Assembly: GCA_030390025.1 (NCBI GenBank)
Contig: CM059431.1
Coordinates: 131,008,001 to 131,072,000 of the forward strand
Direction of reading: 5' to 3'
DNA from: Squalus acanthias
Taxonomy: Eukaryota
DNA: 64,000 nucleotides
The position numbers and the translations under genes were made by a program. The notes beneath the pieces are model-generated. The model did not search any database. It saw nothing but the letters and a program-made list of their open reading frames with translations, and was not told the DNA's origin. This document shows, piece by piece, positions 1 to 64,000 of this stretch (positions are counted from its first letter, which is position 1; every line of letters starts with the position of its first letter).

Positions 1-637
1 CAATCTCAGATTTAAAATTAACAATAGATCTAGCATCAATTGCCGTTTGCGGAAAACAGTTCCAAACTTCTACCACCCTTTGTGTGTAGAAGTGTTTCCT
101 AATTTCACTCCTGAAAAGTCTGCCTCTAATTTTTAGACTATGCCCCCGAATCCTAGAATCCCCAACCAGCGGAAATAGTTTCTCTCTCTCTACCCTACCT
201 GTTCTCCTGAATATCCTGAAAACTTCGATCAGATCACCCCTTAACCTTCTAAATTCTTGGGAATACAACCCTAATTTCTGTAATCTTGCCTTGAAGTCCT
301 GGTATCATTCTAGTAAACCTACGCTGCACTCCCTCCATGGCCAATATATCTTTCCTGAGGTGTGGTGCCCAGAACTGCTCACAGTACTCCATGTTTGGTC
401 TAACCAGGGCCTTGTACAGCTGCAACATAACTTCTACCCCCTTGTATTCTAGTCTTCTAGATATAATGGCCAGCATTCCATTAGCCTTTTTGAATATTTT
501 CTGTACCTGGTCATAACATTTTCATGATCTATGTACTTGGACCCCCAAGTCTCTTTGGCTTGGGTTTTTAGCTTTTCACCATTTAGAAAGTACCCTGTTC
601 TATCCTTTTTAGGTCCAAAGTGGATGACCTAACATAC
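1..637 (-). mobile_element. CR1 LINE ORF2 3' fragment (decayed)
   Basis: Minus translation LQLYKALVRPNMEYCEQFWAPHLRKDILAMEGVQRRFTRMIPG matches the CR1 RT C-terminus and the other CR1 copies here. Confidence 0.9.
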
Positions 638-639
638 CA

Positions 640-778
640 ACATTGTTTTTATTTCCAGATTTAAAAAATACTGAATTCAAATGATCATGGTGGGATTTGA
701 AGTCATATTTTCTAGATTCTTACTCCAGGCCTCTGGACTATTAGTCCAGTAACATAATCACTATACAGTACTACCATT
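640..778 (-). mobile_element. 5' fragment of a tRNA-derived SINE (same family as 17989-18377)
   Basis: Reverse complement resembles ggactagtaatcca...ttcaaatcccacca...tttgaattcag...aaatctggaa of the 17989 copy. Confidence 0.6.
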
Positions 779-892
779 CCCCTATCACTATCACGCACTG
801 GTTTCCAATTAGGGACCAAAAGAAATGTAGTCAGCGTTGCATGACATCAAGAATACATTTTTTGGTTTACTTTATTCTTGAATGAAAGAGAA

Positions 893-1322
893 AAGAAAGA
901 ACTCGTATTTATATAGCGCCTTTCATAACTGCAGAACATTCCTAAGTGCTTTACAGTATTTTGAAGTGTAATCACTGTTATAATGTAAGGAAACATGGCA
1001 GCCAATTTGTGCACAAACAGCAATGAGATAATCTATTTTTTAGTGGTATTGGATGAGGCATAAATATTGACCAGGACACCAGGAGAACTCCCTGTTCTTC
1101 TTGGAATAATGTCACAGGAACTTTTACACCCACCTGAGAGATCAGACAGAACCTCTGTTTAACATCTCATCTGAAAGGCAGCACCTCCGACAATACAGCA
1201 CATCCTCAGTCCTGCACTGACGTTTCAGCCTGGATTATGTGCTCAGGTCTCCGGAGTGGGGCTTGAACTGATACCATTCTGACTCCAAGGCAAGAGTTTT
1301 GCCACTGAGCCAAGGCTAACAC
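893..1322 (-). mobile_element. Deu-domain SINE (SacSINE1/AmnSINE1-like)
   Basis: Minus strand has a tRNA-like head (ggctcagtggc...gttcaagcccc), a Deu-like core and an L2-type tail ending aaggcgctatataaat. Family name is from recall. Confidence 0.7.
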
Positions 1323-2014
1323 AATAACGTAATAGAATCCCATCCCAACCTCCTCCCACCTTTTAAGGCTGGTAAATATGGTTTGATGGGGCTCGAGATG
1401 TCATTCACACAAGAGCTAAATATTGCTGTTGTCCTGGCCAGTAGCTCTGGCACAGTCAGATTCTCAGTACATCAGCATGCCCTACCTTCCTTGAAAATGT
1501 TGACTTTTTACACTTTCATTGGTACATTTTTAACAATTGGATTATTATTACAATTTGCCTTTTAAATATGGAAAAGTTATTTTCTGATATGAATACTACA
1601 TCTTATGAATGTACCTGCTTAAGTGAAGACTAAATGCTGCAATGGTGAATCATGTACATTTGAGTAATCTATTAACAAAATAATACATTAAACATACTTT
1701 TATTTGACTCGTTTCTTGCTATATCATTGTTGGAACATGGGGCATGTTGGAACATGGAGAAGGAAGAGGCAGAGAGGTTGATGGGAAATTAAGGCTAGCT
1801 TATGAGGCAAATGAACTAGCTTGGTATTTAAATTATATTTCCTTACAACTAGAATGGTCATTAGTTTCAAGGTCTCCATTAACTGTTGAATAAAGAAGGT
1901 TTGTAGGAAGTTTAAAACAAAGATAAGGGGAGCCTAAGCCTTGTCTCTGTCTAATTAGGATAGAAGTGAGAAGTCGCACAACACCAGGTTATAGTCCAAC
2001 AGTTTTATTTGAAA

Positions 2015-2053
2015 TCACAAGCTTTCGGAGCTGCTGCCCCTTCGTCAGGTGAA
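2015..2053 (-). ncRNA. Minimal type I hammerhead ribozyme (antisense arm)
   Basis: Reverse complement reads tcac-CTGACGA-a-ggggc-agca-gctcc-GAAA-gc-tt-gtga. Confidence 0.8.
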
Positions 2054-2346
2054 GTGAAGGAATATGAATCGGCAAACCATATATAGACAGAGAACAATGC
2101 ATGTGTAGCATACAATCTCAGACGACTACATTTAATCCTTCTGACTGACTTTCGTCACACCTCGGCAGAGAAACAATCAGGTCAGCCAGGAAGGCACCAC
2201 ATCAAAGACATAGCAAGATACAACTGAGACAATGAGGTGGGGTCACATTCAGGAATGAATCGGTTTCATTCCTGGACACACGAATCTCCATCAAAGACGG
2301 ACACCTCAGTACTTCATTCTACCGCAAGCCCACAGACAACCTCACG

Positions 2347-3228
2347 ATGCTCCACTTCTCCAGCTTCCACCCTAACCACGTTAAAGAAGCCATCCCCTAT
2401 GGACAAGCCCTGCGAATACACAGGATCTGCTCAGACGAGGAGGAACGCGATGGACACCTACGGACGCTGAAAAACGCCCTCGTAAGAACGGGATATGACG
2501 CTCGACTCATCGATCGACAGTTCCGACGGGCCACAGCGAAAAATTGCATAGACCTCCTCAGAAGGCAAACACGGGACACAACCAACAGGGTACCCTACGT
2601 CGTCCAGTACTTCCCCGGAGCGGAGAAACTACGCCATGTTCTTCGCAGCCTTCAACATGTCATCGATGATGACAAACACCTCGCTAAGGCCATCCCCACG
2701 CCTCCACTACTTGCCTTCAAACAGCCGCCTAACCTCAGAAGTACCATCGTTCGCAGCAAATTACCCAGCTTTCAGGATAACAGCGACCACGACACCACAC
2801 AACCCTGCCATGGCAAACTCTGCAAGACATGCCAGATCATCAACACAGACACCACCATCACACGTGAGGACACTACCCACCAGGTACATGGTACATACTC
2901 ATGTGACTCGGCCAACGTTGTCTACCTCATACGTTGCAGGAAAGAATGCACCGCGGCATGGTACATCGGCGAGACCATGCAGACACTGAGACAACGTATG
3001 AACGAGCACCGCGCAACAATCGCCAGGCAGGATTGTTACCTCCCAGTCGGGGAACACTTCAGCAGTCAAGGACATTCAGCCTCGGATCTGCGGGTAAGCG
3101 TTCTCCAAGGCAACCTTAGAAACACACGACAACGCAAAATCATCGAGCAGAAACTGATAGCCAAGTTCCGCACTCATGAAGACGGTCTCAATCGGGATCT
3201 TGGGTTTATGTCACGATACATGACGTGA
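2347..3228 (+). CDS. Penelope RT thumb/linker plus GIY-YIG endonuclease (RT palm missing)
   Basis: Open 293 aa with NVVYLIRC...WYIGET...RMNEHR and Cys/His linker motifs. Homology extends upstream to ~2257 (ESVSFLD...YRKPT). No YxDD motif is present. Confidence 0.9.
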   Translation: MLHFSSFHPNHVKEAIPYGQALRIHRICSDEEERDGHLRTLKNALVRTGYDARLIDRQFRRATAKNCIDLLRRQTRDTTNRVPYVVQYFPGAEKLRHVLRSLQHVIDDDKHLAKAIPTPPLLAFKQPPNLRSTIVRSKLPSFQDNSDHDTTQPCHGKLCKTCQIINTDTTITREDTTHQVHGTYSCDSANVVYLIRCRKECTAAWYIGETMQTLRQRMNEHRATIARQDCYLPVGEHFSSQGHSASDLRVSVLQGNLRNTRQRKIIEQKLIAKFRTHEDGLNRDLGFMSRYMT

Positions 3229-3561
3229 TCCGGACTCGAGTCGTCGTTAGCTTGTTCACAGATGTGATTCCCAGTAAAAAAAGTAAAAATTTTCCCAGTA
3301 AAAAAGTAAAAAAATGTTAAAGCTTTTCGTTTTACATACAGACGGCAGCTTTTGACACGTTAGAACCCCTGCGACTACACCTCATTGTCTCAGTTGTATC
3401 TTGCTATGTCTTTGATGTGGTACCTTCCTGGCTGACTTAATTAACTTTATCACACCTCGGCAGATAGTCAGGATGATTTAATTTATTGGTCTGCAATTGT
3501 AAAGTACACATTCTTTGTTTTCCATCTATATATGCTTTGGAGATTCTGTATCTAATTTACT

Positions 3562-3604
3562 TCACCTGAGGAAGGAGCAAATCGATAGCTCCGAAAGCTT
3601 GTGA
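3562..3604 (+). ncRNA. Minimal type I hammerhead ribozyme (sense arm)
   Basis: tcac-CTGAGGA-a-ggagc-loop-gctcc-GAAA-gc-tt-gtga. Palindromic aagctt replaces stem III, as in Penelope minimal hammerheads. Confidence 0.8.
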
Positions 3605-3699
3605 TTTCAAATAAAACTGTTGGACTATAACCTGGTGTTGTGCGACCTCTCAATTTTGTCCACCCCAGTCCAACACCGGCATCTCCGCATCATGAGCAA

Positions 3700-3955
3700 T
3701 TATAATCAGGGATGCTCAAGAGGGCAGAATTTGAGGAGCACAGATATCTCGTGGGGTTGTGGGGCTGAAGGAGATTAAAGAGATAAGGGGGGCAAGGCCA
3801 TGGAGGGATTTGAAAACAAGGATGAGAATTTTGAAATCGAGGCAAAGCTTAATGGGGAGTCAATGGAGGCCAGCGAGCACAGGGATGATGAGTGATGATT
3901 GGTGCAAGTTAAGACATGGGCAGCTGAGTTTTGGATGATCTCAAATTTACGTAGA
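3700..3955 (-). mobile_element. L2-clade LINE 3' fragment
   Basis: LRKFEIIQNSAAHVLT followed by a frameshifted L2-like 'ITPVL..LHWLP' segment. Confidence 0.7.
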
Positions 3956-4273
3956 TTCATGTACAAGGACCTCCAAATCCCTTTGAATCCCAACATATAC
4001 TAATCTCTCACCTTTTAAAAAATATTTTGCTTTTCCATACTTCCTACCAAAGTGGATAATTTCTCACTTCCCCAGATTGTACTCCATCTGCCACCTTCTT
4101 GCCCAATCATTTAACTCTATATCCCTTTGCAGCCTCTTTGCATCCTCCTCACAGCTTACTTTCCCACCTAGCTTTGTATCATCAGCAAACTTGGATATAT
4201 TACACTCAGTCCCCTCATCTAAGTCATTAATATAGATTGTAAATAGCTGAGGCCCAAGCACTGATCCTTGCGG
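3956..4273 (-). mobile_element. CR1 RT fragment (3' side of the CR1 interrupted by LTR-A)
   Basis: PQGSVLGPQLFTIYINDLDEG...KFADDTKL, ending abruptly at the LTR terminus at 4274. Confidence 0.9.
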
Positions 4274-5449
4274 TGAAAGGATATTTACTAGTCCTAGCCC
4301 CCTTTGGGGCTATCCCGGATCAGGCGTATTTCTCAGATGTTCACTTTCAACTAAAGTTTGAGTAGCCGAATCCTAAAGACGCTTAACTGGGTCTAAAGGT
4401 CTGAGCTATTTCTCCCTAAAGGAAAGGAACAACCCGAGAATGTTACCGTCCTCCAGATAGCGCTTTTAATAAGTTTAGCTAGACTGTAACATCCCGGATA
4501 TTATGAGGGTCCGGAGAATTCCCCTCAGAAATGTAACTCTCCACCAAAGAGTGTACAGAGATTGAGTTTGTGAGTTATTGATACAGAAGACTTATGTGAG
4601 ACAATTCTAAAAATATATAGAGATTTATTAAAAGAACCGACATGCAATTTACAGTTGGTGAATCAGTCAATCGCAATGTTAACAGTTCTAAAAAGAGAAA
4701 AAATACGATCTTATTTTTAACAGAGAATCTTACTTTTAAATCTGAACTTCGCTACAGTATTACAGTTCTTAAAGTTTTCTATACAGGATATCCATCAATA
4801 TCAAAATACGTTTGATCCCTGAGGTACAAAGAGTGAAAGACCACAGAACCGCCTCTGTAGTCGAGAACCGCCTTGCCCAATTAAAGCGAATCTGATAACC
4901 CATTTGAGACTTCAATATTTATACCCTTTTTCAGTTGTATTTCCTTTAAGGTTTCTGCTGATGCAAGTTAATTATCACTATTCATCTTTCTTCTGACCTT
5001 TGCAATTCTTTACTGCCACATCAGCTTGTAATATTCCAGAATCTGCCACATCTCCAGGTGTTCTGGGTTCAACATATAAAAAGTTGTGAAAGGCAGATGT
5101 CCCTTATTTTATGTGCCATCTTTACGAAGTTTAATTTATATCACATAGCCAGGGGTTGACCATTGTGTTGTTTCCAAAAGGTCAGCCACTCAGAGCCATC
5201 CCATTCTTCTGTTTCAATAAGGTTATTTATTCAGGGTCAACAACTTGTCCTGTTTCAATAGCCAGAATTCTTTCATAGCTATTTCATAGTTAGGTTTCTA
5301 AATTTCCAAACCCAGTTTGTCATGTTTTAAAGAATTTATAAGGTAGAGTTCCTTATAAGGTACTCTTCAGGGTCAACCACTGTCATATCTCAACAAGGCC
5401 AGAATTCTTTCATAAGATAGTGTATTTTTCTAAAAAGGTTATATAGTAT
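4274..5449 (-). mobile_element. LTR family A (solo-type), lacking its first ~12 bp
   Basis: Minus strand ends ...atcctttCA and is homologous at both ends to 18707-20458. The missing 5' tip is at 58216-58227. Confidence 0.8.
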
Positions 5450-5886
5450 GGGGGAAAAATTCAGTTGGTTGCACCTCCCGTTAGCGCCTTAAGAGGGCGC
5501 TAATGGGGCGCAAAGCAACTAGCGCCCGGGCGCGGCAATGTTTGCGCCGCTTGCGAAATTAACTAGACATTTTGTGGCGGCGCTAAACACTACCGCCACG
5601 ATCTCCTGCGCCGGCAGATCGTGACATCAGCCGAGTGCGCAACGCCTCGGTAGCGCCCCAGAGTGGATATTGAGTGGTGCCCCCTGCCTTACCGCCTGCC
5701 GCTAGCAACAACAGGTTGAGGGGAGCATTTTGCAGTCAGGAAGGGACTGGGGGAGCGCTATTTAAGGGCGACCGCTTCCTGCATTTTTTTGTTGGTGACA
5801 TTTTTGAACCACGCATTCTGAGAGAGAGAGAGAGAGACTTCTGGAGAGATTCAACGCTGTGTGAAGGAGTTTTGTGTACTGAGCAG
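5450..5886 (+). mobile_element. Harbinger MITE family A, left half
   Basis: Starts with TIR gggggaaaaattc after TAT and aligns with the complete copy at 31119-32010. Interrupted after gagcag by an LTR. Confidence 0.92.
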
Positions 5887-6594
5887 TGTAGGGGGTGGTG
5901 GTTTGTGTCAGCTTCGCCTCTGATTTCTGAGCGGTTCGAATCGCTCCCACTCCCTTGGTTCTAGACCTTGGACTTATTTGGGGGTTGTGACAAAAAGTGC
6001 AGCAGACAACTGGTTTTGATGCAAGAACTTTGATCTTTATTCAAGAAAGTAAAACACAACACAAACACTCTTTACACTCTAAAAGTGGGGAACACTTCGG
6101 TACAAGCGAGGGAAATAACATTAGAAGAATACTTCACCCCTCCCAATCCCACTTCACTAGCTAGGTTGGACTCCAGAGGACCAGGGATGATACTCACCAG
6201 AATCCTTGACAGTTGGGTTAGTTCGCGGTTTTGGGGTTCACTCTATATGTTGGTTGGTGTCTGCCGTACCCCGTACGTGGTAGAGGACTTCAACTGCGTA
6301 TCTGGTCAGTCTTCGCGAGTCCGCTGATGCGGTAGGGTGCGTATTGGATCTATCAGGTGAGTACCCAGTTTTCTTTGGTTTAGAAGTAGGGTTTAGAGTT
6401 TTTTAGGGAAAATCTTACCCAGGGGTAAGTCAGGAGTAGATTGTAGAGTGGAAACTTTGCGGATCTTCGGTTTTTCTTCGAGTTGGTTTTCTTTGGTCGC
6501 GGTGGCCCAATATTGGTACTTGGCGTTCGGTTAGTTGGTTTCGTGAGGGCCTTGTTGCCGCGAGGTGTCCGATGGTCACTGAGGCGGTCGTTCA
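5887..6594 (-). mobile_element. Distal 708 bp of provirus LTR (family B)
   Basis: Reverse complement of 59456-60162 with about 15 substitutions counted by eye. Ends ...ccctaCA and abuts MITE sequence rather than gag, so it is a 3' LTR end. Confidence 0.95.
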
Positions 6595-7670
6595 GAAGCA
6601 GAGTCACTCACCGCAGAATACCCAGCCTCTGACCTGCTCTTGTCGCCACAGTATTTATCTGGCTGGTCTAGATAAGTTTCGGCGATGGTAATGCTGTTGA
6701 ATGTCAAGGGGTGGTGTTACTTGGAGGGAAACTTGGAGGTGGTGGTGTTCCCAAGCATCTGCTGCCCTTGTCCTTCTAGGTGGTAGAGTCGTGGGTTTGG
6801 GAGGTGCTGCCAAAGAAGCCTTGGCGAGTTGCTGCAGTGCCTCTTGTAGATGGTACACACTGCAGCCATGGTACACCGGTGGTGGAGGGGGTGAATGTTT
6901 AAGGTGGTGGATGGGGTGCCAATCAAGCGGGTTGCTTTGTCTTGGATGGTATCGAGCTTCTTGAGTGTGGTTGGAGCTGCACTCATCCAGGCAAGTGGAG
7001 AGTATTCCATCACACTCCTTACTTGTGCCTTGTAGATAGTGGAAAGGCTTTGGGGAGTCTGGAGGTGAGACACTTGCTGCAGAATACCCAGCCTGTGACC
7101 TGCTCTTGTTGCCACAATATTTATGTGGCTGATCCAGTTAAGTTTTTGGTCAATGGAGACACCCAGGATGTTGATGGTGGGGGATTCGGTGATGATAATG
7201 CCGTTGAATGTCAAGGGGCGGTGGTTAGATGCTCGCTTGTCGGAGATAGTCATTGCCTGGCACTTCTGTGGCACGAATGTTACCTGCCACTTATCAGCCC
7301 ATGCCTGAATGTCGTCCAGGTCTTGCTGCATGCGGGCATGGACTGCTTCATTATCTGAGGAGTTGTGAATGGCACTGAACACTATGCAGTCATCAGGGAA
7401 CATCCCCACTTCTGACCTTATGATAGAGGGAACGTCGTTGATGAAGCAGCTGAAGATGGTTGGGCCTAGGAACTCTGGCAGCCATGTCCTGGGGCTGTGA
7501 TGATTGACCTCCAACCACTACAACCATCTTCCTTTGTGCTAGGTATGACTCCAGCCAGTGGAGAGTTTTCCCCCCCGATTCCCATTGACTTCAGTTTTAC
7601 CAGGGCTCCTTGATGCCACACTCGTTCAAATACTGCTTTGATGTCAAGGGCAGTCACTGTCACCTCACCT
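6595..7670 (-). mobile_element. CR1-group LINE RT fragments (clade uncertain, Zenon-like)
   Basis: ALDIKAVF...LGPTIFSCFIND...DD...YKAQVRSVMEYSPLAW. The stretch 6600-6715 repeats 7070-7225. Confidence 0.85.
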
Positions 7671-8048
7671 TGTTAATGAAGACTGTACAAGTTTTCTTAT
7701 TTCAAAAACTACAACTTTCAATATATTAAAATTTCTCTCAATTTTAGTACTTTGTATTAGTCTCCTGCATGCAGGCAGTGGTAAGACTTTACACTTGTGT
7801 GGTCACAGTTTTGAGTCACAGTGCTGTTTGACATTCAGCTTTGCTAGGTAAATGTCTGAGGATTCACCAACTGTCAGCTTAGTGAACAACATCCTAGAAG
7901 TGGAACACTACAAATCACAGGAACTAACCAAACCTGACATTTTCTAACTTATCCAGTGGCAACTGTACCTTCTGTCATCTGAATATGATGAAATAAAATG
8001 TGGAAAAATACACGACCTGCAAGTAGCTGTGGGGAATAAAAAGATAAT

Positions 8049-8905
8049 GGCCTAGTACTTCGACCACACCCGAAAAGGTTGACACGTTGACATGGTTCCA
8101 GGCAGCGCATTAAATTTGTGCTGGGACTTCGTTATAATGAGTCAGGTGTGCAGCCAGTCCTACTCACGTTTAGCGTTGGCTATCCGCCTGCATCTTTTAA
8201 GGGGGAGGTGCACTCTGGCTGCAGACAGGAAGTTACACTTCTGAAGACAGAAATGGCTGGAAGAAGCATTAATAGGGCATCCAGATTCTCAAATGCTGCT
8301 TTGGAGGCATGGTCCAGGCGGTGGACAGGAGGAATAAGATCCTGTTCCCCTCAGGAGGCAAAATTCCCTCCAGGCAATAACTCTGCCACCAGTGGGACAC
8401 ATCACAGAGGAGATCAATGCCAGGAGCTTAGCTACCAGTGCATGGCTTCAATGCTGAAAGAAGTTCAATGACTTCACCAGCATTGTCAAGGTAACAATAT
8501 TACTATCTTACTCTCTGCTCACACCTCCACCACCTCCAGTCTCACTACTTACAATATTCCCCTCCTCCGCTCCCCTTCACTCTCCTACAATCACTGCACC
8601 ACACTTCATTCTTCTCCTCATAATCACTCACTCATTACTTTTGCAGCCCTCACTTCCCCACATCTCACATCTGATACACGGTATACCAACTATTTCAGCA
8701 CAACATGCACATTCTCTAAACACCTCACAAGACTGTCATTAAAAAACTCCCTTCTTTCTTGCAGAAGAAGGTTGCATGCAACGCAAGATAGGAGGCTGGC
8801 AGTGGAGGAGACCGAGCCTACCTGCACACCCTCTTCCCTTTGAAGAAAGCGTGCTGGCAATCAAGGGCAGGGGCAGAGTCCTGGCTGTGGTGACTAGTAT
8901 AGCTA
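8049..8905 (+). pseudogene. Harbinger remnant: promoter end plus decayed Myb/SANT exons 1-2
   Basis: MAGRSINRASRFSNAALEA, then frameshifted KKFNDFTSIVK with a GT donor (~8491) and an acceptor ttgcag (~8764) before KKVACN. Same exon layout as the Myb gene at 13088-15123. Confidence 0.7.
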
Positions 8906-8909
8906 GTAT

Positions 8910-9540
8910 CTACTCTGGGTGGGGGACTTCAATGCTGGTCCAGTTGTGGTTATGAGAGCGGGTCAGAGACTGGGTATTCTGTGGCGAGTGACTCACCTCC
9001 TTACTTCCATCTACAAGTCAGGAAAGTCAGGAGTGTAATGGAATACTCTCCACTTGCCTGGATGAGTGCAGCTCCAACAACACTCAAGAAGCTCGACACC
9101 ATCCAGGACAAAGCAGCCCGCTTGATTTGCACCCCATCCACCAACTTAAACATTCACTCCCTCCACCACCGGTGCACCGTTGCTGCAGTGTGTACCATCT
9201 ACAAGATGCACTGCAGCAACTTGCCAAGGCTTCTTCGACAGCACCTCCCAAACCTGCGACCTCTACCACCTAGAAGGACAAGGGCAGCAGGCGCATGGGA
9301 ACACCATCACCTGCAAGTTCCCCTCCAAGTCACACACCATCCTGACTTGGAAGTATATCGCCGTTCCTTCATCATCGCTGGGTTAAAATCCTGGAACTCC
9401 CTCCCTAACAGCACTGTGGGAGTACCATCACCTTATGGACTGCAGCCGTTCAAGAAGGCAGCTCACCACCACCTTCTCAAGGGCATTTAGGGATGGGCAA
9501 TAAATGCCGGCCTTGCCCACATCCTATGAATGAATAATAT
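8910..9540 (+). mobile_element. 3' end of the same CR1-group LINE family as 6595-7670
   Basis: MEYSPLAWMSAAPTTLKKLDTIQDKA...FKKAAHHHLLKG, followed by a 3' UTR ending atgaatgaata. Confidence 0.88.
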
Positions 9541-10199
9541 AATAACATATGGAGGGGTATTTTAAAACTGAATACTTAAGGAATGTGCCATTGTAGGATT
9601 TTTTAACATGTGTTATTTGTATTTTTCCCCTGGTTGGCCCTGTGTTTTTCATGATTCTTTGCCTTTTCCTGGAAATTACATCGCTGCGAAGTGTCTAGTC
9701 GTGATGCTCCAGCCATCATGAGTGTGGGGCAACATTGATGGAGTAACTGGTCTTTTCCTGCCCATCATTTTCACATATTCGTATGTTCTTCTATTATAGC
9801 CAGCCTTTGTTTTAAGCATTAATACCCAAATGCATTTGATTCTAAACGTTATTTAGTATACCCCTTGGAACATTTCCCCCACAGTTGATAGACATCTCAC
9901 TGACAGGATGGCGCGGCCACCTGCAAGAGAATTGGGCTCAAGTGGACAATAGAGCAATCCACCTAGCACATCAATCGACTGGGATTAAGGGCAGTACTGT
10001 TAGCTCTGGAACAGTTCCAAGAACAAAGTGCAGATCAAGTCAGTATATGTATAGTTGTTTAATGTTATGGTAGTCTACCACATCATATGGGGGGGGGAGG
10101 GGGGGGGGGGGTCTCATTCTAGGTATCTTTATCAAGATGTAATCTTACTAGCCTGCTGATATCTGGGTCATCAGATTACTCTCTTGGCTCAGTAATTAC

Positions 10200-10890
10200 A
10201 CTCAGTATCCTCACCATACACCTTAAAGAGCGTAATATCCAACCAGATATTGCACAGTTCAGACATTTTTGTGAGTTAAGGATGTCTAAAGATAGACCAG
10301 TGTTTCTGCTGGAGGATAGAGACCAATTTAGCCTGGAGTCTCAATGGTTTCTCCCTTTCCTCGACATGGTAATTTCTGTGTGCCTTTCCCCTGTTTCTCC
10401 TAATCTCATTGGTAGTTCAAAAAAGATGCTAATTTACGAACCATGGTTCTTGAACATCATGCACTGAGTGGAGGCAGAATCCCACTGCTTCACAGGAGGG
10501 ATCTACCCCGACAACTCATCCTGATATTGCATCCAGATCTGGAAACAGTCTGGTTGAAATCAGTTTGGATTGTTGGTGGGGCAATCATTGGTGTCCTGTT
10601 TAATTCAAGCTATTTGGAAATTGTGCTCAGTTGGGCCTGCAATGCTTTTTACATGGGAAACTGCATTGTTGTCAGCATTAGTTTCTTCTTACAGAGTTAG
10701 TGAACTGCAAGCCCTTACTGTAGATCTGTCACATCTGACTTGGCATTCTGACAAAGCAGGCCTTAAGTTTCACCCAAGGTAGTTTCTTTATCTAAGATAG
10801 TTTTCCAGCTTCTTTTGTATCAATAAATTCCCATCATGTTATCCACTGCCACAAGGTCAGAATTAGAATGTGGCTTCCACAATTAGATGC
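10200..10890 (+). pseudogene. Decayed DIRS-like retrotransposon (tyrosine recombinase remnant)
   Basis: TWETALLSALVSSYRVSELQALTVDLSHLTWHSDKAGLKFHPR resembles the DIRS1 YR box 'KTAFLLA..S.RRVSELQAL...DKV.L.P'. Confidence 0.7.
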
Positions 10891-11615
10891 TCACAGTTAT
10901 TATAGTCCGGAAATAATTGCCATCAATGTTATTCTACAAACACTTAATGCATTTATATCAAATTCTTTACTTTGCTATGTTTATCTAGGCTAAACCTGTT
11001 TATTTTAAGATGGTAAACACCTCCCATTTAAAATAAACAGATGAATGAATCCATTAGAATAGCAAACAGATGAATTTGATATGAACATGTTAAGAAACTT
11101 TGGGGGAAAAATTCAGTTGGTTGCGCCTCCCGTTAGCGCCTGTAGAGGGCGCTAATGGGGCGCAAAGCCGCTAGCGCCCGGGCGCAGCGATGTTTGCGCC
11201 GCTCGGGAACTTAACTAGACATTGTGCGGCGGCGCTAAACTTTACCGCCGCGACCACCTGCGCGCGCAGATTGTGACGTCATTCCATGGTGCAACGCCCT
11301 TGTGGCGCCCCGGAGCGGAAATTGAGTGGCGCCCCCTGCCTTACCGCCTGGCGCATCCAATGACCGGAAGACTGGAACACTATCAATCGCTGTGGGGCTG
11401 GGGGGGGGCGCTATTTAAAGGGGGCCTCTTCCTGTCTTTTTCTGTGGTTGACATTTTTGCACCACTCGTTCTGAGAGAGAGAGAGAGAGATTCGGAGAGA
11501 GAGAAAGAGAGACTTCTGCATTGAGTCAACGCTGTGTGAGGTAGTTTTGCCTACTGATCCTAACTTCGCTGGTACTTTGGTTGCTGTCCTTCATAACTTG
11601 GCTTGCAAAGGGACT

Positions 11616-12775
11616 ATGGGGGCTGCACTGATTGGGTCGTCGTCCTGCTCCAGCTGAATCGGAGGACACAGAGACGCAGAGAGAGAGTGGCAATGATGGC
11701 CAGACGGAGGAGGGCCAACAGGCGTATGTACAGGAGAGCTTACCCTCCCAGGTTATATCGTGAACAGCTCTCCTACATTCATATGTCTGAGGAGCTGTGT
11801 TTGCGAAGGCTGCGATTCAGCAAGGAGGTGGTCACTGAGCTCTGCCACCTGCTGCAGCCAGATCTGCAGCCTCAACTGAGGTCCAGGACGTCTCTGTCGG
11901 TGGCAGTGAAGGTCACAGTGGCTCTGAACTTCTATGCTACTGGCTCATTTCAAGCTGCTGCTGGGGACCTCGCCAATATCTCCCAGTTCGCGGTGCATTG
12001 CTGCATCCGGCAGGTCACAAATGCCCTCTTTAAAAGGAGACGACAGTTCATCTCTTTCCCCATGACCCCAGACAAGCAGCGTGACCGCGCTCTGGGCTTT
12101 GCGAGGATAGCGGGCTTCCCCATGGTGCAGGGCGCCATTGACTGCACGCATGTGGCTTTGCGTGCTCCACATGAGAATGCCGAGGAATTCCGGAACAGAA
12201 AGGGGTTCCATTCCTTGAATGTTCAGTTGGTCTGTGACCACAGACAGCTGATACTCGCTGTCAATGCCCACTATCCTGGCAGCTGCCACGATGCTTTCAT
12301 CCTGCGCCAGACTACTGTGGCAGAACTTTTCGAGGCACCGCATGAGCCAGTTGGTTGGCTTCTCGGGGACAAGGGGTATCCATTGAGCACCTGGCTGATG
12401 ACACCGCTCCGTACACCCAACACCCCTGCTGAGCTGCGGTACAACGAGAGCCATCAAGCTACCAGGAACATCATTGAGCGCACAATCGGCGTGCTGAAGC
12501 AACGGTTCCGCTGTCTCGACCATTCTGGAGGAGCCCTGCAGTACTCGCCTGAGCGAGTATCCAACTTCGTAGTTGTGTGCTGCATGTTGCATAACATGGC
12601 AATCGTCAGGACCCAGCCAATGCCACCAGGCCTTGGAGCACCACCAGAGGAGGAGGAGGAAGAGGAGGAAGAGGACGAGGAGGATGATCATCAGCAGCAC
12701 CAAGGCGGGAGGGCGGCCCACAATGGTGAAACTGCAAGGGCCGTCCGTCAACGGCTGATAGCAAGCCGCTTCTAG
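11616..12775 (+). CDS. Harbinger DDE transposase (HARBI1-like); apparent 1-nt frameshift after codon 7
   Basis: [27 protein letters not shown] and ERTIGVLKQRF are all intact, with an acidic tail. The ATG at 11616 (MGAALIG) is one base out of frame with the long ORF. Confidence 0.93.
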
Positions 12776-13087
12776 GGCCCCTGCTGTGGAAATGGCTTCT
12801 GCCATTGCTAACAACATCAATGAACCCAGCACGCAACCCCTAAGCCGGCCAAGGCACCAATGATTCCAAGCACCAAACATGTATATTTTGAATACAAAAA
12901 CTTATTTATTTTACAAACTCTGTGTGTGTCATTTCCTCATGACAAACTCATAGAAATAAACACAAAAAAACAGTCATTAACATAACTGGTTCTCACAACC
13001 TGGAGATAATGTCCAAAACACTAGACAAAAGTTGGACCACGAACCTCGGCCTTTAATAAAAAAATGACCAGCATTTTGTCACACCTC

Positions 13088-15123
13088 CTACTTTTTGCCC
13101 TTCGAGGGTGATCTCCTTCCCTTGCGCACTTCCCCCCTTCTAACCCGACTGCTCCTCCGTAATGGGACCTCAGTGGCTGCAGCAAGGCTGGTGGAAGGCT
13201 GCAGATTGTCAGACCCTGACACTGCAGATGCCCCTGAAGGACGGCCTCGACCAGTTCTGGGCCTGGAGGGCCCGGCTGCAGACAACACCAACTCTGCATG
13301 GGCGGCAGCAGTCTGTCCTACAGGCGGTGGCAAGTGCAGTGGAGAAGTGACAGTGTTGGCAGCAGGAATGCTGTCATCGTGAGAGAGGACAGCAACTCCC
13401 TGCTCGCCCGACACACTGGCACTCCCACGGGGCAGCACTTCAGCATCCGGAGCAATCTGCTGGAGCACAGATTGCTGGCCTGCTGCGGCGCGGTGAGAGC
13501 CCCGGGGACATGTGAACGAACCATCGAGGTTGGCAGCAGTCAGTGCTCGCGTGGCCTCAATCTGAGTCTGCATGAGAGCAGTCATAGATGGGATCACGGC
13601 AGTCAGTGACTGAATTGCAGCACTAAGCTTTAGTGTGGCATCCGCCTGTGCTACAGCGAAGTGCTCCACACTCCTTGCCAGTGACTCAATGCATTCGGGC
13701 ACCCTTCCCACTGCACCCATGAGCTCAGTGTGCATGCCCACCGCCTGGGTGTTCATTTCTGCGATCAGCCGCTCCTCCTCTGCGTCCATTGCAGTAGGAG
13801 TCGCTGGCATACTCTCCCTCTGGGGAGAAGGCCCCCGTTCTTCCCTACCCCCATGGCGTTGCTGCAGCCCGCTGGGTCCTGGAGCTTCACCCTCATCAGA
13901 CCCTTCCCCCCTGCTCCCCTCCAGGGAAGGCGTGTTCCCAGTGTGGGCATGGGCTTCCTCGGGAGAGGGTGGCACTGATGCTCCGGCTTCCTCTTCCTCC
14001 TCGGCTGCAGCTTCACTCCCACTGGCAGCTTCAGGGCCCGTCTCCTCAGCTGGTGAATCACCATCTGAAAGCAGGGAGGTACAAGAGTGGCTTTAGCGTG
14101 AGGACAGGGTGGCAGTAAGGGAGGAATAAGTGCAGCGAGTTAGCAAGTTGGATTGAAAGTGTCAAAGGCTGGTGTTGTGAGGGACAAGTGGAAGGACAGA
14201 GGACAAAAAGGTGATGACCTTACCATTGCTGTCCAGAATGGGGTCGGCGTCTCCAGTGGCGACGGGACCGATCACCCGGCTTGCCACAATCCTGTGGACG
14301 CGCTCCTCAAGATCGCTGAGGGGTTGCAGCTGAGGCCGCCCTCCACCTGTCCATTGCTGCTGTCTCCTATTATGCGCCAGCTTGGCCTGCAAGTAAAAGG
14401 ACAGCATCTGAGTAAATATACAGCCATGGTCTTGCCTGATGTGCCTCCCATAGCTGAATAGCCCTTACTGTATGCAGCCATGGTCTTGCCTGATGTGCCT
14501 CCCATAGGTGAATAGCCCTTACTGTATGCAGCCATGGTCTTGCCTGATGTGCCTCCCATAGCTGAATAGCCCTTACTGTATGCAGCCATGGTCTTGCCTG
14601 ATGTGCCTCCCATAGGTGAATAGCCCTTACTGTATGCAGCCATGGTCTTGCCTGATGTGCCTCCCATAGGTGAATAGCCCTTACTGTATGCAGCCATGGT
14701 CTTGCCTGATGTGCCTCCCATAGGTGAATAGCCCTTACTGTATGCAAAGTGTGGAATGTGTGTGTGTGTTTCATGAAAGGGCCATAGGTGTTGGATGAGT
14801 GTTGTGCATTGGGGTTTTAAGACCCTCTGGCCATAGAGTGAGGTTGAGATGGAGGGATGGAGAGGTATTGAGAAAAAGCCACTCACCCTGACGACCCGAG
14901 TGAGGTCGTTGAACTTTTTGCGGCATTGAACATGGGTCCTGGGCACCATGCTCCTGGAGGAGACGCTCTGAGCCACCTCCCTCCACACTCTTCTGTACTC
15001 GCGTGGCAAAGGCCTCCTGCCACTCTCAGGGAAGAGTATAGATCTTCTGCGCTCCACCGCGCCAACCAGAGCATCCAAGGCCCGCTCGGTGAAGCGCTGA
15101 GCTCGTTCTCTCACCCTCTCCAT
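13088..15123 (-). CDS. Harbinger Myb/SANT-like (trihelix) DNA-binding partner, 3 exons, ~458 aa
   Basis: Exons 15123-14887, 14386-14224 and 14064-13088 have GT-AG borders and splice in frame (phases 0 and 1). Motifs RFTERALDALV...W.EVA..V...QCRKKFNDL and TGGG. Confidence 0.88.
14421..14744. repeat. 54-bp minisatellite x6 in Myb intron 1
   Basis: Unit cagccatggtcttgcctgatgtgcctcccatag[c/g]tgaatagcccttactgtatg at 14421, 14475, 14529, 14583, 14637 and 14691. Confidence 0.97.
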
Positions 15124-16312
15124 CCTTGGCAGCAAAATGGATTCACAGGTCTCTCCAGGCCGAGATTCAAGGCTGCAATGAGCAGGGTGTGGCTGGGGAG
15201 CAAGTTGGCCCTCCCGCTTTAAGAACCGGCCGGCGCCAGTGTGTCTGTGTTCCCTCGCTAACTGGCAGCACCTGCGCTGCGCTCGCGCGCTGAGTTAGCA
15301 CCTCACTGCTCGGCCTTTGCGCCTTAAGACAGGTGTGCAGCGCCTGATTTAGCGCTCCACTCACCTCCCGGGGCGGTAAAAGTGAAGTTTCCAGTCAGTG
15401 GCGATAATTAGCGCCAGGCGCTAATTTTTGCGTCCAGATGATATTTGCGCCCCAAACGGGGCGCGATCTAATTTTTCCCCCTTTGTGTACAGGATAATTA
15501 GAGAACATCCATTCTCCAGATTGAATTGGATTCTCTCCTCCAGCAGAAATACAGGAGTCAGTGATTCAGAAGCAATTCCAGGCTTACAGCGCTCACTCAA
15601 AGCAATTTAGGAACTGTTGTTAGTTACTTGATTCCTATGGTGGAAAAATCCAAGGCAAATGGATGAATATGCAGTGGATACCAAGAGGAAGGATGTGTTT
15701 ACCCAGCACTGCTACCACCTTGCAAGCAAGTAGCCCAGGGGCAGATTAAGGGTCATTCCATGCAATTTACCCAGAGGTTTCTTGGGCATTTCTCAATTAG
15801 ATTCTAACTGGCAGCATATGCCAGTCTGTTGCACGGAGCAATACTCAAAGAAACACTAAACATTACTCTCCAAATTAAACTGAAACACGCAATGATGCAT
15901 TGCGCATATCAGTCCTGGCACCTGATGTTATGAAACCTACACCGTGGCCTCCCCCCTCATAATTTTGCACATTTTCACAAGTGTGCTGAGCTTGTGGTTT
16001 CCCCAGAACTAATCAAGCTAGGCTGGGCCCTTTTGATGTGTGGACAATGCATATCATTCCAAGAATGAAGAAGACCCTATCAGGTCGGCAATCTATCTTT
16101 ATTTCCAGTGCCGTGATTTTGGCAATACATCAACAGTCAAGTGAGGAGCGTATGCCATCCACGTTCCATGGCCGTCGTGTAAATAGTGTCCAAACCATTC
16201 TGGCCTAATCTAAATCTGATTTGAATGCATCTCCCAGGTGGGGGTGGGGGTGGGGGTGGGGGTGGAGCAAAGAGTGAGTGGGTTTGAGAGCGGGTGGGTG
16301 GTTAAATGCGCT

Positions 16313-17889
16313 TGCGTCTGCGCTCACTCGGAGGTTGAACTCCAAACCATCGTCAACACCTTCACCGAAGCGTACGAGAGCATCGGCCTTACACGAAACA
16401 TCCGTAAGACAAAGGTCCTCTACCAACCTGCCCCCGCCACACAGTACTGCCCCCCAAAATCCACGACAAGGCCTTGGACAACGTGGACCACTTTCCATAC
16501 CTCGGGAGCCTACTGTCAACAAGGGCAGACATCGACGACGAAGTCCAACACCGCCTTCAGTGTGCCAGTGCAGCCTTCGGTCGCCTGAGGAAGAGAGTGT
16601 TTGAAGACCAGGACCTCAAACCCGGCACTAAGCTCATGGTCTACAGAGCAGCATTGATACCCGCCCTGCTGTATGCCTCAGAGACATGGACCATGTACAG
16701 CAGGCACCTCAAAGCACTGGAGAGGTACCACCAACGCTGCCTCCACAAGATCCTGCAAATCCATTGGCAGGATAGGTGCACCAATGTCAGTGTTCTTGCT
16801 CAGGCCAACATCCCCAGCATTGAAGCTTTGACCACACTCGATCAGCTCTGATGGACGGGTCACGTTGTCCGCATGTCCGATACGAGACTCCCAAAACAAG
16901 CGCTCTACTCGGATCTCCGGCACGGCAAGAGAGCCCCAGGTGGGCAGAGGAAACGCTTCAAGGACACCCTCAAAGCCTCCTTGAAAAAGTGTAACATCCC
17001 CACCGACACCTGGGAATCCCTGGCCCAAGTGGAGGAGAAGCATCCGGGAAGGCGCCGAACACCTCGAGTCTCTTTGCCGGGAGCAAGCAGAAGCCAAGCA
17101 CAGGCAGCGCAAAGAGCGCACGTCAACCCAAGCACCCCACCCACCTGCTCCTTCAACCACCGTCTGCCCCACCTGTGACAGACACTGTGGGCTGGATTTT
17201 CATTGACCCGTGGAGGCGGGTTTGGAGGCGTGTGGGGGGTTAAAATAGCAAAAACTGGCGGGTGGGCACAAGTCCGCCTCCATCCCGCCTCCACACAATT
17301 TTCATGAAATCGTGTCTGCTGGTCCCGACTGCATCCCGCCTTTAAGAGATGGGATAGGCTGTTAAGGCCCTTAACAAGCACTAAATTGGCTCTATAATGC
17401 CATTTGGAAAGGCCTCTGTGATTTTAATCCTTGTTCTACGTGCAGTACGCCTGTTCTGAACCACGATTGTGAATCTCTCTCTCTCTCTCTCGTGGTGTAA
17501 AAATATCTGGGAGCAGACTTAGGGCTGCTGCTCATTTTGCATCCAGGTCCTCTCACAGCAAAGGCCAGGCAGTCTCTGAAGACCTTCAATGCAGCAGCAA
17601 TGATGACATCATCAGAGACGACTTTCAGACTGAAAAGACTAATTGGTTCATGGGTTCCCACATGCTGGAACTCAATTGCCCAATTAGGTGAAAATGGCAT
17701 CAATCTCCCACTTCCAATTGCAGTCGGGTGGATAACACGAAAAGTGGATAACATGACCCCAACCCGCCCCAGTATCAAAATCCAGCCCTGTAGGTCCTGC
17801 ATTGGATTCATCAGTCACCTGCGAACTCATTTTTAATGTGAAAGCAAGTCATCCTCGGTTCCGAGGGACTGCCTAAGAAGAAGAAGAAG
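16313..17889 (+). mobile_element. RTE-clade LINE, 5'-truncated
   Basis: FPYLGS...AFGRLRKRVF...LLYASETW...GHVVRM..RLPKQ, an (aag)n tail and TSD aaatgcgct (16304-16312 / 17890-17898). Confidence 0.93.
17189..17788. mobile_element. Harbinger-type MITE family B inside the RTE
   Basis: TIR gggctggatttt / aaaatccagccc, TSD TGT. Homologous (inverted) to 40824-41571. Confidence 0.92.
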
Positions 17890-17988
17890 AAATGCGCTGA
17901 TATAGACAGCGCGTTGGAAAGCCGGCTTCAACCTGCCGGCTTCCGCATTTCACTCCAACGCGTTCGGCTGCGAGCGAGATACCCCATC

Positions 17989-18377
17989 GGACTAGTAATC
18001 CAAAGGCCTGGATAATGATCCAGGGACATGAGTTCAAATCCCACCACAGCAGATGTGCAATTTGAATTCAGTTAATTAAATAAATCTGGAATAAAAAGCT
18101 AGTATCAGTAATGGTGACCATGAAACTACTGGATTGTTGTAAAAACCCATCTGGTTCATTAATGTCATTTAGGGAAGGAAATCTGCCGTCCTTACCCGGT
18201 CTGGCCTATATGTGACTCCAGACCCGCAGCAATGTGGTTGACTATGAAATGGCCTAGCAAACCACTCAGTTGTATCAAACCGCTAGGGAAAACTGCAGCG
18301 ATTCAAGAAGGCAGCTCACCACTACCTTCTCAAGGGCAATTAGGGATTACCCATACCCCATGAATGAATAAAAAAAG
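17989..18377 (+). mobile_element. tRNA-derived SINE sharing its 3' tail with the LINE at 8910-9540
   Basis: B-box gagttcaaatcc. Tail ttcaagaaggcagctcaccac..ccttctcaagggca.ttaggga...atgaatgaata matches the LINE 3' end. Confidence 0.8.
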
Positions 18378-18706
18378 AGGTGGTTACCAATTTAAAGCAA
18401 TTAAAAGGTTATTAAGTGCATTTTTCAAATGGATTTTCAACTTTAACTGTGTGTGCACAGGATTCCTGGGCTTCCTGGACCTCACCAGTGAAAACAAGGT
18501 GAGAGCACAGTAGCAATTGAGGAGGCTGAACAAATGAGAGGCAAAAATTCACATAAGTTCTGAGACCTCACACCTGGCTTTTGTTTACAGCACTTGTTCT
18601 GAGAGTTTGCTTTCAGTACTTTTCAAGTGATTTCTACAACTTTGGAGGTCACTCTCGGTACATTGGAGGTCACTCTCACCACTTTGGAGGATTGTGCATC
18701 TCATCT

Positions 18707-20458
18707 TGTAAAGGAATGAGCCATATTTCAGAAAAATACACCATCGTATGAACAGAATTCTGATATTATTAAAATATGACAAACTGGGGTTAAAAATCTA
18801 AAAGCCTCAATGACACAAGCTGTAAACAGAAATACAGGCTTCTGAGATAAGATGAAGTGTTAACACAAAGCTGTAAACACCATACAAGCTTTTGAAATGG
18901 GAAATGGTTATTGACATTGAGACAATGGCCTATTGAAGAAGCAAAGGCTTGGTTCCAAGGAGTCTGCAGTTTGGAACCAACACAATAGCTATACCCAGTT
19001 TAAAGTGTTAAAAAGCAAACACTTCAAACAGGAACACAGAACATTAAAAAACCATGTGCCTTTGTAAAAGTAACATCAAATGAAACAGGAAACACAATTA
19101 TATATACAACCAATTGAAGTAGCTAAGAAATGCATGGAACACCCTGGTTGAAGTGGTTTTGATTTACATATTGTAAATATGATACCTACAGAACACTTTG
19201 AAGATATAATATCAATAGATGTACCAAGCAATCACATTGTGTTTGTATTGAACTTGGAACAGTTGGGAGACATGACATAGGTGGCATAGTGGTTAGCACT
19301 GTTGCCTCACAGCGCCAGGGACCTGGGTTCGAATCCGGCCCCGGGTGACTGTCTGTGTGGAGTTTGCACATTCTCCCTCTGTCTGCGTGGGTTTCCTCCG
19401 GTTTCCTCCCACAGTCCAAAGATGTGCAGGTTAGGTTGATTTGGCTATGATAAATTGACCCTTAGTGTTAGGGGGATTAAATACGTGGGGATAGGGTGGG
19501 ATATGTGTCGGTGCAGGCTCGATGGGCCGAAATGGCCTCTATCTGCACTGTGGGGATTCTGTGATTCTGTGACATCTGCTTAAGGGGACATTAAGAATTC
19601 AATAGAAGACCTCGTAAGAATGGCATCAAATAGATAAGTCTGTTAAACCATATTTGATGATAAGTTATGAAACACCTATACAGCAGACAGGATTCTGAGA
19701 GTTAGCAGCTGAACTAACAGTAAGAATAGAAAGAAGTCAACAGAAAGACTGACTAGAGATAATTAGCTTACATCAGCAGAAAACTTCAAAGGAGATACGA
19801 CTGCAAAAAGAGTATAAGATATGGGATTTTCAAATGGGAAAACAGAAAGTCGCTGGAACGGGCAGGCGATTCTCAGCTTCAGAGGCAGGCTCTGTAAGTT
19901 TTTAACTCTTTGAGTCTCGGGGATCAAACGGTACTTTAATTGATTTTGGTGGATATTCTGGATTACGAATAAGACTTAGAAATGTAAAAATGTAATGAAG
20001 TTAAGATTTGAGAATAAGGATCTCTGAGAATAGTAAGCTATTTGTATTTTGAACTGTTAAAGTTATGATTGACTCATAAGCTGTTAACTAAATGTCGGTT
20101 CCTTAATAAATCTATATATTTTTAGAATTGTCTCACAGAATATTTCTGTATCAACCTCGCAAACTCAAATCTCTGTACACTCTTTTGTGAGGAGTTGCAG
20201 AATTCTGTTTTTTTTTCCAGACCCTCATAATATCCAGAAGGTTACAGTCTAGTTAAACTTATTAAAAGTGTTATCTGGAGGACGGTAATATCTTCAAGTC
20301 ATTTCTTTCATTTAGGGAGAGATAGTCTGGACCTTTAGAACCAATTAAGCGTCTTATAGGATTCGGCTATCCCTAACTTTAGTTGAAGGGGAACGTCTGG
20401 GGAATACGCCTGATCTGGGGTAGCCCGAGAAGGGCTAGGACTTGTAATTATCCCTTCA
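18707..20458 (+). mobile_element. Solo LTR family A
   Basis: TGtaaagga...tcccttCA termini, 4-bp TSD ATCT (18703-18706 / 20459-20462), aataaa at ~20105. Confidence 0.88.
19279..19572 (+). mobile_element. V-SINE (HE1-like) inside the LTR
   Basis: A-box tggcatagtgg, B-box gggttcgaatcc, V-domain gtctgtgtggagtttgcacattctccc...gggtttcctccgg and a (gattct) CR1-type tail. Confidence 0.85.
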
Positions 20459-20493
20459 ATCTCTACTTTACATCTGTCATATATCAGATCAGC

Positions 20494-21614
20494 ATGGGTG
20501 CTGCTTATGTTGTTTCACCTTGGACCTCAGATGAGAACCAAGATGAGCACCAGCAGGAGCAGCAGCAGGAGCAGCAGCAGCCTTCTCCTCACCGAACTGC
20601 TGCTCCACAGGAGCGAGGGGATGAACATAGGAATGCAGCTCGCAGGAGGCGATACCCCCAACACAGGGTGTATAGGCAGAGGATCAGCTTCCTGGACATG
20701 ACTGAACACCACTGCCTCAGGAGGCTCAGGCGATTGCGTCAGGTTGTAGCAGACATTTGTAGCCTGCTGGAACAAGACCTTCTGCCAAGTGGACCTGGTG
20801 GGCACGCGTTATCAGTGGCTGTCAAAGTGACCACCACCTTCAACATCTTCGCCTCAGGCTGCTTCCAGGAACCTGCAGGAGATATTTGCAGGATTTTGCA
20901 GTTGGCCACCCACAAATGCACCCCCCAGGTGACCAATGCCATTTTTGGCACGGCAAGCAGTTATGTACACTTTGCCACCAATGAAACCAATCAGAATGAG
21001 CGGGCGCTCGGGTTTGCAGCTCTGGCTGGGTTCCCACAGGTGCAGGGCATCATTGACTACACACTTGTGGTGATCAAGACACCCCCAGATCACCCAGGAG
21101 TGTTGGTGAACTGTAAGGGCTTCCACTCCCTCAATGTGCAGCTTGTCTGCAAACACAAAAAGATCATCATGCATGTGTGTGCCAGATTCCCAGAGAGCTG
21201 TCATGATTGTTTCACCATGCGCCAGTCCACCCTACCTCAGCTCTTCGCATCTCCGAACAGACAAGGGTATCCACTGAAGATGTGGCTGATGACACCCTTG
21301 AGGAGCCCAAGCAATGAGGCTGAAGAGCGCTACAGTCAAATCCAAATGACGACGAGCTATGTAATAGAGCAAGCAATCAGGATGCTGAAGATGCGCTTCA
21401 GATGCCTGGACAGATCTGGAGGAACCCTTCAATACACACAGCCAGGGTATGCTGCGCTCTGCACAACATAGCACAGCAGCGAGGATTGGAGTTGCAGGAG
21501 GAGTAAAGTGTAGAGCACAGAGCCTCTTTGGAGGAGGAGGAACTTGATGTGGACATGGCACCAGCAGTGATGCATATTGCTGCCCAGGATTCCCTCATAA
21601 TGGCACGATTTAGT
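20494..21614 (+). pseudogene. Harbinger transposase of element H2, decayed
   Basis: MGAAYVVSPW...GIIDYT...[10 protein letters not shown] deletion removes the LGD of LGDKGY, and the 3' end is frameshifted. Confidence 0.9.
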
Positions 21615-21919
21615 TAGGTTGCACCAGTGCACCAATCTGGCACCCAGATGCTGAACCCACTTGTCCCCCGTCCCCCCATCCCCAGCACAAAGCATTCCTA
21701 CAATGACCAAACCATTACTTTCACAGACACCCATTGCTCACAGTTAAGTCATGTCTCACCATTCGTTACAAATGACAAGGCCACTTGCCAGGCAGCAGGC
21801 AAAAATGGCAAGGCAGGAAAGTGGTGCAAAGAAATAATATTATGTGTCGGAAAATTTAAACATAAACTTGACAGTGTAACATTGGCTAACACACCCACGT
21901 GCATACCCTTGTGCAACTA

Positions 21920-24003
21920 CTATTCTTTCATCTTCCTCTTTCAAGTACTTCTATGTCTGCAACCCCTGTGGCTTCAGCAGAGGTAGAGGCAGACTGCTCA
22001 CTTTCCTGCTCTGACTGCTGAGATGCTCTTGGCCGATGTCCTCTGGGTTTTGGAGTCCGTGAGGGCCCCACCAAAGACTGCTCCTCCTGCACCTGTGCAG
22101 GGGCAGACTCGGCCATCAGGACAGGAAGCAGCATCTAGGGCACTGACAGAGGGGTGGGAGGTGGGGGGGCAACGGGGTGAGAAGTGGAAGGGCTTTGAGC
22201 AGAGTCCCCACTTCTATGTCCCCTTTCGTCATCATCCCTCTCGTGTCCCACCCGCACTTCCCTGCTAGCAATGTGCTGGAGAGCAATTTGCTGCACATCA
22301 GTGGGGTGATGAATGGCCAAGGCTAGGTTTTGATCCATCCTAGTTAAGGTAGCATTCAGAGTGTGCAAGCTGTTGGTGAGGGCATGTATGCACTGATTTA
22401 ACTGCCGCGTTTGATGTTCCATGCAGGTGGCTACCCTTTCTATGGACGAATACATCATAGCTAAGGCCTGCGACATCATGCCAGTCATGCTTGAGATGGA
22501 CTCCTCTGTTCTCTCTGCAAGCGTGCACATCGCACCTGGAAATCCTGCTAGAGCCTCACGCATTTTTGCTGCTCCTCCAGAATTAACCTCTTTGTCGACG
22601 GCCCCCGAGGTTCAGCATCTGTGTCCAGCTGAGCAGAGCTTGGAGTGTCCTGCACCTTCTGACGAGGACTTTCCACTGCTGTCTCTGTCTCCACCATCTG
22701 CTCTTGCTCACATGTGATGTGTGAGACACCAGGTGATAACACAACTATCTGACTTGATGGTACCTCCGACGTGTGTGTATCTGCGCTGGTGCATGGTGTG
22801 CATCGCTCTGTGATGGTGCAGCCTCTGTGGAAGCGACCTCCACTGAGGAAACTTCTTCCTCCTCTGGCTGCACTGCCTGTTGGACACATGGGCCCATGGG
22901 AGAGTAAAGACATGAATTAAAACTGTCGTGATAAAACTGTTTATGAGTGAACATTATGAACATGATCATATTTCACTGGCTGCTGACATCAAGTCAACAT
23001 AATGAGTGCTGTATGCCATGTGGCTGTGTGATATTTAATTCTGTCACCAGGTAGCTGTGAGCTCCACATCTCTCACCGCCATGAATGCCGACACTCCACT
23101 TATTTCAGGTGCCTCCTCCTCTGCAACTGTCAACGTGGCAATGACTGGAGGGCCACCTCGGGTTCTCTGCCTCTCCCTGGTGTCTGTGCTCTCTACTCCT
23201 GCAAGGAGGGAAACAAGAGACCTGAGAGTCATGGAATGAATGGAATGGATGAATGGGCAACATCTGTTGAGGGTGACTATGAGGGAGAGGTGTGACATTG
23301 CAGTAAGATGAGGGTGAGTGTCAGTGGTGGATGGTCAGATGGGGATGCGAGGAAGTGCATAGACAGAGAGGGTTGGGTGCACCTGCAAGATACGTTGGTG
23401 TGAGGAATGATGTGCAGGAGTAGGCTTGGGAAGGCAGAGTGAGGGGGTTGGGATGACATGCACATCAGAATGTAGGGCAATGTGGCATTGTACTCACCTT
23501 TCCTGTCCTCATAAGATCATTAAATCTCTTCCTGCATTGTATCAGGGCTGCCCCACCACACTCCTGCTGCTCACCCCTGCCGCTATCTCCAGCCATGCCT
23601 TATTTGTAATTGAGGCTTGCTTCTTCCTCCCATAAGCAGAGAATAGAACCTCCCTCTGGACTCTAACCCCTCACAGCAGGAGGTTCAGGGGGGCATCACT
23701 GAAGCGAGGGGTAGCTTTTGTAAGTTGCAAATCCGTTTTCTCTGCAAGCAATCTCTCTCTCACCTCCACCAACCTTCAACTGTCGTCTTTGCAGTGTTCC
23801 TTTCAATACCTCAGCTGAATTGGACCCATGTGTGACATCATCATGCTCGCTAGCATTAATTGGTCGGGAAACGCGGAAGTCAGATGCAAATGCAGTGACT
23901 TCATTAAAAAGCCACTGACAAACACGCTACTGACACTTCCGGGTTCCCCACACGCTCCAAGAAACCCCCGTTGCCAGCATGTCGGATAGTGAAAATTCCG
24001 GCC
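21920..24003 (-). pseudogene. H2 Myb/SANT partner pseudogene (3 exons) and right terminus
   Basis: Decayed exon 1 (PRFSDA...), exon 2 (RERQRTRGGPP) and exon 3 (coiled-coil-like). TIR-like end gaaaattccggcc at 24003. Left TIR not found. Confidence 0.75.
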
Positions 24004-24576
24004 ATAATTTCATTATTCATCTTTATATTAGCTATTTTAATTGTGCTTTAACAAAATTACAAACATACCGTGGATAGAATAGCATTGAACCAACGTTGCT
24101 CTTTGTTTAGTGTCTCCCTCTTCAGTACACTAAATGCTCCATTCACTTTTTCTCTTCTACTTTTGTCTAATTTTAAATAATGTGTCACTATGCTGACTGG
24201 ACTTGATATCATGACATAGAAAAATGTATCATGCCCAAGCAGATTGGCATTTAGTTGTGCACTCATGGTCCACTATTTCATGCCGGGGAAGAATGTGAGT
24301 ACATACTTACATGAATTACCTCTACAATTCAACCATGTTTGCAAAAAATCCTTTTGGAGCATACAAAAAACACAAATAAAAATCACAAATCATTTGATAC
24401 AAACTATTCAAGAAGTGGTAGAAAACATCACTGACTGATATATAATTTTAGTATCTTTTAATTTTCCCTCTGGCCCAAACTATATCTCAGTTTGTTAACA
24501 TGGCAGGAATTGTGTTTTTTTATTAAAATTTTATTTTGCTTGTCCACCATTAAAATATTTCAGGTGGGATAGATTA

Positions 24577-26115
24577 ACATAGAAGATAGGAGCAGGAGTA
24601 GGCCATTCGGCCCCTCGAGCCTGCTCCGCCATTTAATGAGATCATGGCTGATCATCCAAATTCAGTACCCTGTCCCTGCTTTCTCCCCATATTCCTTGAT
24701 CCCCTTAGCCTTAAGAAATATATCTAACTCCTTCTTGAATATATTTAATGAATTGGCCTCAACTGCCTTCTGTGGTAGAGAATTCCACAGGTTCACCACT
24801 CTCTGGGTGAAGAAATTCCTCCTCATCTCAGTCCTAAATGGCTTACCCCTTATCCTTAGACTGTGACCCCTGGTTCTGGACTCCCCCGCCATCGGGAACA
24901 TCCTTCCTGCATCTAGTCTGTCTAGTCCTGTTAGAATTTTATAAGTTTCAATGAGATCCCCTCTCGTTCTTCTAAACTCTAGCGAATATAAGCCTAATTG
25001 ACCCAATCTCTCTTCATACGTCATTCCTGCCATCCCAGGTATCAGTCTGGTGAATCTTTGCTGCACTCCCTCCATGGCAAGAACATCCTTTCTCAGATAA
25101 GGTGACCAAAACTGCGCACAATACTCAAGGTGTGGCCTCACCAAGGCCCTGTACAACTGCAGCAAGACAACCTTGCTCCTGTACTCGAATCCTCTCGCTA
25201 TGAAGGCCAACATACCATTTGCCTTCTTAACCGCCTGCTGCACCTGCATGCTTACCTTCAGCGACTGGTGCACAAGGACACCCAGGTCTCGTTGCACTTC
25301 CCCTTTTCCCAATCTATTGCTGTTCAGATAATAATCTGTCTTCCTGTTTTTGCCACCAAAGTGGATAACCTCGCATTTATCCACATTATACTGCATCTGC
25401 CATGCATCTGCCCAATCACCCAACCTGTCCAAATCATACTGGAATTTCTCTGCATCCTCCTCACAGCACACACGCCCACCCAGCTTTGTGTCATCTGCAA
25501 ACTTGGAGATATTACATCTAGTTCCCTCGTCTAGATCATTAATATATATTGTGAATAGCTGGGGTCCTAGCACTGATCCCTGCGGTACCCCACTAGTCAC
25601 TGCCTGCCATTCGGAAAAAGACCCATTTATTCCAACTCTTTGCTTCCTGTCTGCCAACCAGTTCTCTATCCAAGTCAATACCTTACCCCCAATTCCATGT
25701 GCTTTAACTTTGCACGCTAATCTCTTATGCGGGACCTTATCGAAAGCCTTTTGAAAGTCCAAATACACCACATCCACTGGTTCTCCCTTATCTATTCTAC
25801 CAGTTACATCCTCAAAAAATTCCAGTAGATTAGTCAAGCATGATTTACCTTTTGTAAATCCATGTTGACTTTGTCCGATCCTGTCACTGTTTTCCAAGTG
25901 CTCTGCTATTACATCTTTTATAATGGACTCTAGCATTTTCCCCACTGCCGATGTCAGGCTTACCGGTCTATAATTCCCCATTTTCTCTCTACCACCTTTT
26001 TTAAATAGTGGGGTTACATTAGCTACCCGCCAATCCATGGGAACTGTTCCAGAGTCTATAGAATTTTGGAAGATGACCAGCAATGCATCTACTATTTCTA
26101 GGGCCACTTCCTTAA
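24577..26115 (-). mobile_element. Young 5'-truncated CR1 with uninterrupted RT ORF
   Basis: 488-aa ORF 24662-26128 with NYRPVSL, YLDFQKAFD, SGVPQGS and FADD, plus the CR1 3' UTR hairpin and tail. Confidence 0.95.
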
Positions 26116-26335
26116 CCAATGTCTCCAAATGTCTCCAAATGTTTCCACTTTATCAGATAACAAGGCTGAATTTCCTTAGTAACTAGGACAATTAGTTAGT
26201 GTCTCCCACTTACAAAGGGGAAGCTATTCCTTGCTGCTTAATTAGAAGGTAAAGAATATAGAAAGAAGTTTCAGATTACCTGCCTTCATTTTGATGTGTA
26301 AAAGATTAGAACACATTTCAAGTTTTGATGATAAG

Positions 26336-28235
26336 GACATAAGAAATAAGAGCAGGAGTAGGCCATACAGCCCCTCGAGCCTGCTCCGCCATTCAATAAG
26401 ATCATGGCTGAGCATTGACCTTTCCTGCCCGATCTCCATATCCCTTGATTCCCCTAGAGTCCAAAAATCTATCTATCTCAGCCTTGAATATACTCAAAGA
26501 CTCAGCATTCACAGCCTTCTGGGGCAGATAATTCCAAAGATTCACAACCCTCTGAGTGAAGAAATTCATCCTCATCTTGGTCTTAAATGGTCCACCCATT
26601 ATCCTGAGACTATGCCCCCTAGTTCTAGACACTCCAGCCAGGGGAAACAACCTCTCAGCATTTACCCTGTCAGTCCTCTTCAGAATCTTGTATGTTTCAA
26701 CGAGATCACCTCTCATTCTTCTAAACTCCAGAGAGTATAGGCCCATTCTACAAAATCTCTCATCATAGGACAGCACTCTCATCCCAGGAATCAATCTAGT
26801 GAACCTTCGTTGCACCGCCTCCAAGGCAAGTATATCCTTCCGTAGATAAGGAGATCAAAACTGTACACAGTACTCCAGGTGTGGTCTCACCAAGGCCCTG
26901 TACAATTGTAGCAAGACTTCCTTACCCTTATAATCCAACCCCCTTGCAATAAAGGCCAACATGTAATTTGCCTTCTTTATTGCTTGCTGTACCTGTATGC
27001 TAGCTTTCTGTGTTTCTTGCACGAGGACACAAATTTCTCTGAACACCAACATTTGAAAGTTTCTCACCATTTAAAAAATATTCTGTTTTTCTATTCTTTC
27101 CACCAAAATGAATAACCTCACATTTCACTACATTATACTCCATCTGCCACCTTACTGCCCACTCACTTCGTCCATCTATATCCCTTTGCAGACTCTTTGT
27201 GCTGGATTTTACCTTTCAATGTGGCTTTGGGGTGGGACAGCTGCCTTCTGGGTTCCGATCCCGCCCCCAATGACATCTGACGCACAGACGCTATTTTGAG
27301 CGGGCTTGCCGGCCAATTAAGAGAAAGCTGGTGTCAGATGGCGTCATTTGATGACGCGTCATCTGCCACTTTTCTTAAAGGGGCCACACACAATTTTTTT
27401 TGACAGGTGATTTTTCAGTGTTTGACAGCAAACACTGACAATCACTGTACAAAGGTGAGCCCTTGCACTCAGGCTCTCCAATGACTCCCTCCTTAGGCTA
27501 GAACAAATGGCAGCTGCAGGTGAGGTTACAGAAGCGACCTGTCACTGATGAGAGAGGTTCTCCCAATGAGGTGGGCCTACACAAACACTTCAAAACTTGT
27601 TACCTACAGAAAAGTCTAAATGCATTAAAAATGATTTTTCCAACATTTTCTTACCTCTGAAACTCACCAGTGTACCATTGGATCCTTCACACCACTTCTG
27701 CAGCTGTCATCAATGAAGAAACATTACAGTAGACCCACAGCACGCCACACTTACCCTGGCGTGGTGTCCGGACGTCGGGAAGCCCGCAGTAGACCTGTCA
27801 AAATTGGAAAAAGCCTCTTAACTGCCTATTAACAACCTGTTAAAAAGCAGTTAAGTGCCTATAATCCTCTTCCCGCTGCTAGGGGTCAGGTCCATGTGCA
27901 ATTCGGGGACCCGACACCTGGGAAGATTGTTTGGAGGCAGCTTGACAGCGGGTTCAGGACCTGCTGTCAATCTTTGCAATTTTGCCACTGGTCCCGCCTC
28001 CAAACCCGCCCCCTGAGCGCCAGCAAAATTCCCCCCTTTGTGTTCTCCTCACAGTTTACTGTCCCACCTAGCTTTGTATCATCAGCAAACTTGGATACAT
28101 TACACTCGGTCCCTTCATCTAGGTCATAATATAGATTGTAAATAGCTGAGGCCCCAGCACTGATCCTTGCGGCACCCCACTAGTTACAGCCTGTCAACCT
28201 GAAAATGACCCATTTATCCCTACTCTCTGTTTTCT
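26336..28235 (-). mobile_element. CR1 3' fragment interrupted by a MITE
   Basis: RT C-terminal ORFs 26402-27070. CR1 sequence resumes at 28037. Confidence 0.9.
27199..28036. mobile_element. Harbinger-type MITE (related to 48262-48556)
   Basis: Imperfect TIR gtgctggatttt / aaaattcccccc, TSD TTT inside the CR1. Confidence 0.8.
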
Positions 28236-29058
28236 GATACTTGTATTTGATATTTTGCTGTCTGTGGCACAAATCTGTGAAAAGTTGCACAATGGAACTG
28301 CAGACTACATTAAGCTCTGACATCATCTGGCCCATTACCCAGAATGCAATTGATGATGGGCGAACACTGATGACGATCCGGTGGAAGGTTTGCAGCCTGT
28401 ATTTCTGCACATGGATGGTTCAGAAGACCAAGGCTTGGTTTTGTGAATAACCATTTTATCAATTTTGAAATGGAATTGAATTTCTCGTTCACAAGATTGG
28501 TTTGCAAAGTTTAATCAGAATTTTGACATCATAGTCATAAATAATTAATGCATGTCTATATTTAGATTTGTGAGTATAAAAGCACATTTAGTGCTAACTG
28601 GCCACTAAGTGGGTTCATTTATCTCTGAGCTAACAATGTTCAGATTCACTCCTTTCTAATATCACTGGCAGTATGTTTGCCGGTGGGAGCTGATTAAAAT
28701 AATCTGGAATTTGCCACTAACAACTGGAAATGAGCCCTTGTAGTAAATTTATAACCGAGATAAGCACATCAAATCATGTATTACTTAAATAGTTTTCTTT
28801 AGTGAAGTAGTTTATGAAATGTTTACATTTTGTTGTACCATACAATACCTGAAAGAGGAATATCTAAATAAATTGTTTAAAGACTGTTAATTCACATTAA
28901 AGAAATTTAATATGAAAATATTCTAGAAAAAAGGAGGAAATTAGCCCCAACAGTGTCTTCATTTTTGTTACAGTAAAGCACTGTGAATTCTTTCTTCCAG
29001 TTTTAACAAATATCCTAGTCACAGATCAGCTCACGATTTCCAGGTTCTGAATCACTCC

Positions 29059-29141
29059 AGTGTAATATTCTAATCCAAGTGTAATATTCTAATCCAAGTG
29101 TAATATTCTAATCCAAGTTTAATATTCTAATCCAAGTGTAA
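29059..29141. repeat. 19-bp tandem repeat, ~4.3 copies
   Basis: Unit agtgtaatattctaatcca. Confidence 0.92.
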
Positions 29142-30212
29142 TTGCATATAGCCAATGAATGCTGAGAAGGTTGCGGCTGCTGCTATTCATGTAATTACTC
29201 AACCACAGCAGCTGTTGGTGCGCTGGCTCCATTTAAATAAGGGTGCCGAGAGACACTAATCCAATAGTAACGAATGTTTCTAATTGGCAGTGTTTTTCAG
29301 AATGGTGGCATAGACCAAGCTATCAAGTACCCACTCAAAGACCTAGAAAAGTAGACAACACTGATCAATATTACATAGTAATTCGGTGCAAAGGTAGATG
29401 ACTAGCTTGCCAACAGGAAAAGCTGTTTTGTTATGCATGAGGACAATTAACAATGATGGAACACATTTCAATGTGTTAAAACATTTCTATTTTTAAAGTT
29501 GTATTTGTTAGTGTTTGGCTTCAGATATCAGTGCTTCTCTTAATGTATATTACGTCCATGTAGTTCTTAACACACAGTATTCCACCTGATCTTCACATGG
29601 CACGAGATTCAACCAACAATAAAGCCTTGCGGAGGCAATTAAATGTATTCCTTGTCTAGGTGTGTGCAAAATTCCCTAGTGACATTATTAAAATCCTTGG
29701 AATGGGTATGTGTTTACAATAGTTTACAACACCAGATGGTTCTTCGCAACAAGAGTAATCAAGATATAGAATGGACTTCTAGGCACAGTACTGGAGGTGA
29801 AAACCCTGGAATCATTTAAGCAATAATTGCATCCTGTGATAGGACGACGGTAGATTTTTCTAGAATGATGAGTTAAAATAAACCAAATGGCATTCCTCAT
29901 CCATATTTATCCTGAGAAATTGGTACAAATTTAATTTCAACAGTAGAGGAATAGAAACAACCATTGTGACCTATCTGGCTGGTTCTAAAGTCTAGAAAAT
30001 ATCCTATGAGACCGCTCTAGCAGGTTTATCACTGGGTACTTATCCAATTCTGTTTCAGCAAATTCAAGAATGAGCTCACATTGCCTCACTTGGCAGTCCA
30101 TTCCATATATTCACCATTCTCTGTATAAAGTAGTTAAATCTGAACTGTCTTTGTACCCTCTAAGTTTGAGACTATTTCTCCTGTTGTATAATGTGGCTAT
30201 CTTAGACATATT

Positions 30213-31103
30213 GGCCTAGAAATTGGGGAACGTTGAAAACATGCCGGTAACATCGGCGGCCAAGGAAAACGGCCACCGGCCAAGAGAGCGCATGCAGTAC
30301 CGGTATTTTGGTACTGCCTGCTCATTAACATCAGCGTGGCGGTGATTTTCTAGTTTAACGTGCCCTTTGCCTCTGTCTCCCGCTTGCAGTGTCTTTGCAG
30401 CGCTAATCCCAGTGTAGGGGAACGTGGAAGAAAGGAGAGACCCGAACAGTTGCCGTATGTGCTCCAAAAATAGTAGCTGCCTCCCGATGTTTGTCGATTT
30501 TTTAATAGTTTATGATGTGAATATAGATAAAAGAGATCTTATCAGAGATCATCTTCAATCGTTGCAATGGACTTCACCTGTTGATTTACTGACCGACAAA
30601 CACTGTAGGCCTCCCGGAAAGCTGCTAGAAAATGCAACACCCACCCTGCACCCCGCACCCCCGCCACTGATGGACAAAAAATGAATGTCTAACAGAAGAA
30701 CCTTGGCAAAGGAGGCGTTTGAAGTTCTGGCATCCATCTGAGGTGTTTTCCTCTTGTCAGCGTCCATCCTCGTAAATCCTGCCAGACTCCTCATGGCCGT
30801 TAATGCTGCTGAAACACCTTTTAGCGGCAGCACTCACTGGCGTGATTTAGCGTGGGCGGCAATGCACGCGGAAAACTCCAAAATGGATGTGCTGCTGTCA
30901 ACTCAGTGTTGCACGCCGATTGACGTCAGGCTCCAGCTCATTAAAATACATTTGCCAATGGCAGGCAACGGCAGCGTGGCTGACCTGCCGAAAATGGTGG
31001 CCACCACGGGACCTACCACCAGCTGGCAGAAGAGCGACGGTCGCCGGTTTTTTGACATTTCATGACAGTAATGGGTGGCACAAACCACCTGAATTTCTAG
31101 GCC
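30213..31103. mobile_element. Harbinger-type MITE family C
   Basis: TIR ggcctagaaatt / aatttctaggcc, TSD ATT. Confidence 0.9.
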
Positions 31104-31118
31104 ATTGATGTTTATCTT

Positions 31119-32010
31119 GGGGGAGAAATTCGGTATCGCCTCGTTTGGGGCGCAATTATCAGCTGGGCGCAAAGTTTAGCACCTGGCGCTAATTATCACC
31201 TCTGACTGCAAACTTGGCTTCTATCGCCCCTGGAGGTGATTGGAGCGCTAAATCAGGTGCTTCACACCTCTCTTAAGGCGCTAACGCCGAGGAGCGAGGC
31301 GCTACCTCAGAGCGCTGACGAAGCTCATGTGATGTCAGTCAGCAATGGAACACAGACACACTGGCGCTAGCCAGTTCTTAAAGGGGAGAGTCAATCTTGC
31401 TCTCCATCCACCCCCTGCTCATTGCAGCCTTGAATCTTGGCCTGGAGAGACCTGTACATCAAATCTGCTGGAAAGAACAATGGAGAAGCCCAGGGAAAAA
31501 GCTCAGAGTGCAGCCCCCCAAGTCTCTTCTAAATCGATGCAAGGAAGGTCAAATCAAAATGAACCTGCAAAGTGCTGCTCAGTACCCAAAACTCATTCAC
31601 ACAGCGTTGAATCTCTCCAGAAGTCTCTCTCTCTCTCTCAGAATGCGTGGTGCAAAAATGTCGCCGACAAAAAAAGGCAGGAAGCGGTCGCCTTTAAATA
31701 GCGCTCCCCCAGTCCCTTCCTGACTGCAAAACGCTCCCCTCAACCTGTTGTTGCTAGCGGCAGGCGGTAAGGCAGGGGGCGCCACTCAATATCCGGTCCG
31801 GGGCGCTACCGGGGCATTGCACGCTTGACTGACGTCACGATCTGCGGGCACAGGAGATCGTGGCGGTAGTGTTTAGCGCTGCCACAAAATGTCTGGTCAA
31901 TTTCGCGAGCGGTGCAAAGATCGCCGCGCCCGGGCGCTAGTTGCTTTGCGCCCCATTAGCGCCCTCTTAGGGTGCTAACGGGAGGCGCAAAGCAACCAAA
32001 TTTTTCCCCC
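31119..32010 (-). mobile_element. Complete Harbinger MITE family A (892 bp)
   Basis: TIR gggggagaaatt / aatttttccccc, TSD CTT. Both arms are homologous to the ends of H1. Confidence 0.94.
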
Positions 32011-32879
32011 CTTGTCTTTACCATTTAGGATTTTGGAATACCTCAGTAAGATCTCTCCTGAGCCGTTGCTTCAGTCTAAACAGGCCCAGCTTCTGCAGCC
32101 TCTTCTCATAACTCAGATGCCTAATCCCAGCTATCAATTTAATTGCCCTGTGCTGCACTCTCTCTAATGCCTTTCCTATTATTGTGACACAAATTGTACA
32201 TAGTGGGATCAAACCAGATCACTTCTTTACCGCCCAGGATCCTAGTTGCTATTTTTACTGCTACGACAAACTGTGATGATAACATATCCACCAGTACCGT
32301 CAAATCCCTCTCCTGTGTTGTGCCTGTAGAATATTACTATGTAGCTTGCATTGCTTGTGTTAATTATCCTTTCCCAATCTCATGGCTTTGCATTTGTCCA
32401 CATTAAATTACATCTGCCACTCATCAGCTTAATTGTGGTGTTTCAGAACACTATTAAAAATCATTTTTATTTGCCATAGAAGTGGCTTCATCCAGGCCAG
32501 GTCAACGTGTCTGGTATCAAATTAGTGGACTGTTACAAAATAGGTATTTTCTCAACAAACCAAAAGTGACCAATATTAAATATTCTATCTTAAAGTTCCT
32601 CATACATTTTCCTCCAAAATACAATGTTCTGAGAAAAATAAACAAAATTTGTAGCGTCTTTTAAAGCTTACAGAGATCATGGTCATTTTTTAAATTAAAA
32701 TGGGTAAATTTCACACTGTACAAAATTAACATTAGTTTCTCAGCCCATAACCTTTATTTAGCAGTCAATACGCTGTTATAACCCCAGTTACAGCTAATTC
32801 CTTTGGGTCTGACTTTTAGTGGGGAATTTAACAGCGTAATTACTGCAGAAGAGCTGAAGTTTTCATCAGTTTCCCTGCC

Positions 32880-33380
32880 TTAGAGAGGGTGCAGAAAAGA
32901 TATGCAAGAATGGTTCCAGAGATGAGGGAATTCAGTTACGTGGATAGACTGAAGAAGCTGGGGTTGTTCTCCTTAGAAGCAAAGAAGGTTGAGAGGAGAG
33001 TTGATAGAGGTGTTCAAAATCATGAGGGGTCTGGACAGAGTAGATGGAGAGAAACTGTTCCCATTGGCAGAAGGGTCGAGAACCAGAGGACACAGATTTA
33101 AGGTGATTGGCAAAAGAACCAAAGGTGACATGAGGAAAAACTTTTTTACGCAGTGAGTTGTTGTGATCTGGAATTCACTGCCTGAAAGGGTGGTGGAGGC
33201 AGATTCAATCGTGGCTTTCAAAAGGGAATTAGATAAGTACCTGAAGGAAAAAAAATTGCAGGGCTACGGGGAAAGGGCGGGGGAGTGGGACTAACTGAAG
33301 TGGTCTGGCAGAGAGCCGGCACGGGCTCGACAGGCCGAATTGCCTCCTTCTGTGCTGTAACCATTCAATAATTCTATGAT
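32880..33380 (+). mobile_element. CR1 3' end
   Basis: VQKRYARMVP...LGLFSLE...TRGH, followed by the 3' UTR and an attctatgatt tail. Confidence 0.85.
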
Positions 33381-35428
33381 TTTAGTGATTACACTGATTG
33401 CCGACTCTGTGGGGGGGGGTGGGGTGGGGGGGTGGGCACAGTGCAGCCTGTGTCGGAGCAGTGAATGGCAGACCACAACTTAAGGATTTCTGCATGCACC
33501 AAACCCCAAGTTGCGGTTACTTTCAAACGCGGAATGCCGGTGAACGTTGCCAGTTCGCCGTCATCCGGACCACAAATTCCAGGCCAATATGTTCTTGAAC
33601 CAACAAGAGAGCAGGCCATCTTAGATTTAGTAATGAGTAATGCGCCTGAACTAGTCAATAATCTAACGGTAAATCTAACGGCAGAACAATTAACGCATAA
33701 AACTATGGATGAACAGTGGGAGGTGTTCAAAAAAGTATTTGGTAGAATACAAGACCTGTACATACCCTTAAAGGGCAAGAGCTCTACTTGTGTAATTAAA
33801 TAATTATGGTCAACAAGGGAAGTGAGAGATAGTATAAAACTATTAGAAACAGCTTATACAAAGACAAAGAACTATAGAGATCCTGCGGACTGGGAGAGAT
33901 ATAAAGAACAGCAAAGGGATGCAAAGAAAGTGGTAAAAGCTGTCAAAATGGAATATGAGAAAGAGGTTGCGAGAGATAGCAAGGACAACACTAAAGTTTT
34001 TTACAAATATATTAAGAGAAAGAGGGTGGCTAAGAGTAATGTGGGCCCTTTAATGACAGATGTAGGTGATATTTTAATTGGAAATCTGGAAATGGCAGAC
34101 TTACTAAATAGTTACTTTGTATTCACAGTAGAGGATGAGGATAAAATACCAGAGATACAAAGAAAACTAAAAATAAATCAAGGGGATAAACTAATTAGAT
34201 TCAATATAATTTTTTTAAATGGTGATGGAGAAACTCATGAGATTAAAGGTAGACAAAAGTCCAGGACCTGATGGTTTCCACCCCAGGGTATTAAAAGAAG
34301 TGAGTGAGGAAATTTGTGATGTGCTTGTCATGATCTTCCAAAACTCTCTTGATTCAGGAATTGTCCCCTTGGATTGAAAATTGCCAATATCACTTCATAA
34401 TTTAAGAAGGGTAGAACAGATAAACTAGGAAATTATAAGCCTATTAGTCTAACATCAATTGTGGGGAAGGTACTAGAATCTGTTATTAGGGACAGAGTGA
34501 CTGGGCATTTGGACAAATATGATCTGATCAGAGAGAGCCAGCATGGATTTGTAAAGGGTAAGTCATGTCTAATGAACCTAGTTGAATTTTTTGAGGAGTT
34601 AACTCACGTGGTAGATAAGTTAATGTCTATGGATGTTATTTATATGGACTTCCAGAAGGCATTCAACAAGGTTCCAAATAAGAGACAGTAACAAAAATGG
34701 GAGCGTATGGAATTGGAGGCAACCTATTAGCTTGGATAGGGAATTGGTTGGGAACTAGGAAACATAGGGGCGATTTTCTCACTGGAGGCGGGTTGGAGGC
34801 AGATTTCGGTTTGGGTGGGTTCGAAACTCGCCTCCACTGATAGGTTTGAAAAAATTGCGATTTTTCCCTGATTGGCCAGTTGATTTCAGAGGTGTGGGAT
34901 GCCCTTGGTCAATTAGTGTTTTAGGACTGAAACTCGCCTCTGTTGATATCACTTTTCCAGCCTCATTTAAGGGCTGCTTGCTGCCTTGGATCATTCCACT
35001 GGATTTCTGTCGATGCTGCACCACCTGCAACATATTTTGAGAAACCACTATGTCCAATTCCAAGGCAAGGGCCTCCCCGAGGTTCTCGGATGAAGCGCTG
35101 CAAATGTTGTTTGAGGGGGTGACAGCTAGCAGGGAGGTGCTCTTCCCCTCATCTGGGAGGAAGAGGCCTCCCAAAGAAATCAAAGCTGTGTGGGTCCAGC
35201 TGGCAAGGGATATAACCTCCAGATCTGTGTGCAGATTGGATGAATGTTTATGTGTATTGATGAAATGCCATCCCTGTTGGAAAGCATTAAAATGATTTGA
35301 TGGCAAAATGTTGGTGTCATGGCATCTGTTCTTTCGCCTTAGGCAGCTCCACATTGTGGGCTCCGCGACACTTGCGTTGTCAGGTTGGTGGCCAGAGTGA
35401 AAGGAGGCCAGAGAGTCATGTCCATTGT

Positions 35429-37064
35429 CTATGATGTCTTAAGATGGAGCCAAGGACATGTGCCAACTTGGGCAACCGATGCAACTCTGGCCAGGATAAG
35501 TTCATCCCTTACATCACGGGCAGCCATGTGCTCGCGTGCTGCCGCTGCTGCAGGTCGATAGACCGGCGCTCTGTCCTCCTCCTGCTCCTCCTCGTCCTCC
35601 TCCTCCTCCTCCTGCTCCAGCTCCTCCAGCTCCTCCTCATCCTCCTCCTCCTCCTCCTCCTCATCCTCATCCTCCTCCTGCTCCAGCTCCTCCAGCTCCT
35701 CCTCATCCTCCTCCTCCTCCTCCTCCTCCTCCTCCTCATCCTCATCCTCCTCCTCCTCCTGCTCCAGCTCCTCCAGCTCCTCCTCATCCTCCTCATCCTC
35801 CTCCTCCTCCTCCAGCTCTTCCAGCTCCTCCTCATCCTCCTCCTCCTCATCCTCCTCCTCATCCTCCTCCTCCTCATCCTCATCCTCCTCCTCCTCCTCC
35901 TCCAGCTCCTCCAGCTCCTCCTCCTCCTCATCCTCCTCCTCCTCATCCTCCTCCTCATCCTCCTCATCCTCATCCTCATCTGAGGAGGCCTGGAACTGAG
36001 CCACTTACTCATCAGGAAGCTGCAAGCCACGACGCTGTGCAATGTTGTGCAGTGCACAGTAGACCACGACTATTCTGGAGACCCTGTATGGTGTATACTG
36101 CAGGGCTCCACCTGATCGGTCAAGGCATTGGAAGCGCATCTTCAACAACCCAATGGTTTGCTCGATGATGGACCTGGTCGAAGTGTGGCTGGCGTTGTAG
36201 TGCTCTTCAGCCTCGTTAGCTGGCCTCCTGATCGGCGTAATTAGCCACTTTTTCTGGGGGTAGCCTTTGTCACCAAGGAGCCATCCGTTAACTTCGTTTG
36301 GCAGATTGAAAAGCGGAGGAACACTAGAGTGCCGCAGGATGAAAGAGTCATGGCAACTACCACAGAACTTGGCGCAAACATGCAAAAACTCCTTCTTGTG
36401 GTTACACACCAGCTGTACGTTGAGGGAGTGGAAGCCCTTTCGGTTGACAAAGATAACTGGGTTGTGATGGGGTGCCCTAAAGGCAACATGTGTGCCGTCT
36501 ATGAGGCCCTGCCATATTTGCAAAGCCAACTGAACGCACGGTTATACTTGCTTGATCCCTTGAGAACTGGATGTAATTGTGCACCTTAGCGAAAAGGGCA
36601 TCGGTAACCTGCGTGATGCAACTGTGGGCGGCCGACTGGGAGATGCCGCTGATGTCTGCTGATGATCCCTGGAAAGAGCCTGAGGCAAAGAAGTTGAGTG
36701 CGGTGGTGACTTTGACAGCCACTGGTAAGGGGTGTCCACCCGTTCCTCTAGGCACCAGGTCTTGCTGCAGCAGACCGCAGATCTCTCGGACAAACTCTCG
36801 CGAAAGTTTCAGCCTCCTTTGGCACTGCTGCTCACTCATGTTGAGGTAGCTCATCCTTTGTCTGTAAACCCTCTGTCGGGGGTATCTCCTGTGGCGAGGT
36901 GCCTCGATGCGCTGGCGCCTTCTGCCCTGTGCAGCATCAGGTGGCTGAGCAGGAGGTTGGGGCTCCTGCTGCAGTTGCTGCTGAGCTGCCTGGTTCTGCT
37001 GCTGCCGTGGATGCTCCTCATCCGAATCTGAGGTCCATGGTGAAAGGAAATGAATGGTTCCCAT
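35429..37064 (-). pseudogene. H3 transposase with frameshift, in-frame stop and expanded acidic tract
   Basis: [10 protein letters not shown]..., a frameshift near 36505, GLIDGTH/HDS/LGDKGY, TAA at 36005-36007, then the E/D tract in frame. Confidence 0.9.
35575..35983. repeat. (TCC/TCA)n trinucleotide expansion encoding poly-Glu/Asp
   Basis: About 410 bp of tcc/tca with recurring agctcctcc (EELEELE) blocks. Confidence 0.95.
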
Positions 37065-39596
37065 GCTGCTTACAGATGCCTCCGTTAGGGAAGCGTTCAT
37101 TGCAAGTGGAGAGAGGGTCTTCCAAGGAGGTCCCACAGTTGATAGTTACAAGCTGCAGCACCTCCGACTTTGGAAGGCCTGCTAAAAGTGCTGAAAGACC
37201 TTTTAAAGCAAAGTTCTGCCACCTGCAACTAATCCCTGATGAAATCTCCGATTTAATGGTGGAGCTGCAGCTGTGAGGAGGCCACACACTTGTCAACCCG
37301 CCAGGATTAGCTGGCGTGGTTTAGGAGGGTCGTGGAACACGCTAAAATGGTCGAAAAATAACGAGGGCCTCTCAAAATAGGATTAGAGAGGCCCTTAACG
37401 AGCTGGAGGCGGGACCGTTTCCCACCCTGCAAAACCGGCACCGGCAAAATCACGCGGAGGCGGGTTGGAGGCGGGTTCTGAACCCGCACTCATTTTTTCC
37501 GATTTTCACGCTTTCCCTGCCTCCAAACCTGCCTCCTCGGGGCTGAGAAAATCGCCCCCATAGAGTAAGAATAATGGGTATATACTCCATTGGCAGAATG
37601 TGACTACTGGTGTCCTGTACTGGGACAGCAGCTTTTCATTATATTTATAAATGACTTGAATGAAGTAATAGAGAACCATATATCCAAGTTTACTAACAAC
37701 ATTAAGTCAGGTGCCACAGTAAATAGTGTAGATGGGAACCGAAAGTTGCAAAGGGACATTGATAGATTAAGTGAGTGGGCAAAACTGTGGCAGATGGAGT
37801 TCAATGTGGGAAAGGGTGAGGTCATCCACTTTGGACCCAGGAAAGATAGATCAGAGTATTTTCTAAATGGTGAGAAGCTAGGAACTGTGGAGGAGCAGAG
37901 AGATTTAGGGGTCCAGATACAGAAACCACTAACAGCTAGCAGACAGGTACAAAAAGTAATTAAAAAGCCTAATGGAATGTTAGCCTTTATCTTCAGGGGG
38001 CTGGAATACAAAGGAATGAAAGTTATGTTACAGCTGTATAAAGCTCTGGTTAGACCACATCTGGAGTACTGGATTCAGTTCTAGGCACCGCACCTCAGGA
38101 AGGATATATTGGCCTTGGAGGGAGTACCACACAGATTTACCAGAATGATACCCAGGCTAAAAGGGTTAAATTATGAGGACAGGTTGCATAGACTAGGCTT
38201 GTATTCACTTGAATAGAGAGATTAAGGGGTGATCTAAGTGAGGTGTTTATGATGATTAAAGGATTTGATAGGGTAGATAGAGAGAAACTATTTCCTCTGG
38301 TGGGAGAGTCCAGAACAAGGGTGCATAACTTCAAAATTAGAGCTAGTCCATTCAGGGGTGATGTCAGAAAACACTTCTTCGAACAAAGGATAGTGGAAAT
38401 CTGGAACTGTATCCCCAAAAAAACTGTTGAGGCTAGGTCAATTGACAATTTCAAAATTGAGATTGTTAGATTTTTGTTCGGCAAGGGTATTAAGGGTTAT
38501 GGAACCAAGGCAGGTAGATAGAGTTAAAATACAGATCAGCCATGATCTAATTGAATGGCAGAACAGGCTTGAGGGGCTGAACGGCTTACTCTAGTTTCTA
38601 TGTTCCTAAATGGACAAATTCAGAGACCAATGTTATGTCTGAAAACCAGCCATCTAAGGTAGAAATGGAGCATTAGCAAGTGTGACTATGCATAGAATAT
38701 TGCGGTAACAAGGTAGAGAATTCAGAGATGATGAGCAATATGGTGTGAGATTGATATTGTATGGTCCTCCATATCTTTGTTGATAGATTTGCCTTTACAG
38801 AAACTCAGTACTTACGTTATTCAAGAGTTAAAATAGGATGATCATTATTGGCATATATTGAAAATTTAATGGAATGCTTTTAGCTTGTGTTGAGCTGGCA
38901 TGAAGTCTAAGTGATGATGATTCCTTATATTGAGTTGACACACAATCTAAAAGATTGCATTTTGGTTATGCGGCACTGGGTCATGGTATAAGGAATTGGC
39001 ATTTTGTTCATGTTGAGTTGTCAAAATTGACGGGTTCTGAGTTTTGTTCATGCAGAGGTGGCATATCCATCTTCTCTGTACTTTGTTATTGTTTCTTTAT
39101 TTTTAAGGACATGTCAGTTTCTTTTATTGTTTAAGCTCCATGATTCACAGAGGCCATGGTTAGTTCAGAATGGAATTTATGACAAATAATTTGTCGGAAT
39201 ATAGGAAAGTATTTCTCCTTGATGTTGCTTTTATGATTACAAAGAAGAAATAAGCTGCAAGGTAGGAGCTTTGTGATATCACAGCCTTGAGAAGATACTT
39301 GCTGTATAAAAGTTGTACCATCAAAAATAGCAAAGCGGTCTGAAGGCAACAAAAAATTCACAAGCATGAATAATGTATTGTAACATTTAATCTTACTTTT
39401 AGCAATTGTCTTTCTTGTTTCAACTCAATTTTATTCAGTCAATGAATGACGCATGTACAACAGTGCATTCACCTTGTGACTGATTTGAAAAAATACTAAA
39501 TTGAACAGACTAATTTGTCATTAATTGTGCAAAATGATGAACTTTTTACTCTGCACAAAATAACATCATCATAGGAAAACCATCATCTCATGGACT

Positions 39597-40479
39597 CTTC
39601 TTCTTAGGCAGTCCCTCGGAACCGAGGATGACTTGCTTCCACACTAAAAATGAGTTCTCAGGTGGCTGATGAGTCCAATGTGGGACCTGCAGTCTCTGTC
39701 ACAGGTGGGGCAGATGGTGGTTGAAGGGGTGGGTGGGTGGGGTGCTTGGGTTGACGTGCGCTCTTTCTGCTGTTTGCACTTGGCTTCCGCTTGCTCCCGG
39801 CGAAGAGACTCAAGGTGTTCGGTGCCTTCCCGGATGCTTCTCCTTCACTTTGTGTGGTCTTGGGCCAGGGATTCCCAGGTGTCAGTGGGGATGTTGCACT
39901 TTTTCAAGGAGGCTTTGAGGGTGTCCTTGAAGCGTTTCCTCTGCCCACCTGGGGCTCTCTTGCCATGTCGAAACTCCGAGTAGAGCGCTTGTTTTGGGAG
40001 TCTCGTATCGGGCATGCGGACGGTGTGACCCGTCCATCGGAGCTGATCGAGTGTGGTCAATGCTTCGATGCTGGGGATGTTGGCCTGAGCGAGAACACTG
40101 ACGTTGGTGCACCTATCCTGCCAATGCTTTGAGATGCCTGCTGTACATGGTCCATGTCTCTGAGGCATACAGCAGGGCGGGTATCACTGCTGCTCTGTAG
40201 ACCATGAGCTTAGTGCCGGGTTTGAGGTCCTGTTCTTCAAACACTCTTTTCCTCAGGTGACCGAAGGCTGCACTGGCACACTGAAGGCAGTGTTGGACTT
40301 CGTCATCGGCGTCTGCCCTTGTTGACAGTAGGCTCCCGAGGTATGGAAAGTGGTCCACGTTGTCCAAGGCCTTGTCTTGGATTTTGATAATCGAGGGGCA
40401 GTACTGTGTGGCGGGGGCAGGTTGGTAGAGGACCTTTGTCTTACGGATGTTTAGTGTAAGGCCCATGCTCTCGTATGCT
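39597..40479 (-). mobile_element. RTE-clade LINE, 5'-truncated
   Basis: Same family as 16313-17889. TSD tcatggact (39588-39596 / 40480-40488). Confidence 0.93.
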
Positions 40480-40823
40480 TCATGGACTGCAGCAGTGCAA
40501 AGAGTAGTCTGACCATCACCTTCTCAAGGCAACTAGGAATGTGGCCTTACCAGTGTTGTCCATTTTTTATAAAAAACCTCAAATGTTCTTTGGTTTGCTG
40601 CTACACACGTTGATAGTTGTGTTTTCCCTCCAAATATTTTGACTGAAATTCAGCCTACTTTTTTCTCTCTCTCTCTCTCTGTTTCATTTAGAAAAATTCC
40701 CTGAAGGTATAGTTCTGCATATGGACTAAGCAAGAGCGTAATTTATGTCATCCCAAATCCTGGATGCTCAAGAGCAGTTCTGGGAAATGATGTAGACTGA
40801 GAAGATCTTCTGATAGAAACAAA

Positions 40824-41571
40824 GGGCTGGATTTTGATACTGGTGCAGGTTGGGGTCGTGTCATCCGCTTTTCGTGTTATCCACCCGACTGCAATTGGAT
40901 GTGGGAGATTGATGCGATTTTCACCTAATTGGGCAATTGAGTTCCAGCATGTGGGAACCCATGAACCAATTAGTGGTTTCAGTCTGAAAGTCGCCTCTGA
41001 TGATGTCATCATTGCTGCTGCATTGAAGGTCAGCCTGGCCTTTGCTGTGAGAGGACCTGGATGCAAAATGAACAGCAGCTCTAAGGAGAGAGAGAGAGAG
41101 AGAGAGAGAGAAATGTTGCATCCAGGTCCTCTCACAGCAAAGGCCAGGCAGTCTCTCAAGATCTTCAATGCAGCAGCATCAGAGGCGACTTTCAGACCTA
41201 AAACTACTACTACCTTCATCACATCTCCGTTGTAATAGTGGACCTGCAGCTGATAGTCAGCCAGCCAAATGTGCTCCCGTCAGGTTTCACAATCATGGTT
41301 CAGAACAGGCGTGCTTCACGTAGATCAAGGGTTAAAATCACAAAGGCCTTTCAAAATGGCATTATAGAGCCAATTTAGTGCTTGTTAAGGGCCTTAACAG
41401 CCTATCCCGCCTCTTAAAGGCGGGACGGAGTCAGGACCAGCAGACACGATTTAATGAAAATTGCGTGGAGGCGGGATGGAGGCGGACTTGTGCCCGCCTG
41501 CCAGTTTTTGCAATTTTAACCCCCCGACATGCCTCCAAACCCGCCTCCACGGGTCAATGAAAATCTAGCCC
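40824..41571. mobile_element. Harbinger-type MITE family B
   Basis: TIR gggctggatttt / aaaatctagccc, TSD AAA. Confidence 0.92.
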
Positions 41572-41719
41572 AAAGCATCCGAAATTCAGATTCCAAGGCT
41601 TCAGTTGGCTGAAGCGTATCCCGTGATTGATATGTGCTATTATTCAGGGGCAAGAAAGAAAAACTGGAATAGACTGGAGTTCCAAACTACAACAAATGCA
41701 GCTACAACATGAAATGGGT

Positions 41720-44050
41720 TTGACTTTTTCAGAAGTTAGAGATGTTCTTGGAAAAATAAACATTCATAATGATGAACTAGGAATGAGATTCTGCTGAGGG
41801 GATTTGAGGAGCTAGGGTACAAATTAAAAAGCAGAACCTCAAAGGTAATAATCTTTGGATTACTACCTGAGCTACATACAAATTGGCATAGGGACAAACA
41901 GATTAGAGGTTTAAATGTGTGGCTGAAAGAGTGGTGTGGGAGGGAAGGGTTTCAATTCATGGGGCACTGGCAGCAGTACTGGGGAAAAAGGGAGCTGTTC
42001 TGTTGGGATGGACTCCACTTAAATTGGGCTGGGACCAGTGCCCTGGCAAATCAAATAACTAGGGCAGTAGATAGGGCTTTAAACTAATAAGGGGGAGGGA
42101 GGGTTCAGATCATGGTAAATTTATAAGTCCGAAGAGAAAAGTTAAGGCTGTAGAGCAGCGTAGCAATTTGGGTAAAATCAAGCTGATTGTGTCAGGAGGG
42201 ACAGAGGGGGAAAAATTCAGCTGCTTGCGCCTCCCGTTAGCACCTTAAGAGGGCGCTAATGGGGTGTAAAGCAGCTAACGCCCGGGCGCAGCGCCGCCCA
42301 CGCCTCCCGCAAAATTCAGCGGGAGGTTAGCGGCGGCGCCAGCCGGTAGCGCCCTGTGGCGCTGCGCCGCCGGCGATGACGTCATCGCCGTGCGCAGCAC
42401 CCCGCTCGCGCTCCAGCCACGATCTTCAGTCGCGCCCCCTGATTTACCGCCAGACGCTATGTCCGACGGGTTCAGGGAGGCGTACGTGCGGCCGGGGCGG
42501 CGATATTTAAAGGGGAGGTGGCAGGTGGCCATTTTTGTTGCTGGCCGCCTGCCAGCACCTGCCCCCGTTGCTGTCCCCGGCCCCCGTGAAGCCCCCTCAC
42601 CGTGAAGTGCCAGCTGCGCTCCAAGAGCCCGGCACTTCTCTTGAGTGCCGGGCTCTTTTGCCGGCACTCCCGATCCCTGGGGGCCCAGCTGGGCCCCGGT
42701 TCGCGCTGCGCAGGGTCCCTCCCCTTTAAGAAGGGGAGGAAGGCCTGCAATACCGCGGCGCGACGTGCCGCAGCGCCGCACGTAGCGCCAGGATATTCCC
42801 TCGCAGCGCCCCAAGAGGGATGCGGGGTGCTTCCAGTGGCGCCCCGCTTCCCTCTTGGGGCGCAACCACTGAAGTTCCGGCGCGGGGCCGCTAATTCTTT
42901 CGGGGCGCTAAAAGTAGCGCCCCGGCGAGGTTAGCGCCCCAAATGGGGCGCGACTCAATTTTTAGCCCAGAGAGTTTAATAATGGTAATAGGTGATTAGC
43001 AACTAAGGCCACATCAGGGAAAAATAGTAAAAACTTAAAATTAAAGGTGGTATATATGAATGCATGAAGCATTTGGAACAAGATAGATGAATTAATGGCA
43101 CAAATAAAGATAAATGGGTTTGATCTAGTAGCCATTACTGAGACGTGGTTGCAGGGTGGCCAAGGTTGGGAACTTAATATTCCAGGGCACTTGACTTTTA
43201 GAAAAGATAGGCAAAATGGAAAAGGATGAGATAAAGGCTTGTAGCCCAGAAAATCAGGATATATTATCAGTATGGGTGGAGCAAAGGGCAGAAAACACTA
43301 GTGGGAGTAGTTTATAGGCCCCCTAACAGTAATCATAGCGTTGGACAGAGTAAAAATCAAGAAATTAGAGGATTATGTAACAAGGGTAATGCAATAATCG
43401 TAGGGGACTTTCATCTTTAGATAGACTGGGCAAAGCAAATTGGCAAAAGTAGCTTGGAGGATGAGTTCATGGAATGCATTCAAGACAGTTTTCGAGAACA
43501 ATATGTCAAGGAACCAACTAGGGAACAGGCTATATTAGATCTAGTATTGTGCAATGAGACAGGGTTAATTCGTAATCTTATCATAAAGGATCCTCTGGGG
43601 AAGAGTGATCATAATATGATAGAATTTCATATTATGTTTGAAAGTGATATGGTTAAGTCTGAAACTAGGGTCTTAACTTTAAACAAAGCCAATTACGGAG
43701 ATATGGGGGTGAATTGGCTGAGGTAGATCAGGAAATTAGGTTAAAAGATATGACGGTAGATAAGCAATGGAAAACATTTAAAGAAATCATTCATAAATCT
43801 CAATTAATATACTTACCCTTAAGGAATAAAAACTCCACTGGAAAACTGATACAGTCATGGCTAACTAGACAAGTTAAGGATAGTTAAGTTAAGTATTAAA
43901 TTAAAAGAAGCAGCTTACTATGTTGCCAAAAAGAATAGTAAGTCTGAGGATTGGGAGGGTTTAAAACATCAGCAAACGATGATCAAGGAATTGATAAAGA
44001 GGGAGAAAATGGAATATGAGAGTAAACTTGCAAGAAATATAAAACATATT
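41720..44050 (+). mobile_element. CR1 with ORF1 esterase C-terminus and decayed APE endonuclease
   Basis: KVIIFGLLP...LNVWLKEWC...DGLHLN, then NA.SI.NK, AITETW, VYRPP and SDHN motifs. Confidence 0.87.
42206..42968. mobile_element. GC/CpG-rich Harbinger MITE related to family A
   Basis: TIR gggggaaaaatt / aatttttagccc, TSD AGA. Confidence 0.9.
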
Positions 44051-44816
44051 GGCCCAGAAATTCGTCTCTCCGGCTTGCCGCGGGGGTAAGGATCGCGCGC
44101 GCACTTACCTACCGCGCTTGCCGTTGACCTCTGGGCCCACGGGAACTTCAGCTCCTGGGCCTGCTCTAACTGCCAGCGCGCAGTGCTTGCGTGTCCCAGG
44201 GGCGCAGTTAGTGCGATGCGTCCGTTGGGATCACGTGGGCCATGGAGAGCCAATGGCAGCAGACCATCTTTCATTCATAGATTTGACAGGAAGACCTGTC
44301 AAATCTGTGAATTGAAATCGGCCCCAAAAGAACAGCTAAACTTAAAATAATTTTTTTTAAAAACCATCACATTTACAAAATAACTATAGTTAAATAAATT
44401 AACCACTTTAAACAAAAATTTACATTTTTGAAAAAAATTAAAATACTTTTTAAAAGTGATAAAAATAAACTTACCTTTCTTTAAAGTATCTAAAAAAGAT
44501 AAACCTGTTGAAATTTTTTTTAAATTATACTTAATTAACCACTTACCTTGTTGAAAACAGCTCCTGCGCCTCCTTTTTATAAGCGTAGGTTCTTCACTAC
44601 TTACCCTCGCGTAGAAACCTGAAAAAAAATCTAAGTTCGCTGCGTGCGCGCAGCCTCTACCGCACACGCGGTTCACCTAGGAACCGCCCCCTTCACCATA
44701 CCGGAAGTTCCGGTTTCCCGCGCATGCGCAGTGCATGCAGGAAACCGGCACTTCGGGACGCATTACGGGTGAGTACGCACTGTGTACTCACCCGGGAAGG
44801 GCCGAATCTTTGGCCC
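44051..44816. mobile_element. Harbinger-type MITE family D
   Basis: Imperfect TIR ggcccagaaattcg / cgaatctttggccc, TSD ATT, AT-rich core. Confidence 0.85.
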
Positions 44817-46512
44817 ATTGTATTCTTAATGAATACTTTGCGTCTGTTTTCACAAAGGAGAGGGGCGAAGCAGACATTGCTATCGGGAAGGAGGAGTATG
44901 AAATATTAGATGAAATAAACATAGTGAGAGAGGAAGTATTAAGGGGTTTAGCAGCTTTAAAAGTGGATAAATCCCCAGATCTGGATGAAATGTATCCCAG
45001 GCTGTTAAGTGAAGCAAAAGAGGAAATAGCAGAGGCCCTGACCATCATTTTCCAATCCTCTCTGGCTTCAGGTGTGGTGCCGGAGGACTGGAGGACTGCT
45101 AATGTAGTACCCTTGTTTAAAAAGGGAGAAAAGGATAGACTGAGTAATTACAGGCCAGTCAGCGTAACCTCGGTGGTGGGAAAATTATTGGAAAGAATTC
45201 TGAAGTACAGGATAAATCTTGAAAGACACGGATTAATCAAGGATAGTCAGCACGGATTTGTTAAGGGAAGGTCGTGTCTGACAAACTTGATTTAATTTTT
45301 TGAGGAGGTAACAAGGAGGGTAAATGAGGGTAGTGCGTTTGATATAGTGTATATGGACTTTAGCAAAGCTTTTGATAAGGTTCCACATGGCAGGCTGGTC
45401 ACGAAGTTAAAAGCCCATGGGATCCAGGGATTCAAAACTGGCTCGGAGGCAGAAAGCAAAAGGTAATGGTTGATGGGTGTTTTTGTGACTGGAAGGCTGT
45501 TTACAGTGGGGTTCCGTAGGGCTCAGTACTAGGTCCCTTGCTTTTTGTGGTATATATCAACGATCTTGACTTGAATATAGGGGGTATGATTAAGAAGTTT
45601 GCAGATGATACTAAAATCGGCTGTGTGGTTGATACTGAAGAAGGAAGCTGTAGACTGCAGGAAGATATCAATAAATTGGTCAGGTGGGCAGAACAGTGGC
45701 AAATGGAATTCAATCCGGAGAAGTGTGAGGTAATGCATTTGGGGAGGGCTAACAAGGAAAGGGAATACACATTAAATGGTAGGACACTGAGTAGCGTAGA
45801 GGAACAAAGGGACCTTGGAGTGCATGTCCACAGATCCCTGAAGGTAGCAGACCAAGTAGATAAGGTGGTTAAGAAGGCATACGGAATGCTTGCCTTTATT
45901 AGCCGTGGCATAGAATACAAGAGCAGGGGGATTATGCTTCAACTGTATAAAACACTAGTTAGGCCTCAGCTAGAGTACTGCGTGCAGTTCTGGTCACCAC
46001 ATTACAGGAAAGATGTGATTGTACTAGAGAGGGTACAGAGGAGATTTACAAGGATGTTGCCGGGAGTAGAGAATCTTAGCTATGAGGAAAGATTGGATAG
46101 GCTGGGTCTCTTTTCCTTGGAACAGAGGAGGCTGAGGGGAGACCTTATTGAGGTGTATAAAATTATGAGGGACCTAGATAAAGTGGATAGAAAGGACCTA
46201 TTTCCCTTAGCAGAGGGGTCAAAAATCAGGGGGCACAGATTTAAAATAATTGGTGGAAGGTTTAGAGGGGATTTGAGGGGAGATTTCTTCACCCAGAGGG
46301 TTGTGGGGGTCTGGAACTCACTGCCTGAAAGGGTGGTAGAGGCAGGAACCCTAACCACATTTAAAAAGTACTTGGATGTGCACTTGGGATGCTGGGAGCA
46401 AGAGCTGGGAAGTGGGATTAGGCTGGATAGCTCTTTGTTGGCCGGCGCTGACACGATGGACCGAAATGGCCTCCTTCTGTGCTGTAACTTTCTATGATTC
46501 TATGATTCTATG
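44817..46512 (+). mobile_element. CR1 ORF2 RT half with 3' UTR
   Basis: ORFs to 45295 and 45538-46497 (FADDTK), followed by an (attctatg)n tail. Confidence 0.92.
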
Positions 46513-46610
46513 AACAGCTTTAGGAAGAGATTAGAGAAAGTAGACATGGGTCCCTTGGAGGCAGAGACAGGATAAATTATAATGGGGAATAAGGAAATGG
46601 CAGAGACGCT

Positions 46611-49600
46611 GCGTATGATGGGCAGCCGATCCGATACCACCTGTTTCGCACCACCGCCCGATGTGAATTTCTACATTACTCACTTTATTAATATGACTTT
46701 TACAACTCATTCCATTTTTTCCCTACATGTACTGCATCTATTTAAAGAGGGAGCCTGTGAGGGAGAAACATGCCTCTTGACGACTTTGCCCCTATCTTTT
46801 GTGTGATTCTGGCACATCGAATCGAACGCACCAGGGAACAACAAAGAAGATTGAGGAACCATCATCATCGTCTGATCAGGAGGAACCACTACCCGCCCCA
46901 AGGTGTGTACAGGGAGAGGCTGTCTTTTGAAATGATGTCGGAGGAATTGTGTGTGAGGAGGCAATCGGCCGATTATGTGACATGTTAAAGGACGACCTTC
47001 AGACACGCTCGCAGACCCGCCCTGCCTTGTCAGTATCCATAAAAGTAACTACAGCGCTGAACTTCTTTGCATGCGAATCATTTCAGTCAGGCACCGGTGA
47101 CATTTCAAACATCACCCAGAGCGCTGCGAGGGTCTGCAGTCACCAGGTCACAGATGCCATATTCCGTAGGCTTCTGAGTTCATAGACTTTGACTTGTGCA
47201 CAGCAGCAAAAGGAGATGGCCCTTGCATTTTATAGCATTGTTGGATTCCCCAAAGTGATTGGAGCCGTCGATGGAACCCATGTTGCATTGAAGGCACCAC
47301 TTGATGCACCTGTGACATACATCAACAGGAAGGGGTTTCATTCATTAAAAGTTATGATCGTCTGTGATGCTCAACTCAGGATCCTAAATGTGAATGCAGA
47401 TCACCGGGGAAGTGCTCATGGCTCCTTCATCCTCCGTCACTCAGACTTATATGGCACCCTCAGTACATTGTCTCCAGAATCCACATGGATATTGGGCGAC
47501 AAGAGCTACCCGCTAAAACCGTGGCTGATGACATCATACCGCTGGACAAATAATGAGGCAGAGGAGAGATACAACTGTGCACACGTGTCCACATGGCAAG
47601 TGGTGGAGAGGAAAATCGGGGTTCTGAAATCACGCTTCCGGTGCCTGGACCGGTCAGGGGGGACTTTGCAGTATTCTCCTCTGAAAGTGTCAAGGATTGT
47701 GGTGGCCTGTTGCGCTTTGCACAACTTTGCCCTGCGGAAGGGCTGAACCCTGCAGACAAGCTCCCTGCTGAAATGGAGGACATGGAGGATGCCAATATCC
47801 CTGTGGCCAGGGAGGAGCCAAGTGCGGCCGAAGGCAAAGCTGCAAGGGAACAGCTAGGAGCCAACACGTTCATGAGGTGATGATAGTGTCACCCTCCCCC
47901 AGCAAGGCACAGAAAAGAACACACAATTTAAAGTGAAACAGTGAACTTTTATTGCAGCATCAAAGACTTTTGATGTACTTTTTTGATGTTCTTCATCTTT
48001 AAATACAAATTGTTAACTAGCTATTTTCTACTTTGTAAACATTTACAATGATAAATTGGTTGATAAAAGAATGTAAACAGTTCAAAGTGACTTTTTCAGT
48101 TTCTTAATGCAATAAAGGCTTTACGTTCAAGATGTAAACTAGCTATTTTCTACTTTTTAAACAGTTGTAATGTTAAATTGGTTCTTAATAAAAAAATGTT
48201 GAAAAAATCTTTAAAGTGACTACAGGCTATACATATGAAACAAAATGGTTAATTACACTATGGGCTGGATTTTACCAGCCCTGAGGAGGCGGATTTGGAG
48301 GCGGGACTGCTGGCAAAATCAATGCTGTCAAACATTGACAGATCATCTGTCAAAAATAAATGGTACATGTCCCTTTAAGAAAAGATATCATCTGACACCG
48401 GCTTTCCCTTAATTTGCCGGCAAGCCCGCAGGGCGGGCTTAACAAGGCCAATCAGGGGAAAATAACGTCTGTGCATCGGACGTCGCTGGGGCGGGACTAG
48501 AACCCAGAAGGCAGCAGTCCCGCCCCCAACTCGTCTCGGCAGGTAAAATCCAGCTCTATAAGTCAGAAGTATAAATTTTAAGAAATAACACAACACCAAC
48601 ATTTAAATCCTCTGCCTGATAGAGGCAAGAGAGTCAAGTTTATTCCCATGAAGAGTAAGCATCTCCCAGCTCAACCCTTCGACCTGTTGCACCTGAGTTT
48701 CTATGTCATTCTGTTGCACTAAACATCTTGTTGCTTCTCCCACCTGCTGTGCAGTATCAGGTTGGTGGCTGGCTGTGGAACGACAGTCATCTGTGCCTCG
48801 CACAGAGGGGCCAGGAGATGGAGAGGTGGTGTGCAGCCACCCAGGGTCCTTACCCTCCCCTTCCACTAGCTGACATTCCACAAATTCCTCCTCCTTCGCC
48901 TCACTTTCTGTTCGCACTTTTCCAATGCCCTCTGTAGCCACAGACTCGCCGCACTGTTCATCCCGTGTGTGCGAAGACAGCTGTCCACCTGTGGGAAGGA
49001 AACAGTAAACATTTACAAAGATCTGCCCCTCAGAGAAGCTGATATTCCGCGCACACTTTACATTTTTAAACATACAGCTGGACAGAGCAACTCACCTTTC
49101 CTTATTCCAATGTCTGATTGGGCACCAGACACAGAACTGCCACCACTGATTCCAAGCAAGTGCGTGACCCTTTCCTCATGCTCCGATAGCTCCCTCAGAG
49201 TGGCAACACCACCGTCTGTCACGGCACGCTCTCTGGCGTTATGTGCCATTTTACTTTAAATTGCAAACAGAAATGAAAAGGAAACTTCAGTTTTTGCTGC
49301 AGAGACCCATCTGCTTTGGAAACAGGACCAGATGCTGCTTTGGAGACAGGGTATTGTTCACTAATTGAAATTTCACACCTCAAATCTGTGGAGTACAGAT
49401 AAGATGTTTACAAGCACAATAGATGGCCCTCACCGACTCCAAAGCCATTAAATTTTACAACTAGCTCAGATGCCTGGATAATGAAGTCACTTCACAACAG
49501 CTATGCAACTAAACATGTTTTAAAATAGTAAAGTAAAATTTTATCAAACTTTACATTTGACACTTCTAATAACTGTACAAACCTTGGCAGATCGCATTCA

Positions 49601-50306
49601 ATCATTAAATTTTTTGCGGGATTGGTCCGCTGTCCGTGAAATGGTGGAGTTAGCGCAAACAGCCTGTGCAACTTCTGTCCAAGCTGTCATTTGTTCTTTG
49701 TGCAGCACTCTGGACTGCGCAGTCCCAATGAGCCGAGGGTGGCTCACCTCAACCTCATTCAGGAGTGTGCTGATGTCATCGTCATTAAAATTCTGAGCTT
49801 TTTTCATCATCACAGCTGTGTTTGCTCTTTCCATTTCACTTTGCTGTTTAATTAAAATTATTGAAAATTATTTCAAGGTTTAAAAATGCTTTAAATTGCA
49901 TTAAATCTCTTTAAAAGTCTTTAAAACTATTTAAAAATCTTCAAATCCATGTAAAAGTCTTTAAAATTTTCTAAAAGTTTACAAAAGGTTTTTAAAACTG
50001 TAAAAAAAACTTACCATTGAGAATTAAAGCTGCTTTCAATGCTGAAGGCTCTGCACAGTTAAATTGGGGATGTGGCCTATGTAAATGTGAAATTTTGACA
50101 GGTCTTGTGAGCGGGTCTCACTTACGGATGAAGCCCGAGGCTCCACGCATGCTGCGCTCCTGTGCGGCATGACGTCATACGCTGCTAGGACTCTGCAGAC
50201 TCAAAGCGCAACTCTCCGTGTGGGAACAGACTTCAGGTCAGTGTGGATTTATTTTGCTGGTTGAGGCTTTCACCCACAGGAAGCCTCCGAGTGGAAATTC
50301 AGGGCC
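46611..50306 (+). mobile_element. Harbinger H4, decayed, left end deleted
   Basis: Transposase ~46769-47880 (GAVDGTH, LGDKSY; frameshifts and stops). Myb gene on minus with exons near 49834-49585, 49258-49095 and 48988-48600. Right TIR gaaattcagggcc. Confidence 0.88.
48262..48556. mobile_element. Short Harbinger-type MITE inside H4
   Basis: TIR gggctggattttacc / ggtaaaatccagctc, TSD TAT. Confidence 0.88.
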
Positions 50307-50424
50307 AATATGATTAGGTAGAGTCAACACAGTATTACGAAAGGGAAATCGTGTTTGACAAATCTATTTGACATTTAGAGGGTGTAACTAGCAGGGTAGA
50401 TAAGGGGGTACCATTGGATATAAT

Positions 50425-53400
50425 GGGGGAAAAATTCAGTTGCTTTGTGCCTCCCATTAGCACACTAAGAGGGCGCTTATGGGGCACAAAGCAACTAGTG
50501 ACCGGGCACGGCGATGTTTGCGCCACTCGCGAAATTGACCAGACATTTTGCGGCGGCGCTAAATACTACCGCCACGATCTCCTGCGCCCGCAGATCATAA
50601 GAACATAAGAAGATAAGAAATAGGAGCAGGAGTATGCCATTCGGCCCTTCGAGCCTGCTCCGCCATTCAGTGAGATCATGGCTGATCTTCTGCCTCAACT
50701 CCATTCACCGGCCCTATCGCCATATCCCTTGAGGCCCTTACTAGTCAGAAATCTATCGACTTCTGTTTTGAATATACCCAATGACTGAGCCTCCACAGCC
50801 CTCTGGGGTAGAGAATTCCAAAGATTCACCACCCTCTGTGTGAAGAAATTTCTTCTCATCTCAGTCCTGAATGGCCCACCCTTTACCTTGAGGCTGTGGC
50901 CCCTAGTTCTAGACTCCCCAGCTAAGGGAAACATTTTCCCAGCATCCATCCTATCAAGCCCTGTAATAATTTTGTATGCTTCAATGAGATCCCCTCTCAT
51001 TCTTCTGAATTCAAGAGAATACAGGCCTAGTTTACTCAATCACTTCTCATATGACAGTCCCGCCATCCCAGGAATCAATCTTGTGAACCATCGTTGCACT
51101 CCCTCTATGGCAAGTATATCCTTCCTTAGATAAGGAGACCAAAATTGTACACAGTACTCCAGGTGTGGTCTCACCAAGACCCTATATAATTGGAGTAAAA
51201 CTTCTTTACTCCTGTACTCAAATCCTCTTGTAATGAAGGCCAGCATACCATTTGCCTTCCTAATGGTTTGCTGCACCTGCACATTCACTTTCAGTGACTC
51301 ATGTACAAGGACACCCAGGTCCCTTTGAGTATCTGCATTCCCCAATCTTTCACCATTTAGGAAATACTCTGCCTTTTTGTTTTTTCTACCAAAGTGGATA
51401 ACTTCACATTTATCCACATTATATTTCATCTGCCATGTTCTCGCCCACTCACTGAGCCTGTCGAGATCCCCTTGAAGCCTCTTCACATCCTCTTCGCAAC
51501 TGACACTGCCACCTAGCTTTGTATCATCAGCAAATTTGGAAATGTTACATTTAGTCCCCTCATTCAAATCATTGATATAGATTGTGAATAGCTGGGGCCC
51601 AAGAACCGATCCTTGCGGTACCCCACTAGTCACAGCCTGCCATCCTGAAAAAACCCGTTTATCCCTACTCTTTGTTTTCTGTCTGTTAACCAATTCTCAA
51701 TCCATGCTAGTATATTACCCCCAATTCCATGTGCCCTAATTTTGTTCACCAACCTCTTATGTGGGACCTTATTGAAGGCCTTCTGAAAATCCAGATAAAC
51801 CACATCTACTGGTTCCCCTTTATCTACTCCACTAGTTATATCCTCAAAGAACTCCAATAGTTTTGTCAAACAGAATTTCCCTTTCATAAATCCATGTTGA
51901 CTCTGCCCAATCTTACTATTAGTTTCTAAGTGCCCAGTTATTGCATCCTTTATAATAGATTCCAGCATTTTCCCAACTACTGATGTGAGGCTAACAGGTT
52001 TGTAGTTCCCCGTTTTCTCTCTCCCTCCTTTCTTAAATAGCGGGGTTACATTTGCTATCCTCCAATCTGCAGGAACTGTTCCAGAATCTACAGAATTTTG
52101 GAAGATGACAACCAATGCGTCCACTATTCCAATGGCCACCTCTTTCAAAACACTAGGATGTAGGTCATCCAGTCCTTGGGATTGATCGACTTTTAGTCCC
52201 ATTAATTTTGCTAGTACTGTTAGTACTGCTAGGGCAGTGACTAGTGGGGTACCGCAGGGATCGGTCCTAGGTCCCCAGCTATTCACAATATATATTAATG
52301 ATCTAGACGAGGGTATTGGATGTAATATCTCCAAGTTTGCAGATGACACAAAGCTGCGTGGGAGTGTGTGCCATGAGGAGGATGCCGAGAAACTCCAGTA
52401 TGATTTGGATAGGTTGGGTGATTGGGCAGAAGCATGGCAGATGCAATATAATGTGGATAAATGCGAGGTTATCCACTTTGGTGGCAAAAACAGGAAGGCA
52501 GATTATTATCTGAATGGCAATAGATTGGGAGAAGGGGAAGTGCAACAAGACCTGGGTGTCCTTGTGCACCAGTCGCTGAAGGTAAGCATGCAGGTGCAGC
52601 AGGCGGTTAAGAAGGCAAATGGTATGTTGGCCTTCGTAGCGAAAGGGTTCGAGTACAGGAACAAGGATGTCTTGCTGCAGTTGTACAGGGCCTTGGTGAG
52701 ACCACATCTTGAGTATTGTGTGCAGTTTTGGTCGCCTTATCTGAGGAAGGATGTTCTTGCCATGGAGGGAGTGCATCGAAGATTCACCAGGCTGATACCT
52801 GGGATGGCAGGAATGACGTATGAGGAGAGAGTGGGTCGATTGGGCTTATACTCGCTGGAGTTTAGAAGAATGAGAGGGGATCTCATTGAAACTTATAAAA
52901 TTATAGAAACATAGCAGATAGGAGCAGGAGTAGGCCATTCGGCCCCTCGAGCCTGCTCCACCATTCGATGAGGTCATGGCTGATCATCCAAACTCAGTAC
53001 CCTGTACCTGCCTTCTCCCCATATCCCTTGATACCTTTAGCTTTAAGAAATATATCTAACTCATTCTTGAATATATTTAATGACTTGACCTCAACTACCT
53101 TCTGTGGTAGAGAATTCCACAGGTTCACCACTCTCTGGGTGAAGAAATTCTTCCTCATTTCTGTCCTAAATTGCTTACCCCTTATCCTTAGATTATGACC
53201 CCTGGTTCTGGACTCTCCGACCATCGGGAACATTCTTCCTGCATCTAGTTTGTCCAGACCTGTCAGAATTTTATATGTTTTGATGAGATCCCCTCTCATT
53301 CTTCTATACTCCAGCGAGTATAAGCCCAATCGACCCAATCTCTCCTCATATGTCATTCCTGCCATCCCAGGTATCAGCCTTGTGAATCTTCGCTGAACTC

Positions 53401-56400
53401 CTTCCATGGCAAGAACATCCTTCCTCAGATAAGGCGACCAAAACTGCACACAGTACTCAAGGTGTGGTCTCACCAAGGCCCTGTACAACTGCAGCAGGAC
53501 ATCCCTGTTCCTATACTCAAACCCTTTCGCTATGAAGGCCAACATACCATTTGCCTTCTTCACCGCCTGCTGCACCTGCATGCTTACCTTCAGCGACTGG
53601 TGTACAAGGACACCCAGGTTTCGTTGCACTTCCCCTTCTCCCAATCTATTGCCATTCAGATAATAGTCTGCCTTTCTGTTTTTGACACCAAAGTGGATAA
53701 CCTCGCATTTATCCATGTTATATTGCATCTGCCACGCTTCTGCCCACTCACCCAACCTATCCAAATCATCTTGGAGTTTCTCGGTATCCTCCTCGCAGCA
53801 CACACGCCCACCCAGCTTTGTGTCATCTGCAAACTTGGAGATATTACATTTATTTCCCTTATCTAGATCATTAATGTATATTGTGAATAGCTGGGGTCCA
53901 AGGACCGATCCCTGCGGTACCCCACCCCACTAGTCACTGCCTGCCACTCGGAAAAAGATCCATTAATTCCTACTCTCTGCTTTCTGTCCGCCAACCAGTT
54001 CTCTATCCAAGTCAATACCTTGCCCCCAATCCCATGTGCCTTAACTTTACACGCTAATCTCTTATGCGGGACCTTATCGAAAGCCTTTTGAAAGTCCAAA
54101 TACACCACAACTACTGGTTCTCCCTTATCTATTTTCCCAGTTCCATCCTCAAAAAATTCCAGTAGATTAGTCAAGCACGATTTACCTTTTGTAAATCCAT
54201 GTTGACTTTGTCCGATCCTGTCACTGTTTTTCAAGTGCTCAGCTATTACATCCTTTATAATGGACTCTAGCATTTTCCCCACTACCGATGTCAGGCTTAC
54301 CGGTCTGTAATTCCCCACTTTCTCTCTACCACCCTTTTTGAATAGTGGGGTAACATTAGCTACCCTCCAATCCATGGGTACAGTTCCAGATTCCATCGAA
54401 TGTTGGAAGATGATCAGCAATGGATCTACTATTTCTAGGGCCACTTCCTTAAGTACCCTAGGATGTAGATTATCAGGCCCTGGGGATTTATCGGCCTTCA
54501 ATCCCATCAATTTCCCTAACACCATTTCCCTGCAAATACTGATTTCTTTCAGTTCCTCCCTTTCATCAGACCCTATGTTCTCCAACATCTCTGGGAGGTT
54601 ATTTGTGTCCTCCTTTGTGAAGACAGAACCAAAATATGCATTTAATTGGTCTGCCATTTCTTTGTTCCCCATTATAACTTCCCCCGCTTCTGACTGCAAG
54701 GGACCTACACTTGATTTCACTAATCTTTTTCTCTTCACATATCTATAAAAGCTCTTACAGTCAGTTTTTATGTTCCCTGCAAGCTTACTTTCATATTCTA
54801 TTTTCCCCTTCTTAATTAATCCCTTTGTCCTAATTCTAACAGGACTAGACAGACTAGATGCAGGAAGGATGTTCCCGATAGTCGGGGAGTCCAGAACCAG
54901 GGGTCACAGTCTAAGGATAAGGGGTAAGCCATTTAGGACTGTGATGAGGAGGAATTTCTTCACCCAGAGAGTGGTGAACCTGTGGAATTCTCTACCACAG
55001 AAGGCAGTAGAGGCCAATTCATTAAATATATTCAAGAACGAGTTAGATATATTTCTTAAAGCTAAAGGGATCAAGGGATATGGGGAGAAGGCAGGGACAG
55101 GGTACTGAATTTGGATGATCAGCCATGATCTCATTGAATGGCGGAGCAGGCTCGAGGGGCTGAATGGCCTACTCTTGCTCCTATCTTCTATATTTCTATG
55201 TTTCTATGTTTTTTACGAATAATAATTTCTTTAAGTTCCTCATTCTCGTCACACCCTTGGGTTTCTCGTATTTCTGGGAGGTTTTTTGTGTCTTCCTCCG
55301 TGAAGACAGAAACAAAGTAATTATTTAATTTCTTGGCCATTTCCTCATTCCCCATTATAAATTCTCCTGTCTCTGACTGTAAAGGACCTACATTTACCTT
55401 CGCCAGTCTTTTCCTTTTCACATACCTATAGAAGCTTTTACAATCCATTTTTATATTTTTCGCTAGTTTGTGCTCATATTCCATTTTCCCTATCTTTATC
55501 AATTTCTTGGTCCCCCTTTGCTAATTTCTAAAAAGACCGCATTTTCTGGCAACTTTATAAGCTTCCTCCTTTGACTTAATACTAGCTTTAATTTTTTTTG
55601 TAAACCATGTTTGGATCACTTTTCCTTTTGGGTTTTTATGCCCTAGAGGAACATATGTTTGTTGCAAATTATGCATTATTTCCTTGAATGTTAGCCATTG
55701 TATGTCCACATGCATACCTTTTAGTGTAGTCTCCCAATTTACCATGGCCAACTTGTCCCTCATACCCTTGTCGTTTCCTCTGTTTAGATTGAAGACCTTA
55801 GTTTCAGATTGGACTACATCACTCTGAAACTTAATGTAAAATTCAATCATATTATGGTCACTTATCTCTAAAGGCCCCTTTACCACAAGATTATTGATTA
55901 GCCCTTTCTCATTACAGAGTACCAGATCCAGAATAGCCTCTTCCCTGGTTGGTTCCTCCACATACTGATCCAGGATACCATCTCGCATGCATTCCAAGAA
56001 TTCGTCCTCCACACCATTAGTGGTAATTTGATTTGCCCAGTCAATATGTAGATTAAAGTCCCCCGTGATTACCGTATTGCCCTTGTTACATGCTCTTCTA
56101 ATCTCTTGATTGATACTGTGCCCTACATTACCATTACTGTTTGGTGGCCTATACACAACTCCCACCAATGTTTTCCGCCCTTTGCTGTTTCTTAGCTCTA
56201 CCCAAACCGATTCCAGTTCTACATCACGATCTGCCAAGCCAAGATCTTTTATCTCATCCCTTATTAACAGTGCTATGCCACCTCCTTTTCCTTTTTGTCT
56301 GTTCTTCCTAAATGTTGAGTACCCTGGAACATTCAGTTCCCAGCTTTGGTTACCCTGCAACCATGTCTCTGTAATGGCAATTACATCATACCCATTTACT

Positions 56401-58028
56401 TCTATTAGTGCCATTAATTCATCCACCTTGTTGCAACTGCTACGTTCATTTAGATAAAGTGCCTTCAACTTTGCCTGTTTCATATTTTTCTGCACTTTGA
56501 CCCTCTTTATTGTTGGCCTTTGTTTCTGCTCCCTACTAGTTTTGCTGGCTACTTTTCTAACTTGCACTTCCAGCTTTGTTTCTCTCCATTCTGGGCCCAC
56601 ACTTAGGTTCCCAGCCCCCTGACAAACTAGTTTAAATCCTTCCCAACAGCACTAGTAAACCCCCCTGTGAGGATGTTGGTCCCGTTTCTGCCGAGGTGTA
56701 ACCCGTCCAGCTTGTACAGGTCCTACCTTCCCCAGAATCGGTCCCAATGCCTCAGGAATTTAAATCCCTCTCTCCTACACCATCTCTCCAGCCACGCATT
56801 CATCTGGTCTATTCTCCTATTTCTGCTCTCGCTACCACGTGGCACTGGGAGCAATCCTGAGATTACTACCTTTGAGGTACTGCTTTTTAATTTATTTCAT
56901 AGCTCCCTATATTCTGCTTGCAGGACCTCGTCCCTCTTTCTACCTATGTCGTTGGTACTGATATGGATCTGGCTGTTGACCCTCCCCCTTCAGAATGTCC
57001 TGCAGCCGCTCAGTGACATCCTTGACCTTGGCACCAGGGAGGCAACATACCATCCTGGAGTCACGTCTGCGGCCACAGAAACGTCTATCTGTTCCCCTTA
57101 CGATAGAATCCTCTATCACTATTGCTCTCCCACTCTTTTTCCTCCCCTCCTGTGCAGCTGAGCCACTCGTAGTGCCACGGACTGGGCTCTTGCTGCATTC
57201 CCCTGAGAAACCATCTCCCCCAGCAGTATCCAAAAATGAAATCTGTTGGAGAGGGAGATCGACCCAGGGGACTACTGCACTACCTTCCTAGTTCTTTTAC
57301 TCTGTCTGGTGGTCACCCATTCCCTGTGCAACGCCCCGGTAGCGTCCCGGACCGGATATTGAGTGGCGCCCCCTGCCTTACCGCCTGCCGCTAGCAACGA
57401 CAGGTTGAGGGGAGCGCTTTGCAGTCGGGAATGGACTGGGGGAGCGCTATTTAAAGGTGACCACTTCCTGCCTTTTTTTGTCGGTGACATTTTTGCACCA
57501 CGCATTCTGAGAGAGAGAGAGAGAGACTTCTGGAGAGATTCAACGCTGTGTGAAGGAGTTTTGGGTACTGAGCAGCACTTTGCAGGTTCATTTTGATTTG
57601 ACCTTCCTTGCATCGATTTAGAAGACTATGGGGGCAGCCATCTGAGCTCTTTCCCTGGGCCTCTCCATTGTTCTTTCCAGCAGATTTGATGTACAGGTCT
57701 CTCCAGGCCGAGATTCAAGGCTGCAATGAGCAGGGTGTGGATGGAGAGCAAGATCAACCCTCCCTTTAAGAACTGGCTGAGGCCATTGTGTCTGTGTTCC
57801 ATTGCTGACTGACATCACCTGAGCTTCGCCAGCGCTCTGAGGTAGCGCCTCGATCCTCGGCGTTAGCCACTTAAGAGAGGTGTGTAGCGCCTGATTTAGC
57901 GCTCCAAGCACCTCCAGCGGCGATAAAAGTCAAGTTTGCAGTCGGAGGCGATAATGAGCGCCAGGCACTAAACTTTGCGCCCGGCCGATAATTGCGCCCC
58001 AAACGGGGTGATACCGAATTTCTCCCCC
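50425..58028 (+). mobile_element. MITE family A split by nested CR1s (halves 50425-50596 and 57326-58028)
   Basis: TIRs at both ends with TSD AAT inside a CR1 (50308-50424 / 58029-58215). The halves join with ~16 bp lost. Confidence 0.92.
50597..57325 (-). mobile_element. Near full-length CR1 (ORF1 SGNH esterase, APE, RT) containing two nested CR1s
   Basis: Outer copy 50597-~52215 plus ~55213-57325 (AIVIEDSIVRG, AITETW, FADD). Plus-strand copy ~52230-52902 plus 54831-55212. Innermost minus copy ~52903-54830. Confidence 0.9.
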
Positions 58029-58227
58029 AATATATTTAGATTTTCAGAAGGCATTCAATAAGGTACCACAAAAGAGATTGCTACACAAGATTAAAGCTCA
58101 TGGGATAGGGGTTAATATACTAGCATGGATTGAGGATTGGTTAATGGACAGAAAACAGAGAGTAGGAATAAATGGGTCATTTTCAAGATGGCAGGGTGTA
58201 ACTAGTGCAGTGGAGTGAAGGAATATA

Positions 58228-58685
58228 GGGGGGAAAATTCAGTATCACCCCGTTTGGGGTGCAATTATCGACCGGGCGCAAAGATTAGCGCCTGGCAGTA
58301 ATTATCGTCTCCGACTGCAAACTTGACTTTTATCGCCCCTGGAGGTGATTGGAGCGCTAAATCAGGCGCTTCACACCTCTCTTAAGGTGCAAAGGCCGAG
58401 GAGCGAGGCGCTACCTCAGAGCGCTGGCGAAGCTCATGTGATGTCAGTCAGCAATGGAACACAAACACTGGCGCCGGCCAGTTCTTAAAGGGGAGGGTTG
58501 ATCTTGCTTTCCATCCACATCCTGCTCATTGCAGCCTTGAATCTCGGCCTGGAGAGACCTGTACATCAAATCTGCTGGAAAGAACAATGGAGAGAACCAG
58601 GGAAAGAGCTCAGAGTGCAACCCCCACAGTCTCTTCTAAATCGATACAAGGAAGGGCAAATCAAAATGAACCTGCAAAGTGCTGC
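58228..58685 (-). mobile_element. MITE family A, right half (partner of 5450-5886)
   Basis: TIR follows ATA and the sequence stops at ...aaagtgctgc, the position where the left half stops, with gcag duplicated. Confidence 0.92.
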
Positions 58686-60162
58686 TGTAAGATTCTCAAA
58701 ATTCACAGATCCCCCAAAACTCAAAGACGAACCCTAAGGAAAAAGACTTTGGACTCTTTTCTAACTATTACAGGGTGGTGAAGTGCATGGGGCCTAAGCG
58801 AAGGACATTTTGAAGATTTGGTATTTTAAAAGACATGTCTAGGCTTGTACGGGAGAAAAGGCTGTGAAGGAAGGTGGGATCAAACTCTGTAAAAACAGTT
58901 TGGGTATTGGAGTTAATGGAAACTGTCTGGGGAACCGCATGACCTCGCTGGGAGTTAAATCGGCCCCTATCAGACATTAACATCTTACAATAAACCCGAG
59001 GAAAAGTACTCTCCCCCCCAATTTACAGAGCCCATTAAAAACATGCATAAAACAGATCACTTCGGCCTACTCTATAGAAATCCTAGGCCCAGTCAAGAAA
59101 CCCAAAACTTGAGGACTATCAACTACGATTAAGCGGCAAATCGACAGGATGAAGCCATCCCGAAACCACTTCACACCTTAACAAACAAGTTGCCGTTAAC
59201 GAGCCCGCCAAAATCTAACAATGACCGAGATCTGATTTGGCGCGCAGATAAGGAAGCTTCAAGTAGTATAATTGAAGGCCCATTCTCAACCTGAAAAAGA
59301 AGAAGAGGAAGGAAGAACAACAAGACATCCACGGAGGCATTCTTCGCAACACAGTTTCTCCAGCACCACCGTTTAGCGTTCCGTGTCCAGCCAGGAGGTC
59401 GACAGCTCGAAGGCCAGACTATCCAACAAAGTAGGCCGACACGTGGAAGAAACCAGAACGACTGCCTCAGTGACCATCGGACACCTCGCGGCAACAAGGT
59501 CCTCACGAAACCAACTAACCGAACACCAAGTACCAATATTGGGCCACCGCGACCAAAGAAAACCAACTCGAAGAAAAACCGAAGATCTGCAAAGTTTCCA
59601 CTCTACAATCTACTCCTGACTTACCCCTGGGTAAGATTTTCCCTAAAAAGCTCTAAACCCTACTTCTAAACCAAAGAAAACTGGGTACTCACCTGATAGA
59701 TCCAATACGCACCCTACCGCATCAGCATACTCGCGAAGACTGACCAGATACGCAGTTGAAGTCCTCTACCTCGTACGGGGTATGGCAGACACCAACCAAC
59801 ATATAGCGCGAACCCCAAAACCGCGAACTAGCCCAACTGTCAAGGATTCTGGTGAGTATCATCCCTGGTCCTCTGGAGTCCAACCTAGCTAGTGAAGTGG
59901 GATTGGGAGGGGTGAAGTATTCTTCTAATGTTATTTCCCTCGCTTGTACCGAAGTGTTCCCCACTTTTAGAGTGTAAAGAGTGTTTGTGTTGTGTTTTAC
60001 TTTCTTGAATAAAGATCAAAGTTCTTGCATCAAAACCAGTTGTCTGCTGCACTTTTTGTCACAACCCCCAAATAAGTCCAAGGTCTAGAACCAAGGGTGT
60101 GGGAGTGATTCGAACCGCTCAGAAGTCAGAGGCGAAGCTGACACAAACCACCACCCCCTACA
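58686..60162 (+). mobile_element. 5' LTR (family B, 1477 bp) of the provirus
   Basis: TGtaag...ccctaCA termini, aataaa at ~60008, immediately followed by gag. Confidence 0.92.
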
Positions 60163-60178
60163 AAAGGGATGTGATGCA

Positions 60179-61953
60179 GTGGAAACTGTTTTTGAGGAGA
60201 GAACCAAGATGGAAGAGAGGATTTCCTCATATGTGTTTGAGAAAGTGAACATAACCAAGAAATGGGTACTTAGTCTGTTGCGTGCTGAGCGTCCAATAGA
60301 CGCTGCAGCTAAATGGACTGAGAGCAAGGACCACAAGAAATCTGTGGAAAAGGCCAGCTGGTTGATCTGCTCCCAGCGACAGATCCAGCTGTTAGACAAA
60401 CGTGTTGAGGCACTTAAGGCAGAGCTGCAGGAGTCTGCTCAGCTGTCTCAAGCAAGGGCCCTAGCAGGGGAAACATTACTGAATGAACTAACCACCCGAA
60501 ATCAGGCAAAAATGCAGCTAGTGGGAACGCATAGAAACAGGCAAGAATATTTTCAGTGTCAGGTCACCGAAGCTAAAACCAGTGAACTGGTGTTACGGGA
60601 AGAGAACGCCCGCCTGGCCAAACAAGTAAGAGAGCAGGAGGGGAGGTTGAGACACGTCCAGGCAGCTTACAAGATAGCAAGCACTAGGGTGTATGAGGCG
60701 GGAGATCACGGCCCCTGCCAGAAACAAATCGAGAGTTTGAACCTTGCTCTGTCCAGGGCGAAAGGCATGGTATGCCTACTAAGCCCGGGTGCGGCCCGGG
60801 TGGACCTAGAGGGGCAGGGGGAAACTGTTCGGATGCCACCTGTGGTGCCGGGCAATGACCCGGTCTGGCAGCAGGAGGGACGGGCGATTTGTGAGGCTGG
60901 CAGGGAGTGCACACCACCACCTGTGGCGTCGGGTTTTGACTCGGTTTGGCAGCAGGGAGGGGAGGGCGAACCAATGTAGGAAAGGTCGGAGCCGGGGCCG
61001 ATGTGCCCGGTCCAGCAGCAAAAGTTTGGCCTGCCCGGGGGTGGTGGGGGTCAAGGACCCCTTGAAAGCCAATTCGTGGCTCCCCATGGCACCCAACAGC
61101 TTAGGGTTATGATAAGCCACCTGGGCAAGCTCACCCAAAAGGGGGACTCCTCGGTCCACTTCATGGAAGTGGAACAGGCAGCGGGCATCAACGACTGCGA
61201 TGATGCGATGGCAAAAATGCTCCTGTTCTCCCTAGATAGCAAAATCTACCAGTCCCTCTCCGCAGAGAGTAAAAGAGGGCAGGGTGGATACGCCGCTATC
61301 CGGGAGGGAGTTCTGGAGGCGATGGGAATGAATGATGGTAGTTCCTTCTCCGGGTGGAAAAGACAACCCAGCTAGTAGGGGAGACCCCACAGGCTTTCGT
61401 AGACCGACTGTGACCTGTGTACAGGAGTGCCTGTAATGGGGCTCTCGACCAGGCTCACCTGAATCAGGATGAGCTGGCCCACTGGCTCCGAAGTCTAGTG
61501 GCAAACAGCTTGCCACGGATCAGGGCCAAGGCTGAGCTGTGGTTTGACCCGAAAGACCCCCGGGTCACCGAGGAGACAGTGGTCAAACAACTGACCCTGG
61601 CTTACCGGAACGGTAGAGGGACAGAAGAGCACCCACCTAAGGGAAAGGTACACAAAATAAAGCCTAGTAAGAAGAAAGAGTGGCACCAGGAAGGGGGTAA
61701 CCCTTCCGACACGAAGCGTAACTGCTTCGGGTGCGGGAAGAGTGGGCATTGGAGAAAAGACTGTAGGAATCCGTGGAAGGATAACATAGGGAAGAACTCC
61801 CCAACTCCTGCCCCAAGCACCGAAGCACCGACCTCTTCCCCCACGTTAGACTCGGTCATGGCTGCGAGCCGAGCTCTAGTAAACGGCCCAGGGAAAGTAG
61901 CCACCGCCACTGGTGCTTTCATCCCATCTGCCCCCCCTAACGCAGACTTATGA
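60179..61953 (+). pseudogene. gag: gag (frameshifted) with CCHC zinc knuckle
   Basis: Three consecutive ORF pieces: coiled-coil-like N-terminus, capsid-like middle and CFGCGKSGHWRKDC. Confidence 0.85.
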
Positions 61954-64000
61954 CTGGAGCCAGCGCAGCCTGTCTACCTGTGTCCCCTGGAGTACGATGC
62001 ATGGAAGAGACCACTCGTTAGGATGGAGGTGGAGAAGGTGAAAGGGACTTATCTGTTAGATACTGGAGCTTCCAGCACCATAGTCTATTCAGCCAACCCC
62101 GCCGCCTCACCTCTGTCTAACTGGGGTCCCGTACAGCTTAGTGGGGTTTACAGGTAACGAGCAGACTGGCTCATTCTCCATCCCGCTGTCCATTCATTTA
62201 GGAACACTCCACACCAAGTGGACCTGTGTCCTGATGAAATGGGAGTGGGAAGGGACGGGGATCCTGGGGGCCGACTTTATCACAGGCCACAGGATTCTAG
62301 TGGATCTTAGGAACCACTGTCTGTGGGGAGCATGTACTGGCAGAGAAAGTGAAGTGGCAGTCATCCCAGGGAAACAGGGCAAGGGGACCTTGTGCACCCG
62401 AAAACCAAAGGAAGGTTACAACCTCGAAGAAATGGTCGGTAACACTCCGATGGCCTACCAGGCATTTGTGCGAGCACACCTCGCAGCATTTGCCACTCAC
62501 AAGCACGACTGTGGGAGGGTAAACGGGGTCGAGGTTAGTGTCAGCGGGGGCCCCATGACCTGACCACAGAAGCAATACAATTTCCCCAGGGAGGCGGAAG
62601 CAGACATAGAAAAGGCTATGGCTTCTTTAGTAACACAGGGGGTATTGAGACCGATAGTCACCCACGTAAACTCTCCACTGTGGCCGGTTAGAAAACCGGA
62701 CAACTCCTGGAGGGCCACAGTGGACTATCGGGTACTCAACCGCAACATCCCCGCCTGTGCACCCACGGTAGCAGCCGTCGCCGACCTCATCGGAAGTATC
62801 CCAGCATCTGCGACCACTTTCACAGTGCTGGACATTTCCAACGGGTTTTGGTCCATCCTTTTACGAAGAGAGGACCAGTACAAGTTCGCCTTCACTTTTA
62901 AAGGCCAACAGTACACCTGGAACTGCCTACCTCAGGGCTTCCACAACAGCCCGAGCATTTTTCACCAATGCATGGTGAATTGTTTGAAGGGCTTCAGCCA
63001 GCCCCGGCAGTTGGTACAGTATGTGGATGACCTACTCCTGTTCACCGATGAGGGAGAGGAACACGGTCCACTACTGGCTGAACTGCTGGAGCTGCTCCCG
63101 CAAGAAGGCTTCAAAGTGAACCCAAAGAAGGTACAGATCGGCCAACAGGAAGTAAAATTCCTAGGGCTAACTGTGCGCGCTGGGGAAAGGGCCATCGACA
63201 AAGCTAGGAGGGAAGCAGTGCAGGAGTTACCAGCCCCCAACACAGTCACAGGAGTGAGATCCTTTCTAGGGCTAACCGGGTACTGCAGAGATTTCATTGA
63301 GGATTACGCAGCCACCGCAGCCGCTCTGCTCCGACTCCTACATAAGGGTGTAGAGTGGGCCTGGGACGAGAGTTGCGAGGCAGCATTTCCCAAGTTAAAA
63401 AAAGATCTGCAGACCGCGCCGGCTCCAGGAGCCATTGATGGGGAGAGGGAGTTTTTCCCGGAGGTGGCAGCCAGTGGGGACAGTCTGAGTGCCGTGCTGC
63501 TCCAAGACAGGCATGACCGGCTGAGACCGGTGGTTTACTCCTCCAGGATACTCACCGATGTGGAGAAGGGCTATTCCAACTGTGAGAGGCACCTCCTTGC
63601 CACTCACTGGGCTGTGAAAAGATTATTGATCTTCACAGGCACGTCTCCCATCACCCTCCTCACCCATCACACGCTCACCCAGATGCTCCTAGATGGGAGA
63701 ATCAAAGACGGGACAGTGAGCAGTGCCCGTATTGGTCGCTTGAACCCTGCTTCTCTCCCAGATGGACCTAAGGGTGAAAGGTCTCTGCGAGCCGAAGCTC
63801 GCAGCCAACATGATCTACCCAGGGACTGCCCACTGCTGTTCCATTGAAGGGGTATGGGAAGTCAACATAGGTTTTCGGGCCGGGATACACCCCACAGGCC
63901 GCAAAATCTATGTGGACGGTTCGAGCACAGTATCTGCTGGCGAGCGACTCACCGGGTGTGGAGTTTATGACCAGGAGGCAGTCATTGCCCTGGCAATCAA
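61954..64000 (+). pseudogene. pol: pol: protease, RT, degenerate RNase H (tether) and start of a second RNase H; runs off the window
   Basis: YLLDTGAS; NSPLWPVRK, LDISNGFW, LPQGFHNSP, YVDD; tether EVAAS...RPVVYSSR...CERHLLA; then KIYVDGSS at ~63903. Frameshifts near 62125 and 63740, stop at 62561. Confidence 0.92.

Follow-up and report, generated by a model that had tools for sequence, protein, structure and literature searches.

Organization of the provirus

The window, a stretch of 64,000 nucleotides of Squalus acanthias DNA, ends inside a retrovirus-like element, whose parts are listed below together with the host repeat that precedes them.

58228..58685, forward strand: left arm of a Harbinger MITE, corresponding to 1-460 in the intact MITE copy (892 bp) and 90.7% identical to it; outer flank ATA
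58682..58685, forward strand: 5' copy of the target-site duplication CTGC, from comparison of the junction with empty-site MITE copies
58686..60162, forward strand: 5' LTR of 1,477 bp with TG...CA ends (TGTA...TACA); AATAAA at 60008-60013
60163..60208, forward strand: 46-nt leader between 5' LTR and gag, without a primer-binding site
60209..61953, forward strand: gag, broken, with a coiled-coil-like N-terminal part, a capsid-like middle and one CCHC knuckle at 61723-61764
61951..61956, forward strand: gag stop TGA (context TGA CTG) with the protease in frame after it, a predicted stop-codon readthrough junction
61954..62563, forward strand: aspartic protease and linker, with DTGAS at 62059-62073, ILGADF at 62261-62278 and the linker motif HKHDCG at 62498-62515
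62564..63361, forward strand: reverse transcriptase (RT) and thumb, Pfam core 62687-63175, with LPQGFHNSP at 62927-62953 and YVDD at 63020-63031
63362..63790, forward strand: tether, a degenerate first RNase H, with EVAAS at 63461-63475, CERHLLA at 63581-63601 and LTHH at 63659-63670
63903..64000, forward strand: start of a second RNase H, with KIYVDGSS at 63903-63926, cut off by the window end

The start of the LTR is set by the host repeat and its end by a second LTR copy at 5887-6593, and the resulting boundaries confirm the length of 1477 bp and the 4-bp target-site duplication given in a preliminary description of this DNA. The duplication, CTGC, becomes legible only when the evidence of two sites is combined: positions 58682-58685 precede the LTR and positions 5883-5886 follow the inverted LTR piece, with a pair of host-repeat copies that carry no insertion as references. 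The same description had recognized no canonical TGG primer-binding site, and indeed none follows the 5' LTR; the primer site of snakehead retrovirus (SnRV), with up to three mismatches allowed, has no match in the 64-kb window, and no tRNA genes were found within it. In SnRV the TGG stands one base past the LTR end, and gag begins about 250 nt further on. The alignment of one contig with this copy starts at 60161; upstream of that point stand 46 letters that do not match. The leader was probably shortened by a deletion, whereby the primer-binding site was lost in this copy; its absence is thus likely a matter of decay, with the one contig pointing to a deletion, and not a trait of the family. 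Such a small deletion would leave the copy no longer reverse-transcribable.

The gag gene carries premature stops at 60977 and 61411 and a frameshift near 61350-61375. Its zinc knuckle matches Pfam zf-CCHC with an E-value of 6e-4, marginally short of the curated cut-off, and the motifs QQLR, VL.AMG and FDP, compared by eye, are common to the Gag of the whale-shark element rh_ty_ERV2. In a pairwise comparison with SnRV Gag the similarity was limited to the zinc knuckle, and an ESM Atlas search with two Gag pieces returned nothing usable. No stable RNA structure was seen in the 110-nt stretch that starts at the gag stop (z -0.02), and no readthrough stimulator was found there. UGA junctions between gag and pol are known in three fish/frog retroviruses, and in SnRV the two genes likewise share one frame with a stop between them. 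By established retrovirus biology, an active element would make Gag and, through readthrough of the TGA-C stop, Gag-Pol.

The protease and linker are broken by a frameshift near 62120-62155 and a premature stop at 62561. The RT gives a Pfam match to RVT_1 (7.6e-34), followed by RT_RNaseH_2 (4.4e-18); among solved structures it matches MLV-type and foamy RTs best, with Ty3 behind. The LPQGFxNSP signature of the preliminary description is present, as is the RNase H devoid of catalytic aspartates that it had noticed from EVAAS and LTHH: the catalytic columns of the tether read A/H/H here, compared with D/E/D in 24 of 25 Gypsy rows, so that all three catalytic residues are lost. A frameshift near 63740 interrupts the tether, and KIYVDGSS downstream is therefore in another frame. 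The window ends about 33 residues into the second RNase H, ahead of the integrase, any env and the presumed second breakpoint of this copy, and the last 85 amino acids taken alone have no Pfam match. They are, however, 80% identical (68/85) to residues 575-659 of a relative, P0001 (84% identical), which runs on into a full RNase_H (2.4e-18) and an integrase, in agreement with the expectation that the VDGS segment would continue into an RNase H fold. In an active element, as established retrovirus biology would have it, the second RNase H would serve RNA removal and the tether would be a structural connector. An exact look-up of four window open reading frames in the protein collection found none of them (0/4).

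Placement among the retroviruses

The element shows several features of canonical Retroviridae, namely the LTR-gag-pro-pol order, the TG...CA LTR, a short target-site duplication, the tether with a second RNase H, and an RT that falls within the canonical clade. The last of these was obtained with support of 100/99 in each of the three RT builds, which comprised 64 rows with LG+G4, 40 rows with a mixture model, and 36 rows of RT and tether. In the tether tree P0001 groups with the canonical rows (97/93, 98/98). The RT is about 51-53% identical to those of relatives from frog, coelacanth and similar hosts and 44% to that of SnRV, and the nearest named relative comes from the shark Heptranchias perlo (68% over 171 amino acids). 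A basal retroviral lineage had been proposed for the element; its deep position in the retrovirus tree agrees with this, yet the dual RNase H adduced for it is common to all retroviruses and is therefore no mark of a basal one.

The closest published counterparts are the endogenous retroviruses (ERVs) of clade Huo (Xu et al. 2018, PMC6001957), whose tree gives the clade Huo label to the tips ca_mi_ERV1, rh_ty_ERV2 and an_ro_ERV1, listed in the neighbourhood of SnRV. The elephant-shark ca_mi_ERV1 has HKHDCG, DISNGFWS and PQGFHNSP in common with the window element, and the eel an_ro_ERV1 was matched by eye to P0004, a member of the window's own clade. With these ERVs and with CmiERV lineage I (Han 2015, PMC4422223) the element shares RT and linker motifs, a single zinc knuckle and cartilaginous-fish hosts. 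The evidence for membership in clade Huo consists of these motifs, matched by eye, and of the tip-label order in the text of the published figure. That the lineage might be uncatalogued, as had been thought possible, is not supported, since the clade Huo tips include matching ERVs from shark and eel. The element is a distinct family: those published sequences that were compared, by eye only, include nothing close to it, and its nearest database relatives are 84% and 68% (Heptranchias perlo) identical. It adds one more decayed family to a group of retroviruses that sharks were known to carry.

SnRV itself, represented by a 10,688-nt record whose length agrees with PMC12193657 and whose RT agrees with the supplement of PMC7947760, resembles the element in its in-frame gag-stop-pol, coiled-coil-like Gag start, single CCHC knuckle, and tether followed by RNase H. 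It differs in its UAG-G junction (TGA-C here), in an LTR that is much shorter than the one here, in possessing a primer site that this copy lacks, and in a Gag that cannot be aligned; the integrase of the relative is distant from that of SnRV, and the trees contain no supported clade that unites the two. The in-frame gag-stop-pol and the single zinc knuckle also belong to the gamma- and epsilonretrovirus layout and are not diagnostic.

There is a possible, though less probable, alternative, in which the 'NYNRIN-like' ERVs of shark, frog, coelacanth and eel form a separate deep canonical lineage outside the clade of SnRV, and clade Huo is a grade. The window's own clade, which includes P0004 (97/96), excludes SnRV in all three builds (97/96 with 64 rows, 82/97 with 40 rows, 86/96 with RT and tether). 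SnRV and the window's group stand in an open basal polytomy in the 64-row and RT+tether builds, and in the 40-row build SnRV groups with other rows (92/88); an AU test of a clade joining the window's group to SnRV gave p 0.20, neither rejected nor supported. The remoteness of the relative's integrase from that of SnRV points the same way, and Chong et al. (2014, PMC4299795) likewise found the non-class-I/II retroviruses not to be monophyletic. Against a separate lineage, its members already stand beside SnRV in the published tree, and the gag-stop-pol layout, the single zinc knuckle and the H.[HN]DCG linker are all as in SnRV. The choice alters the label and leaves the biology unchanged. The ERV4 and ERV3/ERV-L groups (Chong et al. 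2014, Table 1) share the non-class-I/II tree position, but typically have 5-bp target-site duplications and no Gag zinc finger, whereas the window element has a 4-bp duplication and one zinc finger. The available part of the NYNRIN paper (PMC9447858) does not address the placement of these ERVs.

Insertion into a MITE and a probable later rearrangement

The second LTR copy lies near the other end of the window, on the reverse strand, next to the other half of a Harbinger MITE.

5450..5886, reverse strand: right MITE arm, MITE positions 457-892, 91.6% identical to the intact copy; outer flank ATA
5883..5886, reverse strand: 3' copy of the target-site duplication CTGC, from the junction compared with empty-site copies
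5887..6593, reverse strand: LTR remnant, the last 707 nt of the LTR (positions 771-1477), 97.9% identical
6594..6600, reverse strand: breakpoint of 7 nt that derive neither from the LTR remnant on one side nor from the LINE RT on the other, the latter cut mid-sequence (6601 to about 7670)
11102..15481, no strand assigned: full-length Harbinger-type transposon of the MITE's own family, with a DDE transposase and a Myb/SANT gene; flanks TTT/TTT
31119..32010, forward strand: intact empty-site MITE of 892 bp, which served as reference; flanks CTT/CTT

At the two LTR junctions stand the complementary halves of one Harbinger MITE (arms 1-460 and 457-892), and the junctions share both the 4-bp CTGC duplication and the outer 3-bp ATA duplication. 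The piece at 5887-6593 is most likely the remnant of the provirus's own 3' LTR, whose end was likely carried in inverted orientation to a place 52 kb away by a later rearrangement. The provirus would have inserted into the MITE, an active element of this kind being expected from established retrovirus biology to integrate with a 4-bp stagger, and an inversion with one breakpoint in its 3' LTR would later have cut it. A single rearrangement, with a non-homologous join at 6593/6601, may have turned at least 57 kb and left behind the LTR end and the right MITE arm. The inversion could be an assembly misjoin instead.

Both junctions fall on the identical base of one repeat family, which would also be expected if two independent insertions had occurred in a family of elements targeting one site in the Harbinger MITE. 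This is improbable, as the two insertions would each have to lack precisely the half that the other retains, and an ATA flank would have to be common to both MITE copies, while the four other flank triplets seen all differ, each of the three other paired elements having its own matching triplet (TTT, CTT, AAT). One rearrangement accounts for the complementary halves and the ATA flanks together, and the nested duplications then document, with unusual clarity, a rearrangement that spans at least 57 kb.

The element had been taken for a young one. The provirus is dead and old, not young, because it contains three premature stops and three frameshifts and its LTR differs from the second LTR piece at 15 of 707 nt (2.1% divergence). 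The breaks in gag, pro and pol went unmentioned in the preliminary description. We conclude with considerable confidence that the endogenous retrovirus at this locus is defunct, belongs to the canonical-retrovirus radiation and likely to the SnRV-related clade Huo, inserted in a Harbinger MITE and was likely later cut by an inversion through the 3' LTR.

Comparison with lokiretroviruses, Odin and Gypsy elements

Lokiretroviruses (PMC7947760), whose env resembles the mononegavirus F protein, and Odin retrotransposons (PMC9040795), which have a sea-anemone host and no env, also possess a tether and second RNase H, and the element had been called lokiretrovirus-like on first inspection. Its identification as a lokiretrovirus, or as a sister to Loki and Odin, would place these in a host class without earlier finds, as Wang and Han (2020) detected lokiretroviruses in none of three cartilaginous-fish genomes; this is very improbable. 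Raw similarity is high, in that P0001 scores 72-85 bits for the tether and 185-226 bits for the integrase against nine of ten Loki rows, compared with 33 and 124 bits for SnRV, and it also scores higher against Loki than against foamy or gamma/epsilon rows. Moreover, RIKDG at the tether end resembles the Loki RIRDG, and an AU test on RT alone (mixture model) did not reject a Loki/Odin placement (log-likelihood 24 lower, p 0.075). However, the RT signature is PQG, whereas the Loki and Odin RTs in the available parts of the published alignments have PFG. Loki and Odin form a separate clade (100/99) with the provirus outside it in every tree, P0001 stands outside the Loki+Odin integrase clade (100/99) in the integrase tree, in which CGIN1 was not among the rows, and the AU test on RT and tether (simpler model) rejected the Loki/Odin placement (p 0.0017). 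By eye, P0279 agrees with the Odin RT as published, and the window RT is outside Odin in the trees. The best RT identities are 38% among 15 Loki, 37% among 3 Odin and 34.5% among 25 Gypsy sequences. The lokiretrovirus reading was dropped on the signature, the RT trees and the RT+tether test. Neither the tether with second RNase H nor a 'NYNRIN-like' database label identifies lokiretroviruses; the PQG/PFG signature and the tree do.

A Gypsy element with an independently gained second RNase H, to which the match of the first RNase H fold with Pfam families of Gypsy RNase H might point, has virtually no chance of being correct and was rejected as the initial reading of a retrovirus and not an ordinary Gypsy had implied, given the solved-structure matches, the trees, the RT+tether AU test (p 0.0052) and an RNase H after RT without active D-E-D.

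As a more speculative and rather doubtful extension, the shark-frog-coelacanth-eel group may be among the deepest and slowest-changing canonical branches, keeping a Loki-type tether and integrase. If so, the Loki/CGIN1-type integrase would be the ancestral retroviral integrase, and among living sequences this group would come closest to a proxy for the canonical retrovirus ancestor. Wang and Han have proposed that this integrase is a replacement private to lokiretroviruses, and an ancestral origin would require revision of the published view of how domains were replaced in early retroviruses.

Relatives were absent from viral contigs among the 9 pattern matches of a protein search and the 23 of an alignment search, and the LTR end had no match in metagenome contigs, in which alignment gave six loci from 166 matches, all 26-30% identical and left out of the comparisons. 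The RNase H similarity scores are too low to inform placement, and the high raw similarity to Loki fits slow change in both groups.

Provirus structure and phylogenetic placement

The element at 58686-64000 of the spiny dogfish window is a retroviral provirus that runs off the window's end, and the window also holds an inverted piece matching the end of its LTR.

Features of the provirus
58686 (TGTA) to 60162 (TACA): 5' LTR, 1,477 bp
60209-61953: gag region downstream of the LTR, with a single CCHC knuckle
After gag: protease, motif DTGAS
RT, motifs LPQGFHNSP and YVDD, Pfam RVT_1 7.6e-34
After RT: RNase H-like domain (tether), Pfam RT_RNaseH_2 4.4e-18
63903: start of the second RNase H, KIYVDGSS; the window stops about 33 residues into the domain
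5887-6593, minus strand: second LTR piece, matching the last 707 nt of the LTR with 15 differences and no gaps

The preliminary description, which saw a young, lokiretrovirus-like or basal provirus, was accurate on LTR length and on the retroviral LPQGFxNSP signature. The tether was likewise correctly described as lacking catalytic residues: in a 106-row alignment, it carries A/H/H at the three columns where 24 of 25 Gypsy rows have D/E/D, and every retrovirus, Loki and Odin row is degenerate there. The segment proposed to open a second RNase H does so in P0001, an unnamed 84%-identical relative, where the domain is entire (Pfam RNase_H 2.4e-18) and an integrase is also present.

For the placement, 489 sequences were scored, 106 were aligned and three trees of 64, 40 and 36 rows were built, omitting near-duplicates and fragments. 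P0198 served to collect the Loki references, its RT agreeing by eye with the published Loki-Lro; P0279 and two kin represented Odin, and record L007 represented snakehead retrovirus (SnRV). Foamy and betaretrovirus references were unnamed IMG/VR pol stretches chosen by motif, and the gamma/epsilon, ERV-L-like and Gypsy labels were assigned here from motifs and source names. All three trees put the element inside canonical retroviruses with 100/99 support, and a second clade, also at 100/99, holds Loki+Odin. The retroviral part of the earlier interpretation is supported, the Loki/Odin affinity is not. Joining the window element and P0001 to Gypsy was rejected (AU p 0.0052, RT+tether, LG+G4); joining them to Loki+Odin gave p 0.075 with RT alone under a mixture model and p 0.0017 with RT+tether under LG+G4. 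P0001 also fell outside Loki+Odin in its tether and integrase trees.

Among canonical retroviruses, the element's own clade (97/96, 82/97, 86/96) also contains relatives from frog and coelacanth together with unnamed ones. It lies in a basal polytomy that includes SnRV, and a clade uniting the two is neither supported nor rejected (AU p 0.20). Deep branching in these trees should not be over-read, because the betaretroviruses, on a long branch, were placed inside gamma/epsilon. The nearest relative with a name, 68% identical over 171 aa, comes from Heptranchias perlo, in keeping with a cartilaginous-fish host.

On score, P0001's tether and integrase lie nearer to the Loki and Odin rows than to those of SnRV, foamy, gamma/epsilon or Gypsy. 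In the integrase tree, Loki+Odin is joined by 7 of 13 relatives with unstarred support of 85/75, and P0001 itself falls in the unresolved part. All this may reflect no more than slow change, but it leaves room for an ancestral integrase having been retained in the element's group. The Odin clade is made up of three unnamed ENA proteins: P0279, which by eye matches a published Odin RT, and P0281 and P0282, which may represent additional Odin families.

Published relatives

Wang and Han 2020 (PMC7947760) report lokiretroviruses in none of three cartilaginous fishes, and give PFG in Loki RTs, whereas the window element and SnRV have PQG. Clade Huo, as defined by Xu et al. 2018 (PMC6001957), is SnRV-related and found in all major vertebrate lineages. 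Three sequences of that study resemble our material by eye. P0004, which belongs to the element's clade, is matched by an_ro_ERV1 of an eel; the elephant-shark ca_mi_ERV1 has linker and RT motifs in common with the element, and the whale-shark rh_ty_ERV2 has Gag motifs in common with it. In the text of the paper's figure, read without its branches, all three names stand near SnRV in the part labelled clade Huo. An elephant-shark lineage likewise clusters with SnRV according to Han 2015 (PMC4422223). Among the freely accessible papers listed by searches on lokiretroviruses and on endogenous SnRV relatives in sharks, none describes the family in its title or abstract. The window element is a new, decayed member of a retrovirus type that is already known.

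A probable split insertion

The provirus lies in an 892-bp host MITE with Harbinger-type ends. MITE positions 1-460 adjoin the 5' LTR on the left and positions 457-892 adjoin the inverted LTR piece on the right; the four-base overlap, CTGC, occurs at both provirus junctions and once in each of two empty MITE copies, which bears out the 4-bp target duplication noted before. The outer flanks of both arms are ATA, and each of the three other paired elements in the window is flanked by a matching triplet of its own (TTT, CTT, AAT). The inverted piece starts at LTR position 771 and is joined, through seven bases that belong to neither side, to a LINE RT cut mid-sequence. The simplest reading of this arrangement is that a single provirus entered a single MITE and that an inversion spanning at least 57 kb later broke the 3' LTR, although a misjoin in the assembly would look the same. 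Two separate targeted insertions at the same MITE site would require complementary losses together with a chance match of the flanks.

Decay, age and abundance

The youth proposed earlier is not supported: the copy has premature stops at 60977, 61411 and 62561, frame changes near 61350-61375, 62120-62155 and 63740, and an LTR-to-LTR distance of 0.0216 (15/707; 95% interval 1.2-3.5%). Assuming that both pieces are the 5' and 3' LTRs of a single provirus, this corresponds to about 5 million years at the mammalian rate; the shark rate that Han 2015 assumes gives about 49 million years, and the pedigree rate of the epaulette shark (7e-10 per generation) gives about 15 million generations. The family is many-copied: 6,289, 11,843, 1,922 and 476 contigs at ≥85% identity were found in the four sequencing runs (4/4; 30/30 bins, two organisms), contig depth not being equivalent to copy number. 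P0001 is probably a damaged copy too, because K replaces, in its second RNase H, the catalytic E seen in all nine other relatives shown.

Predicted expression and replication

A TGA at 61951 closes the gag frame, and the protease continues in that frame (TGA CTG). Gag-Pol would likely be made by reading through this stop, since SnRV has this layout with UAG, and a review lists UGA at the junction in three further retroviruses of fish and frogs. Structure prediction returned no outstanding RNA structure downstream of the gag stop. Judged by its residues the tether cannot be catalytic, and the second RNase H, which preserves its D-E-D-D motifs in the relatives, would take over RNA removal.

As noted before, no TGG primer site follows the LTR; none occurs in the leader, only 46 nt from the LTR end to the first gag ATG, whereas SnRV has a primer site and a leader of about 250 nt. 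One contig aligns from 60161, at the LTR-terminal CA, and its 46 upstream letters fit nothing in the window, a single-contig hint that other copies have extra leader sequence, which the window copy lost at a short CA repeat. Within the LTR, GGTGAGT (59851-59857) resembles a splice donor, and the SnRV leader holds a similar motif.

Other features of the window

A full-length Harbinger-type transposon of the same family as the MITE occupies 11102-15481, with terminal repeats, TTT/TTT flanks, a DDE transposase reading frame open over 392 aa of the plus strand, a Myb/SANT gene on the minus strand and an internal 54-bp tandem array (14363-14794). Another MITE copy (50425-58028, flanks AAT/AAT), 200 nt from the provirus-bearing arm and in opposite orientation, has grown from about 0.9 to 7.6 kb because several CR1-like LINE fragments, some in each orientation, are nested in it. 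A decayed Myb/SANT-like Harbinger piece at 8200-8800 is, by eye from its translation, of a different family. The tandem array at 35490-36000 (37 overlapping copies in 9-, 12- and 15-nt steps) may be coding, or it may be a degenerate minisatellite. Between 16455-17789 and 39690-41525, about 23 kb apart, there are several long inverted repeat pairs of 90-96% identity, which point to a repeat family of recent origin or to duplication in inverted orientation.
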